Under the pieces are notes generated by a model, which was not told the origin of the DNA, ran no database searches, and saw only the letters and a program-made list of their open reading frames with translations. A stretch of DNA of 58,900 nucleotides, counting the filler, from Sphacelaria rigidula (Eukaryota), in assembly GCA_964200075.2 (NCBI GenBank). It is 7 parts of 7 records of this genome, joined end to end, with 100 filler letters (N's around TTAATTAATTAA, not from the genome) between each part and the next. Parts side by side here need not be neighbours in the genome. Positions count along the whole stretch, not along the records: positions 50,575 to 58,900 come from CAXNAA020011511.1; 6 more parts are not named here. One strand, written 5' to 3'. Numbering within the stretch: the first letter of the stretch is position 1; each line of letters opens with the position of its first letter. A program made the translations under genes and the position numbers. Positions 1 to 58,900 of the stretch are shown piece after piece.

Positions 1-867
1 GCTTCGCTCGGCCGTAAGTGTTTTGCGTCTCACCTGCAAAAGAGAAATGCCACTTCAACCTCATTCTTTAGATGGAACCCATTTTCTAGGATCCACTGTT
101 CAATGGTAGTGTTGGTGTTACACTCTCCGACGACCCTCAAACTTTTAGAAGTTGCACTAGTTCGCAGAAATGGCATGCCTGCTCTTACGGGTCATCATCT
201 TGCCGAAATGTTACCCCGTATTGGTGTACCAGTTGACACAGAACATTTTTTGTCCCGGCGGGACAACAACTCCTTCCTCTTACGGGACATGCTAACTTGG
301 AACCTGGCGATATTTTAGGAATCACTGCCGCTCCCCTGATGCACATCCCACTCGAGACGTACGTACCAGAGCTTGCCAAGCCCAACGCACCATCTTCGAC
401 GGAGTCAGTCCATTGTGTCGATGAACCTTATTTCGACCTCGCCTCTGCGACTCCACCCCAGGTTCACACCGTGGATCCTGCCCAGTCAAGTTTCGATCCT
501 CCTGCTGAGGTGCTCCAACGCTCATCAACAGACTCTCGGAATAGTTTCTTGCAAATGTGGAACCAAGTGCCGCCACACAGGCGTGATATCAATTTTGACC
601 TTCATGGGCCCGGCTGGGAACCAGCAGTCATCCAAGAACTCAGTGATGTTCTGCTGCAGTACCAAGACCGATTTTCCCGATTCAAAACGGATATTGGGCG
701 CCGTAAAACGCTGCCTTTTGAGGTTACCCTCCAACCCGGCGTCTCGCCGATTTCTCCTCGACCATACCGGACAAACCCAATCCTTACCAAAATAGCAAAT
801 GCCATTTTAGATGCATTTTTGGGAGTGTAATTAATACAACGTTCCTCCTCTCCTTGGACCTCGCCAC

Positions 868-1491
868 TTGTGGTCGTCGCTCAAAAAGGATGGAAATATA
901 CGCAATACCGTGAATTACCAACGGTTGAACCGCGTCACTGTGACTGGTAAACTTCCAATCTCCCGCATTGATGAAGTCTTCGATTCGTTAGGCGACGGAA
1001 GAATATTTAGCACCTTCGACCTCACTTCTGGATTTTTCCAGAATGCTGTCCACCCCAAAACAGTTCCACTTACGGCCCTCTGTACGTCGTCCGGGCTCTA
1101 CGAATGACTTCGAATGCCACAAGGTGCTGCCACTGCCCCGGGGTGCTTCCAACGCTTAATGCAACGCGTCACCGAGGGTCTCGAGCACATCATCATGTAC
1201 CTAGACGACGCTATCGCTTTTGATGCCTCACCTATGGCACACATCCGCACTCTACGGGAATTTTTCTCTCGCCTACAAACACACGATTTGAAACTGTCTC
1301 CATCCAAAGCTCGCCTTGGTGTGACTGATTTGGATTTCCTGGAACATTCCATTTCGTCAGCAGGCCTACATCCGGATAGAAACAAAGTCAGAGCGATGAC
1401 TGACTTGCCGATGTCAACCAATATCTCTCAACTTCGCTCGTTGTTGGGAGGACTACCCTACTACCGCAATTGTTTGCCGAATTTATCCTAA
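868..1491 (+). pseudogene. Gypsy reverse transcriptase (disrupted)
   Basis: KKDG..R..VNYQRLN, LPISRIDE, FSTFDLTSGFFQ, MPQG..TAPGCFQRLM, YLDD, LKLSPSK. In-frame TGA at 1105-1107. Confidence 0.95.
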
Positions 1492-1599
1492 CGGATCCGC
1501 CCCCTTACTGAGTTACTCAGGAAAGGAGCCGTGTATACCTTCACCACCGATATGAGGAATATCATCCGCGAACTGCTCAAAATGCTCACCGAAAAGCAG

Positions 1600-2015
1600 A
1601 TACTCTGTTTCCCTGATTGAGAAGCAGTACAAGATGGCTCTAGACTTTTCCAACTACACACTGACGCCAGCACAGATGGATTCCAAGAGTTTTGAATCAT
1701 CCTCAGGTTCACGATTCCATTCGATCCATCCTCTACATCAGCCGCGCCACCCTGCCCAGCGAGGCCAACTGGAGCCCGCTAGAATTGGAAGGCGGAGTAA
1801 TCACCTGGGCAATTAAGTGCCTCCGACAGTATCTGTTTCACGTGCCATTTGAGATCTACACGCATCACGGGGCACCCGAACAACTCGTCAAGGTTGGCGA
1901 ACACAACCCGCGAGTACAACGATGACAGGAATTCCTGACAGCGTGCCAGGAAACCATGAAGCACCGTTCAGGCAAAAGCAACGGAAACGGTGATCTTCTT
2001 TCCCGACTACCCCTG
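1600..2015 (+). pseudogene. Gypsy RNase H (disrupted)
   Basis: FQLHTDAS (1648-1671), NWSPLELE, FEIYTHH, HRSGKSNGNGDLLSR. Stops and a frameshift are present. Confidence 0.9.
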
Positions 2016-2949
2016 CCGCCTACGGCCGCAGATTTCAGCCCGGCTTGGCGTCTGACGGAACCTGATGAACCTGGGATTTATCCTGTTAGAAGTTTTTCAA
2101 CGCCCGTTTATGCCGTTGACCTTCAGTCCCCAGAGACTGGTATGACATGGGAGGACCTCGCCCTCTACCATTTTACGCCGATTTTGGTGGGTTAAAGCCC
2201 ACTGCCTCCGATTTTGTCGATTTCCGCACTTTGGGTACTCGCGCGAAGCTTTTCACAGAGACACCATCGGTCATCCGCCCAATCTCCGATAACACGCGCT
2301 CCCGGTCTGCCGCCCTCACCACGCCCCCTAGTGCCCCGCCGCCACCGATAACATCTACAGATGCACGAGCCACGCAGCACCGGTCCCACGGACCAGTAAG
2401 CAACGCTCCGCGAAAATTACTGGAACCTGCACCACGCGCCGCGAAGAATCTTCGCCACGCATTGCTACAACCCCGCCGCCCATAACGGCGCCGCCTACAG
2501 CTACCGCTCCCGAGCATGGAGCCGAGGACTCAGCTCCTGCTCCCGGGGCAGATATTGACGTCGGCATTCCTGCCCCGTCGCCCATTCCCCCGCTGCCTAC
2601 CCCACCATGTTTGGTCGCCTTTCCAGCGGAAGACCAACTACGCGAGTTTCTCGCCAGCTGCTCTCACCGTGATTGGGCCCGCGAACAAAACGCGGAACCA
2701 CTACGTCGCGCAGCCATCCAATACTTACAGTTTGACTGCCCAGTCCCTTTTCCACCCGCCATTCTGGCCCCGGTTGGCACACTGCCACCCCTAGATATCT
2801 CTGACGTATACGAACTCGTGCGTAAAGGCACCATTTTCACTACGGATGAAGGTGTACAACTACTCGTGCGTCGACCCACGCCTTTGACGGGCGCACTTTC
2901 CGTCTCGACTACGGGGCGCCACGCACGACTCCTCAATGACGAACCAACG

Positions 2950-4165
2950 CGCATTCATGTCCCATTATTAATGCACCCCTGGGTCATTAAAGGCTGCCAC
3001 ACGGACTTGTCATGTCACCTTGGCGTCACTCGCACCTTAGCGCTCTTAGAACACTCCTACTGGTGGGTTGGCATGGAAATTCCCACCCGCTTCTGGATTC
3101 GGCGGTGCTTCAAACGCCAACCTCGAAAAACTTCACGACAGACAGTACGCTGGCCCGTCATCTCTATGAGACACTCCAACGCTCCGGGCCACCTTGTGTG
3201 CATTGACTACTTTGGCCATCTACCGATCACAGGTCGCAGCAACACCTACATCTTACTCTTCACTTACCGCTTCAGCCGCCACGCGTCCATGTACGCGGTA
3301 AGCGCTGCAGATTTCACTGCCATAGGAACGACCGATATATTGGTCCACGATTACACTAAGCACTACGGTTGCCCGAAGCGACTCCTTTCAAACAGGGGTC
3401 GGCAATTTTGCTCAGATCTCTCTGATGAGCTTGACAAGCCCCTGGGCATCCGCAAAATTGCCACGAGCGCCTACCACCCTGACGGTAACGTTGGTACCGA
3501 AAGAGTTAGTCACACCAAGGCTCAGATACTCTCTATGGTTGTCAATGACCGCCAAAATGCCGAGGACCTACACCTGTCGCACATCATGTTGTCCTACAAC
3601 AACTCGGTTAACGCCGGCACAGGCTTTTTTCCGAACGAACTCCATCTTGAACGTTACCCTCGGCTCCCCATCGCCGTGTTTGAGCGACACACGTTCTATG
3701 GCCACCACGGATTGAATCAGGATCATATATGCTATCACCAGCTAGCGCATTCACGAGAACGCGAAGCGTTTACCCTCGTGCGCGAACAACACGCTATCAA
3801 TACCTCGCGTCTTGAGAGATCTAGCACTGCTCTCTACAACCTCATGCACAAGCGCCCCAACTGGAAAGTTGGTGGGTGGGTTTGGATCTACAATGGTTTA
3901 TCGACCATCCGCCAAGGCACCAGCAAGGAAGCCAACGAAACAATTTTGAAGACAAAATTGCCCCTCAATTGGACAGGGCCATTCAAGATCCTGACAGTCG
4001 GACCATCGCCATCATCACCGGATGTTAAACCCGTTGGTGACAAACTGCTCTATCTCGACCTGCCACTCGACCTCCAGGGCAAGGACACCAAACCCCGCGT
4101 CTCCGTGGTCCGATGCGAACTCTGCATGAACCCGCATGATACAAGCGACATGCCCAAGTACCTAT
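2950..4165 (+). pseudogene. Gypsy integrase (inactive)
   Basis: CH..SCHLGVTRTL..YWWVGM zinc-finger region with the second Cys lost, CIDYFG, SNRG (catalytic D replaced by N), SAYHPDGNVGTER, and GPF motif WTGPFKI. Confidence 0.92.
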
Positions 4166-4422
4166 TGGCGATGTCTTCGGAGAGCGTATTGGGAACAAGA
4201 ATCCGACCTTCAATAGCATCGCCGTGCAATCCTCCTGTACTGGACGCAATCCCAGCATCAGCATCTTGCTCACAACAAGAAATAATCCAATATCCGTCGT
4301 GGTGCAGCAGCCCGCGAACTTCACCGCCATCAAGGAGTACGCTTCGTCGCCGATGGCTACGAACTTGTACCCAACAAGCCCTGCAAGGCAAAGTTCTGCA
4401 AAGTTCTACGCAAAAACAACGA

Positions 4423-4623
4423 ATACTACCCAAGGGCAGCTACCTTTGGTTGAAAGGCAGCGACAACCCCTGGTGGTTGGGTCAGAACCACCTCGCTAAC
4501 GTGGTTTCTGCCGACACGTACATCGTGCGCTTCATCGATGACCCTGGACCCATCCAGCACAAGCTCCGACCAGCACGATACACCACTAGCTCATCTGCCC
4601 CACGCGGATTCTGGTGCTTTCAG
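4423..4623 (+). other. PWWP/Tudor-like (Royal family) module at the end of Gypsy Pol
   Basis: ILPKGSYLWLKGSDNPWWLGQ...TYIVRFIDDPG resembles the PWWP pattern G-x-x-V-W-x-K-x(3-4)-P-W-W-P...Y-x-V-x-F. Confidence 0.55.
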
Positions 4624-5603
4624 CGACTACTACGAGCCACCGGCCATCTACGACTACTGGAGCTCTACTACTCCGTTTTTGGCTGGCGCTCGATCTCATT
4701 GGATCATCGATTTCAGACTTTGATTCCCTTGCTTCCGACCAACATGCGTTGGTCGCTACTGATCTTGCTGCTTTTTTGTCTCTGGAATCCCCCAGGTGAA
4801 AGCTCTGCTTCCTGTTGTACCTCCCTGGTTTCCTCCTTCGTTTTGCTATGACGCCGAAGCAATTTGTGCTTCTTCGTTGATCGCTAGCACGCAGAAGCAG
4901 TTTGTGCTCCCGCGTTTCGAAGCAGTATTTTCTGCTCCTCGCGTATTTGCTTCCCTTATTTTGACGTGTTGGAGTGTGGGTACGGGAGTGCTTCGTTAGG
5001 TGTGCCTTATTAGCCGCTCATGACTCTATGAGGAAAGGAAAACCTCAATTAACGTTACTTTTGAGGATGAATCCTCGCAGCTGCAATTAAGGTTTATCTG
5101 GGTGGGTTAGTGTCATGAGGAGCATATTAGCCTGTTGTCATGCGGGCTCAGATCCGTTGACGGGCCTAGCTAGATTGCATGGCTTTCAGGTTACTTCAAG
5201 ACGGCAGATCTGTTCAGAGTTGGTCAGATACGAGTCAAGAAGAGACGGGATCCCCCCGCACCTCGATTTTCTAGGGGGAGCTGTGCGCAGCAATATAACA
5301 TGCCTGCCGGCACATGAGAAATTGCGTACATGCTCGTAACCTGCATGATGCGAGTCTCTCGAGAGATTGGTAATCGCCGAACGAGGACACACAAAGGACA
5401 CAGGCGAGGAGCTTCCTTTCTGTGGTTGCTTCTCTCTCTGGTGATATCGTCATCGACACGCGTGTACACCACATTCGTTCGGTGCACCTAGCCACAACTG
5501 CTTCACTGCTGCAGACGTTTGGGGGGAAATATGGTTTCGCCCTGTGTAACTGTTTCGTTGAACCTCATTTTAGAAATCAAACCCATTCTCCAGGATCCAC
5601 TGT

Positions 5604-5880
5604 AAATACTCTACTCAAATTTGGGGCAGATTGAATATGACCGCAAATACTCTACTCAAATATTGAGTAGTTCGAGTACGGCCTCAAACACTCTATTGAA
5701 TATTTTAGTAGGTCAAGTACGGCCTCAAATACTCTACTCAACTTTTGAGTAGTTCGAGTACGGCCTCAAAGACTCTACTCAAAAGTTGAGTAGATCGAGT
5801 ACGGCCTCCAATACTCTACTCAACCATCGAGTATGCACTCTCAGTAATACTTGAGTATAGAGTATATCGCTTGGGTATGA
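5604..5880. repeat. 41-bp tandem array with internal hairpin, block 1
   Basis: Unit AAATACTCTACTCAAnnnTTGAGTAGnTCGAGTACGGCCTC starts at 5604, 5645, 5686, 5727, 5768 and 5809. Confidence 0.95.
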
Positions 5881-6297
5881 TAAGCAACCGTGACCGTCGG
5901 CGACTTCGTGACGTCACTTCACAGACTATGTTGAATACATGAGCGAACGATGGCCATCAATTAGATGAGAGGCGGTACGTCACGGGCTCCAATGAGTATG
6001 AGCGAATGATGACCATAATAAAAAGAAAAACGCGTGCAGGTGAATGGGCCTACCTGCCCCAGCTCACCTGCTCCCACCCGTGGCAGTACATACTTGACAC
6101 CTCTCCATAACATGGCAGTACATACTTGATACCTCTCAATAACCCCTTCGATATCACTCTCAGTAGAAAGCACTACTCGTCATCATTGAGTAATCGAGTA
6201 GACGCGTTGTCGGCGGGTAGGTATTATCAAAATGAGCGACTGTATTGGCCGCACATGTGACTCCTTCATGGGAGAGTCGGCAATGGTACATCAGGTC

Positions 6298-6710
6298 CGG
6301 CCTCAGATACTCTACCTAAGTTTCGGGTAGATTGAGTATGACCTCAAATACTCCACCCAAATTTTGAGTAGGTCGAGTGCGGCGTAAAATATTCTACTCA
6401 AAATTTGAGTAGATCGAGTACGACTTCCAATACTCTACTCGAATATTGAGTATCCACTCTCAGTAATACTCGAGTATAGAGTATATTACTTGGGTATGAC
6501 CTCGAGACTCTACTCAAAGTTTGAGTAGATCGAGTACGGCGTCAAATATTCTACTCAAATTTTGAGTAGGTTGAGTACGGTCTCAAATATTCTACTCAAA
6601 TTTTGAGGAGGTTGAATACGGCCTCAAATACTCTACTCAAATTTTGAAAACTAAAAGTATGACCCTTCGAAAATACTGAGTATTGAGTATACTCTACTCG
6701 AGCTGCCCTG
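6298..6710. repeat. 41-bp tandem array with internal hairpin, block 2
   Basis: About 9 further units of the same repeat. Includes the variant spacer CACTCTCAGTAATACTyGAGTATAGAGTATA also found at the end of block 1. Confidence 0.95.
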
Positions 6711-6711
6711 G

Positions 6712-7135
6712 TAATATTTGTACAATTGTACACTCCCACTTTTTCTCTTATTGCATAGAATCAAAACAAATCTCGAAAGCTGCGGGAGAGCACCTTCCCC
6801 TGTTCCTGCCAGGTGTAAAACAAGAACGACACAGGTTTTGCAGCTGCTATGGAGCATTGACGGGCACAGAGAGTTTTCTTCGAATGAAATTACGCGTTTT
6901 TTTCCACCTGAAAAGCTTTTATTTTGCAAAGCATTCTTTTTCGAACATGTCCATTTGAGTTCGGTTCTATACCACTGGTTTAATGCAAGTCGCAGGATAG
7001 TTTGGTATAAGTGTTTGACAGTATCTTCGCACGTTTGACCGAACCCAAAGCGAACACTTTCCCGCAGCGTTTGAGAGCCGTTTTGAATAGATGGAACAAG
7101 ATAACAAAACGGAACTGTTCATTGTACAAATACTG
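6712..7135. mobile_element. Diverged MITE/foldback element
   Basis: 6715-6795 (TATTTGTACAA...TCAAAAC...GCTGCGGGA) is the inverted counterpart of 7052-7132. Confidence 0.6.
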
Positions 7136-8329
7136 TAAGAATTCGGTGCTACGGTTGTTGTACAGGCGGTCAGGGTCAATATCGCGGTGAGGTTGAACCT
7201 GCTTTCGAAATGTCGCCATTTTTGTTCAAGTGGTTGGGACCACATAAGCTATTTCGCACAGTGTCATGAGGTGGAGAGGCGGTTACAGCATCTCTTTCCC
7301 AGACGCCTAGATCACGTGTTTTGTATAGATCAAGGATGTTTCCGTAGAGGAACAGTCATTGAGGATCTTGAAGTTGTCGGGTTTGACTAGTAGGTGGGTC
7401 GGATTGATGTCCCCCAGCCCCTTGAAGCGGTAACGTCTCGGCTGTAGATAGAGACTCGGCATGGGACTTGATCGTGTCCTTGCCTACGTTGCTCACTCTA
7501 TCGAGCTGGGACATTCTTCTGCATCAACCGCTACTTTTGCCATCTGGTGAACACGAGTGAGAGCTACAAGGAAGAATTCAAGCGGCGATAAACAAGTGAG
7601 AACAAGCCTGTTTGATCAATAAGCACGTACATCTATTGTTTCACAGGCAAAGTGATGCATTGGTCAGGCGTGCAACATAGCCTCTAGATGGGTTGCATTG
7701 TGTAGGCAAGGCATCCTAGGATCCTCTATTACAGCTTACAACGGCTACACTTATAATGCAATACCTCCAATCAAGGGTAGATCTTACCTGTCGAGTCCGA
7801 TCAGCTCTGCAGAAGGGCGGTACGCAATGAGCACTGTGTATAGCATGTGGATCGATCCTTGGTGAAGGGTGGGTGGCGTCGTATTCAGTGTTCAGACAGT
7901 GGTCGAGTGCAGTTCATTATCAAGTGGCGAATATTGCTTTCAGAGATCGTTTGGGGTTTGTTTTTCTTCTGAGCGGATGGGGGTCACAGGCAGTCGCCTA
8001 TCCCATGTTTTAGTATCTCATCCTTGAGCGGGTTAAGGTGTCAGGGTCCGCATTTGAATCACTTCATAGTCTTCTCTACAGGATCATTATTGATCCTGTA
8101 ACTTCCCCCCCAATAGATTCGCCAAGTGTTTCACTAGACATACAACAGAGGATTCTATAAAATGAGGTTCATCAATGAAATGAGGTTCGATCTCGAAACA
8201 GTACTTTCTCCACGCTTTCAGCGATGGTGCCCAATGACTTTCTTGTCGGCCTAATGCCCCTCGATCGCGTAGATACTTCTTCAGCGCATTTTGTCGACTC
8301 TGTGAGCTTACAGCGCTGTCCGAAACCGC

Positions 8330-8429
8330 NNNNNNNNNNNNNNNNNNNNNNNNNNNNNNNNNNNNNNNNNNNNTTAATTAATTAANNNNNNNNNNNNNNN
8401 NNNNNNNNNNNNNNNNNNNNNNNNNNNNN
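8330..8429. other. Artificial scaffold-joining linker
   Basis: 44 N + TTAATTAATTAA (stops in six frames) + 44 N. Confidence 0.99.
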
Positions 8430-9040
8430 AATGCTGTTGAGGGACTCCCCAGCACTTCTGGCCTCAAGGTTCTCAGTTGTCAGCCTTTACAACACCACAT
8501 CATTATCTCGGAGTGAAACCCCTGCAGCCCTGCACCATCTGGCCTGGGCTACACATCAAGGGTCATCATCCACAGGATGCCCTTGTCCCCCGGTCATTAT
8601 CCAGTATCCACTATATACTCAACCGTGACAGCGTGATTTCGCCACAAATCTCATACCTGCGATACCTACGTATACCACGGTATCGGGTACCCCGGTGAAT
8701 ACCGGGGGTACGCTCGGTACGGTACCTTACCGACGGTGCCTGTGGAAAAGTTGTATTCTTGGCAAGATTTAAAAGTTTCTCCGTTCTCCATCGGCTTCCG
8801 GGGGTCCCAGCAGAAAGACCCCCGGAAATCGATACGGAATGCCTCAACACCAAAAGTTTGACATCTTAGGGTTAGGTGGTATCACAAGGAACATGTGTAT
8901 AAAATCTCGTTGCTCAACTCGAAAAACTGAATCGGCTGGGTCTTGTACCGTAGAAACAACCCTAAAAAAGGGCGATTCTGTACTATAATCAAGTAATTAG
9001 ACGGGGCACGCAGACTTTTTATACTTCATTGTATGTTTTT

Positions 9041-9332
9041 GGCATTTCATCACGCCGTTTTACCGAGTTAGGTCACGAAAGTTTGCACACATGTCCTGGT
9101 GGGCACTACGAAAAACTCGAAGACCGTTTTTTCTTTTAATTGTTTTGTTCTTTCACCAGTTATCCAGGATCGCGGTTGACCAAGTTGACCGGGGGGGGGT
9201 GCGAATCCCGGCTATCTCGATCCCAAAACCCCAAATCGAAAAACCCCGGTCTTCGAGTTATAGATAGTGCCCTCGAGAATATGTGTGCAAATTTTCGTGG
9301 TCTAACTCGAAAAAACGGCGTGAGGAAATGCC
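9041..9332. mobile_element. MITE/foldback with ~90-bp inverted arms
   Basis: GGCATTTCATCACGCCGTTT...TTTGCACACAT...AACTCGAAGACCG (9041-9130) versus its reverse complement at 9242-9332. Confidence 0.8.
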
Positions 9333-9574
9333 GGGGAATAAATTCTGGGTATTCAATCTGAACCAGCTCGTACACAAACAACGAAGACACTGTGATCACC
9401 ATGTAGTGACTTTATCCCGCCGTAGCGATTAGCACCAGAGTGGTCTGTTACCATCTAAGAATTACCGTGCCTTCCCAAGGTGGCTGGTTCATGTACCGAT
9501 GAGTACCAGGGAGATCAGTTTTCAATCCAAATTCCCCGTGCATTTCCGTGACGGGCGGTTACCACCATCGCCGC

Positions 9575-9653
9575 GCCCCGATGGTGTAATGGTCTGACAG
9601 TCGCCATTGGGGTGGAAAGAACGAGGGTTCGATTCCCGACGTGCCGTTTTTTT
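9575..9653 (+). pseudogene. tRNA-derived sequence (tRNA pseudogene or SINE head)
   Basis: A box TGGTGTAATGG 9582-9592, B box GGTTCGATTCC 9626-9636, T7 run 9647-9653. Acceptor and T stems pair poorly, so it is not a functional tRNA. Confidence 0.65.
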
Positions 9654-10043
9654 CTTCGTAGTATGTGATTCCACTGTGGAAAGCGTGAGAACGTGAGTAA
9701 ACAAAGTCGTCGACTGAGTTTGTTTGACGTGAGTTGACGCGGTGCGGGCTGGCCCAACTCGCGAGACCAAAGCGCAACGCGTGTACCGGGGAGAGATGGG
9801 TTGATCCCTTGAAACCACGGACTCGTCCCGCACACGTGGCCACTGGGGCACCTGGAGCGTGGCATTTCGGACCCTCCAGACCCTCCGCAAGATAGGTTGC
9901 CGTGGAGGGTCAGAAAGTTGACGGTGATAGGGTGGAACCCATTACAGGTTGCGTCACAGTAGAGCTTCGCTGCTTTTTGGCTGTTGCAGTCCACTCCACG
10001 ACGGTACGTGCTAAACCAATCGCGGTCGTCTTCTTGTCGAAAA

Positions 10044-10088
10044 AAACCCACACCAAACCCACACCAAACCCACACCAAACCCACACCC
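10044..10088. repeat. 11-bp minisatellite (AAACCCACACC)x4
   Basis: Read directly from the sequence. Confidence 0.9.
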
Positions 10089-11167
10089 CACGAAGTAGTT
10101 ATCCTAAATGTCCCGAGTATCTTGTTACTCAAGAGGAAGGCTGTCTCACCGCGGAAACGATTCTTGAACCGCCCTTCAGGGTTTTCGCAACGTTGAGCAA
10201 AATATTTTCATCGTGCAGTCAGGTACACGTTGTGCAGCATTCAGTAGATAGAGTGCCGTACGATTCAAGAGTAGGTATTATATGGTCGGCCGTTTGCGAA
10301 GGGATCTACGGTTCCAGCCCACTTCACGGTGGTATGTGCTACGAGATGCCTCGGCCCGAATCAGGACACTTGATTCACTTTATTATCACGTATTTGATCT
10401 CCAGCGATGTTCGAACACGCAGTTCTCATGGTACCCCCGATAGCTTCGGTTCGAGCTTTTCATATTCTATGCTGGGACGGTAAGATCAAGAGTTATGCTC
10501 CAGGTCCGGGCTGTGTGACCGGTGTGCACCACAGGAAGGGTCATTGCACCGCTGACTTATGTTGCCCGTCATGGCGAACACCCCAAAAAATACAGCCTGA
10601 CGACCCTTACACTTGGTACTTCGTGATGGGGTGTACTTTCCACATTTGGGACATTTCACACGTTTTTTGGTTCCCCAAACAGGGACTATCGCCATCACAC
10701 GTCGTGGCCACTTTGCATCGTCCCGCCGAGGAGTCTAGCCTCTTTTTCAGATTCGCTTCGCTCCAAGTTTTCGAGAATGACCTCTTCTGGGCGAGAATAC
10801 GACTGGGGGGGAAAATGCAGTGCGTGCAAACAGAGGATCCTGGAAAATGGGGTTGAACATTGAAATGGCTCTCAAATACATTCCGAAAATTCTCACGTTT
10901 TCGGCAATAGTTTTGCCTGAACAACCAACTGAGGACTTTATTGTCTGTTGAAACTTTCCTCAGCTTGCCTTCTCACGCATGGTTGCTCCGGTGTCTGAAG
11001 CCATTTCTATATATCTCACTTTCGTACATTCGAAACGGCGCTCACCAGGTGAAGGAAGTCGCTTTCATCGGATTCCCTCGTATTTGAAGAACGTGATGCT
11101 GGGGGGCTTTCCGAGCCCGAGGAAAATTCGCAGACGGCAGGAAGATTTCCATCTATAAATTCTCCGG

Positions 11168-13116
11168 GGATGTACACGTTACACGTGCCACAGCGTTGCC
11201 CGTTACGTTCAGGTTACGTTTTGGCCGAAACGTAACGTGAACGTTAAACTAAATTACGTGACAAACGTAACGTAAACGTAACGCTGAATTTGTCGTCAGG
11301 CGTTACACAACACGCCACAACACCTTGAACAGTGGTAAAGAGAGATTCGGGGAGCAAAAAAACAGAACTCAGGGATAAGCGAGAAACGATTGGATTGTTT
11401 ACGCTCAAACCCCAGGTTTGTTTCTATTTTGTTTAACCACGTAGGTGTGAACCATGGCCCACTTCTCAGGGTTTAGTATTTTCTGTTCCGAGTGCCACGT
11501 GGTCTGTGTCAAGAGTTGAAGAGGTAAAAGTCGCGCCGTGCCGTTCTGCGTTTGTACCCCGCGCCCACCAATGCGATGCTACCCGTACAGCGCGGAAACG
11601 CATATACAGAGCCGTGCTACGATAGGTTGGGTGTTTGATTCCAGGATAAAAGGACCCAGAGGTGTTTCTGACAACCTGCCACACTCGCCGTGCGCTTGTT
11701 TCTGGGTTAAACGGCGTCAAGCAGCATGAATGAGCGTTATTTATCGGCGACACGCGCGTTCGGACGATCGTTTCTTCTTCAACGATGATTCATTCGAAGT
11801 TGAATTTTGTGGAAACAATGACCCCAAATACCCCCCGTCCTATCGTAGCATGACTAGTGTTGTTTGTGCTGTGCCCGTAGCGTTGAATACGCGACAGCAG
11901 TGTTGTCAATACAGCGTTCGGGTACGAACCCGGCACAATATACAGCGCTGGGCACACAGGCAGTGCACCTCGGCGCCCGCTAGTCATTTACAAGTCCTGC
12001 ACCTGTCAGTGTGTGGTACAGCACCAGTACAAGTTGTGACAGTTGAGAGTTGTACTGCTACACTGTCTGTAGATAGTTCTGTGTACTGTGTCTGTAGTAA
12101 GTGGTATGTACTGTACTGTCTGTAGTACAAGTGTGCACATATCTGTGTGTGTGCGTGTGGATATTTTGAGGAAGTACAGTCATTCTCGATGGAGGTTCCC
12201 TACGCAGTAATCCTAGCTGCGTGGAGGCGAACAGCGAAAAGAGATACCTGTCGACCTGGCTAGAGATGACGCGGACGGGCGGAAGTGGGTCACTCATGCA
12301 GTCGGTACGAGGACTTCAACAAAATAGCCACCCTGCGGTGGTGTGCCTGCGCGAGCTAACGCAAGCTTCACCTTGGGTGGCCCCTTTATCAAGTCTTCGT
12401 AGCGGCTGCTTGAGCAGCCGACTCCTGCCCTTTCGCGTCATCATAAACCAGGTCGACTGGTGTCTTGGCTACCCCATTCGCCTTCAAGTCTTCCTTGTAA
12501 TCCTGGGTCACCCTCGTGAATGGGCTGCTATCACCAGCGCTGTCACGGGCGTTCACGGCATCCGCCATTGCCCCACTTTCGATCTTCGTCCTACGGCTGT
12601 GCTTTGTAACCTTGGTCGTTATGGGGCAGGGTGTCTAGTTCCGTTTCCTAACCCTGAGTCGGGCACCAACGCTTTGGGGTGTTGAGCAACTCAGGTTTAC
12701 TTGAAAATTCGAAAATTATGCCTGAGTTGCTGCGCACGTCTCTTCTCAGGGTTCAGCTTTCGGGGTTCAACTAGGGGAATTCGTCATATCCTGGTCTTGA
12801 ATCCCAACTGCTGAACCCTAACCCTGAGTTTTTCCGCCCGGGTTTTTGTTTCCGAAACTCTCTGGATGGAACGTTACATGCGAACATTACACGTTACATG
12901 AAACGTTTCATTACATGTAACGAAACGTAACGTAACAGGAAACGTCTGACGTGATGAACGTACCGTTAACGTAACGTTTACCTAACGTCTGATATCAAAT
13001 GAAACGTTAACGTAACATTATTTTTCCTCAACGTGACATGCGTAACGTACGTGGATGTTGAATGTGTTTCACGTGATGAACGTAACGTGAACGTGAGTGA
13101 TTAACGTGTATATCAC
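11168..13116. mobile_element. ACGT/AACGT-rich non-autonomous TIR element, split by a later insertion
   Basis: Termini GGGATGTACACGTTA and (rc) GTGATATACACGTTA. Dense AACGT/ACGTT motifs at 11170-11310 and 12870-13110. Confidence 0.7.
11339..12863. mobile_element. Innermost TIR element of the nest
   Basis: Termini AGAGAGATTCGG..AAAAA..AACTCAGGG and (rc) AGAGAGTTTCGG..AAAAA..AACTCAGGG. Confidence 0.65.
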
Positions 13117-13334
13117 TCAATATTTCTCAATTTTACATATTCAAAACGTTTCCAGCAACGGAGTTTCTCTTCCGGAACACGAACGGCGGACTTGACTTCT
13201 CATTAGTAGTGTTTCCCCTCTATCATTTCGAGAGACGTTCGAAAGAACCCTGGAACAATTTTCATGACACGCGAAGAAAGCCGACCAAAGCGGATTCCCT
13301 CACCTGGTGAAAGCCGTTCCGAATGTACGAAAAC

Positions 13335-13356
13335 ATATATATATATATATATATAT
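13335..13356. repeat. (AT)n microsatellite
   Basis: Read directly from the sequence. Confidence 0.95.
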
Positions 13357-13863
13357 TTATGTGTGTACATTGATTCCAAGACCGGAACAACAATGCGCAA
13401 CAAGGAAAGCTCAGGGAAGTTTCAACGGACATACAAAATCCTCAGTTAGTTGTTTCTGCAAAACGTTTCCCGAAAAAATGTGAATTTTCGAAATGGGTTT
13501 GAGCCCCATTCAATGTTCGATGTTCAGCCACATTTTCCCGGTGACCGATGTTTTTTTCTCCGCTAGACTTGCATTTTTTGCGGGGCACCGGTCATCAAAC
13601 TCGGAGGCCGGTCAAGTCCAGTGAAACTTCTGATGTTTCGCTGGACTTGGCCCATCTCCGAGAAAATGAGCGCTCTCCGAGAAAACCGCAAGTTTTGCAC
13701 ACTCTGGACGATGGACACAATAATATTCAATTGCTTCAGCAATAGACACAGGAGAAAACCTATCGATATATATATAATCGAACAAGATAGATGGTGAAAC
13801 ACATCTATTGATATGTATTGTAAGGGACAGTAGATGTTGCAATAGTCGATCGATATCCCATAA

Positions 13864-14214
13864 CGGGGGATTCTATAAAGTGAGGTTGATCAATGAAATG
13901 AGGTTTGAGGAGGCTAGCCAGAATGTGACAAAAACCCGAGGGAAGTACCGTCCGCAAGTGCCTTCGATCATTTTCGGGGAGAGGGGGGGGCGTACTCATT
14001 TGTTGCTTGCCTTAGTCGTTTGATTATTGACCTTTCGAGACGGGGCGTGGTTAATGGTCAAACGACTAAGGCAAGCAACAAATGAGTACGCCCCAACCCC
14101 CCGAAAATGATCGAAGGCACTTGCGGACGGTGCTTCCGTCGGGTTTTTGTCGCATTCTGGCTAGCCTCCTCGAACCTCATTTCATTGATCAACCCCACTC
14201 TATAGAACCCCCTG
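13864..14214. mobile_element. Near-perfect palindromic MITE, ~165-bp arms
   Basis: 13864-14030 is the reverse complement of 14050-14214. The same terminus (GATTCTATAAA.TGAGGTT.ATCAATGAAATGAGGTT) also occurs at ~8146-8190. Confidence 0.9.
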
Positions 14215-14269
14215 TTCTATGGCAGTTACAACAGATGAAGATCACTCGCTATCGATGGAAATCGTGCAC

Positions 14270-15785
14270 CGCAATAGATTCTGGGATGTATGTGTCGATA
14301 ACCATTGCCGTAATCAATAGGTGTGATGAGCCATCCATCGATAGTCATTGCCGATATCAATAGATTCGGTGAGCCACCTATCAATATCAATTACCGTCAT
14401 CAATAAATTTCGTGAGTCGTCTATCGGTAGCCTCTACCAACAATGCATTTTTGGGTATCTATCAGTACGGTCATTGTCGTCAACAATTGTTCTCGAGAGC
14501 ACCTTTCGATAGCCAGTGACGCCAACGACAGGTTTCGATGAATATATTGCTCCCTGCAGTGGTCTTATGACATCAACGGCAATACCCCTCACACATGAAC
14601 ACGCAACTACCTGAGGCGTTAGCTGGCCATGGCTCCTGTGAAGTAAGGTGGAAACATCCACCGAAAAATGTGCATAGATAGGCAGTGACCGACGTCATTC
14701 AGCTACTTCTGTCGCCAGCTATAGATGTTGGTGGCCGCGATTCAGATGATATTGTGACCAACAATATGTATTGGTGGCCGCGTGGCAGATCCTATTGTGA
14801 TTAGCAATAGACATTGGTGGCCGCAATTCAGAGCCTACTGCAACAAATAAAACGTATCGATACACAACGTGATCCCTCCTCCATTGTCACAGCAATTATA
14901 CATGCTGTCCCTTTTCCCGAATCTCTTGTCGCCTACAATAGCTATCGATAGACATTGATGCCAGCCGATTACGACTGACGATGAATATTGACAGTCAATT
15001 TTTTGGGGTTATTGCAGCGCCAATGTTCTATCACATAGTATTTTGTCCAGGGTATAAGCACATCTCACCCACACACAAGAGTAAGCTAAGCGCTCATGTC
15101 CCTCAAAAAGACAACCAGCAGTACCGACACCACACCAACAACAACGCTTGTAAACGTTTGTTTACACATATTGCGGATTCCTGCAAAATACAGGCGTTTC
15201 AAAATTGTAGAAAGGTGGCGTCACATTTTCACGAGTAGTATCATTATATACCCACTGCATGTCCACCGGGGACTTCTCTACTGTACTTTTCAACGCAGTA
15301 TATTATGCTCTATAAGTAGTATGTGGCGATGTAGGTGTGGCAATAGACGACAGAGAATATCTATCGGCAGGCATTGTATACCACAGTAGATTCTGGCATG
15401 CACCTACCGATATTCATTGCCGCATCGCATAGATTTTGTACGCAATCTATCAATAGCGATTGTCGCCATCAATACATTTGGTATACAATCTGTCATTAGC
15501 GATCGTCGTCATCAATACATTTGGCACGCGGTCTATCGATAGCCATTGTCACCATGCATAGATTTTGAAAACTGTAGATCGATACAGTTGGTCGGCCGCA
15601 ATAGATTTCGGTGTAGGACCACAACAGACTGCTGCCCCGACTAAAGTGTGGGAAACTGGCCTATGGATAGACATTGCCGACGACAATAGAAAGAGAAACT
15701 TGCTGATCGATGGCCATTGCGGACAACGATGTCGACATCTACTGCAGCAGATTCTATTCCTATCGCAATAGATGCCGTCTATTGT
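14270..15785. repeat. Degenerate 42-43 bp tandem arrays rich in CAATAGAT/ATCGAT
   Basis: GGTGGCCGC at 14730, 14773 and 14816. Further periodic blocks at 14270-14430 and 15380-15610. Confidence 0.7.
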
Positions 15786-16410
15786 CGAGGGTGTGAAGTT
15801 TTGCCAAAAAGCAGCCCTGTGGCCACCGGGAAAACGCGCAGGTGTGCTGAAACCATTTCATCGAGTACAGCAAGGCATTTCAAGATTTCGAAATCTGCCC
15901 AGCTTTCTTTTCGGGCCTAAAATGACGAAAAAACTCCAAAAAGGCAGTTTTCTAGAGTTTTTATTGCCACAAGAAGCTTCAATAAAGAAAAGTGTTGAAC
16001 ATTGGCGAAATCACAGCAGTATGAAGGTCTCTGCGAGCCGCTCATTAACCGCAGAACTGTTCCAACACACAAAAACAACTAGTGAGATGAGCTGATACTT
16101 TCCTATACCCCCCCAACAGGGTGCAGCGCGGTCCCTCAAGGAAACGCCAACACTCAGCAACTTCATCGGTGCTTTGATACCCACCACATCATCATTTCAA
16201 CACATCTGATTCGGTGTCAACTCGTGCAAAAACGGTAAAGAACCTTACTCTGACTCCTGACTCCAGGGAGATACTTTCAAGATGTGAACCGACCTCATTC
16301 TCAGAAGTCTGACCACGTCTGGCAATATAGTGACATGAATGAAGAGTACCCTTCCTCCCGCGAAAGTTGTGATGTACTGCAGAGGTGGCTTGAATCATCT
16401 GGGTGAACCA

Positions 16411-16758
16411 GGGGAGGGGGGGGGGGGGGGGGGGTACCCATTTGTCGCTTCTTTTAGTGGTTTGACCATTGACCCCGCATCCCTTTCGAGACGGGCAGGG
16501 AAGAAGTCAGCTAATTGAGACCTCCAACATTTAGGTGCTCATTACGTTTCTTCCGTACATTACACAACAAACCATTTACATAACTTTCCCCCGTCCTGTT
16601 TCGCCGTCTGTGGCCACCATCTATCTCCTAGTATAGCCATCGTTCTTTCGCTACCGTCTAATGCATCAAACGATAAGTGAACCAGGGGTGTGCTCATGAT
16701 CATGCATGCCATAGTCATCAGACCATTGACCTCGCATCCCTACAATGCCGGGACGGAG
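16411..16758 (-). mobile_element. Poly(C)-ended short elements, family A (16411-16676) followed by family B (16685 to gap)
   Basis: G-run + TACCCATTTG..TAGT..TTTGACCATTGACC. GTGAACCA is duplicated at 16403-16410 and 16677-16684. Homologous to 48681-48945 and 43765-43840. Confidence 0.8.
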
Positions 16759-16858
16759 NNNNNNNNNNNNNNNNNNNNNNNNNNNNNNNNNNNNNNNNNN
16801 NNTTAATTAATTAANNNNNNNNNNNNNNNNNNNNNNNNNNNNNNNNNNNNNNNNNNNN
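16759..16858. other. Artificial scaffold-joining linker
   Basis: 44N-TTAATTAATTAA-44N. Confidence 0.99.
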
Positions 16859-17850
16859 TTGTTGTTGTTGTTTTCACATTAAAAACCGTTCCGATATCTG
16901 CGCGGTACACTCGTACTGGGCATCTGATGCGGAAGCCGTCCGTGGTCACAGGGTAGCAAAAAAAGCCATAAAAAACACGCGAAGTCCTAGCAGACCCATC
17001 CCAGGTATACATCGTATGGATGCGTACCACCCAAGATTATGTATCTCCGTATCTCCGTCATGGTCGTGGGATGCACATGAAGTTGACATCACGAGACGAA
17101 TCACAACTGTCACTGAATTATGCATGTTCCGGTTGGGGCATCACTCGGTACTACAAGGTACGTAAAAGGTGGGGAACAGTGCAGACGAGTCCATACGCCT
17201 GTATGCTAAACGTACTGCATCAACAGAGAGAAGGTAGGATGAGAAGCACGCGGCGATCGTTCCCAAGATGGAGTAATCGCGCACAGGGCATAAGGAGTAC
17301 AGGGTGTAACACGTACGGGGTATAACACCCCTTGACAGGAGAACACCGATAACATAGACCCTACCGTCACAACAGAGCGCGAAAGATGTCAAGAATCTGG
17401 GAGATAATAATGCCAGCCTCGTTTTTGTTGAAAAAAGTGAATGAACCACGGGTAAACAGTTTTGCTGACCCCGACGAGAACGTGATATTCACAATTCGAA
17501 AAGGGCAAGGGAGTCGGCACTTCGGCCATGACTCGTGTTTCTTTTTTTTAGTGTTTTCTGCATTTTTTATTATTTTTTTCTCCTGTTTTTTTTTTTTTTT
17601 TTTTTTTTGCTTTTTTCTTTCTTTTTCCTTTTTTTTTCGCCCCCCTCCCCCTTTTTCTGCCCCTGCTTTTGCACAAAAAATGACACGTCAACGGTTGAGA
17701 CAAAACCAAAAAGGAGGACAAATTAAGCTAGGCTAGTAAAACGGTGGGGGACCACGTGGGGAGCCCTGTTTCGACCTGACTTTTGATCGGGGCTCCCCAA
17801 GGTACCAGCCTGGCTTAACCCTTCGACCGCGAGAGTAGTCTTTCTGAATC

Positions 17851-18525
17851 ATGCATACTTTTTTTCACTTGAAATTGATGCCGATTCAACAGAAGACTAC
17901 ATACCCTGGACAATCTCACCCTTCGGCCCTCCGTCGTGTGCCTCCTCGGATGCATGTCGTCAAGGTCAAGGAGGATCTCCTGAAGAAGGGAGTCGACGTG
18001 GACAGAGTAACGGAGGCCCTTTTGGAAGGGGCAAACCCCGAAGATGGTGGTGGTGTTGGCATCGCTTTCCAGTGCATTGGGAACGGGGACTGTTGCATGA
18101 ATGTCGTCGCGACGCTGATCATCGCGAAAAGTAGGAGGGGCGACCGTCGGAAGGCCATATTGCGGCTGGCCAAAAAGCTGAGACTGGCCATCGTGATCAC
18201 GGGGATCAAGTACATGGAGTTGTTCCTCGGTGATCAATATGATTTTTATGGAGCCTGGCCCTGCTACAGCACGGAATGCAGGGAAGATCTGGCAACCTCC
18301 GGGTGGACCGTGTCTCCCGGAGTGGACGACGGGTTATCTCTCGACTCGACGGACACCGCACGGTTGATGTTCGTGCGGCAGCTGTGGCATATGTCTGTGC
18401 CGGGGGTTTTTACGCAGCAGTTCGCATTCCCCATCATGACCACTGTCCTAGGAGGTCCGCTGAGGGTGTTTAATCCAAATAAGTTGGTGTTGCACTTTGG
18501 TGAAAAGGGGGTGCGGAGTAAATGA
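17851..18525 (+). CDS. OTU-like cysteine protease domain ORF directly upstream of the MULE transposase (probably a pseudogene fragment)
   Basis: CIGNGDCCMNVVA resembles the OTU catalytic GDGNC-box. LRLAIV helix. HMSVPGVFTQQFAFPIMTTVLGGPLRVFNP resembles the OTU/vertnin-type m..pg.w......la.vl.r.i.v..P segment. Confidence 0.5.
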   Translation: MHTFFHLKLMPIQQKTTYPGQSHPSALRRVPPRMHVVKVKEDLLKKGVDVDRVTEALLEGANPEDGGGVGIAFQCIGNGDCCMNVVATLIIAKSRRGDRRKAILRLAKKLRLAIVITGIKYMELFLGDQYDFYGAWPCYSTECREDLATSGWTVSPGVDDGLSLDSTDTARLMFVRQLWHMSVPGVFTQQFAFPIMTTVLGGPLRVFNPNKLVLHFGEKGVRSK

Positions 18526-18589
18526 AGAGGAGACCTCATGCAATGAAGATGTGACAAAATCAACGAATCCCGCCCGATCGCAAACACTT

Positions 18590-21500
18590 GTATCCTTCAT
18601 ATTGAAGACGGCGGACGGGTCGAGGTACACTTACTGCAAGATCGAGTGCGAGCATTCGGGACAACCTCGGATAAAGGATCAGATGAAGCCGGGTGGCTAC
18701 CGTCGAGCCGTCAATCCATAAAAAAAGGTCAGTGAACACTGTGTCGGGAATCTGGCGTATGTTGGTAGAACATACGAGAGCCTCACCACACGATGTTGGA
18801 GGCCGATGTTCCTACACTTTCTGTGCAACGTTCTTTTGTCGTGGCCCCATAGCACACGTGTGTTGGTGCTCACGATCCCACACCGTGAGCACGACAGGAT
18901 GCTTGTCGGCAACTTTGTGCTCAAAGGACGCCTCCACTCGTAACCTCCTGGACAGGTGGGATTTCCATTCGTTGTCAGGATCACCTGGGCTCTTCGGGAT
19001 GATGCGCCACACGTCACCGTGGTGAGTGCTGCCGTCCGAACCCAGTCGCCAAAAACTAGATTTTTCTTTTGCGTTTCGGGCGCGGGCACGTGTAGCATCC
19101 GACAACATCCACCCCCTACCCCCCTTCCGCTCGCCTTGATTCCGTGCCGCCAGTCCCGTCAGAATCATAACCACGACCCACGGGGATCGATCACAAGGGC
19201 CAATCCTCATATCCTCCCTACGTCCATCGTTGCAACGAGGGAAAGAGATTTTCGGAAATGGACAGCGGCTGGCCTCCGAGCCGGGGACATTATCAAATTA
19301 CTCGAAGCGGATGGTGGGAGTTTGCTACTCGGCAAAGATGGGAAGAAGAAGGTAAGCGAGGACCACTCTGACAGAGGATGGGGCGGGAATCGCGTGTGGA
19401 ATCTGTTCTCTCGCGTCGCAAACCATTTATGAGAAGTGGCGGTTCAACCCTCGGCATCACTCGGGAGAGTCCTGTCCACCCCTTACCGTGTCATTTGTTT
19501 TCCTTTTCCTTTTTATGTTTGCGGTGGATGATCACGTTCCAGGTCCGCAACATGATGCAGAAGGTGCAGAGGGATTTCTACTGCTCTCCACAGGATGCGA
19601 CCGAATGATTGTCTACCCTCAAAAGCGAGCCTGGTATGTTCTGCGAATATAAACTGGATGCAGAAGGAAGACTCGTGGATGCATGCTGGGCCACCGCAGA
19701 GCAGCAACAGAAGTGCGTAACATACGGAGGTTGCATCCAGTTGGATACGACGGTGCTCGTGTGCAGGTCAGAAGGTATGTTGGGATGTGGTTCGCAGATA
19801 CGGATGCCCTCTTCTCTTTGTGGTTGGTGGGCGCGGATAGCGAGAATCGCAGCTGCATCCTGGGGTACAGCCTCTTGCGGTCTGAGTGCACCGAGACTTT
19901 CGAGTGGATTCTTGACAAATACTGCCGAGCGAGGTGGGCGCCGACCCAAGGTATCCTTCACGCCATGTAAACATACTTTTCAACTCTCGAGACTGAGAAG
20001 TTCTGCTGCTCCCAGAATTTTTCTCCGCCGATGCACTATTTGCGACAGTTGCCCCTCTTGACATGGACTGACGTGTTGGTGGTTATGGTGACAATATTTC
20101 TCAATTTTCGCTGCTGCACAGGTTGTGCTGTCAGATGCGGACCTGGCAATGACGGATGCGGTGGAGACGTCCTGGCCCAGCACGCTCCACCTGTATTGCT
20201 TATGGCACATTTTCAAAAACGTGCCGAATAATTGTTTTTCTTCGCTGAGCGAAAGTGATCGGTCAGTATTCATGCACAAATTCTCGTGCGCAGCCTACGT
20301 AGCCACACCCGAGGTGAGGGATGGTATGTGGTTGGTATTCGTCCCAAACACCGTCGGGGGGTCCCTCAATGTGTACGTCGATGAGCGCACGTGTTGGCGG
20401 AGTATCATCTTGGTTGTACGCGAATCTCATCAGGAAAACGGTAAAGGGGAGGAGCTGAGCGATCTCACTCATGAAAAATCCCCTCTGCCCCCGTATTGCG
20501 TCAGGCATTCGGTCGCTTCCAGCATGAGGTGGAGACAATGGCGGAGGGGACCAAGTGCGAGGGTTACATCGCCGACATGTTCGCGTGAGTACACAGCACA
20601 AGTGGCAGAAACCCCCAAAGTGGATCTCATTTTACCATGGCCTCCACGCCACAAATTGCAAACATCTGTGTCTATCGGTGGTCGTTCGTGGGCACAAGTT
20701 GGATAGCAACTTAACCCGACCCTCCATCCGGCGCCGTGTGTTACATCCATCCACTGACCGGCCTCTCCATCCGTTCAGGAAGAAAGAAAAATGGGCTTTT
20801 TTCTGCCGGCCGACACATCTTACCCTGGGTATGGTTGCGACGAAGCGAACGGAGGGTCTGTTCGGGGTGGCAAAACAAACTGGCATCCATAGGGGCCTGT
20901 CACTGTGCGCCCTTTGGGACAAACTTCGCCAGTTGGAAACGCGCCTGTTGATGGAGACCGAGAGGTGAGGCGCTGCGCGCTCATGCACAACCCCAATTCA
21001 GGAGATGAGGGTCGTCTAGGATCTCGGGCAAGCGGTGGTCTTGTTTGAAATAATAGCCGATCTTGGATTACCTTGGAGCCGCCTCTTTCACCAACTCGTG
21101 CTGGATAGTCGCGTGTCTCGATCCTTAACGTTGTGCGTGAACAGCAACCGTGATGTGTCTTCGTGGCCCGCGAATTTCAGGAACTCGCTCCTACTCGCAA
21201 TCGGCTTGAGGTTGGGGGCAATTCTTTAATCAACGGGCTGGTCAGCCACTCAATCCGTCGATGATTCCGTGCAGCTTGACTACTGGAAGCCATTGTAGTC
21301 TCGTTCCATGGGCATACAAATCCTGGGAAATTCGTGTCTGTTGAATCTCACGGAACTTGGTCTTTCGGATGTCCGACAGACTATCGTCCCGCCGCATCGA
21401 TACCGGGAGAACATTCGCTGTGAAGGACCTGGAGAGCATGTTCCGACCCATTCTGGACAGTCTGCGGGCCGCCGGGGCGAGTAATTACTGCGAGAAGGTC

Positions 21501-23240
21501 AGTACTGACTTGCGTCGTATCGACTCGTAGTGTCCCGTACCTAGCACACTATGATTACGCTGCGTACACCGCGAGACTTGGCATCAGAATTGCTACGCTT
21601 GTCGCTTCCAGGAAGAAATGCTGTCGGTGGTTGCCTCTAAGATCAACTTTTAGCCCGACTTTTATGCACTGGAATGTGGACTTGTACGAGTTGATGATTT
21701 CAGCAACAATATCACGTGATTTCCTCTCGCGGATTAAGTTTTCGGACCCCAGTCCGTTGGGCAATGTTTTTCGGCTATCTGTGAGGAAGCCAGATCAATT
21801 CTCCGATTCCCTAGACGTCGACTTTGTTATGTAACCTCTCCGAAAAAATCCAGGCACTCCACGATCTCGCCGCCGCGAGATTGACGGAGATGCCGTCGAG
21901 ATCCTAGAGTTGCCCGATTTTTGTCAGGAACGTGCCCGAAAGTCAACGTCGAGGGAATCGAATAATTGATCTGGCTTGCTCACAGCTAGTCGCAAAACAT
22001 TGCCCAACGGAGTGGGGTCCGAAAAAACAGTCCGCGTGAGTAAATCGCCTGATATTGTTGCTCAAATCGTGAATTCGTACAAATCTAGGTTCCGGTGCAT
22101 AAACATCGGTCTAACGATGCTCAAGATATAAAGTCGGGTTGTGCGATTGAAATGACCGGCTTGTGCTCTGTTCTCGCCCATGCAGGAGCTCCAAGTGGAG
22201 TTCTCAAACGCATGTCAGGCTTACGATGTCAGCATCGCACGAGGGCCAAGGGATACCGACGACAGACCGATCCCTGTCAGTGCTGCCTATGTTCGCCGCT
22301 TGTCGTTGGTGAACCGCCGAGCGAAGATCTTGCAAGAGGCGCCAGATTTAACGGACCTGGAAAATGACTTTCACGGCGCGTCGGACGCCAGCATGTGGGC
22401 GCGCACTTCTCTGGAGGCATTTTTGAAAGTGATTGCTGACGTCCCCGCTGAGGCCGTGGCGATAGTACAGTCATCTCGTCGTTTTGGGGCCCGGCAAATT
22501 TCACCTCTGCTCTTGCCTGCAGCTTCTGCGCCGTGGACTACCATGCAGGCACTACTTCGCCGTCTGCCACAAATGTTGGAAAAATGGTGGACGCGGGTGG
22601 CGAAGTCCAACACCCGTTCGACAGTGCGTGTGCGCACAACCGTTGGCGGGAGCGAACCGATGGCCAGGACGCTCCGTGGAGCGTGAAGCAGGTGCTCCGG
22701 TCGTCGGGGCATGGTGAAGGCTGGGACGGAGTTTGCGACGGTGGCAGCGGCGGTGGTTGGGGACCTACCCTTGACAACAGTGCCGACGATGTGCACCCCC
22801 CAGAGCCAGCCGAGCCGAAACGAAACGCCAGAGTGGAAGCCGATTAACGGCGCATCTTCGCCACGTTGATGGCGCGCTTCAAGGAGGAAGCAAACACCAT
22901 CATTAGTTCCGTATCACCGCCGGCAGAGGCGTTGTCGATCCAAACGCAAATGGTGGCATACCGGTTTACTCTGATCCATATGGCGAAGGGCGCACCCGGG
23001 CCAGGCAACCCGGCAAAGCCCCCACAAAAAGGTCGCCCGAAGGGATCGGGCAACGAACCTAAGTTGAGTACACGTGAGGTGGGCAGGGGTAAGGTGAAGG
23101 GCAGCGTCAAGGTCAAGGAGGAGAGAGCGTCCAATCCTCAGCAGCGGGGGGGCAATTCCAAGCGCACCAAACGCCACAGAGACTCGATGGAGACGCGAGG
23201 ATCCCGGCCCAGCAAGCGCTCGAAGACCTCCGTCCCATGA
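18590..23240 (+). pseudogene. Mutator-like (MULE/FAR1-type) transposase, intron-containing, disrupted
   Basis: FAR1-like KIECEHSG...HNH. D in QLDTT (19744-19746), D in LSDAD (20134-20136), CLWH, E in TKRTEG (20852-20854). SWIM finger CSC...GLPCRH (~22508-22552) and C-terminal KGRPK. GT-AG introns, e.g. exon 21380-21497. Stop at 19606-19608 and frameshifts. Confidence 0.93.
21650..22114. mobile_element. Palindromic MITE inserted in a MULE intron
   Basis: 21650-21870 is mirrored by 21885-22114, e.g. TTTTCGGACCCCA.TCCGTTGGGCAATGTTTT and its reverse complement. Confidence 0.9.
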
Positions 23241-23438
23241 CCGTTGACCGTGAAAGTGCACCCTGGAACGGTTGTGGCATGATCGACTTGCGCGCCCTGG
23301 GTTGCCGATGTTCTCTTCGAGCTCCTCATCGGAAAATTGATGTTTGCTGTCGGTGTCCCGCTTTGTCAGTCAGTTCTGGTAGGACACGTAGACGGTGTAT
23401 CACGGTGCATGTGGCGAGGTTAACGGTGGGGGCAACGG

Positions 23439-23983
23439 TTGTACGGTTCACCCGACCTCCTGCCCGAGCTACTGGTATTGTGTGGAGCCGACCTGCAACT
23501 ATGTTTATTCGTGAAAGTATTATGGGAGGGAGCGATTTCCGGTGACCTACTACGCAGTGTGTCACGGTGTATGATGTGTGGTCGACATTTCACGCGTAGG
23601 GAGTGCGTTGGCCACGTGTACTGCACCAGGTGTGGGGAAGAAAATCCCAATGCAGCACTTGAAGTAGAGTTTGACAGTTGAGAGATTCGGAAACCCAAAA
23701 TTGGCAGTATAGAGTCATAGTGGGAGGGGAAAAAATGGGGCTGTGCACTGCTTGTTTTGCCCCCGTTTGTTCTGCGACTGCGCAGTGCCAACACAAGCAC
23801 TCTACAGCCCCGTTTTTTCCCTTCCACTGTGACCCTATACTTCCACGCTTGGTTTGCCGTACGTGTCAAATATTTGCCGCGAAAATGTCGTCAGCAGGAG
23901 CTGCAGGAGACGAAGCGGTTGCGCTCCGCATACGCGTTGGTGAATCGTTTGCTTCCGGTGCACCTTGTCGCTGCTTGATTTAG
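23439..23983 (+). pseudogene. Cys-rich putative zinc-binding ORF, frameshifted at ~23680
   Basis: CMMC...CTRC | CTAC...C...C.H...HC...CRTC in two overlapping ORFs just 3' of the MULE transposase. Confidence 0.35.
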
Positions 23984-25187
23984 ATATTAATCGGCCGCTC
24001 TTGTCCGTCTCAGCTTTCCTTCACTCCTCGGTATGAAGTTCCGATCGGGGCTCAGTCGTCTCTTCTGCATAATGCGGCGGTGAAGACCATACGCATGTAC
24101 TTGTTTTTTGGTAAAAAAAATACACTCGCGTCGGCGTCTTCTCACGGTGCCGTCTTTTCGCCCACTATTGAGTATGTGTTGATATTGGCCAGCATATTCT
24201 CACGGTAGCGTCGGGAATATACTGTACATTTCGTTGGCAATCCATCGAAATAACCTCTACGATGCTCCATGAACATATCTCGGAAACACACAAGAACCTG
24301 ACAGATGAGTCTTGCAGAATTGGCGACAATACACTCTTTGACTGAAAGTGATGAAAGCAAAACGCCCAGGTATGGCGGACGAATCCCTTTGCACTGAAGA
24401 TAACATAATAAGAAAAGGTAAAGATGAAGTCAGAAGAGAAAAAGATTCGGGGCTCTCTGACATGGCTTAAACTGCAGGAGCTTGCGCACCCGGAACTTCG
24501 CTGAAGTCTTGGGAGGAAATGCGGTGGAATGGGATGGCCTATGTCGTTCATTGATTACGGAATTTCTGTTCCTCAACATCCGACTACCATGATGCACCTG
24601 CTCGCGTATTCGAGTGAAACAGCTGAATGTGGACACCTTTATGGCTTATCTCTCCCGGTCATGACTTGTCTTGCGTGGAAGACCTGAGGATAGAAATGTT
24701 AAAACCCCCTCGTCTCTCGTCTCAAAGACCGACGAAAATTGTGAGGGTACTACCTACAGAGTAGGCTGCACCCTGTAAAGTGTACACTTCTTCGGCTGAA
24801 AAGCACGGTGTGACGGTGCTATCAGGCCATAGTCCGACCCTCGCCAACACTTTGTGCTGGCAGCAGACTTGGCTGCGCGCTTTACGCGTCGGCTCCGTTT
24901 TGAAGTTTGTTACAACTCTCAAGTGTGCAAAGCTCTGCAGGCTGCTCAATGCCCAGGTATGTGGTCCTTATCGAGACGATACAGAATCCAGACAAACCAG
25001 GAAGGTAGACAAGGAGTTAGCTCGAGCATAGGGCATAGATTGATATCTGCTCAACAGACGTAGGTGTGCAAGTATTTCGCCGCATACGTTACACGCCAAC
25101 CGGCACATATTCTACCGACTGTAGTCTCCACACGTACAACATGGGTGATGCGTGAACACAGTGCTACTGTGCTTTGACCACGTGAAG

Positions 25188-25287
25188 NNNNNNNNNNNNN
25201 NNNNNNNNNNNNNNNNNNNNNNNNNNNNNNNTTAATTAATTAANNNNNNNNNNNNNNNNNNNNNNNNNNNNNNNNNNNNNNNNNNNN
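25188..25287. other. Artificial scaffold-joining linker
   Basis: 44N-TTAATTAATTAA-44N. Confidence 0.99.
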
Positions 25288-25485
25288 TTTTCGTACCTTT
25301 CTTGGGCAAAAAACGAAAAGGTATACCTTTTCTAGGCCATTTTCCAAAAATCAATAAGGCGAGCACTCGAGTCACTGCTCGTTGTGGGAAAATATCCATA
25401 GGACGAGCACTCGAGTCATCGCTTGTCATGGAGAAAAAACAAGAGGGCGAGTACTCGAGGCATTCTTCGTTGTAGAAAAAATTAA

Positions 25486-26440
25486 CCCCTTTGGGACCGG
25501 GTCTTCAAAACGACCAGTGAGGCTGGTCAGGAATAAGGTGTCTGGCGTCTGCACGAAACAATGGCATTTTGCTGAGGGTCCGCGTATGCAACGGCAGGGT
25601 TATGACGAAGTCGAAAGTTTCATCCAACATATTTTCAGGTGCAGGGTGCGCATTACATGATGAACATCTGATGTAGTGAGCAGTAGTATTTGTTGCCGTA
25701 CAATGAAGAACTTTCAACAGAATGCGGCGCCCGGCGGGCCGTCCGCCACTTGTGGCTTTGGATGATATTATTGTCTGCATCACCTTTCCACAAAGCCCTT
25801 TGTGGGTGGGATGCACCGCCATTTCCCTCCTTGTTGCAAGCGGCACAACACCTTGGAAGGATATGGGCGTTACGGTGCACATACATACAACAGTACAAAA
25901 CAGTGCAGGACGCCTCCCCGAATGCAGCAGCAGCTGCCGGTGCATACTCCCTTGCGCGTTCAGGGCAAGTCTCAGCGACGGAAATCAGCTGCCTATACAC
26001 AGCTTGTTCATCCCCGTACACAACATACATGTTCATAGTGTTCTGCTAGTCATCGGCAAAGGGATGAGCAGAATTCATGACGGTAGCTCCTTTTGTATTT
26101 CAACGGCTCACCTGGGTTTAGTGCCTCGTGAAGGTGACCACATTGTGGCATGTACACTCCTTCATACCCTGGACAACGGAATACACGGTCGAAAACTGTA
26201 CCGCGCACAGTATGGAATCTATTGTCTATTGCAACAGACAATAGATTCCATGCTGTGCGCAGTACAGTTTTCGACCGTGTATTCTATTGTCCAGGGTGTG
26301 CACTCCTTCCCGGTTTTTTCCACTCCACCCCGTCTTGGTGTAATTACTACGTTTTAGTGTAGGTTGGCGACCCAAAAAATTCCTGTGGAATCCCAGCAAC
26401 GCTATACTGAATGCAAGTAATACGATAAGGCATGCTCCGA
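25486..26440 (+). mobile_element. piggyBac-type non-autonomous element, copy 1 (right end missing)
   Basis: TTAA|CCCCTTTGGGACCGG start. Collinear with 32785-33515 and 46102-47106. Interrupts a CGAGCACTCGAG repeat (~25360, 25405, 25448, resuming ~26550). Confidence 0.8.
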
Positions 26441-26949
26441 GAACATGGCGTTACTGACCTGAGAAGACTTCATACGTCGGACCAGCATGAGTGTGACTCG
26501 TCGCACTCGCATTGGTTGGGCTGCTCGTTGGCCGTGAAAATTTAAAGGGCGAGCACTCGAGTTATGTGTTTTGGAAAAACACCCACGAGTGCACTTGTCT
26601 AAACGAGTAATGACTCGTCCGACTGGTGGAAATTTGGTACGAAGAACCGTTACGAGCTGGGCCAGCCGAGAAGCAATTTTGTAGTGTGCAGGCCCATTAC
26701 ACGGCCAATATTTAGAGTTGGACAAAACGAAAAAAATTACGAGTGGTCACGAGTTTTGTTTTTTCCATGAGTTGAAGGCATTTTACCGATATCTGGAAAC
26801 TGATCGTTGCCCTCAACTCATGGGAAAAACAGAAAAAAAAAACCCTTGTGTGCACTAGTAAGTTTTTTTTATTATGCCCTATTCATGTCCATACCACATT
26901 TCAGGGTCCACCTCTAAGGATCGGCCGTATAACGGGGCGAATAGTAACG

Positions 26950-28242
26950 GGGTCAGAAGAAATTCGGAACAGTATTTTGCAGACCACTTACCTGCCCACC
27001 CTTGGTGTTTATGTATTGAAACTTTGTGTGGGCCGTGGCTAGGGAATAATTTACGAAACAAAGGGGGACAGGGTGATTTTTTCTCATTTTTTCATTGTTT
27101 TGGGGCATGCAAGTATGGAAACTGCCATTGTTTTGCGAGAACGACTGAACCTCTCCCCCCTCAAAAAAAAACTGAGGGCCCCTTATTTTTTCCTCTAGCA
27201 TACTCGAACCTCTGGTTCTTCATCCTGAGTTTCAAATTACAATTCTGAAACTTGAGCTGAAAAATTGAGATGACGCTCAGGAAGCAGTGTGTTCATTTCT
27301 CCTCAAAACTGCCCCAAAAACCCAATAAAAAAAAAAAAAGACGAAAAAATTGAAGAGCTGTGAAGACGAGCTCTATCATGCACTCCTAGCGGTTCTCCAC
27401 ACGAAATTTTATTGCATAACTCTCAAAAACTGAGACGCGATATCCAGGTCTGGCCAATATAGCGCATCTGCTCGTAATATACTGATTTTAGTATAGAAAA
27501 TTATGTGTGCCATATTTCGAGATGAGTTACGAATTAGGTGAAGGTGAGGGTATCTGTCGTCTGCCGGTGCTCCAGGGAATGTCCACACCGAAATTCGTCG
27601 TCTTCCGCCGAATGCATCGATCGGGTGTTTAATAGATATTTTAGTATGGACGCTATCTCCCTTCGATGATGGAATTACTAGACATGGGTTTCAATCAACG
27701 ACATAATATGGGCCCAAATTTTTCAACAGATGGGCACCTTCCCCTTGGTTCAACGAGTACTATAATATGCGGATCATGGCCCAACTCGTCCGTGTCGACG
27801 AGATATTGCTTTGAGAGCTTTAATCCGTGTCGATGCTGGCCCAGCTCGTGGTGCATTATAAAATAGAGAACAGCTTCTGCTTTTTTTCTCGTGTTTTTAG
27901 TGGGGTTTCGAGGATAAAATAACTTTGCTCTTGGGCCTCATCTTCATGTTTACGCTCAATTTTCATAGTTTTGGTTTAAAAGTTGGCGTAATGAACGACA
28001 GAGGTACGCTGAAAAATAATTGGACCTTCATTTTTTTGGGAGAGATTCGGGCGTTCACGTAAAAAGTTGGTCGTAACCATGCTAAAACGCCGTAAACCAG
28101 CGAAAAAAAATCAAAACCAACCTAATCCACTTTTCTTGGTTCATCATGACCTAGCGAGGTCCCGCACGAAGGTTAAATACACAAACACCAAACGTGGGCC
28201 GATTAACGGCCTGCAGAATATTGTTCTGAATTTCGGCCTGCC
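26950..28242. mobile_element. Large diverged foldback element
   Basis: 26950-27360 is mirrored at 27870-28242. The opposite-strand translations EIRNSILQT..PTLGVYV and EIQNNILQA..PTFGVCV show the symmetry. Confidence 0.8.
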
Positions 28243-28276
28243 CGGTTTTGATTGGGCGAATTCGAAATGTTTTTCC

Positions 28277-28500
28277 TAGAGTTGGACAGAGAAATTTGGT
28301 ACGGACAGTGAACATGGCATGAAGAAAAGCTGTCTGTTGGGTCCCATAGTTTTTCCGTTTTTTATATGAGTGACGGGCAATGAGTAGTTTCGAGGTTGTA
28401 GTAAAATGCCCTCGACTTACCAAGAGAATTCGGGACCCCACGGAAAGCCTTTCTTCATGCCCTGTTTATTGTCCATACCAAATTTCGCTGTCCATCTTTG
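28277..28500. mobile_element. MITE with ~70-bp TIRs
   Basis: TGGACAG.GAAATTTGGTA.GGACA...GGCATGAAGAAA...GGGTCCC appears at both ends in inverted orientation. Confidence 0.85.
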
Positions 28501-28671
28501 AGTAGAAAATTGCGAATTCGCCTGCAAGTTACAAATCTGCTTCTAGGCTGGCCCAACCTGTACGTGCAAATAATCATGTATTCCGTGAAGTAATGGTATG
28601 GTTGATGACGGGCGGGTGTGCTCGTATCCTCCACATTGAACCATCATGGTGAAAAGAGGAAATACAACGGA

Positions 28672-28702
<31 letters not shown>

Positions 28703-28867
28703 ACTTCCTGAGCGGCGCCCCGCCCTCTCCCCAAACCACCCGGCGCNNNNNNNNNNTGTTGTGTGACGGGCGGGTGTTCTCTTTTCCCCCCCCTTGAACC
28801 CTCTTTGGTAAAAAAGGTAATAAAAAGGTTCCCCCCCCCCCCCCCCAACACCGCCCTTGGTGACTGA

Positions 28868-31680
<2,813 letters not shown>

Positions 31681-32784
31681 ACCTTTGAATTTTGGGGTCT
31701 TGGTGGTGGCTAAACTGCGATCAAGAGTGTTGGTTTCGGAACGAGGAAGCTGAGGAGTCGAATGGGGGAGGGGGGGGGGGGGGGGGGGGGGGGTTGCCCG
31801 CCCCATAGTTTCCGCTTTGCCCTTTATTTTGTAGGGTACGCCTTTGCTCACGCTGTCGTGGTCAAAGGATGNNNNNNNNNNAGGGGGCAGGAGTGGGGGA
31901 GGGAGGGCTGGAGGCGGGTGCTCTGCCGGGGGCCGGGGTGGGAGTGACCAGCGGGATGGGCTTGCCCGCCCCATAGTTTCCGCTTGTCTCGTTATCTTGT
32001 AGTGTACGCCTTTGCTCACGCTGTCGTGATCAAATGATGGATGTTTCTTTCGGGCGGGCCTGCTACGCTTTCCGATCCAATTGTGTGGAACAGGGAGTGG
32101 TCAGTCATGCGGCGGAGGAAGCCATGAATTTTACTCATATTCAACATTAGATTCGACTATCGCAGCTGTTGATTCTTATCGGTTCGCGGCCGGCGGGGGA
32201 CCCAAAACCATGTCTGCGTCAAGTCGTGGGGAGGATTTTGGCCTGACATGTTCTTGTGCAACACGTGGTAGGATGGTCGATGATTGGTCCGATGGATCGG
32301 CTGCTCTGTTTCATGAGTTGAGAGACATGTTCAAGTCGTATTCTGAAGTCCGAAATGTGAAAAGTGTGTCGACCTTACACACGTTTATTTCGCCACCGCT
32401 AATCGGTGTGTACTTGATGCACGGGTTTGCTGTTGATGGTGACTGATATTTTAGCAGGGGAAAACCACTTACTTGAGCCTCATCCACACTCATCTATCCC
32501 TTTTAAAGCCAGTAGTCGACCTAAAGCCAAGAGTTGAAGATCGTTTTGTGCTCTCATCTGCACAGTCAGTCCCTTGCGTCGCCCAAGTTTGCTCAGGCCG
32601 AGCACAACGTGAGAGCTTTTCGAAGTAGTCAACGACTGTGTTTCATTCTTATGACTGAAGCTTTTTGCGGACACATTGTCACAGTCACTCGAAGATCCCC
32701 GAGCTCTCTTCAATAACACCCTCCTCATGACCGTGGTACCTCTACCGTTGTCTCCCGATAACACGAAGTAAGCGCCCTTCTCCA

Positions 32785-33515
32785 CCCTTTTGGGACAGGG
32801 GACCGGGCCATCAAAATGACCAGTGAGGTTGGGGATATGTGTGGCTTATGCACGAAACAGAGCGAAACCGAAAGTTTCATCCATTCTATTTCCGGGTGCA
32901 GCGCGCACATGAGGTCATTTACATTCGATGTAGCAAGCAGTATGGCTCGCGGTCAAGAGCATCCAACAGGATGCGGCGACCGGCGGACCGCCCACCAGTT
33001 GTGGCTTTGAATGATACCTTTGTCCTCATCAACTTGCCACACAGCCCTGCCTGAGCGAGGTGGGCCCCCATTTTCGCCCTCGTTGCATGAAACAAATTTT
33101 CTTGAATGGATGTCAGCGTTGGGGCGCATGTACACAACAGTAAAGTGCAGTACAAAGCGTTACGCCTCCCCGACTGAAGCAGCAGCTGCTGCTGCGTACC
33201 CCCTTGCACGTTCTGGGCAGTTCTCAGCTACCGAGATCCACTGCCTAAATACCGCTTCTTCATCCCCGCCCACTACTTACATGTGGTCCGCCGACTGCAA
33301 GTTATCTGCAGGGTGATGGCAAAATTCATGACATGAGTTCCTTTTGTCTTCCCAAGACCCACCTGGGTTTGGTGCCTCGTGAAAATCATCATACTGTAGC
33401 ATGTACATTCCTTCCTAGTTTTTCCGTTCGCCCGTGTTGGTGCAATTACTATGAAATTGTGACGCAATAAAACCACTGAAAAACTCGGGACCGCTTTACT
33501 GAGGGCAAGTAATAG
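32785..33515 (+). mobile_element. piggyBac-type non-autonomous element, copy 2 (partial)
   Basis: Collinear homology with 25486-26440 and 46102-46860. Confidence 0.75.
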
Positions 33516-33616
33516 TGTGTTTTTCACTCTGGATCTATTTTATTTTAGGGCAATGGCCTAGAAAAGGTATACCTTCTCGTTTTTTGTCTAAGAAAGGTAC
33601 GAAAAATGGCCAGAAA

Positions 33617-33716
33617 NNNNNNNNNNNNNNNNNNNNNNNNNNNNNNNNNNNNNNNNNNNNTTAATTAATTAANNNNNNNNNNNNNNNNNNNNNNNNNNNN
33701 NNNNNNNNNNNNNNNN
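33617..33716. other. Artificial scaffold-joining linker
   Basis: 44N-TTAATTAATTAA-44N. Confidence 0.99.
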
Positions 33717-34434
33717 ACGGTCAGTCCAAAGGCCCGAAAATCGTCCACTATGATGGTAGACAATACATGGGTTGTACTGCCGCATTCAACGACAGTACAG
33801 TAGGATGGAAATATTAGTTTGCCAGTACAGTAGTACAACGGCTGCATCGAATATGATGTGGGCAACGTGCAGTACAGACAGAACTAACCAGCACAATACT
33901 GCCTGCTCTGCCTGCCGCATACGGCAGTATACATGCGCACATGTCAGGTTGGAAACGGCAATATACAACGGCTGCACTAAAACTGATGTGAAGGAGTGCA
34001 GTACAGACAGTACTATTGTAGGCAGTACAGTACAATACTTTCGTCTGTACTGCCGCACACGGAATATGGCAGTATAGATTGAAGATGTCAATTTGCAGTT
34101 TGCACACAGTGCGGGCTGGGCCAGCAGCGATCGGGCGAGGTCTATGTTTCATGTTTCGCGTCTTCTTACACAAACACAGGGAGCTTGGCATGGCGAAGTC
34201 TTTAGGTCCTTGTACCTCGCCTTGGCCTGCACATCCCTTTGAATTCCGCTGACCGTCCTTTTGATATCTCCCCACTCTTTCGGTACCCACCCCCCTCAAA
34301 AATATAGGCCCAAGGCTTAGTTGGTGGGGCCTTGGGCTATATACGTACGGTAATCCTATCTCTTGTTGCGACCAGCATTCTGATCAACGTACCTGTTTTG
34401 CGTCGAGGCATACTCCTTATGGACGCGACATACA

Positions 34435-34770
34435 GCATGGTGGTACAAGCCCCGGACTCCTACAGTACTGCACGGCGAGGTCCTGTTCCCCGGGTGCATG
34501 GCCGGGTGGGGTGCCGGCGCCTTGCCGGCCAATCCGTGCTCTTGCTGTGCTGCAGTTATAAATCGGCATTTTGTTCAACGCACATCTTGCGCATTGAGGC
34601 ATGCACCTTGCGTATGCGAAATAAGGCATGGTGGTACAAGTAACGTACTAGGCTACTTATACAGTACTGCACGGTGACGTGCTGCCTGTTCCCTGGGTAC
34701 GGCCGGGCGGGCGTCGGTGCCTTGCGGGCCGACCCGTGCTACTGGCCTTCTGTCGTACAGCTATAGATCG
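34435..34770. repeat. Diverged direct duplication, 191-bp period
   Basis: GCATGGTGGTACAAG...TACAGTACTGCACGG...CCTGTTCCC at 34435 and 34626. Confidence 0.8.
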
Positions 34771-37561
34771 CGTGCTGCCAATTTATCTTGATGCATGACC
34801 ATACCTCAATACTTTCCACAGTAGTTCTTGCATATATGAGTACCATTGTAACACGTTTCCCTCGATGGCAACACTCGATGACAGGCGCTTGCTCCAGCCG
34901 ATCCACCCTCGCTTGGATATTGTCAACTTACAATCAGCACCATCTTCCGCACTTGAAACTTTGAACGTAGTTTATTATTTTCCATTTGCATCATAACTTA
35001 CGATCATATTCCAATATATATATCGGTAGTCTGTACATAGTGTAATAACTGCGTCAAAACGCCGAAGGCGCTTCAGTCGGCTCACAACTTGTACAGAGGG
35101 TGAAGTACAGTGGGGGCAGCGGGAGATTTGGAGTTTCCATCGTGTAGATCTCTGGGATTACGACAAACTTCAACACGGGGTGAGATGCGAGGATGTAAAC
35201 CACGTAGATCGGTTGATTATAATGTTATCGGCGAACTTTGTTTCACTTATTTGCTTTCCGGTGTCGCCGTTTGGCCTATACCGAGTCAAGGTGGACAAGC
35301 GGACGGGGTTAGACGGGGAGGAGTTGTCTCGTTAAGAAGCACTTCGCTGTGCTCCCTCCTTTTTATTTTTTCCTGCCTGAACTGGCGTTTCATTTTCAAG
35401 GTACCGAGGTGCACATGCTGGTTGATCCTTGTTTTGAATTGAGTGTCTTCTCCACTCCCTGTGAGGCTGGCGGCGTACACGTATGTGGGAATTTCGGGCC
35501 TATTCTTGTACTTGCTCTTCTATGCAGTACAACACTGTTTGTACTCCGAGAAGGTTTTATTGTTGTCCAGCTGCGAGGGAGCACGCAGTACACACAGTAC
35601 GTGCGCGAACAACATATATACACAAGCCTGGAAGCCAGTAATTGCGCGACTCACATCCGTTTTCACGCCTGGGCCGAGGTTGTAGCGTGTAGCATAAGCT
35701 TTGTAATTTCTATTTTTGATGTGCAGATGAACCTACTTTGAGCTATAGTCGTTTCCCGCAGGCCGGTCGGTCTCCTCTTGGCCGTTCACGAGTACAGAAG
35801 AGTCGACGGGGAATACCCGCCCGCGAGTTGCAACAACTCTGATCTCAGTTTTCTGAATGTCTCGACTTGGACCTATAATCAAGGCTGTAGTTATCCTCGG
35901 AGTTGTCCGACTCCCTTTCAAGCTGCTGTGATGGTCTGGGCTGAGGTTTTTCTCATTGCGTACTGTCACAGTTGTAGTGTTTTCAGAAAATCAGATGAGA
36001 ATTCCCGACCAAAGCTTGTCGCCCGGTGAGAATGGACATGACACACCCAATCAACTGGTGAGCCTCACTTCATTAACGGACCTGTAACTTCTTATCGCTC
36101 AGCAGGCCAAAGTAAAGAACGCCCGCGCTGCTCGCCCCAACGTCAGGGGATACTGGAAGTTTTGTCGATGAATCGGACCTTTTTTTCGGGCTCGGAAAAA
36201 ATAACCGCGGGTCGGACAAACCCGAATCCAGAGTTCGAGCCCTCTACAGCGTGCCCGGTCCGCAAAGCTGTGGGAGTAAGCTTGGAACAGAAGTAGACCA
36301 TCCGTTTGTTTATCTTGTCATATACTTTTCATTTGCGCCACGATTCCATCGCCCGGCACGCGTGGTTGGCGCGTCAAGCCGGCTCCACAGCAGGAGTACG
36401 TTTGTATTGAAAATAAACAGAAAATGGAAGATGACCGAGGAAAGCCGACACTCCATTATCTTTGGTTTTGTAGACCTTGTGATGCGTCGATTGACAACAC
36501 GAGCCAGGTATCGGTTGAGAGCTGCACGCAAAAGCTTCTCGGCGATGCCCGTATGATGTCTAACCTCGTTGTTGCCGCGGGATATACTGCGAAAACTCTC
36601 ATTTTATTTGTTCGGAGGTCAGTCTTTGCGCGGGTTTGAGCCCTTAACCCAAAAGTTACAGATGCACATGTCTGCGGCGGAAAGCCCTTGAAAAGAGCTT
36701 TTGTTTCATACTTGTACATGGCTTGATGCCTGGGGCGTCGAATCGCGATAAACTGAATCAGAGTGTGCCTCGGGAGTCAACTGATTTCCTCCATTTGTGG
36801 CGGCACTTGTACAACCGAGGATCGGTGCAGCCGAGACCGTGCTGCACAAAGTATCGCCAATCTGACCTTACCGGGACAAATATATCCTGTTCTCGATCAT
36901 TTGTTGATGTGTCTACTGTGTCGCATGCCCTGTGCTCGTCCCTAGGTTGTGATATTGCAAAAACCCCAAGCCGTTTTGCCGAGGAATGTTGAGCGCTTGT
37001 AACATTCATTTGTAGTTTCAATCCATGTCACAGGGTGCAGTGGCCGGTCTCCGTCCTCCCGCAGTTATCGCACCAGGGCTGTTGTCTCGATATAACGCCA
37101 ACCAGTACTTGCCTGATTCTTCTTGAAGTAGGCTTTGTCGCTGCCAGTCACCCGGAGATCGACACCCAAAACTGCATTATTGTAGACCCCTGGGCATACC
37201 GCAAATCCTTAGTGAAACTCAAGCTACTTGTCCGACATTTCGTGCTCGGTGATCCTAATGCGTAGACATGATGGAGTTGATCGAGCACATCATCAGTGCG
37301 CTCCTTCTATTTGACATCCCCGGTCCGTGGGATACGCCTTGGTTGCTGTTTGCGAGACTATGCGCACTCAACTTCTTCCCCACCGCCCCCCCCACGCCTC
37401 GCTTGCACTGGGCGCACGGTTTGTATTTTCTTCCTCAAGCGGCACTCGGCTACGGAGGTCGCGATAGAAGAAGTCGCCCCCGTTCCCTCAGCGTTTTTGT
37501 GTAGAACGTCGTCTTCACTGGAACAGCGAGTATAAGAGAAAAAAAGGCAAACAAAGACGAA

Positions 37562-40500
37562 ATGGGCTCCGGACGAAGAAGCAGGAGCAGGTCGAAAGAC
37601 CGAAACCACAAGAAGTCAACGGACAAAACGTCGTCCTCCAAGGCATCCAACGGCCCTTCATCCAAACGAGACAGATCTCGAGAAGAAGCTAGCAGGGACA
37701 GTCGAGCCCCGGTGTCGAGCAGCTCAGGCACCCGCGACGACAACAAACACAATAGAGACTCGGAAGGCAGGGGCGGTCGGGATTGCAGCGGAGGAGGGGA
37801 CCGAGAGAGCTCTAGCTCGAGAGCTCGGGAACACGGAAGTCGTAAGAGCAGTAGATCGCGGTCTCGAGAGAGGGATAGGGATAGGAAGAAAGACCACAGA
37901 GAGCGTGCTGGCCGCAAGGGTGAATCGTCATCCTCCAGCCGAAGAGTGGACGACAAAGATCGGGATCATAGAAATCGATATCATCACGATCGCGACAGCG
38001 GGGGCAGAAAAGACCGGAAAGATCGGGATCGGGATCGGGATAGAGAGCGTAGGGGGGAGAGGGACAGGAAGAGGTCCAGGGGTAGTGGGGGCAACGGTAG
38101 CCGGCATGGTAGGAGAGGGAAATACGACAGTGATAGCGATGATGGCGGTGGTCGGGGGGGCAACCCAGACGATAAGTGGAAGCAGAAGCTGCGGAACGAG
38201 GACGAACAGCTCTTGAATATCGATCCCGATGAGCTGATGCTGGATGAAGAAGAGGAGGAACGGCGTCTAGAAGAGGTACATAGCTCTAAATCTAGCTACC
38301 ACAAAGTGCAACAGGTCCATAAATTTTTCAGTGCCGTAGCCAAGAAGAGGTAGCGTACGCCTCGAAGATTCACCATGGTCTAAAATATTCGTAATATTTT
38401 CCCTGCATCCGTTCCGGTAACTATCCTCAGGAACGGCGAAGGAGAAAAGAAAAGCTGGAGGCGTTACAGCGAAAATCCATGGAAGCAGAGAAGGCCAAAA
38501 AAGCGGCCGAAGCAGCCGGTGCTTCTGGAACGACCGTCGGCGGTGAAACGGCGGCAGCCGAGGAAGCGGGTGACCAATCAGCGAGCGGAAACGACGGCAG
38601 AATCACCACCGGACCAGGAGAGAACTCCAGTATGGCTACCAACGGCAACAACATGGAAGGCGACGATTCAGCAGACGATGATGCCGGCCCCATCGAAATC
38701 ACGAAGCAAGGATCAGACCGTCCGTTGACGACCAACGGGACAGGTAACGGCCAGGACGAGGAAGAGGATGACGATTTGTCCGGAGCGCAAAACGACGCTC
38801 TCGCGGCCATCCCCGGAGCGGGGCGACCCCGAAAACCCGCTGAGAGTGGAGCAGTAAATGAAGGGAAGGGTAAGGACGCGGGGGAGTCATCGAGTGAGGT
38901 TCGGGCGAAGCAGGGAAAGGAGGATCGGCCGGTCTTTGATATGTTCTCGGCTGTCTCGTTGACGGCCGGTGACGGTGTGGCTGGTCCCAAGATTGGAGTA
39001 AAAGGGCCGGGGGGACACGACATGTCGTATCTTGGAGATGATGCTGGTGGCGATCAGGTGAGTACGTGAGAGCTGAATGCGTTGACAGCCACGAGGGATG
39101 ATAATATGTTATATGTTGGAGAGGTATCATTTTCACATGAAGAATGAATCTCTTTAAAATATCTATTATAGATGACCCACCCTGACGGCCATGGGGTTAT
39201 CAGTAGTGTTGAACGATGTGTAACGCAGGGTTATGCACTGGTCACAAGAGAAAAACGGAACACTGTGGTACTCACAGTAGTGGCCGCTATTTTCTTGTCA
39301 TGTAGTGATGGTATGCAAGCTTGCGAGGGGAATCCTTCAGGTAACGATAAGACGCAGTAGTTGCACAGCACGCCACTCTGGGGTACAGTACGCGCTGTCG
39401 GTGAGCAGTAGGCTCATGGCGTGTGTGACTACTACACCCGCGATGCGATCGCGCTAGATGTGGCGCGAGCAGGAACGCGCAGATTTTCCCAAATTCCCCC
39501 GTTCCTGTCCCTTCTCATCCCTTAGTTTGACCATTTTCCCACCGAGAACGGGTCATATCTTGAATCGCTGTCATCTTCACCTGGAAAATGAATGTTGGAT
39601 CCAGATGACCCACCTCTGCGATCAAAAGTTTAAATTCGCTTTTGTTGCTCCAAAGTCGTCATCTAGGAACACATGAAAAATCGAGTGTCGATTCCTGAGC
39701 ATACAGCAACTTCTACCCAACCCACTCGAAGCTTCATGTTTGGGCTGTGTTGATATCCGCACGCTCAGTTCACGCAGGGCCTTGATCTCAATCACAGCTG
39801 CTGGTCGTATTTTGAATAATTCACGTTGAATCATGGTGCTGCGAGTTAGTCACCCCTCTCACCATATACTCCAAGCTTGGACAGGAAAAGGTATAATAGT
39901 GACAATTAGAGGATGTGAGGTCAATTGGGTGAGTCCCTTCAGCTTCCAGCTCAACACATGCACACATGGCTTACTCAAACAGACGCGTCTGTCAGTTTTC
40001 TGAGTAGCCATTAGCTTCTCAACTCCACTGCACTTTCACGAGAACGTCCGATCTATGTGTACATTGCCGTCTAATCCCAGCACCATAAACTACTCTCGTG
40101 CGTGTCCGTATTTTACACACCTGAAGCACTGTTGATGTGAACAGTTTCAACCCTTGAGATGGGACACCAATTTAACCGCCGAGGTTTGAACCGAGAAACG
40201 TCCAACAGACTAGTTGTATCTCTGGATCTGTATCATGTACCCTATCGAATCCATCAAGTATGTGCCGATTTGTGCTGGAGGTCCCTGATATCTGAGGCAC
40301 ACCTTGGCTATTAATGGTGGTGTGTGTACGTGGAGGCGGTCTGGATTGACATGGTGACGGGGCTACACTGAGTACTTCCCTGTAGTGACGAAAAATATAT
40401 ATTGTCGTTACTCAGGGGTCCCAAATTGATTCATACCTGAGCGCACCGCAACTATACTGTACTCGTGATTTGTTTATGTTACGGTTACTTGTCTGCACAT

Positions 40501-41204
40501 ATGTCATGTGCGATACTAGGACATGTAAAAGGTGCACCCCCCTCCTTGTGTTGAAGCTCCTAGCTCCCCGGGTGTGCGCCATGTCTGCAGTCTGCAGATT
40601 GCGACTGGCGATGTCTTCCTAGGTCTCGATTTATGTGCGAAGTCGTACTAGTGCTCACCATTCCACGATCTAGTGATTAAATAGTCCAATTGATCTGCGG
40701 GGTCGTACGACTGAGTGCCTTCTCCCCCTCCCTCCTGCCCTTCCCATTTGAAGAGTACTCAGAGTGCAGTAGGTGTAATGCCAAGTAAGAGTCTGGACCA
40801 AAGTTTCGAATGGATGCAGTTCTCCCAGGCGCAGATTTTTGTTGTTGGTGAACCCGCGTCATCTTGTTTCCAAAGACATGGGAAGATTAGTAAACTCTAC
40901 CGTACTGTCCTGTTGAATTGTGTTGTACCGTAAAGTTCGTGCGTTTGTGATGAGCTTGTAGTGAGCGATTTGCAGGCGTCAACCCGAATGTTACAGTCAT
41001 GCTCCAAGCCATGTAGCATCCCCCTCCCTCCTCCCCCGCTGCCACCTGCGAATGTTACAATTTTGTCATTTTGTAGGGAAATTGGACCGATGTGGAAGGC
41101 TACTACAAGACTCGCGTCGGCGAGGTTATCGGGGGTCGTTACACCGTGCTAGGCACTGTTGGGCAGGGTGTTTTCAGCACTGTGCTCAAGTGCCTCGATA
41201 CAAG
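37562..41204 (+). CDS. PRP4K: PRP4 kinase (PRPF4B-like), 5' part. Exons 37562-38275, 38431-39057, 41077-41204
   Basis: RS/RD-rich N-terminus, ERRRRKEKL, FDMF, then GNWTDVEGYYKTRVGEVIGGRYTVLGTVGQGVFSTV (PRP4K signature plus kinase Gly-loop). GT-AG junctions in phase. The rest of the gene lies beyond the scaffold end. Confidence 0.93.
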
Positions 41205-42045
41205 GTAATCACCCATAATACAGTCATGTTCCACTTTCCTTCGGAAGACACACACCCTGCAAATATATCCTTGAATTGGGCATTAATCTTTATCTCTGTC
41301 TATTTCTCTGCCTGTCCGTCATACAGATCCTCGTGATCTACATCAGTCAAACTTTGGAGCACAACATTTTCGAAAGCGTTTTTTTTTCAGTTTTTGGCTA
41401 CTACGACTCATCACGGTTTCTGCGTTGATCCCAAACTTTGAGAGTCGAGAGACATGAGTACCTGACACGATTTTCGACACGAGAAAATTACGATCATTTT
41501 TTACAGGAGATTACGGCCTCACCGGTCTTTGGGGGTCCTACGATTGTGCAGACGCTGGTTCCCGCCCTTCGATATTTTCGCTCGACCGAACCGACCCGGA
41601 TCGTTATGCTGTAATGAACAATTAATATGCCTTCAGTTTTCCCATTTTCTCGATGTTTATTGCGCTACAGCCGAAAACCGTGTTTTAGGGCCATATGCGA
41701 ACAAGAAAAAATGGTATTGTTCCGACAAGACAAAATTTGCAACTGTGTCCTGAGCATGACCTGCTTCTTTTTCCAAGGGCTATTGACCCTCAAACTCTCA
41801 AGGGAAGGTGACAAATCGTCTTTGAAAACATCCCGATTGAGAGAATACCATATTTTAACTCGGACTTTTGTGTGTAAATTTCGAATGTAAACACTACTGC
41901 ACCATTCGGTATGTGCGTCGTGGGTACGATGTGCTGTTTTTATTGCTCTTGTCGTTTTTTTCTGCCCTCCCCCCCCCCCCCCCCCCCCCCCCCCCTCCCC
42001 CTTTCTTTCTCTCGCTTTCCTCTTCTTATTCCCTCCTCCCTCCTC

Positions 42046-42145
42046 NNNNNNNNNNNNNNNNNNNNNNNNNNNNNNNNNNNNNNNNNNNNTTAATTAATTA
42101 ANNNNNNNNNNNNNNNNNNNNNNNNNNNNNNNNNNNNNNNNNNNN
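42046..42145. other. Artificial scaffold-joining linker
   Basis: 44N-TTAATTAATTAA-44N. Confidence 0.99.
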
Positions 42146-42865
42146 TGGCTAGAACGAACCCAAGCGTGAGAATTTCCAGCTTCTCGTTGTGCTCGGCTTT
42201 CCCCATTTCGATTTACGTGAAAATTTTGCCTCCCAAAACCATGCACTTTGGGGGGGGGGCTATCGTAGAAAGTGTCGGTTCTAAGCCAGGAAGGAGGCCC
42301 TAGAGGCGCAGAATGACCGTTCTGACCAATCACGGCCGTCAAAATGGGCGCATATTTTCCCTACAGGTGGTCTACAGGTTACCTCGGTGCCTATTATAGC
42401 AGTATTTCTCAAATTCGTCATGGCATTTCAACTATAAATAACATGAGTACAAATAACGTGCTTTGTACTCAGCTCGTGGTCTGTGCCGCCTGTCTGACGC
42501 CTCATGTGTTGCCAGCACAGCTTCACACTGTAGTGCTGTTGCGGAATACTCAGCAGAGGCAGGCACTAGCAGCATTCGGTAACTTGTGTTCAGTGGAGAG
42601 CGGTGCCCCGCTGATATTTTCTCGCCGTCGTATCCCGCGGAGACATACCGCACACACATTGACTGCCCACTACGTATAGAGCCTGCACATGCACAATCAA
42701 AGCCGGCCAGGGATGCTCCGGAACTATTTTCGCGCATTGATTCCCAGCATCTACATGGTTATGAAAAAAAGTTTTTTGTGTAGCGAGAAAAGAGCTGTTC
42801 TGGACCTCATACGTGGCATAGTCTATCTCAGTCCATCTGCGGAGGTCGCTGTCTACGGGTCAAGT

Positions 42866-43040
42866 GGGGCTCGAGAGTCTCGTGTGCCCCGAGCGTGCGC
42901 AGAACGCGTTTTCGTCCAAATGGGCGCCATAGGCGCCGATTTGAGGTCTACCAACGCCACACTTGTTGTGCACCTCCCTTGCCTGAGGGTTGGGTCTCGG
43001 TATGCCTTGGTTTGGGGTTAGGGTTAGGGTTAGGGTTAGC
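42866..43040. repeat. Dispersed repeat carrying (TTAGGG)n, with an inverted homolog at 50180-50391
   Basis: GGGGTTAGGGTTAGGGTTAGGGTTAG at 43014-43039. The adjacent ~150 bp aligns with the reverse complement of 50225-50385. Confidence 0.75.
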
Positions 43041-43669
43041 GATAGTTGTAAAATGTGTCAACCAGAGATATAATGTAGCCCAAGTCCGGTTAACCCCCCT
43101 CGATTCCACGGTCATGTATGATGATACTGCAGGCTAGTGCCATGCATCAGGAATTCTTACTCGAATTGTAATGCAACACCAATTAACGATACTGTCCAGT
43201 GGAGTGGAACTGGGAGTTTTTTTCGTCATACCCGAAACATGAGAATGAGGCAGTGTCTTCACAAACTATTTCTCGATCGGAATGGTGCGGCGAAAAAGAA
43301 AATGAACAACTCCGATCTGATACGTATAGAGTTCAGGACATTTCGTCATTCATGTCCACGTCATTTATCTTGAAATATCGACCTATAAAATGGGAAATTT
43401 TGTTTTTTCCATAGCACGTTTTGATCGAAAAACACTGTGCTCAAACACGCCCTGACGGCGGCTATCGCACAGTTGAAGAAGGGCCGTCGCTGATTTACAG
43501 ACACATTTTAAGCCGCACACCGCGAGGGTAGTCCATCTGGGTCATGCGTACTTTTTTCAGGTAAAGTTGATGCCGATTCAACGTACCTCCTCTCGCCGTT
43601 TAAGGGTCAATTTGGGTACATATCTGAGTACGATACAAATAAGAAAGGGTATAAGATTAATTGTTTTCG

Positions 43670-44305
43670 CATATTTAAGGGGTTTTGATCTGGGTTGGTT
43701 GATTGATTTAGTTAAACAGGTCTGATGGAAGGGTTGGGATGGGATTGGGCTGGGTTGGTTGTGTGGGGGGGTGTACTCATGATGATGCATGCCATAGTCA
43801 TCAGCCCATTGACCTCGCATCCCTACAAGGCCGGGACGGAGCACGCCGGGTTTTTGCCGGACCAGTCTCGCTCTCAATCTCCAAGCGCGAAGCGCCATGG
43901 TGTGTTCGGCGAGCCGCATGAAGGGTGAGCTGCATCCTGCTAAGATTGTTCGGCCCGAAGCCTACTGGTCATCTTGCATTTGGATGACAACCTACGACGA
44001 GTTCCTTTTTTTCCTGGTATCGCCACTTCCAGAGACAGCGGTGGCTTATGCACTGCCTCATGGGTGTCTGGGTTGGTTGTAGGGGGGGGGGGCGTACTCA
44101 TTTGTTGCTTGCCTCAGTCGTTTGACCATTGACCCGGAGCACTGGGTTGGTTGTGGGGGGAATTGATTGTCTTGTTTTGTTATGGACAAGGGCAAGACAA
44201 CGAAGGAAATCCCACAACCAACGCAATCCCATCCCAACCCTTGCATCAAACCTGTTCATCTGAATAAGCCAAACAACCAATCCCCAACCTCCCCTCAAAC
44301 ATATA
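43670..44305. mobile_element. Foldback element hosting two poly(C)-ended insertions
   Basis: AACAGGT.TGATG.AAGGGTTGGGATGGGATTG at 43714-43747 is mirrored at 44226-44257. Confidence 0.8.
43763..44141 (-). mobile_element. Poly(C)-ended short elements: family B (43763-44067) and family A (44081-44141)
   Basis: CTGGGTTGGTTGT is repeated at 43750-43762, 44068-44080 and 44142-44154, and each insert begins with a G-run. Confidence 0.85.
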
Positions 44306-46101
44306 AATCATCATTATCGCCCCCTCGGCCCAAGAACTGTGTTTTCGATTTCATATTTGTTCCAAACCTTACCGTATACTCTCACTGGATTGTCGTCCCT
44401 CGCCCCGAAAACTCTGTTTTCAAATCAATTGGTGTTTCAAACTGTAGGGCAGACGTGACTGACACGGACTGCACGTAAGAACAGCGTCCACTCTGACGAC
44501 CGCATACAACCGCACGTTATTTTGCCGCCTTTGTTATGTCGAAATGTGGTATGATGGGAGTAATGATCACATACCGGTTCGCCCTCTCCGAGGTTGTGAC
44601 ACGCTTTTCCCCATGGCCATCTCCTGCCACCCGAGTAAATTAATCTCCGCGTTATGCATTTATGTCCCCAACCATCGCTTGTGTCGGTTGGGACAGAAGT
44701 TCGTAAATTTGTACTTTTATCACTTGTATCTGTCGTTCCCACGACTACTTGCAATCAACGGACGATCTGACATGCTGTCGCCACCTCGCAGTACCCTCCC
44801 CATCCCATCGTTCCTTCTCATGCCCCTAACACAGCCTACAACCACGTTTCCTACACATCACTACACTTGCCGCTGCACATATATATGTCGACCCCATTGA
44901 TGTCCATTAACGCCCCCGATCGAGTGGCCTGTGTGGTGGCTGAGAACGGTTTTCCCGTGAAGGTAGTAGGTACCTCCCAAAAGGGGTCGACGGGGTCATA
45001 CCTCCGTCTTCCTGAGTGCTGCTACTGCGACGCTGAGGACGCCAATGAGGTGGCATCGGATCTAAAGAGCATGACAGATCACGTTAAAATCCAATTTATT
45101 CGTGTTAAAACTCACTTAACTTCGTCAAACTCACAATGCTCTCTCGGGTCACACTGACCAGATCCAGATATCAGGGTGGGCGTACCGTCTTTCTCCCATC
45201 CTCAAGTACAGTGTGGTGCGGCTATCTTCTTGGTCAAGCGAGTTTTTCGTTCTGTTTCGCCTCTGCGTCGAAGCCACTTCAAGTTTTACCCCTTGAACCC
45301 CCCGGCAGCTACCGGTGTATATTCGGGGTTGAGCCGCGGACGGCGTGATATCTCCACGCCAACTACACATAACACCGCAAAGGTCACTTTGATTGTCGGT
45401 CTGAGACATGTATACTTCGCCCTCCACATTTCTCGATGTATTTCGGCTCGCGCCTTGCACGGTGGCTCGCCGAGAATGACTACCTGTTATCGGTACTTCT
45501 CACACGAGAACATGGATGGCGACGAAATTTGCTCAAGACTTGGAATATTTTTCGGTCGTTTCTTATGGGCTGCAACATGGGTGTACTTTGCCTATCCCCC
45601 ATTCAGCAGAGTCCAACAGGTCAGTTTTCTCATGCAATACTATGACCCCGCCACACACCTTTAACAGTAAACTGGAGCAAGATTGGCACTTGTTGACATA
45701 CAGATATGGAATATGTGTGGAAGCGCAGCGGCGAGCGTGTCCTTCCCCCCCCCCCCCCCCGCCCTCCTCGTTCGCCGCCTCCATCCCTCCGCTTTCACCA
45801 GCTGCTGTTTGCTGCTGAACATTCGGGAGACATGGCCTGCAACGAAAGACAATTTGCCCCCCCATCCATGTTGAGCTGCAATTCTTTTGGTAAAAACTGT
45901 ATTTCGCCAGCAATCATGTCAAGCGCCCGGACGACCGACCAGCAGTCATTTTCGCCAACACTCTAGCCATTCCCCAAGGATCGGCGAAACTGTCAAATCT
46001 ACCAGTCGTCCCACTGACCCTAGAAGCAAGGGACACTACCTAGCTGTAGGTCAGGAACTCCCCCGCCCTGCCCTCCTCGGAGAGCCCTCGAAGTTGATCA
46101 A

Positions 46102-47106
46102 CCCTTTTGCGACCGGGCCTCCAGAACGACCAATGAGGCTGGGTAGGAATGATGTGTCTGGAGTCTGCACGAAACAGACAGTGGCGTGTGAAAATCCGCG
46201 TATGTAACCGCAGGGTTATGACGTTATGACGAAGACCGAAAGTTTCATCCAATCTATTTTTAGGTGCAGGGTGCGCATTAGGTAGTGTACATCTGATGTA
46301 GCAAGCAGTATGGGACGCGGTAGAGAGCTTCCAAGAGGATGCGGCGNNNNNNNNNNGGCTTTGGATGATATTATTGTGCCCATCACCTTGCCGCACAGCC
46401 CTTTGGGGTCGGGGTGGGCCGTCATTTCCCTCTTTGTTGTATGCGGCAAATTATCTTCGAAGGGTATCAGCGTTGCGGCGCGCATGCGTACAGTATAGTA
46501 CATACAGTACAGAGTAGTACGCCTCCCCGATCGCCGTCGCAGCTACAGCAGCATACTCACGCACACGTTCTGGGCAGTTTTCAGCTACCGAGATCAACTG
46601 CCTATAGACAGCTTCTTCATCCCCATCCACTACATCGGCAGAGGGATAAGCAGAACTCATGACGGTAGCTCCTTTTGTCTTTCCACAGCCCATCTGGTTT
46701 TAGTGCCTCGTGAAAATGACTATATGGTGGCATGTACACTCCTTCCCCGTTTTTCCGCTCCACCCTGTGTTAGTGTGATGACTACGTCTTAGTATAGAAT
46801 TGTGACCCCAAAAAACTCCGGAAAAACTCCGGAACGCTATACTGGGTGCAAGTAATACCATACAACCAAGTTCCGACCGCCCTGCACATGGAAACTCGGT
46901 AGGGCTTATCTGGGCCAGGGATAGGACCCCCACACGATCTTTGCACTTGCATGACACTCGCCAACAATCCCCGGGCTGGTCGTTCGGGTTTGGTCGATAA
47001 ATTTCGCCTCGCCGTGATTGGGCAGGTCGCTCGAAGACTTTTTTATTTTATCATTTCACTAACACAGGGTCAACCCTATGTTAGTGGGGGGTCCGTCACA
47101 AGAGGG
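46102..47106 (+). mobile_element. piggyBac-type non-autonomous element, full-length copy (~1 kb)
   Basis: TCAA|CCCTTTTGCGACCGG ... CCGTCACAAGAGGG|TTAA. TIRs match and the flanks are TCAA/TTAA. Confidence 0.85.
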
Positions 47107-48124
47107 TTAAATGGCGTTAGCCTTTTAGCACCAAACTTTGCTTCAGTACAGTTGAGCAGCTGACCGTCCCACGGGACGATTTCTTCGAAGGGGATGTTAT
47201 CTCAGGTGTTTGGATCGTGTAAGCAGTACTAATATCAAGGGATGAAATATGGACATATTCACTTTTCATTATGGTGGGGCAAGATGGACCCCCGGCGCGC
47301 GTTGTAAGCCGAAATGGAACAAACACTTCTGTGGCTCGCGTCCAGCATTGCACCTGCCCAGCCTCCGCTGCTTAGTGTGCAAGGGTATGGGTTCGCGAAG
47401 ATTGTAGGGAAAGTTGAGGTATCGCTACCAGACCGCAGAAACACGTACAACAGCAGAGGTTGTAGCGCGGTGTGTGGGCTCGTGGGTTGATGGGTGGCAC
47501 AGTACACAACAAAAGATAGCGGTATGGTTGTATGGGGCAGACTGTGTGACGCAGCTTGTGCCTGCCTGACTTGGCTGACAGACTGATGAACAGTTGCGGT
47601 GGCTTTGCCAAGGCATAGAGGCCACCCAAGAGGCGAAGTGGTGATGGCGACATCAGACTGGGAGAGCTACTGCCACTGCCTGCAACATGGCTGTACAGTA
47701 GACGCATTCAAGCGTACATGCACACCGTGCGACCAGTTCCCGCCGTACAAGTCATGACGGCAGGCACAAACCAACGAACAACGAACTGGCCGCAGCTGGA
47801 ATAACGAGAGTATGCTCCTATGCTCTCGTTCCCTGTTCTATACAAAACCCAAGACTTTCCTGGATGTGAGGCAGGCCTTGTGGTGAAAACTACTCCGACC
47901 TTCTGCGTATACTGTTCCCACCTGACGGGGTTGAGCGCTCAAAGGGTCAACTGTCGCATGCCTTGAACAGTTTGATAGGTTACCTAATGACATGACGTGT
48001 ATACTACCATACCATCACCGACATGTATGTGCAGGCTTGGTACAGCAGCCGATCTTGACGATGTGCTCCTATTTCACGGCGGCAATATCAACAAATCATG
48101 CGGTGAAATCACGGCGTTTCTCTG

Positions 48125-49043
48125 GGGGGCGGGAGGGCGGGGTGTACTCTTGATCATGCATGCCGTAGTCATATGACTACTGACCTCGCATTCCTACCAA
48201 GGCGGGACGGAGCACGTCGGGTTTTCGCCGGGTCAGGCTCGCTGTCACTTGCCGGGCCAGGCTCGCAATCAATCACCAAGCGGAATCGCTGTGATGTGTT
48301 GGGCTAGTCTTATGAAGGGTGAGCCGTATCCCCCTTGAATCGTTCGGACCGAAGCGCACTGTTTTCTTGCATGCGGATGACAGCCTCCTATGAGTTGCTT
48401 CACTTCTGGTATCGCCACTTCCAGAGATAGCCACGCGTTCCACATTGCCTCGTGGATGTCTCACCATTGATACTCCATGTAATATGATCATCCCCTCTCC
48501 GCGGAATGGAGGTTCTCCCACCCCGCACAACATGATCTAGCTCGACCACCATCATGGTTTCCGAAAATACGCAAGGGCGAAAATCCCGGGTAACCTCATC
48601 GCCTAGCTTACGCAGTGAGAGGCGTGTTTAACAGCGTCGTTGCCAGCCGACGCCAACCCTCCGGGAATCGCGTTTCTCTGGGGGGGGCGTACTCTTTTGT
48701 TGCTCGCCTTGGTCGTTTGACTATTGACCACTCATCCCTTTCGAGACGGAGTACTGTTCCTACTTCTAGTGGAGGCGCCTCCAACATTTGGGCGCTCATT
48801 ACATTTCTTCCATAAATTACACAAGAGCCTGCCACATATTTCATCCTCTGTCTGATTCACCGTCTGTGGCCATTATCTATCTCTTAGTATAGCCATCATC
48901 CTCTCGTTACTGTCTAATATATCAAACGATTCCATGCCACCTTCGGTTGCTTCTCTGGGGGGGGGGGTACCCATTTGTTGCTTACCTTAGTCGTTTGACC
49001 TTTAACCACGCATCCCTTCGGAGAAGGAGCACCGTTCCTACTC
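48125..49043 (-). mobile_element. Three serial poly(C)-ended inserts: B (48125-48669), A (48681-48946), A (48958-49043)
   Basis: Duplications GCGTTTCTCTG (48114-48124 and 48670-48680) and TTGCTyCTCTG (48947-48957 and 49044-49054), each followed by a G-run. Confidence 0.85.
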
Positions 49044-49814
49044 TTGCTCCTCTGGGGGAGACATGAAGCTTTTCACATCATTCACGATATTTTCTCGGTA
49101 TTGCCGCTGTTTCTGTGTGAATGTGATCCGTTGACATGATTGTGTGTACCGCAGACGTCAATCTACTAACGGCATGCACAAAAAAAAGTGGCGAAGGAAT
49201 GGTGCTCGGTTCCATATTGAGTGGTTTTTGTTGTTGTTGTCTGCTTCCGCGTTGTCTCGTGCCGATGTAGATGGCAGGAGACGCTCAAGTGGAGGAAAGA
49301 GAACGACGTTGACGGCGTCATCGAGAAGCCGCAGCCAAGATTCGCCGACTGCAGGTATGCGTGTGTCTCGAGAATGCATGAAATATATATATATATATAA
49401 AAGCACAAGCTTTCTTACTTTTCATCCCCTTTGTCGCAAGCTGGTCTTGTCGGGACAACAGTGTCGTCGGTTGACATGCAGCCCGGCATTTGGGGGGGAA
49501 GGGGAGGGGCAGGGCGCGGTGTTTTTCGGGACGGTAGGTGCGGGTCCTTCTCAGGAACCGTACGCTTTCCGAAATATTCACCGAGCGATAACCGATTGGT
49601 TGGTTCTAGTGGAGGCGTCGAACTACCGTCCGCAATGTGTTCTGAGTGACCACGTCGGGTTTTTTTGCGCATAATCTCGAACCCCCCTGGTCATACATGA
49701 GCGTTGTCTGTCCACCGGAAACGAGCAGTATTATGTCGAACACCGCATCAAAATCCCGCCTTATTGATGTCTTACCTCTTGACCGTCGTTAGGCTGCATT
49801 ATCTGGGTCCTTAA

Positions 49815-49951
49815 CCCTTTGGGAACTAGATCCCCAGGGAGTGTTGATTTTTGTTTTTGTGAATCGGCGTCATTTTCATTTTTTTTTGAGTCAAAATAAT
49901 GCCGATCCACAAGATTCACAAACAAAAATCAGCACCTTAGTTTCGGAAGGG
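49815..49951. mobile_element. 137-bp piggyBac-type MITE
   Basis: TTAA|CCCTTTGGGAACTA ... TAGTTTCGGAAGGG|TTAA, with internal inverted arms. Confidence 0.92.
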
Positions 49952-50474
49952 TTAACACGGAGTGCTGAATCGCAAATTATGCTGACTCAACAGATGGCCC
50001 ATCCAAGCGGTTAAGGGGCCAATACCTTGTGGCCGCCAGGGTGAGCCATCTGGGTCTTCTAGTCATTTTCCAGACGAGAACGTAATGATGCCGATTGTAG
50101 CAGATGATCACCCGTGGCGGCGGTCAAAGACGAACGTGTACGCGAGTTGGTGGCTAAGTTTCACGGCAAACACATACTCCTCTCTTGCTGAACCCTCACC
50201 CCAACCCCAAACTGACCCTAACTCAAGGCTTGCCGAGAACCCTCGGGTATGGGGGTAGAAAAGGTACTCTGAGCAAAAGAATGCGATTGCAGAGCTCAAA
50301 TCGACGCCGCAGGCACCGGTTTGGGCAAAAACCCGTTTTGCGTACGCAACGTAGCGAGCAAGCGCGTGAGACTCTCAGCGCCCCCCCCCCCTCCCAAATT
50401 TAGCCTGGTCCGGCGAGAACCCAGCGTGCTCCGTCCCGGCTTTGCAGGGGCGGACCCCCGATGGGGTTGGCGTC

Positions 50475-50574
50475 NNNNNNNNNNNNNNNNNNNNNNNNNN
50501 NNNNNNNNNNNNNNNNNNTTAATTAATTAANNNNNNNNNNNNNNNNNNNNNNNNNNNNNNNNNNNNNNNNNNNN
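50475..50574. other. Artificial scaffold-joining linker
   Basis: 44N-TTAATTAATTAA-44N. Confidence 0.99.
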
Positions 50575-50626
50575 AGTTGAACCTCATTTTTTTTTTCAAC
50601 CCCATTTTCGAAAATCGGCTGTTCTA

Positions 50627-51194
50627 TGCTGTTGTGCCTCTAAATACTCTACGACGATCACGGTGCGATGTGCGCTGGAGAGTGTCTGAACAGTTGTAGT
50701 GCTAGACAAGTTGTGATGTCTCCACCGAAGCCCAGATCTGTGCACAGGTAAACAATGCGGCAGTTCTGAAAGTGGACGTTAGTCCAATATCTCTGTAGCC
50801 ACGAAAACCGACGCATAGACATCCACCACCCACGCGCATTATTCAAACGCTAGCTCATCATCCACACAAGACAGCCTTTGTTTGACGGAAATCCGTCCAG
50901 TATTGGATGAAAGGCGGTCCCGTGCGTGTCACATAGCAACCGAAAACGTGCTGTTGCTGACTGTTTTTATGATTCTATGCCGGTCTTGCTCTTCTTCATT
51001 GAAGACGTCTGTCTGTTCTGTCCGTTTTCCATTCAATTCCAATGTAAGAAAGGATAGGAAAATTGGAGACGCAATGCAAAGCAGAGCAATCCATACTTTA
51101 ATCGAGTGTACGTATGAAGGTTGCATTTGCGCAAGGTGCGTGGGCGTTGTAGCACGATCGAAACGCGGACCGTCTCTTCCACGAGAAAAAAAGA

Positions 51195-51241
<47 letters not shown>

Positions 51242-52280
51242 TCGGCACCGGCTGGTTCGGACCCACTCCCAGCCGCATACCTCTACTGGCACGAAAGATG
51301 CTGCTGATACTGCACCAGCTACCGCAAAAATTTCAAGAAACTGTGAGCGTGCATCGTTCTGCACTGAACACAGTCTGCTGCACGCTACTGGGGTCTCTGC
51401 TTGGTGATCCACAACAAAACTACGGTGTGAAGCTATGTTGGCAACAGAGGGGTCAGGCAGACGGCAAGGACAGGCCACAAGTAAAAAGTACGTTGTTTTT
51501 GCCCCTGTACAGGCTATCCAAGTTGGGGCACGAACCCAGATTTGCGCGCAGGTTGAGAAATGCGGCGGGTGCCCTTTAGGCACTGTTGTTGATGCCTTCA
51601 TGGTGTGTTGGCTATTTCGTCTCAAGGCTAACGAACAAGGCGCTTCCCACACTCATCATTTCTATGCTGTAGTTGCAGCTGTGCTGTTGTGCATCTAAAC
51701 ACTCTACGACGATCACGGTGCGATGTGCGCTGGAGAGTGCCTGAACAGTTGTAGTGCTGCATGCTGTGTTTCGGGGTGCAAATAATTGGGTTAGCATCAA
51801 AGGATCAGAGGATTTATCTTCCTGTGGAGGAATCATACTGTATATAGTTTGGGACTAGGCACTGATAATACAATTTACACTAAGACCTACTGTCTCTAAC
51901 CTAAAGTTTACTGGATGCTCCGCAAATATAAAGAAAATACTACAGGAGAAACCCTCACGAGTTTAAACCCACCTGCACTGAAGTGCGGACAAAGTTAGTA
52001 TGTATCAGATTCTTGTATGTTGTACATCTTCGCTGGACTCAGCAGCAAGAATCAGTGAGCGTGCATCGTTCTGCACTGAAGACAGTCTGCTGCACGCTAC
52101 TGGTGTCTCTACTTGGTGTCCCACAACAACACTACAGTGTGAAGCTACGTTAGCAACAGAGAGGTCAGGCAGACGGCAACGACAGGCCACATGTAAAAAG
52201 TACGTTGTTTTTGCCCCTGTACAGGCTATCCAAGTTGGGGCACGAACCCATACCTGCGCGCAGGTTGAAAAATGCGGTGG
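50627..52280. repeat. Interleaved direct duplications of a dispersed repeat family
   Basis: 50627-50703 matches 51682-51758, and 51343-51570 matches 52055-52280. A diverged inverted copy lies at 42455-42607 on another scaffold. Confidence 0.85.
51198..51239 (+). repeat. (CAG)14 microsatellite
   Basis: Read directly from the sequence. Confidence 0.97.
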
Positions 52281-52751
52281 GTCTGGAAGTGGTCGTGAGT
52301 CCAAGTAGGTCCAAGGTCTGTGTAATGATGCAGACATCACGCAACAGCGCAACACAACACCTACACACCCAGCCCCGAAAAAACACGAATGTGTGAGTGT
52401 ATCGGTATCACTTGTTTCTCACCCTAGCTTGCTAGATAGAACGACGCATGATTTCTCATTATGATCCTTTTCCATCGTAACAAAGGAAAAGAAAAAAGTA
52501 AATTGGAAGCACGGTACAAAGCAGAGGAATCTATGAAAGAAAAGGGAAGATAAAGGAGGGAAGACAAAAAAAGAGACTAAAGGAACAACCCGCTCTTCCT
52601 ACTCAAAACTATATAGATAAAAAAAATTGAACTATAAAACATGACAGCTGGAAACAAAAGTATGTTGAACTGCACACTCCTAAAGTACCGTGTTGAAGGG
52701 CTGACATACTACGCTTTGTCCCATCTAGTGCTATTCTCTGTTTTTTTCCAA

Positions 52752-52943
52752 TTACGCCACCAGCTTGCTCGTGACTGTCGGCGTTGCCGGCTCGCTCGAC
52801 TGTGCTAGCTGTTGGAGTACTCTTGGTGATAACCCCTCCCAGTCCCCGTCGTCGTATCTCACTCTCCAAAAACGCTCGCCGTAGTCGAACACTTTTCCCT
52901 CCTACCTGACCCCACCGAAATTTCTCCAGAGCGTGAAACCTAT
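52752..52943 (-). other. Tudor-like domain at the end of Gypsy Pol (not in the ORF track)
   Basis: Manual translation IGFTLWRNFGGVR*EGKVFDYGERFWRVRYDDGDWEGLSPR. It joins the upstream ORF (..LNLFP) through a 2-nt AT duplication. Confidence 0.75.
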
Positions 52944-53084
52944 ATGGGGAACAAGTTCAGGGGATCACTGCGCGGCAGGGGGGCATGGCGGATGCGCGGA
53001 AGGGACGGCGTACTTGATGTCTTGGCTGGGTGATAGAGGTGCCAAAGTGCGTGGAACTCGTCCAGTTGTAGGGATGTGAAGCTT

Positions 53085-53210
53085 CCAAGGACTTTGCTCT
53101 CCGGAAGCCACTCTGACGTCGCCCCCTCCTGAGTCCTCCCTTGGTACTCCCGACCTGCACTTCGTTTCCCGGGCTTGTACTCGCGGCGGTTCACTAGGGT
53201 AAGGAGGTGG
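53085..53210 (-). other. Chromodomain-like segment after integrase
   Basis: LLTLVNRR...REYQGRTQEGATSEWLPES follows the I...R....Y.v.w.G....tW.pE pattern, downstream of the GPW motif. Confidence 0.55.
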
Positions 53211-53399
53211 GGTGTGGAGTTAGAGGAAGATGATGTCTCAAAGTTCGGTCCATAGGCAAACAGGGCAAAGTCGTCAGCAATGTCGTGTCTCAAGTGCGGC
53301 GGCCGTACATGGTACGGTTTGACGTCAGACGGGGCTACTGTGCGAGTACGTAGGTTTTATCCTTGCATCACTGCCTCGAGACTGTGTCCAATCATCAGC

Positions 53400-54453
53400 C
53401 CCTTCTTCACCGTCCAAGGTCCCGTATACCTGTCATACTGCAGTTTCATGCCCCTGCCATCCCGGTATGTGGAACTTTCGCTGTCCCTCACCGTTACCAT
53501 ATCTCCTTCCGTGACCGACACGCCTGCTGATGGTCTCGAGATAGCGGCATTGCCTTTTCACGCGCCACTGCTTTTACCCCCTGCCTTTTGTCCAGCGCCA
53601 CCCTTTCCTCGGGGAGATTTTGTTTGCGCTGATCAACGAAGGCATCTAGCCCCTTGCTCGGTTCTGCTTCTTGTAAGAGGAAAACGAGGGAGTCTAGCGG
53701 TGTGCGCGGTTTGCGGCCGAACAGCAGCTCGAAAGAGGATATGTTCGAGGATAGCGATGTGTCCGGCAATGTGCGCTTGATCCACTGAGCGGGTGAGACA
53801 TACTCCTCCCACCTCTGGGGCCACAGCCTACATAGTTCCGACAGCATATCTAACAGCCATCCCCTGAGTCTCTCAACTGCTCCTTGACCACGTCGGTGAT
53901 CCGACGGCCCGAAAGCGATGTCCGCCTTCAACCACCTGCACAGATGCGTGACCACATCGGCCCTGAACTCTTTGCCCCTGTCGCAGCGGAGCTTTTGTGG
54001 GACACCAAAAGTTAAGCATAACTCTGCTAGGATGCATGCAATCTCGTCAGCTTCTTTTGATGGTAAAGGAAACCCGAACGGGAATCGGGAGCGGCGGTCA
54101 ACTACAAGCAAAATGTGCTTGTTGCGAGAGTGCGACATCACATCAATGGTTAGCAAGTCGATTTCCAACTCGTCCCATGGGTTTACAGTGCGTCCCGGTC
54201 TCATCGCCATTTGACGGCTAATTGCCTTCTTACGCCTTCTACCGCTGCACGGCAGCACATACTGCCTGGTATCACTCGTCATCGTAGGCCAATGGAAGCG
54301 GTCACGCATCAGAGCAAGGGTGGCGCCTACTCCAACATGTCCGTGGAATGTATGCACGAGTGCTAACAGGTCAGCTACCATCGTTTTCGGAACGGCTAGC
54401 ATCTCCTTGTTATCGACTCCTCGGTACCATACTCCATTAGCCGCAGGGCTCAC
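53400..54453 (-). pseudogene. Gypsy integrase
   Basis: VHTFHGHVG, RFHWPTM, LEIDLL, VVDRRSRF, LRCDRGKEF, QGAVER, FELLFGRKPR. Confidence 0.93.
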
Positions 54454-54539
54454 CTGTGCAGCTTGGGGCAGAGACCGCGGCTACAGAACAACCTTATGAG
54501 TGCCGAACAGTTAGTGATCAACGTGAACCTCCTACCGGC

Positions 54540-55620
54540 TCAGTACGGCCCATAGTGCTGGACACCCCACAGGACAGCTATGCACTCTCGTGCCATGGGC
54601 GCTCTGCACGAATCGTTACGAGGAAACCGGTGACTGCCGAATGATGCGATGCGTGTTTTGCGCCCCACTGGCTGCAGGAGCACCGCTCCAGCACCCACCT
54701 CGCTTGCGTCTGTCTGCAGTACAAAAGAGTTGTTAGGACCGGGGAAGGCTGGTGCCTTCGGCGAGGACAAGGCTGCTTTGAGGGCTTGAAACGCCTCCCC
54801 CTGCTTAGTATTCCACGGTATGGACAGCTTTCGCGCCCGCTTGGGTGCGAAATCTTTTCTGCGGAACAGGTCGGTTAGTGGGGCGGCTACTAGGCTGCTT
54901 TTCTCAACGAACTGGCGCAGGTACCCTGTAAGGCCGAGGAAAGTTTTCCTCGACGGTGGATGGTCTAGGCTACCCGGCGATGGCGGCGAGCTTGTATGGC
55001 GTGGAATGAAGGCCACTGCTATCTACCAGCATGCCCAGAAACTCTAGCAACGCCGATGCAAAAATGGACTTGGCGAAGTTCACCGAGAATCCCGCGACTA
55101 GTAAGCGTTGTAACACGATCACGAGTGGAGCTAGATGCTCGTCCCATGATGTGGCCGCGATAAGGATATCGTCAAGCCAGGTGAACACCCTATCCAACTG
55201 TTCCACCGTACCTTTTACCCGAGGGGTGAAAGCGACGGGTAGAACTGTTAGACCAAAGCCTACCCGTGTGAGCTCGTAAAGGAGACCATCTGCATCCCGG
55301 GACGCCGTTTTGAAGCGGTCTTTCTCAGCGATCTCAATATGGTGGAAACCGGAGGCAAGGTCGAGTTGATGGAGTAACGCTTAACTTTGAGATCGTCGAA
55401 AATTGATTGCGCATCCCCAAAACCCCCGCTATCCGACTCAGAGTCTATTCAGTTCACGCCAATCAATGCACAAGCGCAAGGTGCCGTCTTTTTTCTTCAC
55501 GCATAGGCATTGGGCTATCCACCGGGAGGTCGAGGGTCGGGTGATCCCTCGATCGAGATGCTTGTGTATCTCTTCGCGAATCGTGTGACGCTCCAGGGAA
55601 AATCGGCGTTGCTTTGCTGC
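54540..55620 (-). pseudogene. Gypsy RT-RNase H
   Basis: RT motifs with WLDD, FLGLTGYLRQFV, LQTDASEVGAGAVL. Frameshifted. Confidence 0.93.
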
Positions 55621-56370
55621 GAATGGCGTACGCGACTCGTCAGTGAGGGAGAGTTCTAGCTGACCGTTGATACAGGCGGGAACCCGCTTGGGGTCCGTGG
55701 GGAATAGTCCAGCTTCGATCAAGCTCAGCAGCGTGTCTACCAGCTCCCTCTTTTCCGCTCCTCCTAGCTGGTCTTTATTTGCGTCCGTCACGCTGATCTT
55801 GGGGTTTGGTTGGGTCGAGCAACTACTGTCTGGACGCGGGGTGCGGGGTGGGATTTCCACGGGGGGATCTACCGTAGATGGATGTGGACCCAACAGTGTG
55901 TGGAACCTGGCGGGGTCACGTACGTTCAGTGCTATCATACGCGCGACCGTACCAGTAGGCTTCACTGCTATCTGCTCCTTACTTCTATTTACAAGTCCAC
56001 AGTACACCGGCGACTCCGGCTGCGAGCACGAGAATCCCTTCGCGATCCCCACTTCTGCCCCTTCGTCCAGATCAAGCTTCGCCTGGGGTAGTTCGAGCAC
56101 GAGCTGGCTATCCTGTGGTTGACGCCCGATCGCGGCTGTTTTTACCGCGGCGCTGACGAAGCCGCCGAGCGTGATCGTTTGTCCGACCAAGCTTAGCTTC
56201 CACTCCAGGGTGCTGTCGTCTTCCCAGGCAACATCGCGGTGACTGGGATAGTCGTAGATGAACGGAAGAGCGGGCGCAGCTAGGGAAGAAGTGATCTCCG
56301 TCGTGGTGTTCGGAGCTACTAGTATATCTTGAATGTGGTGGGTAGGGTTTTCGTTCGTCAGGAACGGGAT

Positions 56371-56712
56371 CTACGGTGCCGCTGGCGAGGGGTGGAACCC
56401 TTTTCGTGGAGCGAAATCTAGACTACTGTTATTGTACCGGAAATAATAGGCACCTAGGATGAAGCCGTACGGAAGGCCCTCCACTACTCGTACGGTTATG
56501 TTACGGACCCGTGAGTCGGAGGCCAAAAGCACGGGCACATTTACGGAACCGACTATGCGCATCGGGGGGAACTTACTCTGGGACGGGTTCGCTGCACAGA
56601 GAACACCTGCTGCCTTATGGTTGAGCGTATCGTCCAAGATGTTGGCCTTGCGCAAGCTGCGCCACAACGCTCCTGACATATAGTTGCCATCTCCCGCTCC
56701 AGTGTCCAGCAA
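56371..56712 (-). pseudogene. Retropepsin-type aspartic protease
   Basis: LDTGA...FILG. Confidence 0.85.
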
Positions 56713-57827
56713 GACTTCTGTCGGCCACGACCGACGGAGACGCCGTCGGTGCTATATCTCGCCCGTCACCCAAAGTTGGCTCCCGCGACGCTGGAGGGTT
56801 ATGGTGTCGCTGGGCCGGCGTAGGTGCCCCAGGTCGATTGTACCTGGGGCGCGTCTTCACGCGCTAGCTTGAGTGTGGCTAGCGTCGGCCTCGCTCGCGG
56901 ATGCGCCCAGTATATCCTCGACGTCGTCGTTGTGGTCTTCGCCGATGAGACCCTGTAAATTGCTGCCAGGTATTGCGCCTCGGTGAGCGCGGCTAGCCGG
57001 CGTTGGGGAATGGCCGCCTTGTGGCGGGCCGTTCAGCCGCTGTAGTGTACGGCCGGGATGATGCCGTGCGTCCACGGACAAGGAGTGTTGCCCCGGTGAC
57101 CACACGAGCCAACGAACGCGTAACCGAAGCAAATTTTGCGATCACGCAAGAAGGTGACCAATGCGTCGTGTCCCGCCGCAATCGGGGGTATGGATGGCTC
57201 AGAAATCGAGGTCGGTCCGGCTGGCTGGGTGGATGCAGCGGCGGGTGCTGGTAGCGGGGAAGCGCTTCCAGACGGCGATGCCGGGAGTCTGGGCTGCAAG
57301 TCTACCGCGCGGGGTGCGGCGGGATGACCCGGAGCCGCGTCGCGAGGGCCGGGGTTGGTGGGCGTCGAACCTTGCTGCACGAAGGGCACGCCGTGTAAGC
57401 CCGGTAAGGCCACCAGTTGATTGTTGAACGCCGCGACGGAAGGTTCTGCCGTGTGGCGGTCGGCTGACGCCTGGGGTCGAGCAGACATAGCGGGGGCTGA
57501 CAGGGTAGGCGGCATTTCGGGGGAAGTAGAGGATCCCGGGTTGGTTTGCTTGAGTATTGCGGCGACCTTCGCGGGCGATTGTATCAAGTTTATGACGTCC
57601 TCAAGCAGAAATAATCAGTCAGGTCCCGCGCTGCGGTTGGCATCACGCATCATTGGAAAGAACACAGGCCGCACCAGCAGGATGCGGACGCCGGTTGGTC
57701 GAGGCGCTGGGGTTGTGAGGCGTCAGGAGCAGCGGCTGGAGCTAAGGTACAAGGTTTAGAATCTAATCAGCTAGCAAAGGCAAGCGAACGGGTACTTTAA
57801 CGGATCACGGGCGGTCGACCATACCCT

Positions 57828-58600
57828 GTGTACGTAGGACCAAGCGCGGGGGAACTATCAGTTGCCAGCAGCGCCGTCGTGCTGCAACACCGGATGTGGT
57901 CGACGCTGCGTGTGATGGACCAGAGAGTCTTGAAAATGCCGGAGGATGAACACGTCAACGGTAGGCGGGTGACACAGACAGATAGGTGCTCCGCCCACCG
58001 TCGCAAACTCCTAGTCGAGCTCCTGGCAGAAACCAGTGGAACGTTCACATCTCTAACTTCAGCTGAGCGAGTAAACGTTCACCACATCACGGGCGAAACC
58101 GATACTGTCCCACACGAGTCCGTCATTGTGGCCGACCGGCTATGGATTCTCGTCCGGGCGGAAGTGATGACGAACGGTGCCACCAATTCTATGCATGCTG
58201 CTCTCGACTCCATCACTCTATCACCCAACGAGTCGTGGAGTGCGGCAGCGGAACGAGTGTTGTTAGCATTTCGCGCGAGCCTAGCAAACGCGGACCGGCC
58301 GTATAGTACCGAGGCCACGTATTTCTGGCGATTCATCTCCACCCTGCAGCTAAGTGAGCTCCACAATCGTACTATCAAGGTCGATCTACCTAACCAGGTT
58401 GATCGGCTAGGCCTCATGCCAATCCTTCATGAAAAGACGCACGTAGTCTGGGCCAGGTCGAAGCCTTCGAGGAGTGAGTGGCACAGTCCAATAGAACTAG
58501 CAATGCAGAGGCGGGGAGAAGTAGCGAAGAGTCTGTACCAGGACCTCATTCGTATCATGACCGCCCGTAACCTAGCATGGCGCGACCATAGCCACGCACG
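57828..58600 (+). CDS. Unknown ORF, possibly Gag capsid-like, opposite to the adjacent Gypsy element
   Basis: Uninterrupted ~260 codons, apparently helical. LDSITLSPNESWSAAAER resembles the Gag major-homology-region pattern. Confidence 0.4.
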
Positions 58601-58603
58601 CAT

Positions 58604-58900
58604 ATGGTGGCGCTCAGACGCAAAGTAGACGAGGAAGAACACCTGGAGATATACGGGTGGTTGAGAGAGGGGATAGGAATGATTGCATATTTGCATGGCC
58701 CAATGGACGCTGCGAAAAATATGAAACTGCGATTCGGGGTTGGGGACCCAGACCTGCCAGAAAGAAGGAAGAGATATACCAGTCGTCGAAAGGACGAGGA
58801 AGTAGATGGACAGCACTGCCTCTGTGGCAAAGCAACAGAGAGTAGAAGTGATATAGTGGCAGAATGTGAGCTACACAAGGAGAACTGGGACGTGCCAGAG
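58604..58900 (+). mobile_element. LINE ORF2 C-terminal fragment (5'-truncated), runs off the window
   Basis: Open frame MVALRRKVDEEEHLEIYG...YLHGPMD..KLRF.VGD.DLPERRKRY...CLCGKATESRSDIVAEC. This is a CCHC-type C-terminal finger with His replaced by Asp. Confidence 0.75.

Follow-up and report, generated by a model that had tools for sequence, protein, structure and literature searches.

Probable C-tailed LINE copies and a putative non-coding passenger stacked at G/C runs in a Sphacelaria rigidula assembly

Retroposons almost always end in a tail that is A-rich or made of short tandem repeats, and for elements of the L1 type the A tail is central to the choice of both template and target. LINE-1 and Alu carry a poly(A) tail and are inserted at a T-rich nick site. 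The microsatellite- and telomere-repeat-specific LINEs of the R1 clade (Waldo, Kibi, Koshi, Dong, TRAS/SART) have an endonuclease aimed at a simple repeat; they target di- to penta-nucleotide repeats, and most of them end in poly(A). In the Zepp LINE, as reportedly described by Higashiyama in 1997, every copy lies within the poly(A) stretch of an earlier one. The Zepp elements of Chlorella and Coccomyxa form clusters of nested elements (PMC3446292). Stringent-type LINE/SINE pairs, in which the two partners share a 3′ end, are exemplified by eel UnaL2 and its partner SINE (PMC3747384, PMC1636434); other LINEs are described there as ending in TAA or TGTAA repeats, which are thought to serve template slippage (PMC3747384). 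The 3′ UTRs of lizard and frog L1 elements contain poly-C tracts, yet these elements still end in poly(A) (PMC5381506). The literature searched yielded neither a LINE or SINE with a terminal C homopolymer nor a G/C homopolymer that is both target and tail, a result confined to published text, in which the spelling of ‘poly(C)’ may escape a search; consensi of this kind may already be annotated in repeat databases.

The stretch of Sphacelaria rigidula DNA analysed here, referred to as the window, is 58,900 bases long: seven pieces of 8,329 bp each (the last 8,326 bp), joined by spacers of the form N44-TTAATTAATTAA-N44. It is eukaryotic DNA and includes a CDC48-like exon at ∼28943-29120. Two families of short elements, A and B, end in C runs in this window. 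Very probably, A represents defunct, 5′-truncated copies of a LINE and B a non-coding passenger, both with C tails and both inserted by target-primed reverse transcription, with each insertion renewing the target. This reading develops the proposal of the first-pass annotation, namely SINE-like or LINE 3′-end elements with C tails that insert at homopolymers by target-primed reverse transcription, which is supported by a coding LINE, a shared 3′ module and the position of nine out of nine readable 5′ junctions beside C runs. The mechanism is taken from the established LINE model on the strength of the anatomy: the frame encodes an endonuclease and a reverse transcriptase, the 3′ end is fixed and bears a simple tail, 5′ ends are truncated, duplications vary in length, and one 5′ junction has an overlap of 2 nt.

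As in the UnaL2-type pairs, the last tens of nucleotides and a simple tail are common to an autonomous LINE and a short partner that is non-coding, and copies are 5′-truncated with variable duplications. Unlike in those pairs, where the tail is (TGTAA)n, (TAA)n or poly(A), it is here a C homopolymer; the LINE uses the shared module as coding sequence, with the stop 8 nt before the tail, and no Pol III head was found in B. The likeness to LINE-1 and Alu lies in a homopolymer tail, a target with the matching homopolymer, new copies that become new targets and variable duplications; the differences are that C/G takes the place of A/T, that at the one unambiguous site (43750) the primer strand is nicked 5′ of its G run, and that the LINE protein is by sequence no closer to L1 ORF2p than to R2. 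Like that of the repeat-specific LINEs of the R1 clade, the endonuclease appears to be aimed at a simple repeat. Judged by arrangement, the nearest analogue of the stacking is the nested Zepp clusters in Coccomyxa, where LINE copies likewise pile up at places in which earlier copies provide the target; unlike Zepp, with its poly(A) tails and a few large clusters on each chromosome, the stacks here are small, dispersed and C-tailed. On the literature alone, a C-tailed LINE with a passenger is an unusual variant of a well-known mechanism.

The cluster at 43750 displays the arrangement. The sequence CTGGGTTGGTTGT occurs as an exact match on the plus strand at 43750-43762, 44068-44080 and 44142-44154. 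A further copy, at 43690, differs by one mismatch, and four matches were reached in 0 of 100 shuffles. The first two exact copies enclose a B copy of 305 bp (43763-44067, sense on the minus strand, tail ...GAGTACA-C7-AC), which is 72% identical to a longer B copy at 48136-48459. The second and third enclose an A copy of 61 bp (44081-44141, minus strand, tail ...GAGTACG-C11-T), 96% identical over 50-53 nt to the LINE contigs L001 and L004 described below; it retains TGCTCCG and has lost 17 nt of the consensus by an internal deletion. The threefold repeat and the two inserts of ∼305 and ∼60 bp between its copies are as the first-pass annotation had claimed. Read on the minus strand, both inserts end in ...ATGAGTAC(A/G) followed by C7 or C11; read on the plus strand, each opens with a G run and then (T/C)GTACTCAT. 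Contigs of four public runs (X1, X3, X5 and X8, from three studies) were compared to 43300-44700, and both outer junctions of the stack are bridged: on the left, from flank into B, by an X1 contig covering 43525-43793 (0 differences) and X3 contigs covering 43665-43774; on the right, from the third duplication copy into the flank, by an X1 contig covering 44111-44700 (0 differences) and an X3 contig covering 44122-44700 (5 base differences). The filled junctions are thus also present in X3, a different study from X1, and the contig joints listed for the four runs include no empty allele of the site (the 43762/44155 joint).

The target itself can be read in the local foldback, which is imperfect, its arms being 82% complementary over 61 nt. 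In the opposite arm, on the minus strand, the junction at 44211-44225 is uninterrupted: CCCACAACCAACGCA pairs with TGGGTTGGTTGTGGG (15 nt, 93% complementary) and reads ...GTTGGTTGT-GGG.... A paralogous empty site therefore exists, with a short G run already present. The claim that this arm shows the empty state holds for the uninterrupted junction, and is qualified by the imperfect match of the arms and by the paralogous nature of the site. In the filled arm, G6 (44155-44160, plus strand) follows the nick site directly, and the paralogous arm has GGG at the matching place. A short G run that pre-exists at the target is what would be seen if the C/G runs were host homopolymer hot spots targeted by tail-less elements; at 43750, however, the inserts bring runs of their own (G7 and G11), a full duplication away from the host G6.

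Further A copies start in the window at 13983, 14045 (inverted), 16415, 48680 and 48957 besides the one at 44081, and B copies at 16685, 28852, 48128 and 50402 besides the one at 43763. A LINE coding fragment (58595-58900, plus strand; residues 1062-1163 of the LINE protein P0001, 70% identity) is cut by the window end. The first-pass count of about ten copies on three scaffolds is accordingly revised to six A copies, five B copies and one coding fragment, spread over four of the seven pieces. A fixed end on a run, next to a related terminal motif, had been claimed and is seen in all window copies with a visible end, the run following directly after the last element base; tail length here ranges from C4 to C19. 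Variable truncation of the other end is borne out in that A copies cover the last 50 to ∼330 nt, the internal 17-nt loss of the 61-bp copy being a departure from it.

The clusters at 16403-16758 and 48114-49057 show serial, duplication-flanked stacking like that at 43750. In the former, direct reading of the sequence gives the duplication GTGAACCAGGGG at 16403-16414 and 16677-16688 (plus strand) on either side of a 262-bp A copy (16415-16676, minus strand, tail C19-T), which is 79% identical to L004 4913-5165 and holds the LINE C-terminus in pieces. This copy is inserted at the tail of a B copy (16685-16758, minus strand, tail C4) that is cut by the piece end and is 94.6% identical to B at 43768-43841. 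In the latter, three minus-strand copies lie between nested GCGTTTCTCT(GGGG), TTCTCT(GGGG) and CTCT(GGGG): B-long, a B copy of ∼541 bp (48128-48669, tail C4-GCCCTCCCG-C6) with flanks GCGTTTCTCTGGGG at 48114-48127 and 48670-48683; A1, an A copy of 271 bp (48680-48950, tail C8, duplication TTCTCT(GGGG)) that encodes residues 1167-1253 of P0001 unbroken at 59% identity; and A2, an A copy of 93 bp (48957-49049, tail C11) that matches the LINE frame in tblastn and whose duplication CTCT(GGGG) has its second copy at 49050-49057. Duplications in the window measure 13 and 13, 8 or 12, 10 or 14, 6 or 10, and 4 or 8 bp, the alternatives arising where four Gs can be assigned to the tail or to the target; the variable length claimed earlier is confirmed, while the range of 7-13 bp gives way to one of 4 to 14. 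The duplications share the run-side boundary and differ at the far boundary, as expected with a fixed first nick and a variable second-strand cut. The junctions that can be read base by base number only about a dozen. The A copies at 16434-16499 and 48966-49033 both end in ATGGGTAC-Cn rather than ATGAGTACG-Cn, which removes the TGA stop, so that the frame of such a subfamily would read into the C run (proline codons); the shared ending may mark a true subfamily or reflect decay common to both copies.

Some head-to-tail arrays could have arisen in a single event, if the reverse transcriptase, on arriving at the 5′ end of its RNA, continued on the C tail of a second RNA. A B-like 5′ end of full length follows the LINE tail C13 in L004, with no duplication between the two; two plus-strand B fragments identified by sequence comparison follow C runs, at 28852-28941 (internal deletion, tail C7-T-C5) after C16 and at 50402-50449 after C11; and in many contigs B runs straight into a G run at position ∼43865. 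At 43750, 16403 and 48114, on the other hand, the duplication is repeated between the members of the stack, which one event cannot produce, and a duplication composed only of C would be invisible, so that arrays lacking a duplication also fit serial insertion. Template switching, unlikely on balance, may explain the arrays without an internal duplication; it does not explain the three stacks separated by duplications, for which serial insertion is the preferred reading.

The fragment at 28852 lies just before the CDC48-like exon. Within 28929-28960, its tail C7-T-C5 stops 5 nt before the ...CTACAG acceptor, and the polypyrimidine stretch of the intron end is thus supplied by the tail of a retroposon.

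Relatives of A with coding capacity occur outside the window. A scan of a metagenome collection with the shared motif GACCATTGACCNCGCATCCCT gave three marine contigs (L001, L002 and L003), and a protein scan of a prokaryote genome collection gave L004, a contig of 5,259 bp from a bin with a bacterial label. L001 runs from an unrelated flank through G8 into A sequence, and its opposite strand is an open frame of 1253 residues that continues to the contig end. In L004 the frame spans 1382 codons from stop to stop, encodes a protein 95% identical to that of L001 and ends in GAGTACG-C13, and L002 and L003 are 3′ parts of the same LINE with tails C11-G-C5 and CCT-C7. The L001 protein (P0001) has an AP-like endonuclease (Exo_endo_phos, E 3.1e-11, residues 64-285; Exo_endo_phos_2, E 9.2e-07) N-terminal to a reverse transcriptase (RVT_1, E 7.7e-33, residues 634-883), and the frame encodes a C-terminal CCHC motif of the form CxCx8Hx4C. 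The TGA stop lies within the terminal AAATGAGTACG, 8 nt before the C run (C8-C13 in L001/L004). An autonomous LINE with the same 3′ 60 bp, which the first-pass annotation had suggested, has in this way been found in L001 and L004, complete with an endonuclease and reverse transcriptase frame, the A-type terminal motif and C8 or C13.

With tblastn, the LINE frame matches the window at 48956-48696 (residues 1167-1253, 59% identity), 16670-16441, 49045-48974 and the fragment 58595-58900, the window A copies mapping to the last 24-87 residues of the frame, and at the DNA level these copies are 76-96% identical to L001/L004; A therefore consists of front-truncated copies of the C-tailed LINE. Among named species, the nearest relatives are in Ectocarpus sp. 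CCAP 1310/34: unnamed LINE-like proteins (P0004, P0010, P0018 and P0019) with 55-71% identity where they align, of which P0004 keeps the C-terminal peptide NAPSSRGRVVNG. This points, short of proof, to a brown-algal host or a related one. The C-terminal peptide NGAPSRKGCVVNG..., encoded by the 3′ module, is kept in relatives of 88%, 73% and 55% identity. A search of solved structures returned R2 (2.5e-22) and LINE-1 ORF2p (3.6e-21) as best relatives, to which the reverse transcriptase is by sequence about equally close; this search does not separate L1 from R2, and searches of a protein atlas returned generic families only. Viral contigs contained no relative of the LINE protein and no match to the motif.

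The contig L004, a eukaryotic LINE in a bin filed as ‘uncultured bacterium’, is likely a binning contaminant; the bin contains no further copy of the 3′ module and, besides L004, a single distant reverse-transcriptase fragment. Neither a 5′ end nor a duplication was located for the LINE in L004. At 429-520 on the minus strand of L004, ∼600 nt upstream of the LINE start codon, an antisense, diverged 3′ module has its own G run; it is a third, more divergent version, GGTGCTCCGTCTC...GGTCAATGG...CATCCA-C4TC4.

This antisense module upstream of the frame, together with the occurrence of GTACTCATTTGTTGCTTGCCT in inverted orientation at 13992 and 14089, could point to a DNA transposon or foldback element of which A and B are the ends and the terminal motif is the inverted repeat. 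Full-length copies with the motif inverted at both ends and a duplication of fixed length were suggested beforehand as the mark of such an element. Instead, duplications vary in length, every other copy has one fixed and one variable end, and the sole inverted A pair, two 3′ ends placed head to head at 13983-14102 (G8...C4AAC6), is the centre of a larger palindrome whose 126-nt arms (13862-13987 and 14091-14216, 91% complementary) include flanks and runs. The element encodes an endonuclease and a reverse transcriptase and no transposase, and self-comparison revealed no long terminal or inverted repeats within the part of the element that the L004 contig covers. The transposon reading is accordingly very improbable. 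The palindrome (13862-14216), with its two central LINE 3′ ends, is also a member of a foldback/MITE-like family with terminal inverted repeats of ∼47 nt (AACAGAGGATTCTATAAAATGAGGTT...), further found at 54-99, 5558-5603, 8144-8190, 10829-10875 and 50577-50622.

Family B is common to the LINE only over the last ∼70 nt. The shared 3′ module consists of (G/C)GTGCTCCGTC, a variable loop, GGGATGCG.GGTCAATGG, a hairpin that differs between the families and ATGAGTAC(A) plus the run. The remainder of B has no similarity to L004 and no long conserved frame. Of the Pol III head or reverse transcriptase/endonuclease frame that the first-pass annotation proposed to look for, the frame is present for A in L001 and L004; for B no Pol III head was found, with 0 matches in Rfam at gathering score over the whole window, 0 tRNAs in ARAGORN and, in Rfam at E up to 5 on 47900-49200, one snoRNA match at chance level (E 0.21). 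The 5′ end of B-long (48128-48669) recurs in L004 directly after the LINE tail and in the same register (36/50 identical, with a score of 40, whereas none of 300 shuffles scored above 27), so ∼541 bp may be the full length of B, its start agreeing within 1 nt at the only two loci available. B carries the last ∼70 nt of the LINE and the C tail, and so would presumably be copied by the LINE's enzyme, and it may depend on the shared 3′ module for mobilisation; from its sequence it is best described as a SINE-like passenger of the LINE, not a proven SINE.

A proposed fold of the 3′ module, closed by a GUGCUC/GAGUAC stem and containing two hairpins, one of CGUCUC-GAAA-GGGAUG and one variable, is compatible with all copies; one of its pairs is changed on both sides. 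Covariation over its 16 pairs is not above that of shuffles (91.7% of cells are paired, a value reached by 453 of 500 shuffles), and the folding energies of the module are not unusual (z -1.67 to +1.74).

Beyond the window, the run stands at the same base of the element in five assemblies (the window, two ENA metagenomes, one JGI metagenome contig and the bin contig). It follows directly after G(A/C)(G/C)TACG in four of four metagenome or bin copies, as C8, C11-G-C5, CCT-C7 and C13, and the flanks of these copies are unrelated. Among the four public runs, contigs that diverge just before 44082 number 599, 572, 125 and 53 in X1, X3, X5 and X8, with a long G run as consensus and variable sequence beyond it; those that diverge before 43765 into a long G run number 233, 201 and 54 in X1, X3 and X5, the nearest loose end in X8 being at 43768 (9 contigs). 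After 44134, 564, 447, 197 and 105 contigs of the four runs continue with LINE consensus that is absent from the 61-bp copy. On the A/B part, 86,834, 63,898, 15,285 and 4,620 records are placed in X1, X3, X5 and X8, and the summed word depth there reaches ∼10^6 to 2x10^7, as against ∼67 in the unique flanks in X1, a sum that is not a copy number. Runs containing the window sequence include algae, protist and marine metagenomes.

The window is enriched in homopolymers, whichever the base (61 runs of at least 7, compared with ∼11.5 in shuffles): there are 25 G/C runs of at least 7 (∼6 in shuffles), six of them 16-30 long, and 36 A/T runs of at least 7 (∼5 in shuffles), only one of which reaches at least 16. 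This general enrichment, like the G run already present at the 43750 target, would suit pre-existing host hot spots. The run nevertheless follows directly after the last element base in all visible-ended window copies and in the four metagenome or bin copies, and hundreds of contigs of X1, X3, X5 and X8 likewise show it; with flanks unrelated in all copies, a run that belongs only to the target is unlikely, and tail-less elements at host hot spots are an improbable explanation. The G runs might also be artefacts of sequencing or assembly, such as poly-G read ends, given long G/C runs within 45 to ∼80 nt of two of the three N10 gaps and, in short-read contigs, ‘opposite strand’ joints at runs that resemble graph artefacts. 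This possibility is negligible: the run is bracketed by duplications and unique flanks, and with the run at the same base in five independent assemblies the artefact reading fails.

Nine 5′ junctions can be read (A 44081, B 43763, A 16415, A1, A2, B-long, B 28852, B 50402 and the B-like copy in L004), and all nine lie 0-14 nt downstream, in sense orientation, of a C run of at least 4. At five junctions this run is the tail of an A, B or LINE copy already in place, and at two it is a host run; at the remaining two (C16 and C11) its origin is uncertain. The suggestion that the elements generate the poly(C/G) tracts is partly supported, in that 7 of the 25 window G/C runs of at least 7 directly abut A/B tails. 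A pattern of Cn-N-C4-6-flank is present in 8 of 14 tails; as proof of a G-ended primer it was rejected, single substitutions in a long run looking alike.

In the proposed cycle, the sense strand of the LINE ends in ...AAATGAGTACG and a C run takes the place of A. The endonuclease would nick the strand that bears the G run, at or beside a short G run, and the 3′-OH would serve as primer for reverse transcription, with the RNA's C tail as template. The resulting cDNA, which would start with a G run, would recreate the target, and the next insertion at the same nick, with the second-strand cut at a variable distance, would build up stacks, of which B-A (at 43750) and B-A1-A2 (at 48114) are examples. 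Slippage of the reverse transcriptase, a mechanism proposed for repeat-tailed LINEs, probably maintains the length of the tail. The primer strand at 43750 reads ...GGTTGT^GGGGGG and the inserts begin with A-G11 or GT-G7, so the primer is not G-ended; with the nick 5′ of the G run, there would be no pairing of tail and primer at this site. In the other clusters four Gs are readable either as primer and duplication, with the nick 3′ of the run, or as tail. Tentatively, the C run could be made anew at each insertion, by telomerase-like reiterative copying of a few terminal C, or added to the RNA by cellular C-tailing, while the G run would seat the template. Were the run made anew, the LINE would be a self-reinforcing generator of G/C homopolymers, writing its own landing sites across a large algal genome.

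On this tentative reading, it would also be the first retroposon system in which C:G replaces A:T in the recognition of target by tail. A C-tailed LINE and its passenger, present in very high numbers, provide a natural experiment on whether the matching of tail and target holds in general or is peculiar to L1. Such elements would also explain the abundant long G/C runs of this genome. These runs impede assembly, can fold into G-quadruplexes and occur within introns, as with the copy just before the CDC48-like exon. For annotators of brown-algal-type genomes, the signature is GAGTAC(G/A) followed by a C run.

Several other features were observed in the window. Two small repeat families, unrelated in sequence to A and B, likewise end in long runs, one in C30 and C16 and the other in G24 and a degenerate G run (28606-28702, 28764-28846, 31770-31871 and 31953-32039); the C tail may be common to more families of this genome. 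The three N10 assembly gaps are at 28747-28756, 31872-31881 and 46347-46356, and two of them are 45 to ∼80 nt from the C30 or G24 runs, which is consistent with homopolymers breaking the assembly. Remnants of gypsy-type LTR retrotransposons, with Integrase_H2C2 and rve frames, occupy 2332-4851 (plus strand) and 53494-54480 (minus strand), and a 41-bp tandem repeat forms arrays at 5567-6705. A repeat of ∼600-800 bp is present three times (25612-26427, 32867-33414 and 46235-46862) at 67-88% identity and contains a frame of 216 codons without a Pfam match.

Follow-up and report, generated by a model that had tools for sequence, protein, structure and literature searches.

L1 and Alu elements insert at A-rich sites and into the poly(A) tails of older elements, the primer end pairing with the homopolymer tail of the RNA, and the tail plus the target-site duplication (TSD) recreate the target, so that head-to-tail clusters arise. 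Named families of non-LTR retrotransposons that target microsatellites exist as well. That such retrotransposons target rRNA genes and microsatellites is mentioned in the abstract of PMC4640811. The closest described systems are those of Ectocarpus. In the curated list of PMC12477816, RTEX-1_Ec32 and RTEX-2_Ec32 are RTE-X LINEs of 5.5–5.9 kb and very high copy number, curated as a single EN-RT ORF with "(C)n 3'" and a TSD given as "C-rich". The same description presents RTEX-N1_Ec32 as a non-autonomous element of 604–607 bp, with a 60 bp 3' end 83% like that of those LINEs, which "can be present in tandem" and ranks first in abundance among the families of the Ectocarpus genome. In the main text of the paper, "in tandem" and "C-rich" have 0 occurrences each, and target regeneration is not discussed there. 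Phrase searches of the literature for C-tailed LINEs returned no relevant paper besides this study of Ectocarpus transposable elements (PMC12477816). As far as its curated descriptions go, the serial-insertion behaviour of such an element family is already in print, and the locus reported here, from Sphacelaria rigidula, is an ordinary example of it.

The LINE whose ends are found at this locus resembles RTEX-1_Ec32 and RTEX-2_Ec32, as curated, in its single EN-RT ORF, its (C)n 3' end, its C-rich TSDs with G/C runs at every terminus, and its very high abundance; all the traits described for the curated families are matched. It differs in belonging to another genome, and its RTE-X likeness is one to published descriptions, not to a phylogeny or a consensus. 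Its predicted partner, element B (527 nt plus tail, non-coding, LINE-like only in about 60 nt at its 3' end and with no recognised source for its 5' part), is built like RTEX-N1_Ec32 as far as that description goes, and the tandem state mentioned for the latter fits the clusters found here. Beyond that brief remark on RTEX-N1_Ec32, the present locus adds shared and nested TSDs and regeneration of the target. The logic by which the tail recreates the target is that of L1 and Alu, but the homopolymer here consists of C on the strand of the element and of G on the nicked one, in place of A or T, and the LINE is of another lineage. Like the repeat-targeting retrotransposons of the abstract cited above, the elements prefer a simple-sequence target that merges with their own 3' tail. 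Unlike in site-specific families, the duplicated bases beside the run differ at every locus, and as only the G-run is common to the loci, we take this to be a loose preference and not a fixed site.

The window, that is, the whole 58.9-kb stretch of DNA that was analysed, is composed of seven 8.3-kb pieces with N/TTAATTAATTAA spacers between them. Three repeats lie head to tail at 48114–49058, with an 11-nt direct repeat and then a G-run at the boundaries of each, and since the block is entirely within piece 6 (42146–50474), an artefact of joining is excluded. The layout that had been proposed for it (repeat-Gn-B-repeat-Gn-A1-repeat-Gn-A2-repeat-GGGG) was recovered string by string, as follows.

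48114–48124: direct repeat copy 1, GCGTTTCTCTG; flank-side copy of the TSD of B
48125–48142, minus strand: 3' tail of B, degenerate and C-rich; on the minus strand, CCCCGCCCTCCCG plus C5
48143–48669, minus strand: B, predicted non-coding, non-autonomous retroposon, 527 nt
48670–48680: direct repeat copy 2, GCGTTTCTCTG; second TSD copy of B, its last 7 nt (TTCTCTG) doubling as one TSD copy of A1
48681–48687, minus strand: A1's (C)n tail, which makes up G8 on the plus strand when the final G of the repeat is included
48688–48950, minus strand: A1, 5'-truncated LINE 3' end; decayed coding region for the last ~80–87 EN-RT residues, its outermost 4 nt (TTGC on the plus strand) duplicated by A2
48947–48957: direct repeat copy 3, TTGCTTCTCTG; TSD of A2
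48958–48967, minus strand: A2's (C)n tail, which makes up G11 on the plus strand when the final G of the repeat is included
48968–49043, minus strand: A2, last 76 nt of the LINE (last 24 codons plus terminus)
49044–49054: direct repeat copy 4, TTGCTCCTCTG; second TSD copy of A2, with 1 mismatch in 11
49055–49058: GGGG, the G-run of the target itself, with the unique flank AGACATG after it

In all four cases the G that opens the run is the last base of the repeat, giving G6 at 48124–48129 (then CGGGAGGGCGGGG), G8 at 48680–48687, G11 at 48957–48967, and G5 at 49054–49058. Copy 3 is made up of 4 nt of A1 and the 7-nt TTCTCTG, which is the other TSD copy of A1. A1 and A2 are 82.6% alike over 92 nt. 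Together with its G-rich run, B extends over 545 nt (48125–48669) and is the longest of the five B-like pieces in the window, as the original prediction had said. Around the block, the search for inverted repeats gave only weak pairs of 20–23 nt (74–80% identity), which were treated as chance.

A 21-nt motif taken from the conserved end matched three loci in metagenome contigs (L001–L003), in all of which the "A" sequence runs on for hundreds of bases. This extension corresponds to a minus-strand ORF of 681 aa with an RVT_1 domain (E 2.8e-33), ending in ...AAC AAA TGA, with the stop codon 5 nt before the (C)n tail that appears as a G-run on the plus strand; the LINE terminus thus reads ...TGAGTACG and then (C)n. 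Full-length relatives have 1328–1360 aa, with an APE-type endonuclease ahead of the reverse transcriptase. In addition, a scan of genome contigs gave a sole match, a 5259-nt contig (L005) placed in a bacterial MAG and presumably a stray eukaryotic contig, which holds a complete copy of the LINE: an ORF of 1358 aa with the domains Exo_endo_phos (PF03372), Exo_endo_phos_2 (PF14529), and RVT_1 (PF00078), followed by TGA-GTACG-C13. No convincing match for a TSD was found upstream of this complete copy, and the scan of viral contigs for further copies gave none. The nearest named protein is from the brown alga Ectocarpus sp. (P0004; identity 71%, query coverage 67%), and among PDB entries only chains of human L1 and R2 match the LINE reverse transcriptase, at E 1e-20 or weaker, human L1 ORF2p giving E 6.6e-21.

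Placement by tblastn on the LINE protein assigned A1 to its last 80–87 residues, A2 to the last 24, and the segment 16441–16670 to the same end. LINE copies of 50 to 263 nt all retain the terminus beside the run and vary at the far end, and those of the window are 75–80% like the copies on public contigs. A1 and A2 are therefore 5'-truncated 3' ends of a LINE with a single APE+RT ORF of ~1360 aa. The orientation of the EN-RT ORF also sets the strand: it puts the elements on the minus strand, so that the plus-strand G-run is a (C)n 3' tail and the variable far ends are 5' truncations. On this point the original prediction has to be reversed, as in its plus-strand reading Gn led each element; what it took for a leader is the (C)n 3' tail of a minus-strand retroposon, joined to the target's own run. 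An origin of the conserved end from a ribozyme or a snRNA was considered and dropped, the end being coding sequence. Folding of 11 ends with RNAalifold predicted 11 pairs with 0 compensatory changes, giving no support to a conserved 3' hairpin.

The last 57–60 nt of B are 81–83% like the LINE end, and nothing else is common to both. When B was searched by tblastn with 102 LINE-like proteins, only the equivalent of the C-terminus (~15 residues) was found, the best other match having E 0.001 in a database of 950 nt. No Pfam family was found in the two longest frames of B, ARAGORN detected 0 tRNA genes in the whole window, and Rfam gave 0 matches at the gathering score over the whole window, with chance-level matches only within 47900–49300 (best E 0.23). 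As it matches neither a tRNA nor an Rfam family, B does not count as a strict SINE, an element whose 5' head comes from tRNA, 5S or 7SL RNA and contains a pol III promoter; judged by its sequence, it is a non-coding, non-autonomous partner that borrows the last ~60 nt of the LINE. On contig L005, the LINE tail is followed by a short spacer, unlike the one here, and then by ~60 nt that resemble the 5' end of B; this stretch beyond the LINE tail suggests that the B copy of the window is near full length, which we consider probable. B had been recommended as the best seed for extension, a use that loses its point if, as L005 and the published length of the Ectocarpus partner indicate, the copy is probably near full length already.

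The duplications themselves stand out from the background. GCGTTTCTCTG has two matches in the window against 0.03 expected, and TTGCTYCTCTG also two, against 0.05; in both cases, at least two matches were reached in 0 of 100 shuffles. The junction repeats, four of them and exact or near-exact, were found nowhere else in the window. TSD lengths are variable (7, 11, 11, 13, and 11–12 nt), as expected for APE-type LINEs. The duplication of A1 is only 7 nt, and the 5' end of A1 is not placeable to the base, because the likeness of A1 to the longer copies of the LINE is gradually lost in its outermost ~10 nt. Two further clusters in the window served for comparison.

43750–44160, minus strand: CTGGGTTGGTTGT, G7, B (305 nt), CTGGGTTGGTTGT, A+G11, LINE end (~50 nt), CTGGGTTGGTTGT, G6, flank
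16404–16758, minus strand: TGAACCAGGGG, A+G19, LINE end (~250 nt), TGAACCAGGGG, B

In the first of these, CTGGGTTGGTTGT is present three times within 43750–44154; in the second, TGAACCAGGGG is present twice within 16404–16688, the duplication itself ends in GGGG, and window piece 2 ends within the B copy. Ten copies with the shared 3' terminus were counted in the window, seven of them in the three head-to-tail clusters with shared duplications, a proportion that may overstate the genome-wide rate, as the seven pieces of the window are perhaps not a random sample of the genome. Two of the other three form an inverted pair, and the last adjoins two copies of another C-tailed repeat. Counts given here cover the 58.9-kb window, six public loci, and the contigs of four runs.

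With two other clusters of the same build and other target duplications in the window, B-A-A is not a fixed unit. Separate insertions, each with its TSD, and no fixed composite had been predicted, and this is borne out by clusters that differ both in their duplications and in the order of the elements; recurrence of B-A-A as a fixed unit, which would have spoken for the contrary, was not seen, the block matching only itself in the window. We thus consider it very probable that the locus holds three independent target-primed insertions, all on the minus strand, stacked at one site bounded by a G-run and regenerated each time. The earlier claim that each insertion recreates its own landing site agrees with the shared or nested duplications of the three window clusters, which support reuse of the target.

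Regarding the mechanism, the endonuclease would nick the plus strand at or within a short G-run, and the 3'-OH of the G-ended strand would pair with the C-run at the 3' end of the RNA and prime the synthesis of a cDNA, which would often be 5'-truncated. A second nick 7–13 nt off would give rise to the duplication, and every insertion would be left flanked on both sides by "duplicated bases + G-run", giving head-to-tail stacks with shared or nested duplications. It is this unit, left on both sides of every insertion, that would allow the target to be regenerated and reused. A short G-run followed by A persists past the last duplication, as GGGG-A here and as GGGGGG-A at 44155; these residual runs, together with the 16404 duplication that ends in GGGG, point to a nicked strand ending in Gs and pairing with the C-run of the RNA. 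We infer the position of the nick and the C-run priming from the anatomy of ~14 junctions; the duplications of variable length, the 5' truncation, and the homopolymer tail fit target-primed reverse transcription. A lone non-C base, mostly T, is found between the long C-run and a second short C-run in 7 of 14 junctions, a feature that the simple priming model does not predict.

Other origins for the block were weighed against this serial insertion. LINE reverse transcriptases are known to switch templates, and head-to-tail neighbours are very common here, so that the three elements could have been laid down together in a single retrotransposition event; such an event makes just two copies of the duplication, whereas the locus has four junction repeats, each with its own homopolymer tail, and the innermost pair of repeats includes 4 nt of the neighbouring element, which makes template switching very improbable. 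The idea that B-A-A moved as a block, either as a composite repeat unit or in a segmental duplication, draws on the unrelated contig L005, where a LINE end is also followed within ~10 nt by a B-like 5' end. Yet the 971-nt block matches itself alone in the window, the other clusters differ in order (A-B, B-A), in truncation points, and in spacers, the spacer of L005 is unlike the one here, and the fillers are diverse in four runs; we give this origin even less credit than template switching. Finally, elements on the plus strand, truncated at their 3' side and with a G-run derived from untemplated C addition at the capped 5' end of the RNA, would account for a run that adjoins the conserved end and for a far end that varies, a pattern resembling 3' truncation on that strand. 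This has next to no probability, as the conserved end encodes the C-terminus of a minus-strand EN-RT ORF and carries its stop codon, and the Ectocarpus relatives are given as "(C)n 3'" in their curated descriptions (PMC12477816).

Regarding the order of these insertions, A1 preceded A2, since both copies of the A2 duplication carry the TTGC of A1's end and the flank copy has GCGT at this place; a history starting with A2 was rejected, as three parallel substitutions would be needed in both copies. The original prediction went further, with A1 arriving first (TSD TTCTCTG), B entering later into the tail-side copy, and A2 into the flank-side copy. Its placing of A1 before A2 stands on the nested TTGC; its placing of A1 before B does not, because insertion of B, then of A1 into the flank-side copy (TSD TTCTCTG), and then of A2 gives an identical sequence, all three elements entering at one flank-side nick (GGGG then A). 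The sequence is fully compatible with the A1-first history, A1 opens two of the three possible histories if the regenerated copies are equally usable, and the TSD copies of B are identical in 11 of 11 positions when those of A2 differ in 1 of 11. Against it, B alone has a degenerate tail, interrupted 3 times in 19 nt, compared with pure C8 in A1 and pure C11 in A2, which hints that B is older. The comparison of divergence among copies, which had been suggested as a check, leaves the order unseparated: by eye, A1 and A2 are each ~8 of 76 shared positions off a six-sequence consensus. On balance, whether B came before or after A1 is about even, and the complete A1-first history falls a little short of an even chance.

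A bolder proposal is that C-tailed LINEs always re-nick the flank-side bond between the G-run and the following A, so that the one-way stack would be a chronological record (B, A1, A2) and the lone T would be a trace left where a read-through copy of the preceding target had served for priming. We hold this to be unlikely; if true, it would amount to a self-seeding, directional building of arrays, a mode undescribed for any LINE.

Contigs from public runs were also compared with the region. The runs that contain the locus are labelled as one coded organism or as "algae metagenome", in keeping with the eukaryotic and algal look of the DNA. Three runs had 14,508–20,484 matching contigs each, and the remaining one had 5,726. 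Junctions were bridged without differences by records 1, 4, 7, and 8 of run X1 (all four junctions), a run that may be the sample behind the assembly, and by records 17, 19, and 23 of run X4 (three junctions), with records 8, 14, and 23 bridging into unique flank. Among the 15 joints listed of the 281 found in the four runs, 6 connect B, at variable points, with the first base of an A end, 3 run to the A2 end, and 6 skip part of B; in nine of these 15, variable positions in one element are thus joined to where the next one starts. Joints with a short side were read as repeats located elsewhere, following the warning of the tool. The 12 fillers listed comprise 9 different strings, with 453 more fillers beyond these. 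None of the 15 joints listed of 281 skips the block, and none of them represents a partly filled allele; the site is filled in the contigs of X1, X3, and X4. Contig depth, summed across the elements, reached 1–1.9 million versus ~25–33 on the unique flanks, a ratio not to be read as a copy number.

No new element class is opened by these data. The locus would instead be a fully resolved case of a homopolymer-tailed LINE and its partner regenerating their target and piling up at it, and nested duplications such as these can date some of the insertions relative to one another, not all of them. For annotation, it means that long G/C runs in this genome are retroposon tails, and that masking should treat the "A" repeats as the 3' ends of a LINE that lies on the opposite strand. 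Integrases of LTR retrotransposons and a fragment of a MULE transposase are also present in the window, as is an exon of an AAA-ATPase with ...CTACAG before it.

The LINE was also met next to B, its ~530-nt non-coding partner, outside the window. In the public contig L005, presumably a stray in a bacterial MAG, a complete LINE copy with a C13 tail is followed by a short spacer, different from that of the window, and then by a B-like stretch of ~60 nt similar to the 5' end of B (L005 1-125, minus strand, compared with window 48613-48662). As this contig is unrelated, the LINE-then-B neighbourhood arises independently again. Within the window, a further LINE piece was located, incomplete because the window end cuts through the element, together with additional C-tailed and G/C-rich features.

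LINE piece, C-tailed repeat and long G/C runs in the window
58595-58900, + strand: LINE piece, residues ~490-591 of P0001 (681-aa LINE protein with RVT_1), 70% identity
28606-28946: another C-tailed repeat, two copies, C30 at 28673-28702 and C16 at 28831-28846, and a B 3' fragment
31770-31793, 41969-41995, 45745-45760, 50381-50391, 42250-42259, 9191-9199: further long runs of G or of C, each 9-27 nt in length

The two copies of the C-tailed repeat are separated by an N10 gap and followed by a B 3' fragment, whose tail (C7+TCCCCC) is directly joined to ...CTACAG, after which comes an exon encoding an AAA-ATPase (PF00004, E 1.4e-13). The polypyrimidine tract of the intron may be the tail of the retroposon. 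Sequences adjoining the six long G/C runs were unrelated to B or to A, the 5'-truncated LINE 3' ends, and the junction "short run, one base, long run" was often present at these runs too; they may correspond to other families or retrocopies mobilised by the same machinery as A and B.

LINE ends were also found in inverted orientation, in a palindrome of ~355 bp at 13862-14216. Its outer arms extend over 126 nt with 91% complementarity; the inner ones (46 nt) correspond to the LINE 3' end in two inverted copies, runs included. Since its outer ends are similar to a repeat present at several other window sites (families D12/D17), the palindrome has the appearance of a foldback element, or of a MITE-like one, carrying a LINE end in both arms. 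Inverted arms (61 nt, 82% complementary) were likewise observed at 43693-43753 and 44218-44278, with the B-A cluster 43750-44154 between them; thus, the reused target of this cluster is placed almost centrally within a hairpin-like repeat. An interstitial telomere-type repeat, (GGGTTA)4.2, occupies 43015-43039.

The window was built from seven pieces of 8329 nt each (the last, 8326 nt) with 100-nt N/TTAATTAATTAA spacers between them, and the repeat family D1, with its exact 8429-nt spacing, was rejected as a biological repeat, as it corresponds to this joining spacer. Finally, LTR-retrotransposon integrase ORFs (Integrase_H2C2 and rve) and a MULE transposase fragment were detected at 2332-4851, 53494-54480, and 20092-20706.

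Follow-up and report, generated by a model that had tools for sequence, protein, structure and literature searches.

A Tudor domain preceded by a probable chromo-fold domain at the integrase C-terminus of a decayed Ty3/Gypsy element from Sphacelaria rigidula

The integrase of a Ty3/Gypsy retrotransposon family found in Sphacelaria rigidula appears to end in three small barrels encoded in one frame, namely a GPY/SH3 module, a chromo-fold domain and a PF21743 Tudor domain. The explanation that we favour as a whole, and hold at slightly better than even chances, is that the sequence studied here is the decayed 3' end of pol from a family of the Gypsy-10_Ec32 lineage whose three-barrel tail would tether the integration complex to nucleosomes. 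The evidence for this reading, and for the alternatives to it, is set out below.

Results

The window holds a dead copy of a Ty3/Gypsy element

The window, that is the whole stretch of 58,900 nucleotides analysed, consists of seven unlinked contigs of about 8.3 kb each with N spacers between them. The element with the chromo-Tudor tail lies on contig C11511 of the source genome (G000) and is laid out as follows.

52530..52754, minus strand: stop codon, then the beginning of the 3' untranslated region (comparison with sister copies)
52803..52972, minus strand: Tudor domain, PF21743 (PTM/DIR17-like), with an N-terminal helix, broken here (Pfam; model residues 155-214)
52973..53032, minus strand: variable Pro/Ser-rich linker, spacer between chromo-shaped domain and Tudor (low column conservation, higher pN)
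53033..53212, minus strand: predicted chromo-shaped domain, three strands and a C-terminal helix, methyl-lysine cage apparently absent (model)
53336..53437, minus strand: GPY/F (SH3-like) integrase module with an in-frame stop at 53357-53359 (weak SH3_Tf2-1 matches in relatives; profile of the Tudor-lineage tail alignment, A2, against the C-terminal region of Ty3 Gag-Pol, E=0.001)
53911..54393, minus strand: integrase zinc finger (H2C2; PF17921, E=1.5e-11) and catalytic core (rve; PF00665, E=1.9e-8)
54420..56793, minus strand: protease region, reverse transcriptase and RNase H, spread over several interrupted frames (RVT_1 and RT_RNaseH matches)
57660..58601, plus strand: gag-region segment, inverted relative to sister copies (opposite to the rest of the element in 7 of 7 covering sister loci)

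The window peptide is the C-terminal end of a Ty3/Gypsy integrase, broken in this copy, as the preliminary description had proposed from a peptide read across a 2-nt slip. This peptide is encoded on the minus strand; its chromo-side frame stops at the 2-nt frameshift, at about 52943-52945, and the Tudor frame runs from there to the stop at 52752-52754 with one in-frame stop inside (52902-52904). Neither break was found in any of the 19 sister loci, and both therefore arose in the window copy. This copy is dead: besides additional stops and frameshifts, about 755 nt of the sister copies are absent at 54428/54429, in the interval between RNase H and integrase, the gag region is inverted and, as similarity to the sister copies stops near 52530, the 3' LTR is missing as well. 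The pol pieces upstream of the tail (RT, RNase H, integrase) keep the Gypsy order; those at 54420..56793 are 55-60% identical to P0206 (CAB1110846.1 of Ectocarpus, 55-63% over the window's pol pieces).

The sister loci show an LTR of about 428 bp with TG..CA ends, a primer site and a purine tract, and at one locus (L114) two LTRs share 97% identity over 298 nt; the truncated window copy has no such LTRs. Arithmetic on the lengths of two copies gives about 11.05 kb for the family, which is a Ty3/Gypsy LTR retrotransposon (Metaviridae) with the pol order protease-RT-RNase H-integrase. A host gene as the identity of the tail was ruled out by the Gypsy context and the many copies. No tRNA gene was found in the window. 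At L111 (G000:C1886:1-10000), two Tudor-family copies are apparently arranged in tandem around one LTR, with a further copy on the same contig.

The Tudor domain is fused in frame to the integrase

The Tudor piece of the window, with X at the stop, matched PF21743 (PTM_DIR17_Tudor) with E=7.4e-6 and 26.1 bits, just below the curated cut-off of 27.2 bits. The uninterrupted sister copies L009 and L014 scored 32-37 bits, above this cut-off, and L015, which carries a 3-residue deletion, scored 20.6 bits, below it. Judged by these scores, the match of the window piece exceeds chance. In an AlphaFold model of the L014 tail built with 69 alignment rows (mean pLDDT 81.8, pTM 0.50), residues 155-214 best matched SH3/Tudor barrels (SMN with Z 5.1, SETDB1, LBR and RDM15), with unrelated barrels interspersed. 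A sequence search of the Tudor part against PDB chains gave nothing meaningful. The Tudor identity put forward earlier is borne out by the Pfam match, the sister copies and the modelled barrels.

This domain is widespread. The tail (222 residues) matches 462 representatives at E<=0.001, of which 156 reach E<=1e-10; PF21743 is found at E<=1 in 40 of the 69 aligned homologue rows and, in G000, its cut-off was passed by 76 of 150 scored candidates. The element Tudor and host-like PF21743 repeats match each other by hhalign (97%, E=1.3e-11) and form one family. The host-like proteins P0129, P0152 and P0108 contain five to eight PF21743 Tudor repeats together with helicase-associated (HA) domains or a type III pantothenate-kinase-like region. 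They are a possible donor family for the element Tudor.

Continuity of the fusion in intact copies had been named as a check, and it was followed in sister loci (the DNA search scored 40 of 119 candidates and gave 41 matches; 20 loci retrieved). The frame is uninterrupted from the GPY module to the Tudor in 6 of 19 sister loci, the chromo-like domain and the Tudor share one frame in 10 of 19 (leaving out L002, a false call), and the frame across the site of the window's frameshift is intact in 16 of 19. Of eight database homologues, seven contain the Tudor segment and have GPY, chromo and Tudor in one uninterrupted frame, as do the whole pol proteins P0010, P0019 and P0206. Sequencing error as the source of the fusion was ruled out, since the domains are in frame in sister copies and in other species.

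By eye, the Tudor lineage divides into three subfamilies, which take in 24 of the 24 loci with a listed frame among 30 retrieved. Between subfamilies (11 frames), uncorrected pS was 0.62-0.99, that is saturated, and pN was well below it in the chromo-like block (0.29-0.46) and in the Tudor (0.17-0.43). The linker (pN 0.34-0.69) had the highest pN of the three regions in nearly all pairs, and mean column conservation was 0.32 in the linker, 0.57 in the chromo-like domain and 0.53 in the Tudor. These values indicate purifying selection on the GPY-chromo-Tudor fusion.

A predicted chromo-shaped domain precedes the Tudor

The claim of a chromo-like domain upstream of the Tudor holds for the predicted fold. 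In the model, residues 78-134 form three strands and a helix, with pLDDT 87-93 over most of the domain. Comparison of the model with 48,161 chains gave 17 at Z>=5 and none at Z>=8; residues 72-137 best matched chromodomains with Z 5.3-6.0 (Oxpecker, Chd1, SUV39H1, Chp1 and HP1), including 7vrf (Oxpecker; Z 6.0, rmsd 2.8, 59 aligned), 3mts (Z 5.8) and 3g7l (Z 5.5, rmsd 2.1). Foldseek with the three-domain model found no PDB match at E<=0.001; the best was the SETDB1 triple Tudor with an rmsd above 18, and one viral match besides was uninformative.

At the sequence level, the chromo-like part had no Pfam match in the window piece, the sister copies or the homologues, Chromo was absent among 25 of the 27 Pfam families listed for the 69 alignment members, and an Atlas search with this part gave no usable match. 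Its profile against 20 Pfam-positive chromodomain stretches of G000 yielded an hhalign E of 0.29 with a reversed control at 0.21, and that of the Tribonema-type relatives yielded 0.033 with a control at 0.10. The chromo-like profiles of the Tudor lineage and of a second Gypsy lineage, at 4423 in the window, did not match each other (E 0.39; 0.14). Because the domain stands after GPY/F, the site of chromodomains in other Gypsy elements, we consider a chromo fold likely for it on the strength of the model. A Trp of this domain is conserved in 57 of 60 rows and substituted in the window copy. A third repeated family of G000 (L064-L080) has a Pfam-positive chromodomain; it is RT-bearing in L129 and L130 and stands far from both lineages.

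With a register inferred from the chromo-box given in the available part of PMC3350952 and the 6mha range, the equivalents of the cage residues Y24, W45 and Y48 (positions 76, 101 and 104) are aromatic in 0 of 56 rows, 56% of 66 rows and 0 of 66 rows, respectively; position 101 is Thr in the window's family. Read in this register, the chromo-shaped domain would be without a methyl-lysine aromatic cage.

The Tudor keeps a candidate acidic pocket

The Tudor of Arabidopsis RDM15 (PDB 7de9), an H3K4me1 reader, has the same barrel as the modelled element Tudor (Z 4.9, rmsd 2.7, 53 aligned, 26% identity). The available part of PMC8184781 reports that RDM15 binds H3K4me1 via W616, Y623, Y641, D643 and D645, and that E647 reads H3R2. 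Mapped by motif spacing and aligned range, Y193/D195/D197/E199 of the element have the spacing of RDM15 Y641/D643/D645/E647. Over 32 rows, the W616 equivalent is F in 23, the Y641 equivalent is kept in 27, and the acidic residues D195, D197 and E199 occur in 31, 25 and 28, respectively; the Tyr and the three acidic residues are therefore equally spaced in both proteins and the first cage aromatic is mostly retained.

The aromatic cage that had been suggested for this Tudor stands only in part: positions 172 and 193 are mostly aromatic, whereas position 177, the Y623 equivalent, is mostly not (aromatic in 7 of 32 and 12 of 61 rows). The same position is aromatic in 14 of 16 host-like PF21743 repeats, which were collected with a search pattern that fixed the other two cage positions. 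The in-frame stop of the window copy falls at the Y623 equivalent, which is non-aromatic in the window's family. Besides mostly lacking Y623, the element Tudor, known here from sequence and model, differs from RDM15 by its N-terminal helix and by additional conserved aromatics off the cage positions (model residues 182, 188 and 198). From the aligned residues, both the Tudor and the chromo domain lack a full aromatic cage, with an RDM15-like acidic pocket kept in the Tudor.

A second Gypsy lineage ends in a barrel shared with distant relatives

The second element spans positions 2332-4851 of the window, on contig C11505 of G000. As the contigs are unlinked, it is not a neighbour of the element on C11511, and physical linkage of the two was ruled out. 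Two of its features were delimited.

4160..4230, plus strand: chromodomain remnant; about 170-180 nt of the sister copies are absent just upstream
4423..4620, plus strand: terminal Tudor-like barrel, here called barrel B (alignment, domain profiles, model)

The two elements had been assigned to distinct Gypsy lineages, and RT phylogeny agrees: in a tree of 22 rows (one alignment piece per locus, every row kept, midpoint root, study sequences alone) they fall in separate groups with 100/100 support. In the unrooted tree, two proteins with three barrels lie between these lineages, with 93/90, short of full support, for joining the Tudor lineage. Of 25 lineage-B loci, 7 have the motifs of GPY, chromo and barrel in a single frame, and the terminal barrel has at least 150 matches in G000 (150 scored of 776 candidates). 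The chromodomain of this lineage has some sequence support (hhalign E 3.8e-4 with a control at 0.44; Pfam E 0.099 in P0197).

Barrel B had been described as PWWP-like, a label that the analysis did not support. It has no Pfam match at E<=10, and no Pro-Trp-Trp-Pro occurs in its alignment (A3); matches to the PHF19 Tudor are weak (E 0.76). In a low-confidence model (mean pLDDT 46.9) the best barrel matches are Tudor-type, with Z up to 4.5, and one PWWP reaches Z 3.9. The Atlas search gave 0.91 for its best, unnamed match and 0.82-0.85 for Tudor/Agenet clusters, which we take as leads. PWWP was therefore rejected as a firm label, and the modelled domain at 4423 would be Tudor-like rather than demonstrably PWWP.

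When 21 domain pairs were compared by hhalign, only two exceeded 1.3%: the Tudor pair, and barrel B with the third domain of Tribonema-type relatives (94%, E=9.5e-8). The 94% was obtained with domain-cut alignments, whereas the whole alignments A2 and A3 matched weakly (4.5%). This third barrel follows the chromo-like domain and the Tudor in seven distant relatives (P0088, P0111, P0114, P0117/P0201, P0146/P0203, P0159 and P0163). P0163 is 72% identical to P0151 of T. minus, the gene model of which stops before the third barrel. In P0084, residues ~230-271, upstream of the integrase zinc finger, resemble barrel B by eye, with a negligible HMM score.

The family very probably belongs to the Gypsy-10_Ec32 lineage

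We take the domain model cd20401 to be that of the PTM-like Tudor. According to the available part of PMC12477816, Ectocarpus has four Gypsy lineages, three with chromodomains, and Gypsy-10_Ec32 (Repbase Gypsy-10_ES), which has a homologue in Tribonema minus, carries a C-terminal Tudor (cd20401); according to the authors, no TE with a Tudor had been reported before, and they infer that readers were captured repeatedly. The Tudor fusion was already published there. Named relatives of the window's family come from Ectocarpus sp. CCAP 1310/34, Nemacystus, Cladosiphon and Tribonema minus (KAG5187172.1, P0151), the same spread as in that part of PMC12477816.

Compared by description, the family very probably belongs to the Gypsy-10_Ec32 lineage. 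Both have a C-terminal Tudor on pol and relatives in Ectocarpus and T. minus, and in neither do gag and pol form one clean frame. The 11,528 bp of Gypsy-10_Ec32 are close to the length of our family, as is the length of Gypsy-4_Ec32, whereas the LTR of Gypsy-10_Ec32, at 636 bp, differs from the ~428 bp of our family (PMC12477816, available part). The text, annotation table and legends of that source mention neither a chromodomain nor a third barrel for this lineage. A chromo-Tudor tandem was not found in the published literature searched; Fig. 1C, Fig. S1B and the FASTA supplements of PMC12477816 could bear on the point. Chromo and PHD fusions to TEs are described in 10.1101/2021.11.30.470311, in the available part of which no Tudor-TE fusion was found; the available parts of PMC11541908 and 10.64898/2025.12.07.692804 do not mention Tudor, and the search of literature on the PTM Tudor found nothing relevant.

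Chromoviruses and other chromodomain Gypsy elements (MAGGY, plant group II, Chronos, ECR-1) resemble the window's family in having a chromo-shaped domain after GPY/F. As far as the available parts of the sources state, plant group II chromodomains lack cage residues, like the chromo domain of the window's family (PMC3350952), whereas the ECR-1 chromodomain keeps all three (PMC11541908). Compared with chromoviruses, the chromo domain of the window's family is far more diverged, has no Pfam match, lacks the Lys-Trp of the chromo-box and is followed by a Tudor.

Discussion

A flexible tail that tethers the integration complex to nucleosomes, and so biases where new copies land, is the function towards which we lean with fair confidence. 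The Tudor would be the likelier nucleosome contact. It would act by a pocket in which two aromatic and three acidic residues have the RDM15 spacing, and which would favour a basic residue that is unmodified or mono-methylated over a tri-methyl mark; the chromo fold, lacking a cage, may be an accessory contact to protein or nucleic acid. As given in the available parts of the sources, the chromodomain of MAGGY directs its integration to chromatin marked by H3K9me (PMC3350952), and in brown algae a chromodomain alone is no predictor of centromere targeting (10.64898/2025.12.07.692804). Against our explanation stand the second Tudor cage aromatic, which is mostly missing, the fold matches, which stay below Z 8, and the chromo profile, which scored no better than its control.

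With the fusion real, the barrels might instead recognise nucleic acid or some host protein other than a histone, as SH3-fold integrase tails can, and not histone marks, the candidate partners being target DNA, element RNA or cDNA, or a transcription or import factor. The lack of a complete aromatic cage in either domain, the conserved Tudor aromatics off the cage positions and the KOW, CarD and other non-reader barrels that score equal to Tudor domains are in its favour, but the Tudor clearly belongs to the host-like repeat family and its pocket is acidic, which would disfavour direct DNA binding at that site; overall we regard such binding, the main rival to tethering, as rather unlikely. 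It appears very improbable that the Tudor segment or the chromo-like one is carried along without a function or resembles such a domain by chance. The window copy is indeed broken in many places and the chromo-like segment has no sequence-level match, but the Pfam cut-off is passed in sister copies, the 156 representatives found at the stricter threshold share the region, and purifying selection is apparent relative to the linker; for the Tudor, this reading is already largely refuted.

The preliminary description had proposed that the two Gypsy lineages independently gained a second methyl-mark reader, possibly in adaptation to chromatin without PRC2/H3K27me3. Its statement on brown-algal chromatin agrees with the available part of PMC13076208, which reports that H3K27 methylation is absent in five brown algae. 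The separate and fully supported RT groups, and the presence of a chromo-shaped domain with a second barrel in both lineages (in one frame in part of the lineage-B loci), also fit this proposal. However, barrel B is homologous to the third domain found in relatives of the Tudor lineage itself (19 of the 20 other domain pairs reached at most 1.2%), so that the claim of each lineage having added its own second reader lacks support, as does the idea that such separate gains were an adaptation to the loss of PRC2. In addition, chromo and Tudor are present together in Tribonema minus, outside the brown algae, the cages are incomplete, and neither domain has a link to H3K79me or another mark. We therefore judge the proposal improbable. 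The chromo-Tudor pair is older than the brown algae, which by itself neither excludes nor supports an adaptive history; EED/SUZ12 are also missing in close ochrophyte relatives, and PRC2 loss may predate the brown algae (PMC13076208, available part). Given the homology of barrel B with the Tribonema-type third domain, losses from a shared ancestor that had three barrels, or an exchange of modules, would account for the origin of these tails as well as separate gains would.

Returning to the tethering tail that we prefer, a broader and tentative extension would be that ochrophyte Gypsy integrases carry modular arrays of two to three Royal-family barrels that read nucleosomes multivalently and set family-specific insertion sites. 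Such arrays might combine chromo with Tudor, chromo with barrel B, or chromo with Tudor and barrel B, barrel B being perhaps an undescribed Tudor-like family, and might act through cage-degenerate pockets in genomes without H3K27 methylation and with little H3K9 methylation. We think this possible, though doubtful in its entirety.

Since a Tudor on a brown-algal Gypsy integrase and reader capture in stramenopiles were published in 2025, neither is new here. What is added is a probably overlooked chromo-fold domain, with which the tail would be a module of tandem domains, a third barrel, as yet unclassified, common to distant lineages, and the incomplete cages with a retained RDM15-like acidic pocket. 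The kind of element itself is published, and the tandem fold and the third barrel extend it modestly. If the tail reads chromatin, its domains would be natural probes of the marks that guide retrotransposons in algae without H3K27 methylation.

Some further observations concern the relatives and the rest of the window. Inserts that by eye resemble C5 cytosine-methyltransferase domains occur in P0019 and P0021, in the RNase H-integrase interval, and in P0203, at the N-terminus; they are degenerate in P0019 and P0021, with no Pfam match listed for any of these inserts. We take the PC and ENV motifs in the P0203 insert to be those of a C5 cytosine-methyltransferase. Elsewhere in the window lie a 41-nt tandem array (5567-6705) and several inverted-repeat (MITE-like) elements, for example at 13862-14216 and 21650-22114.
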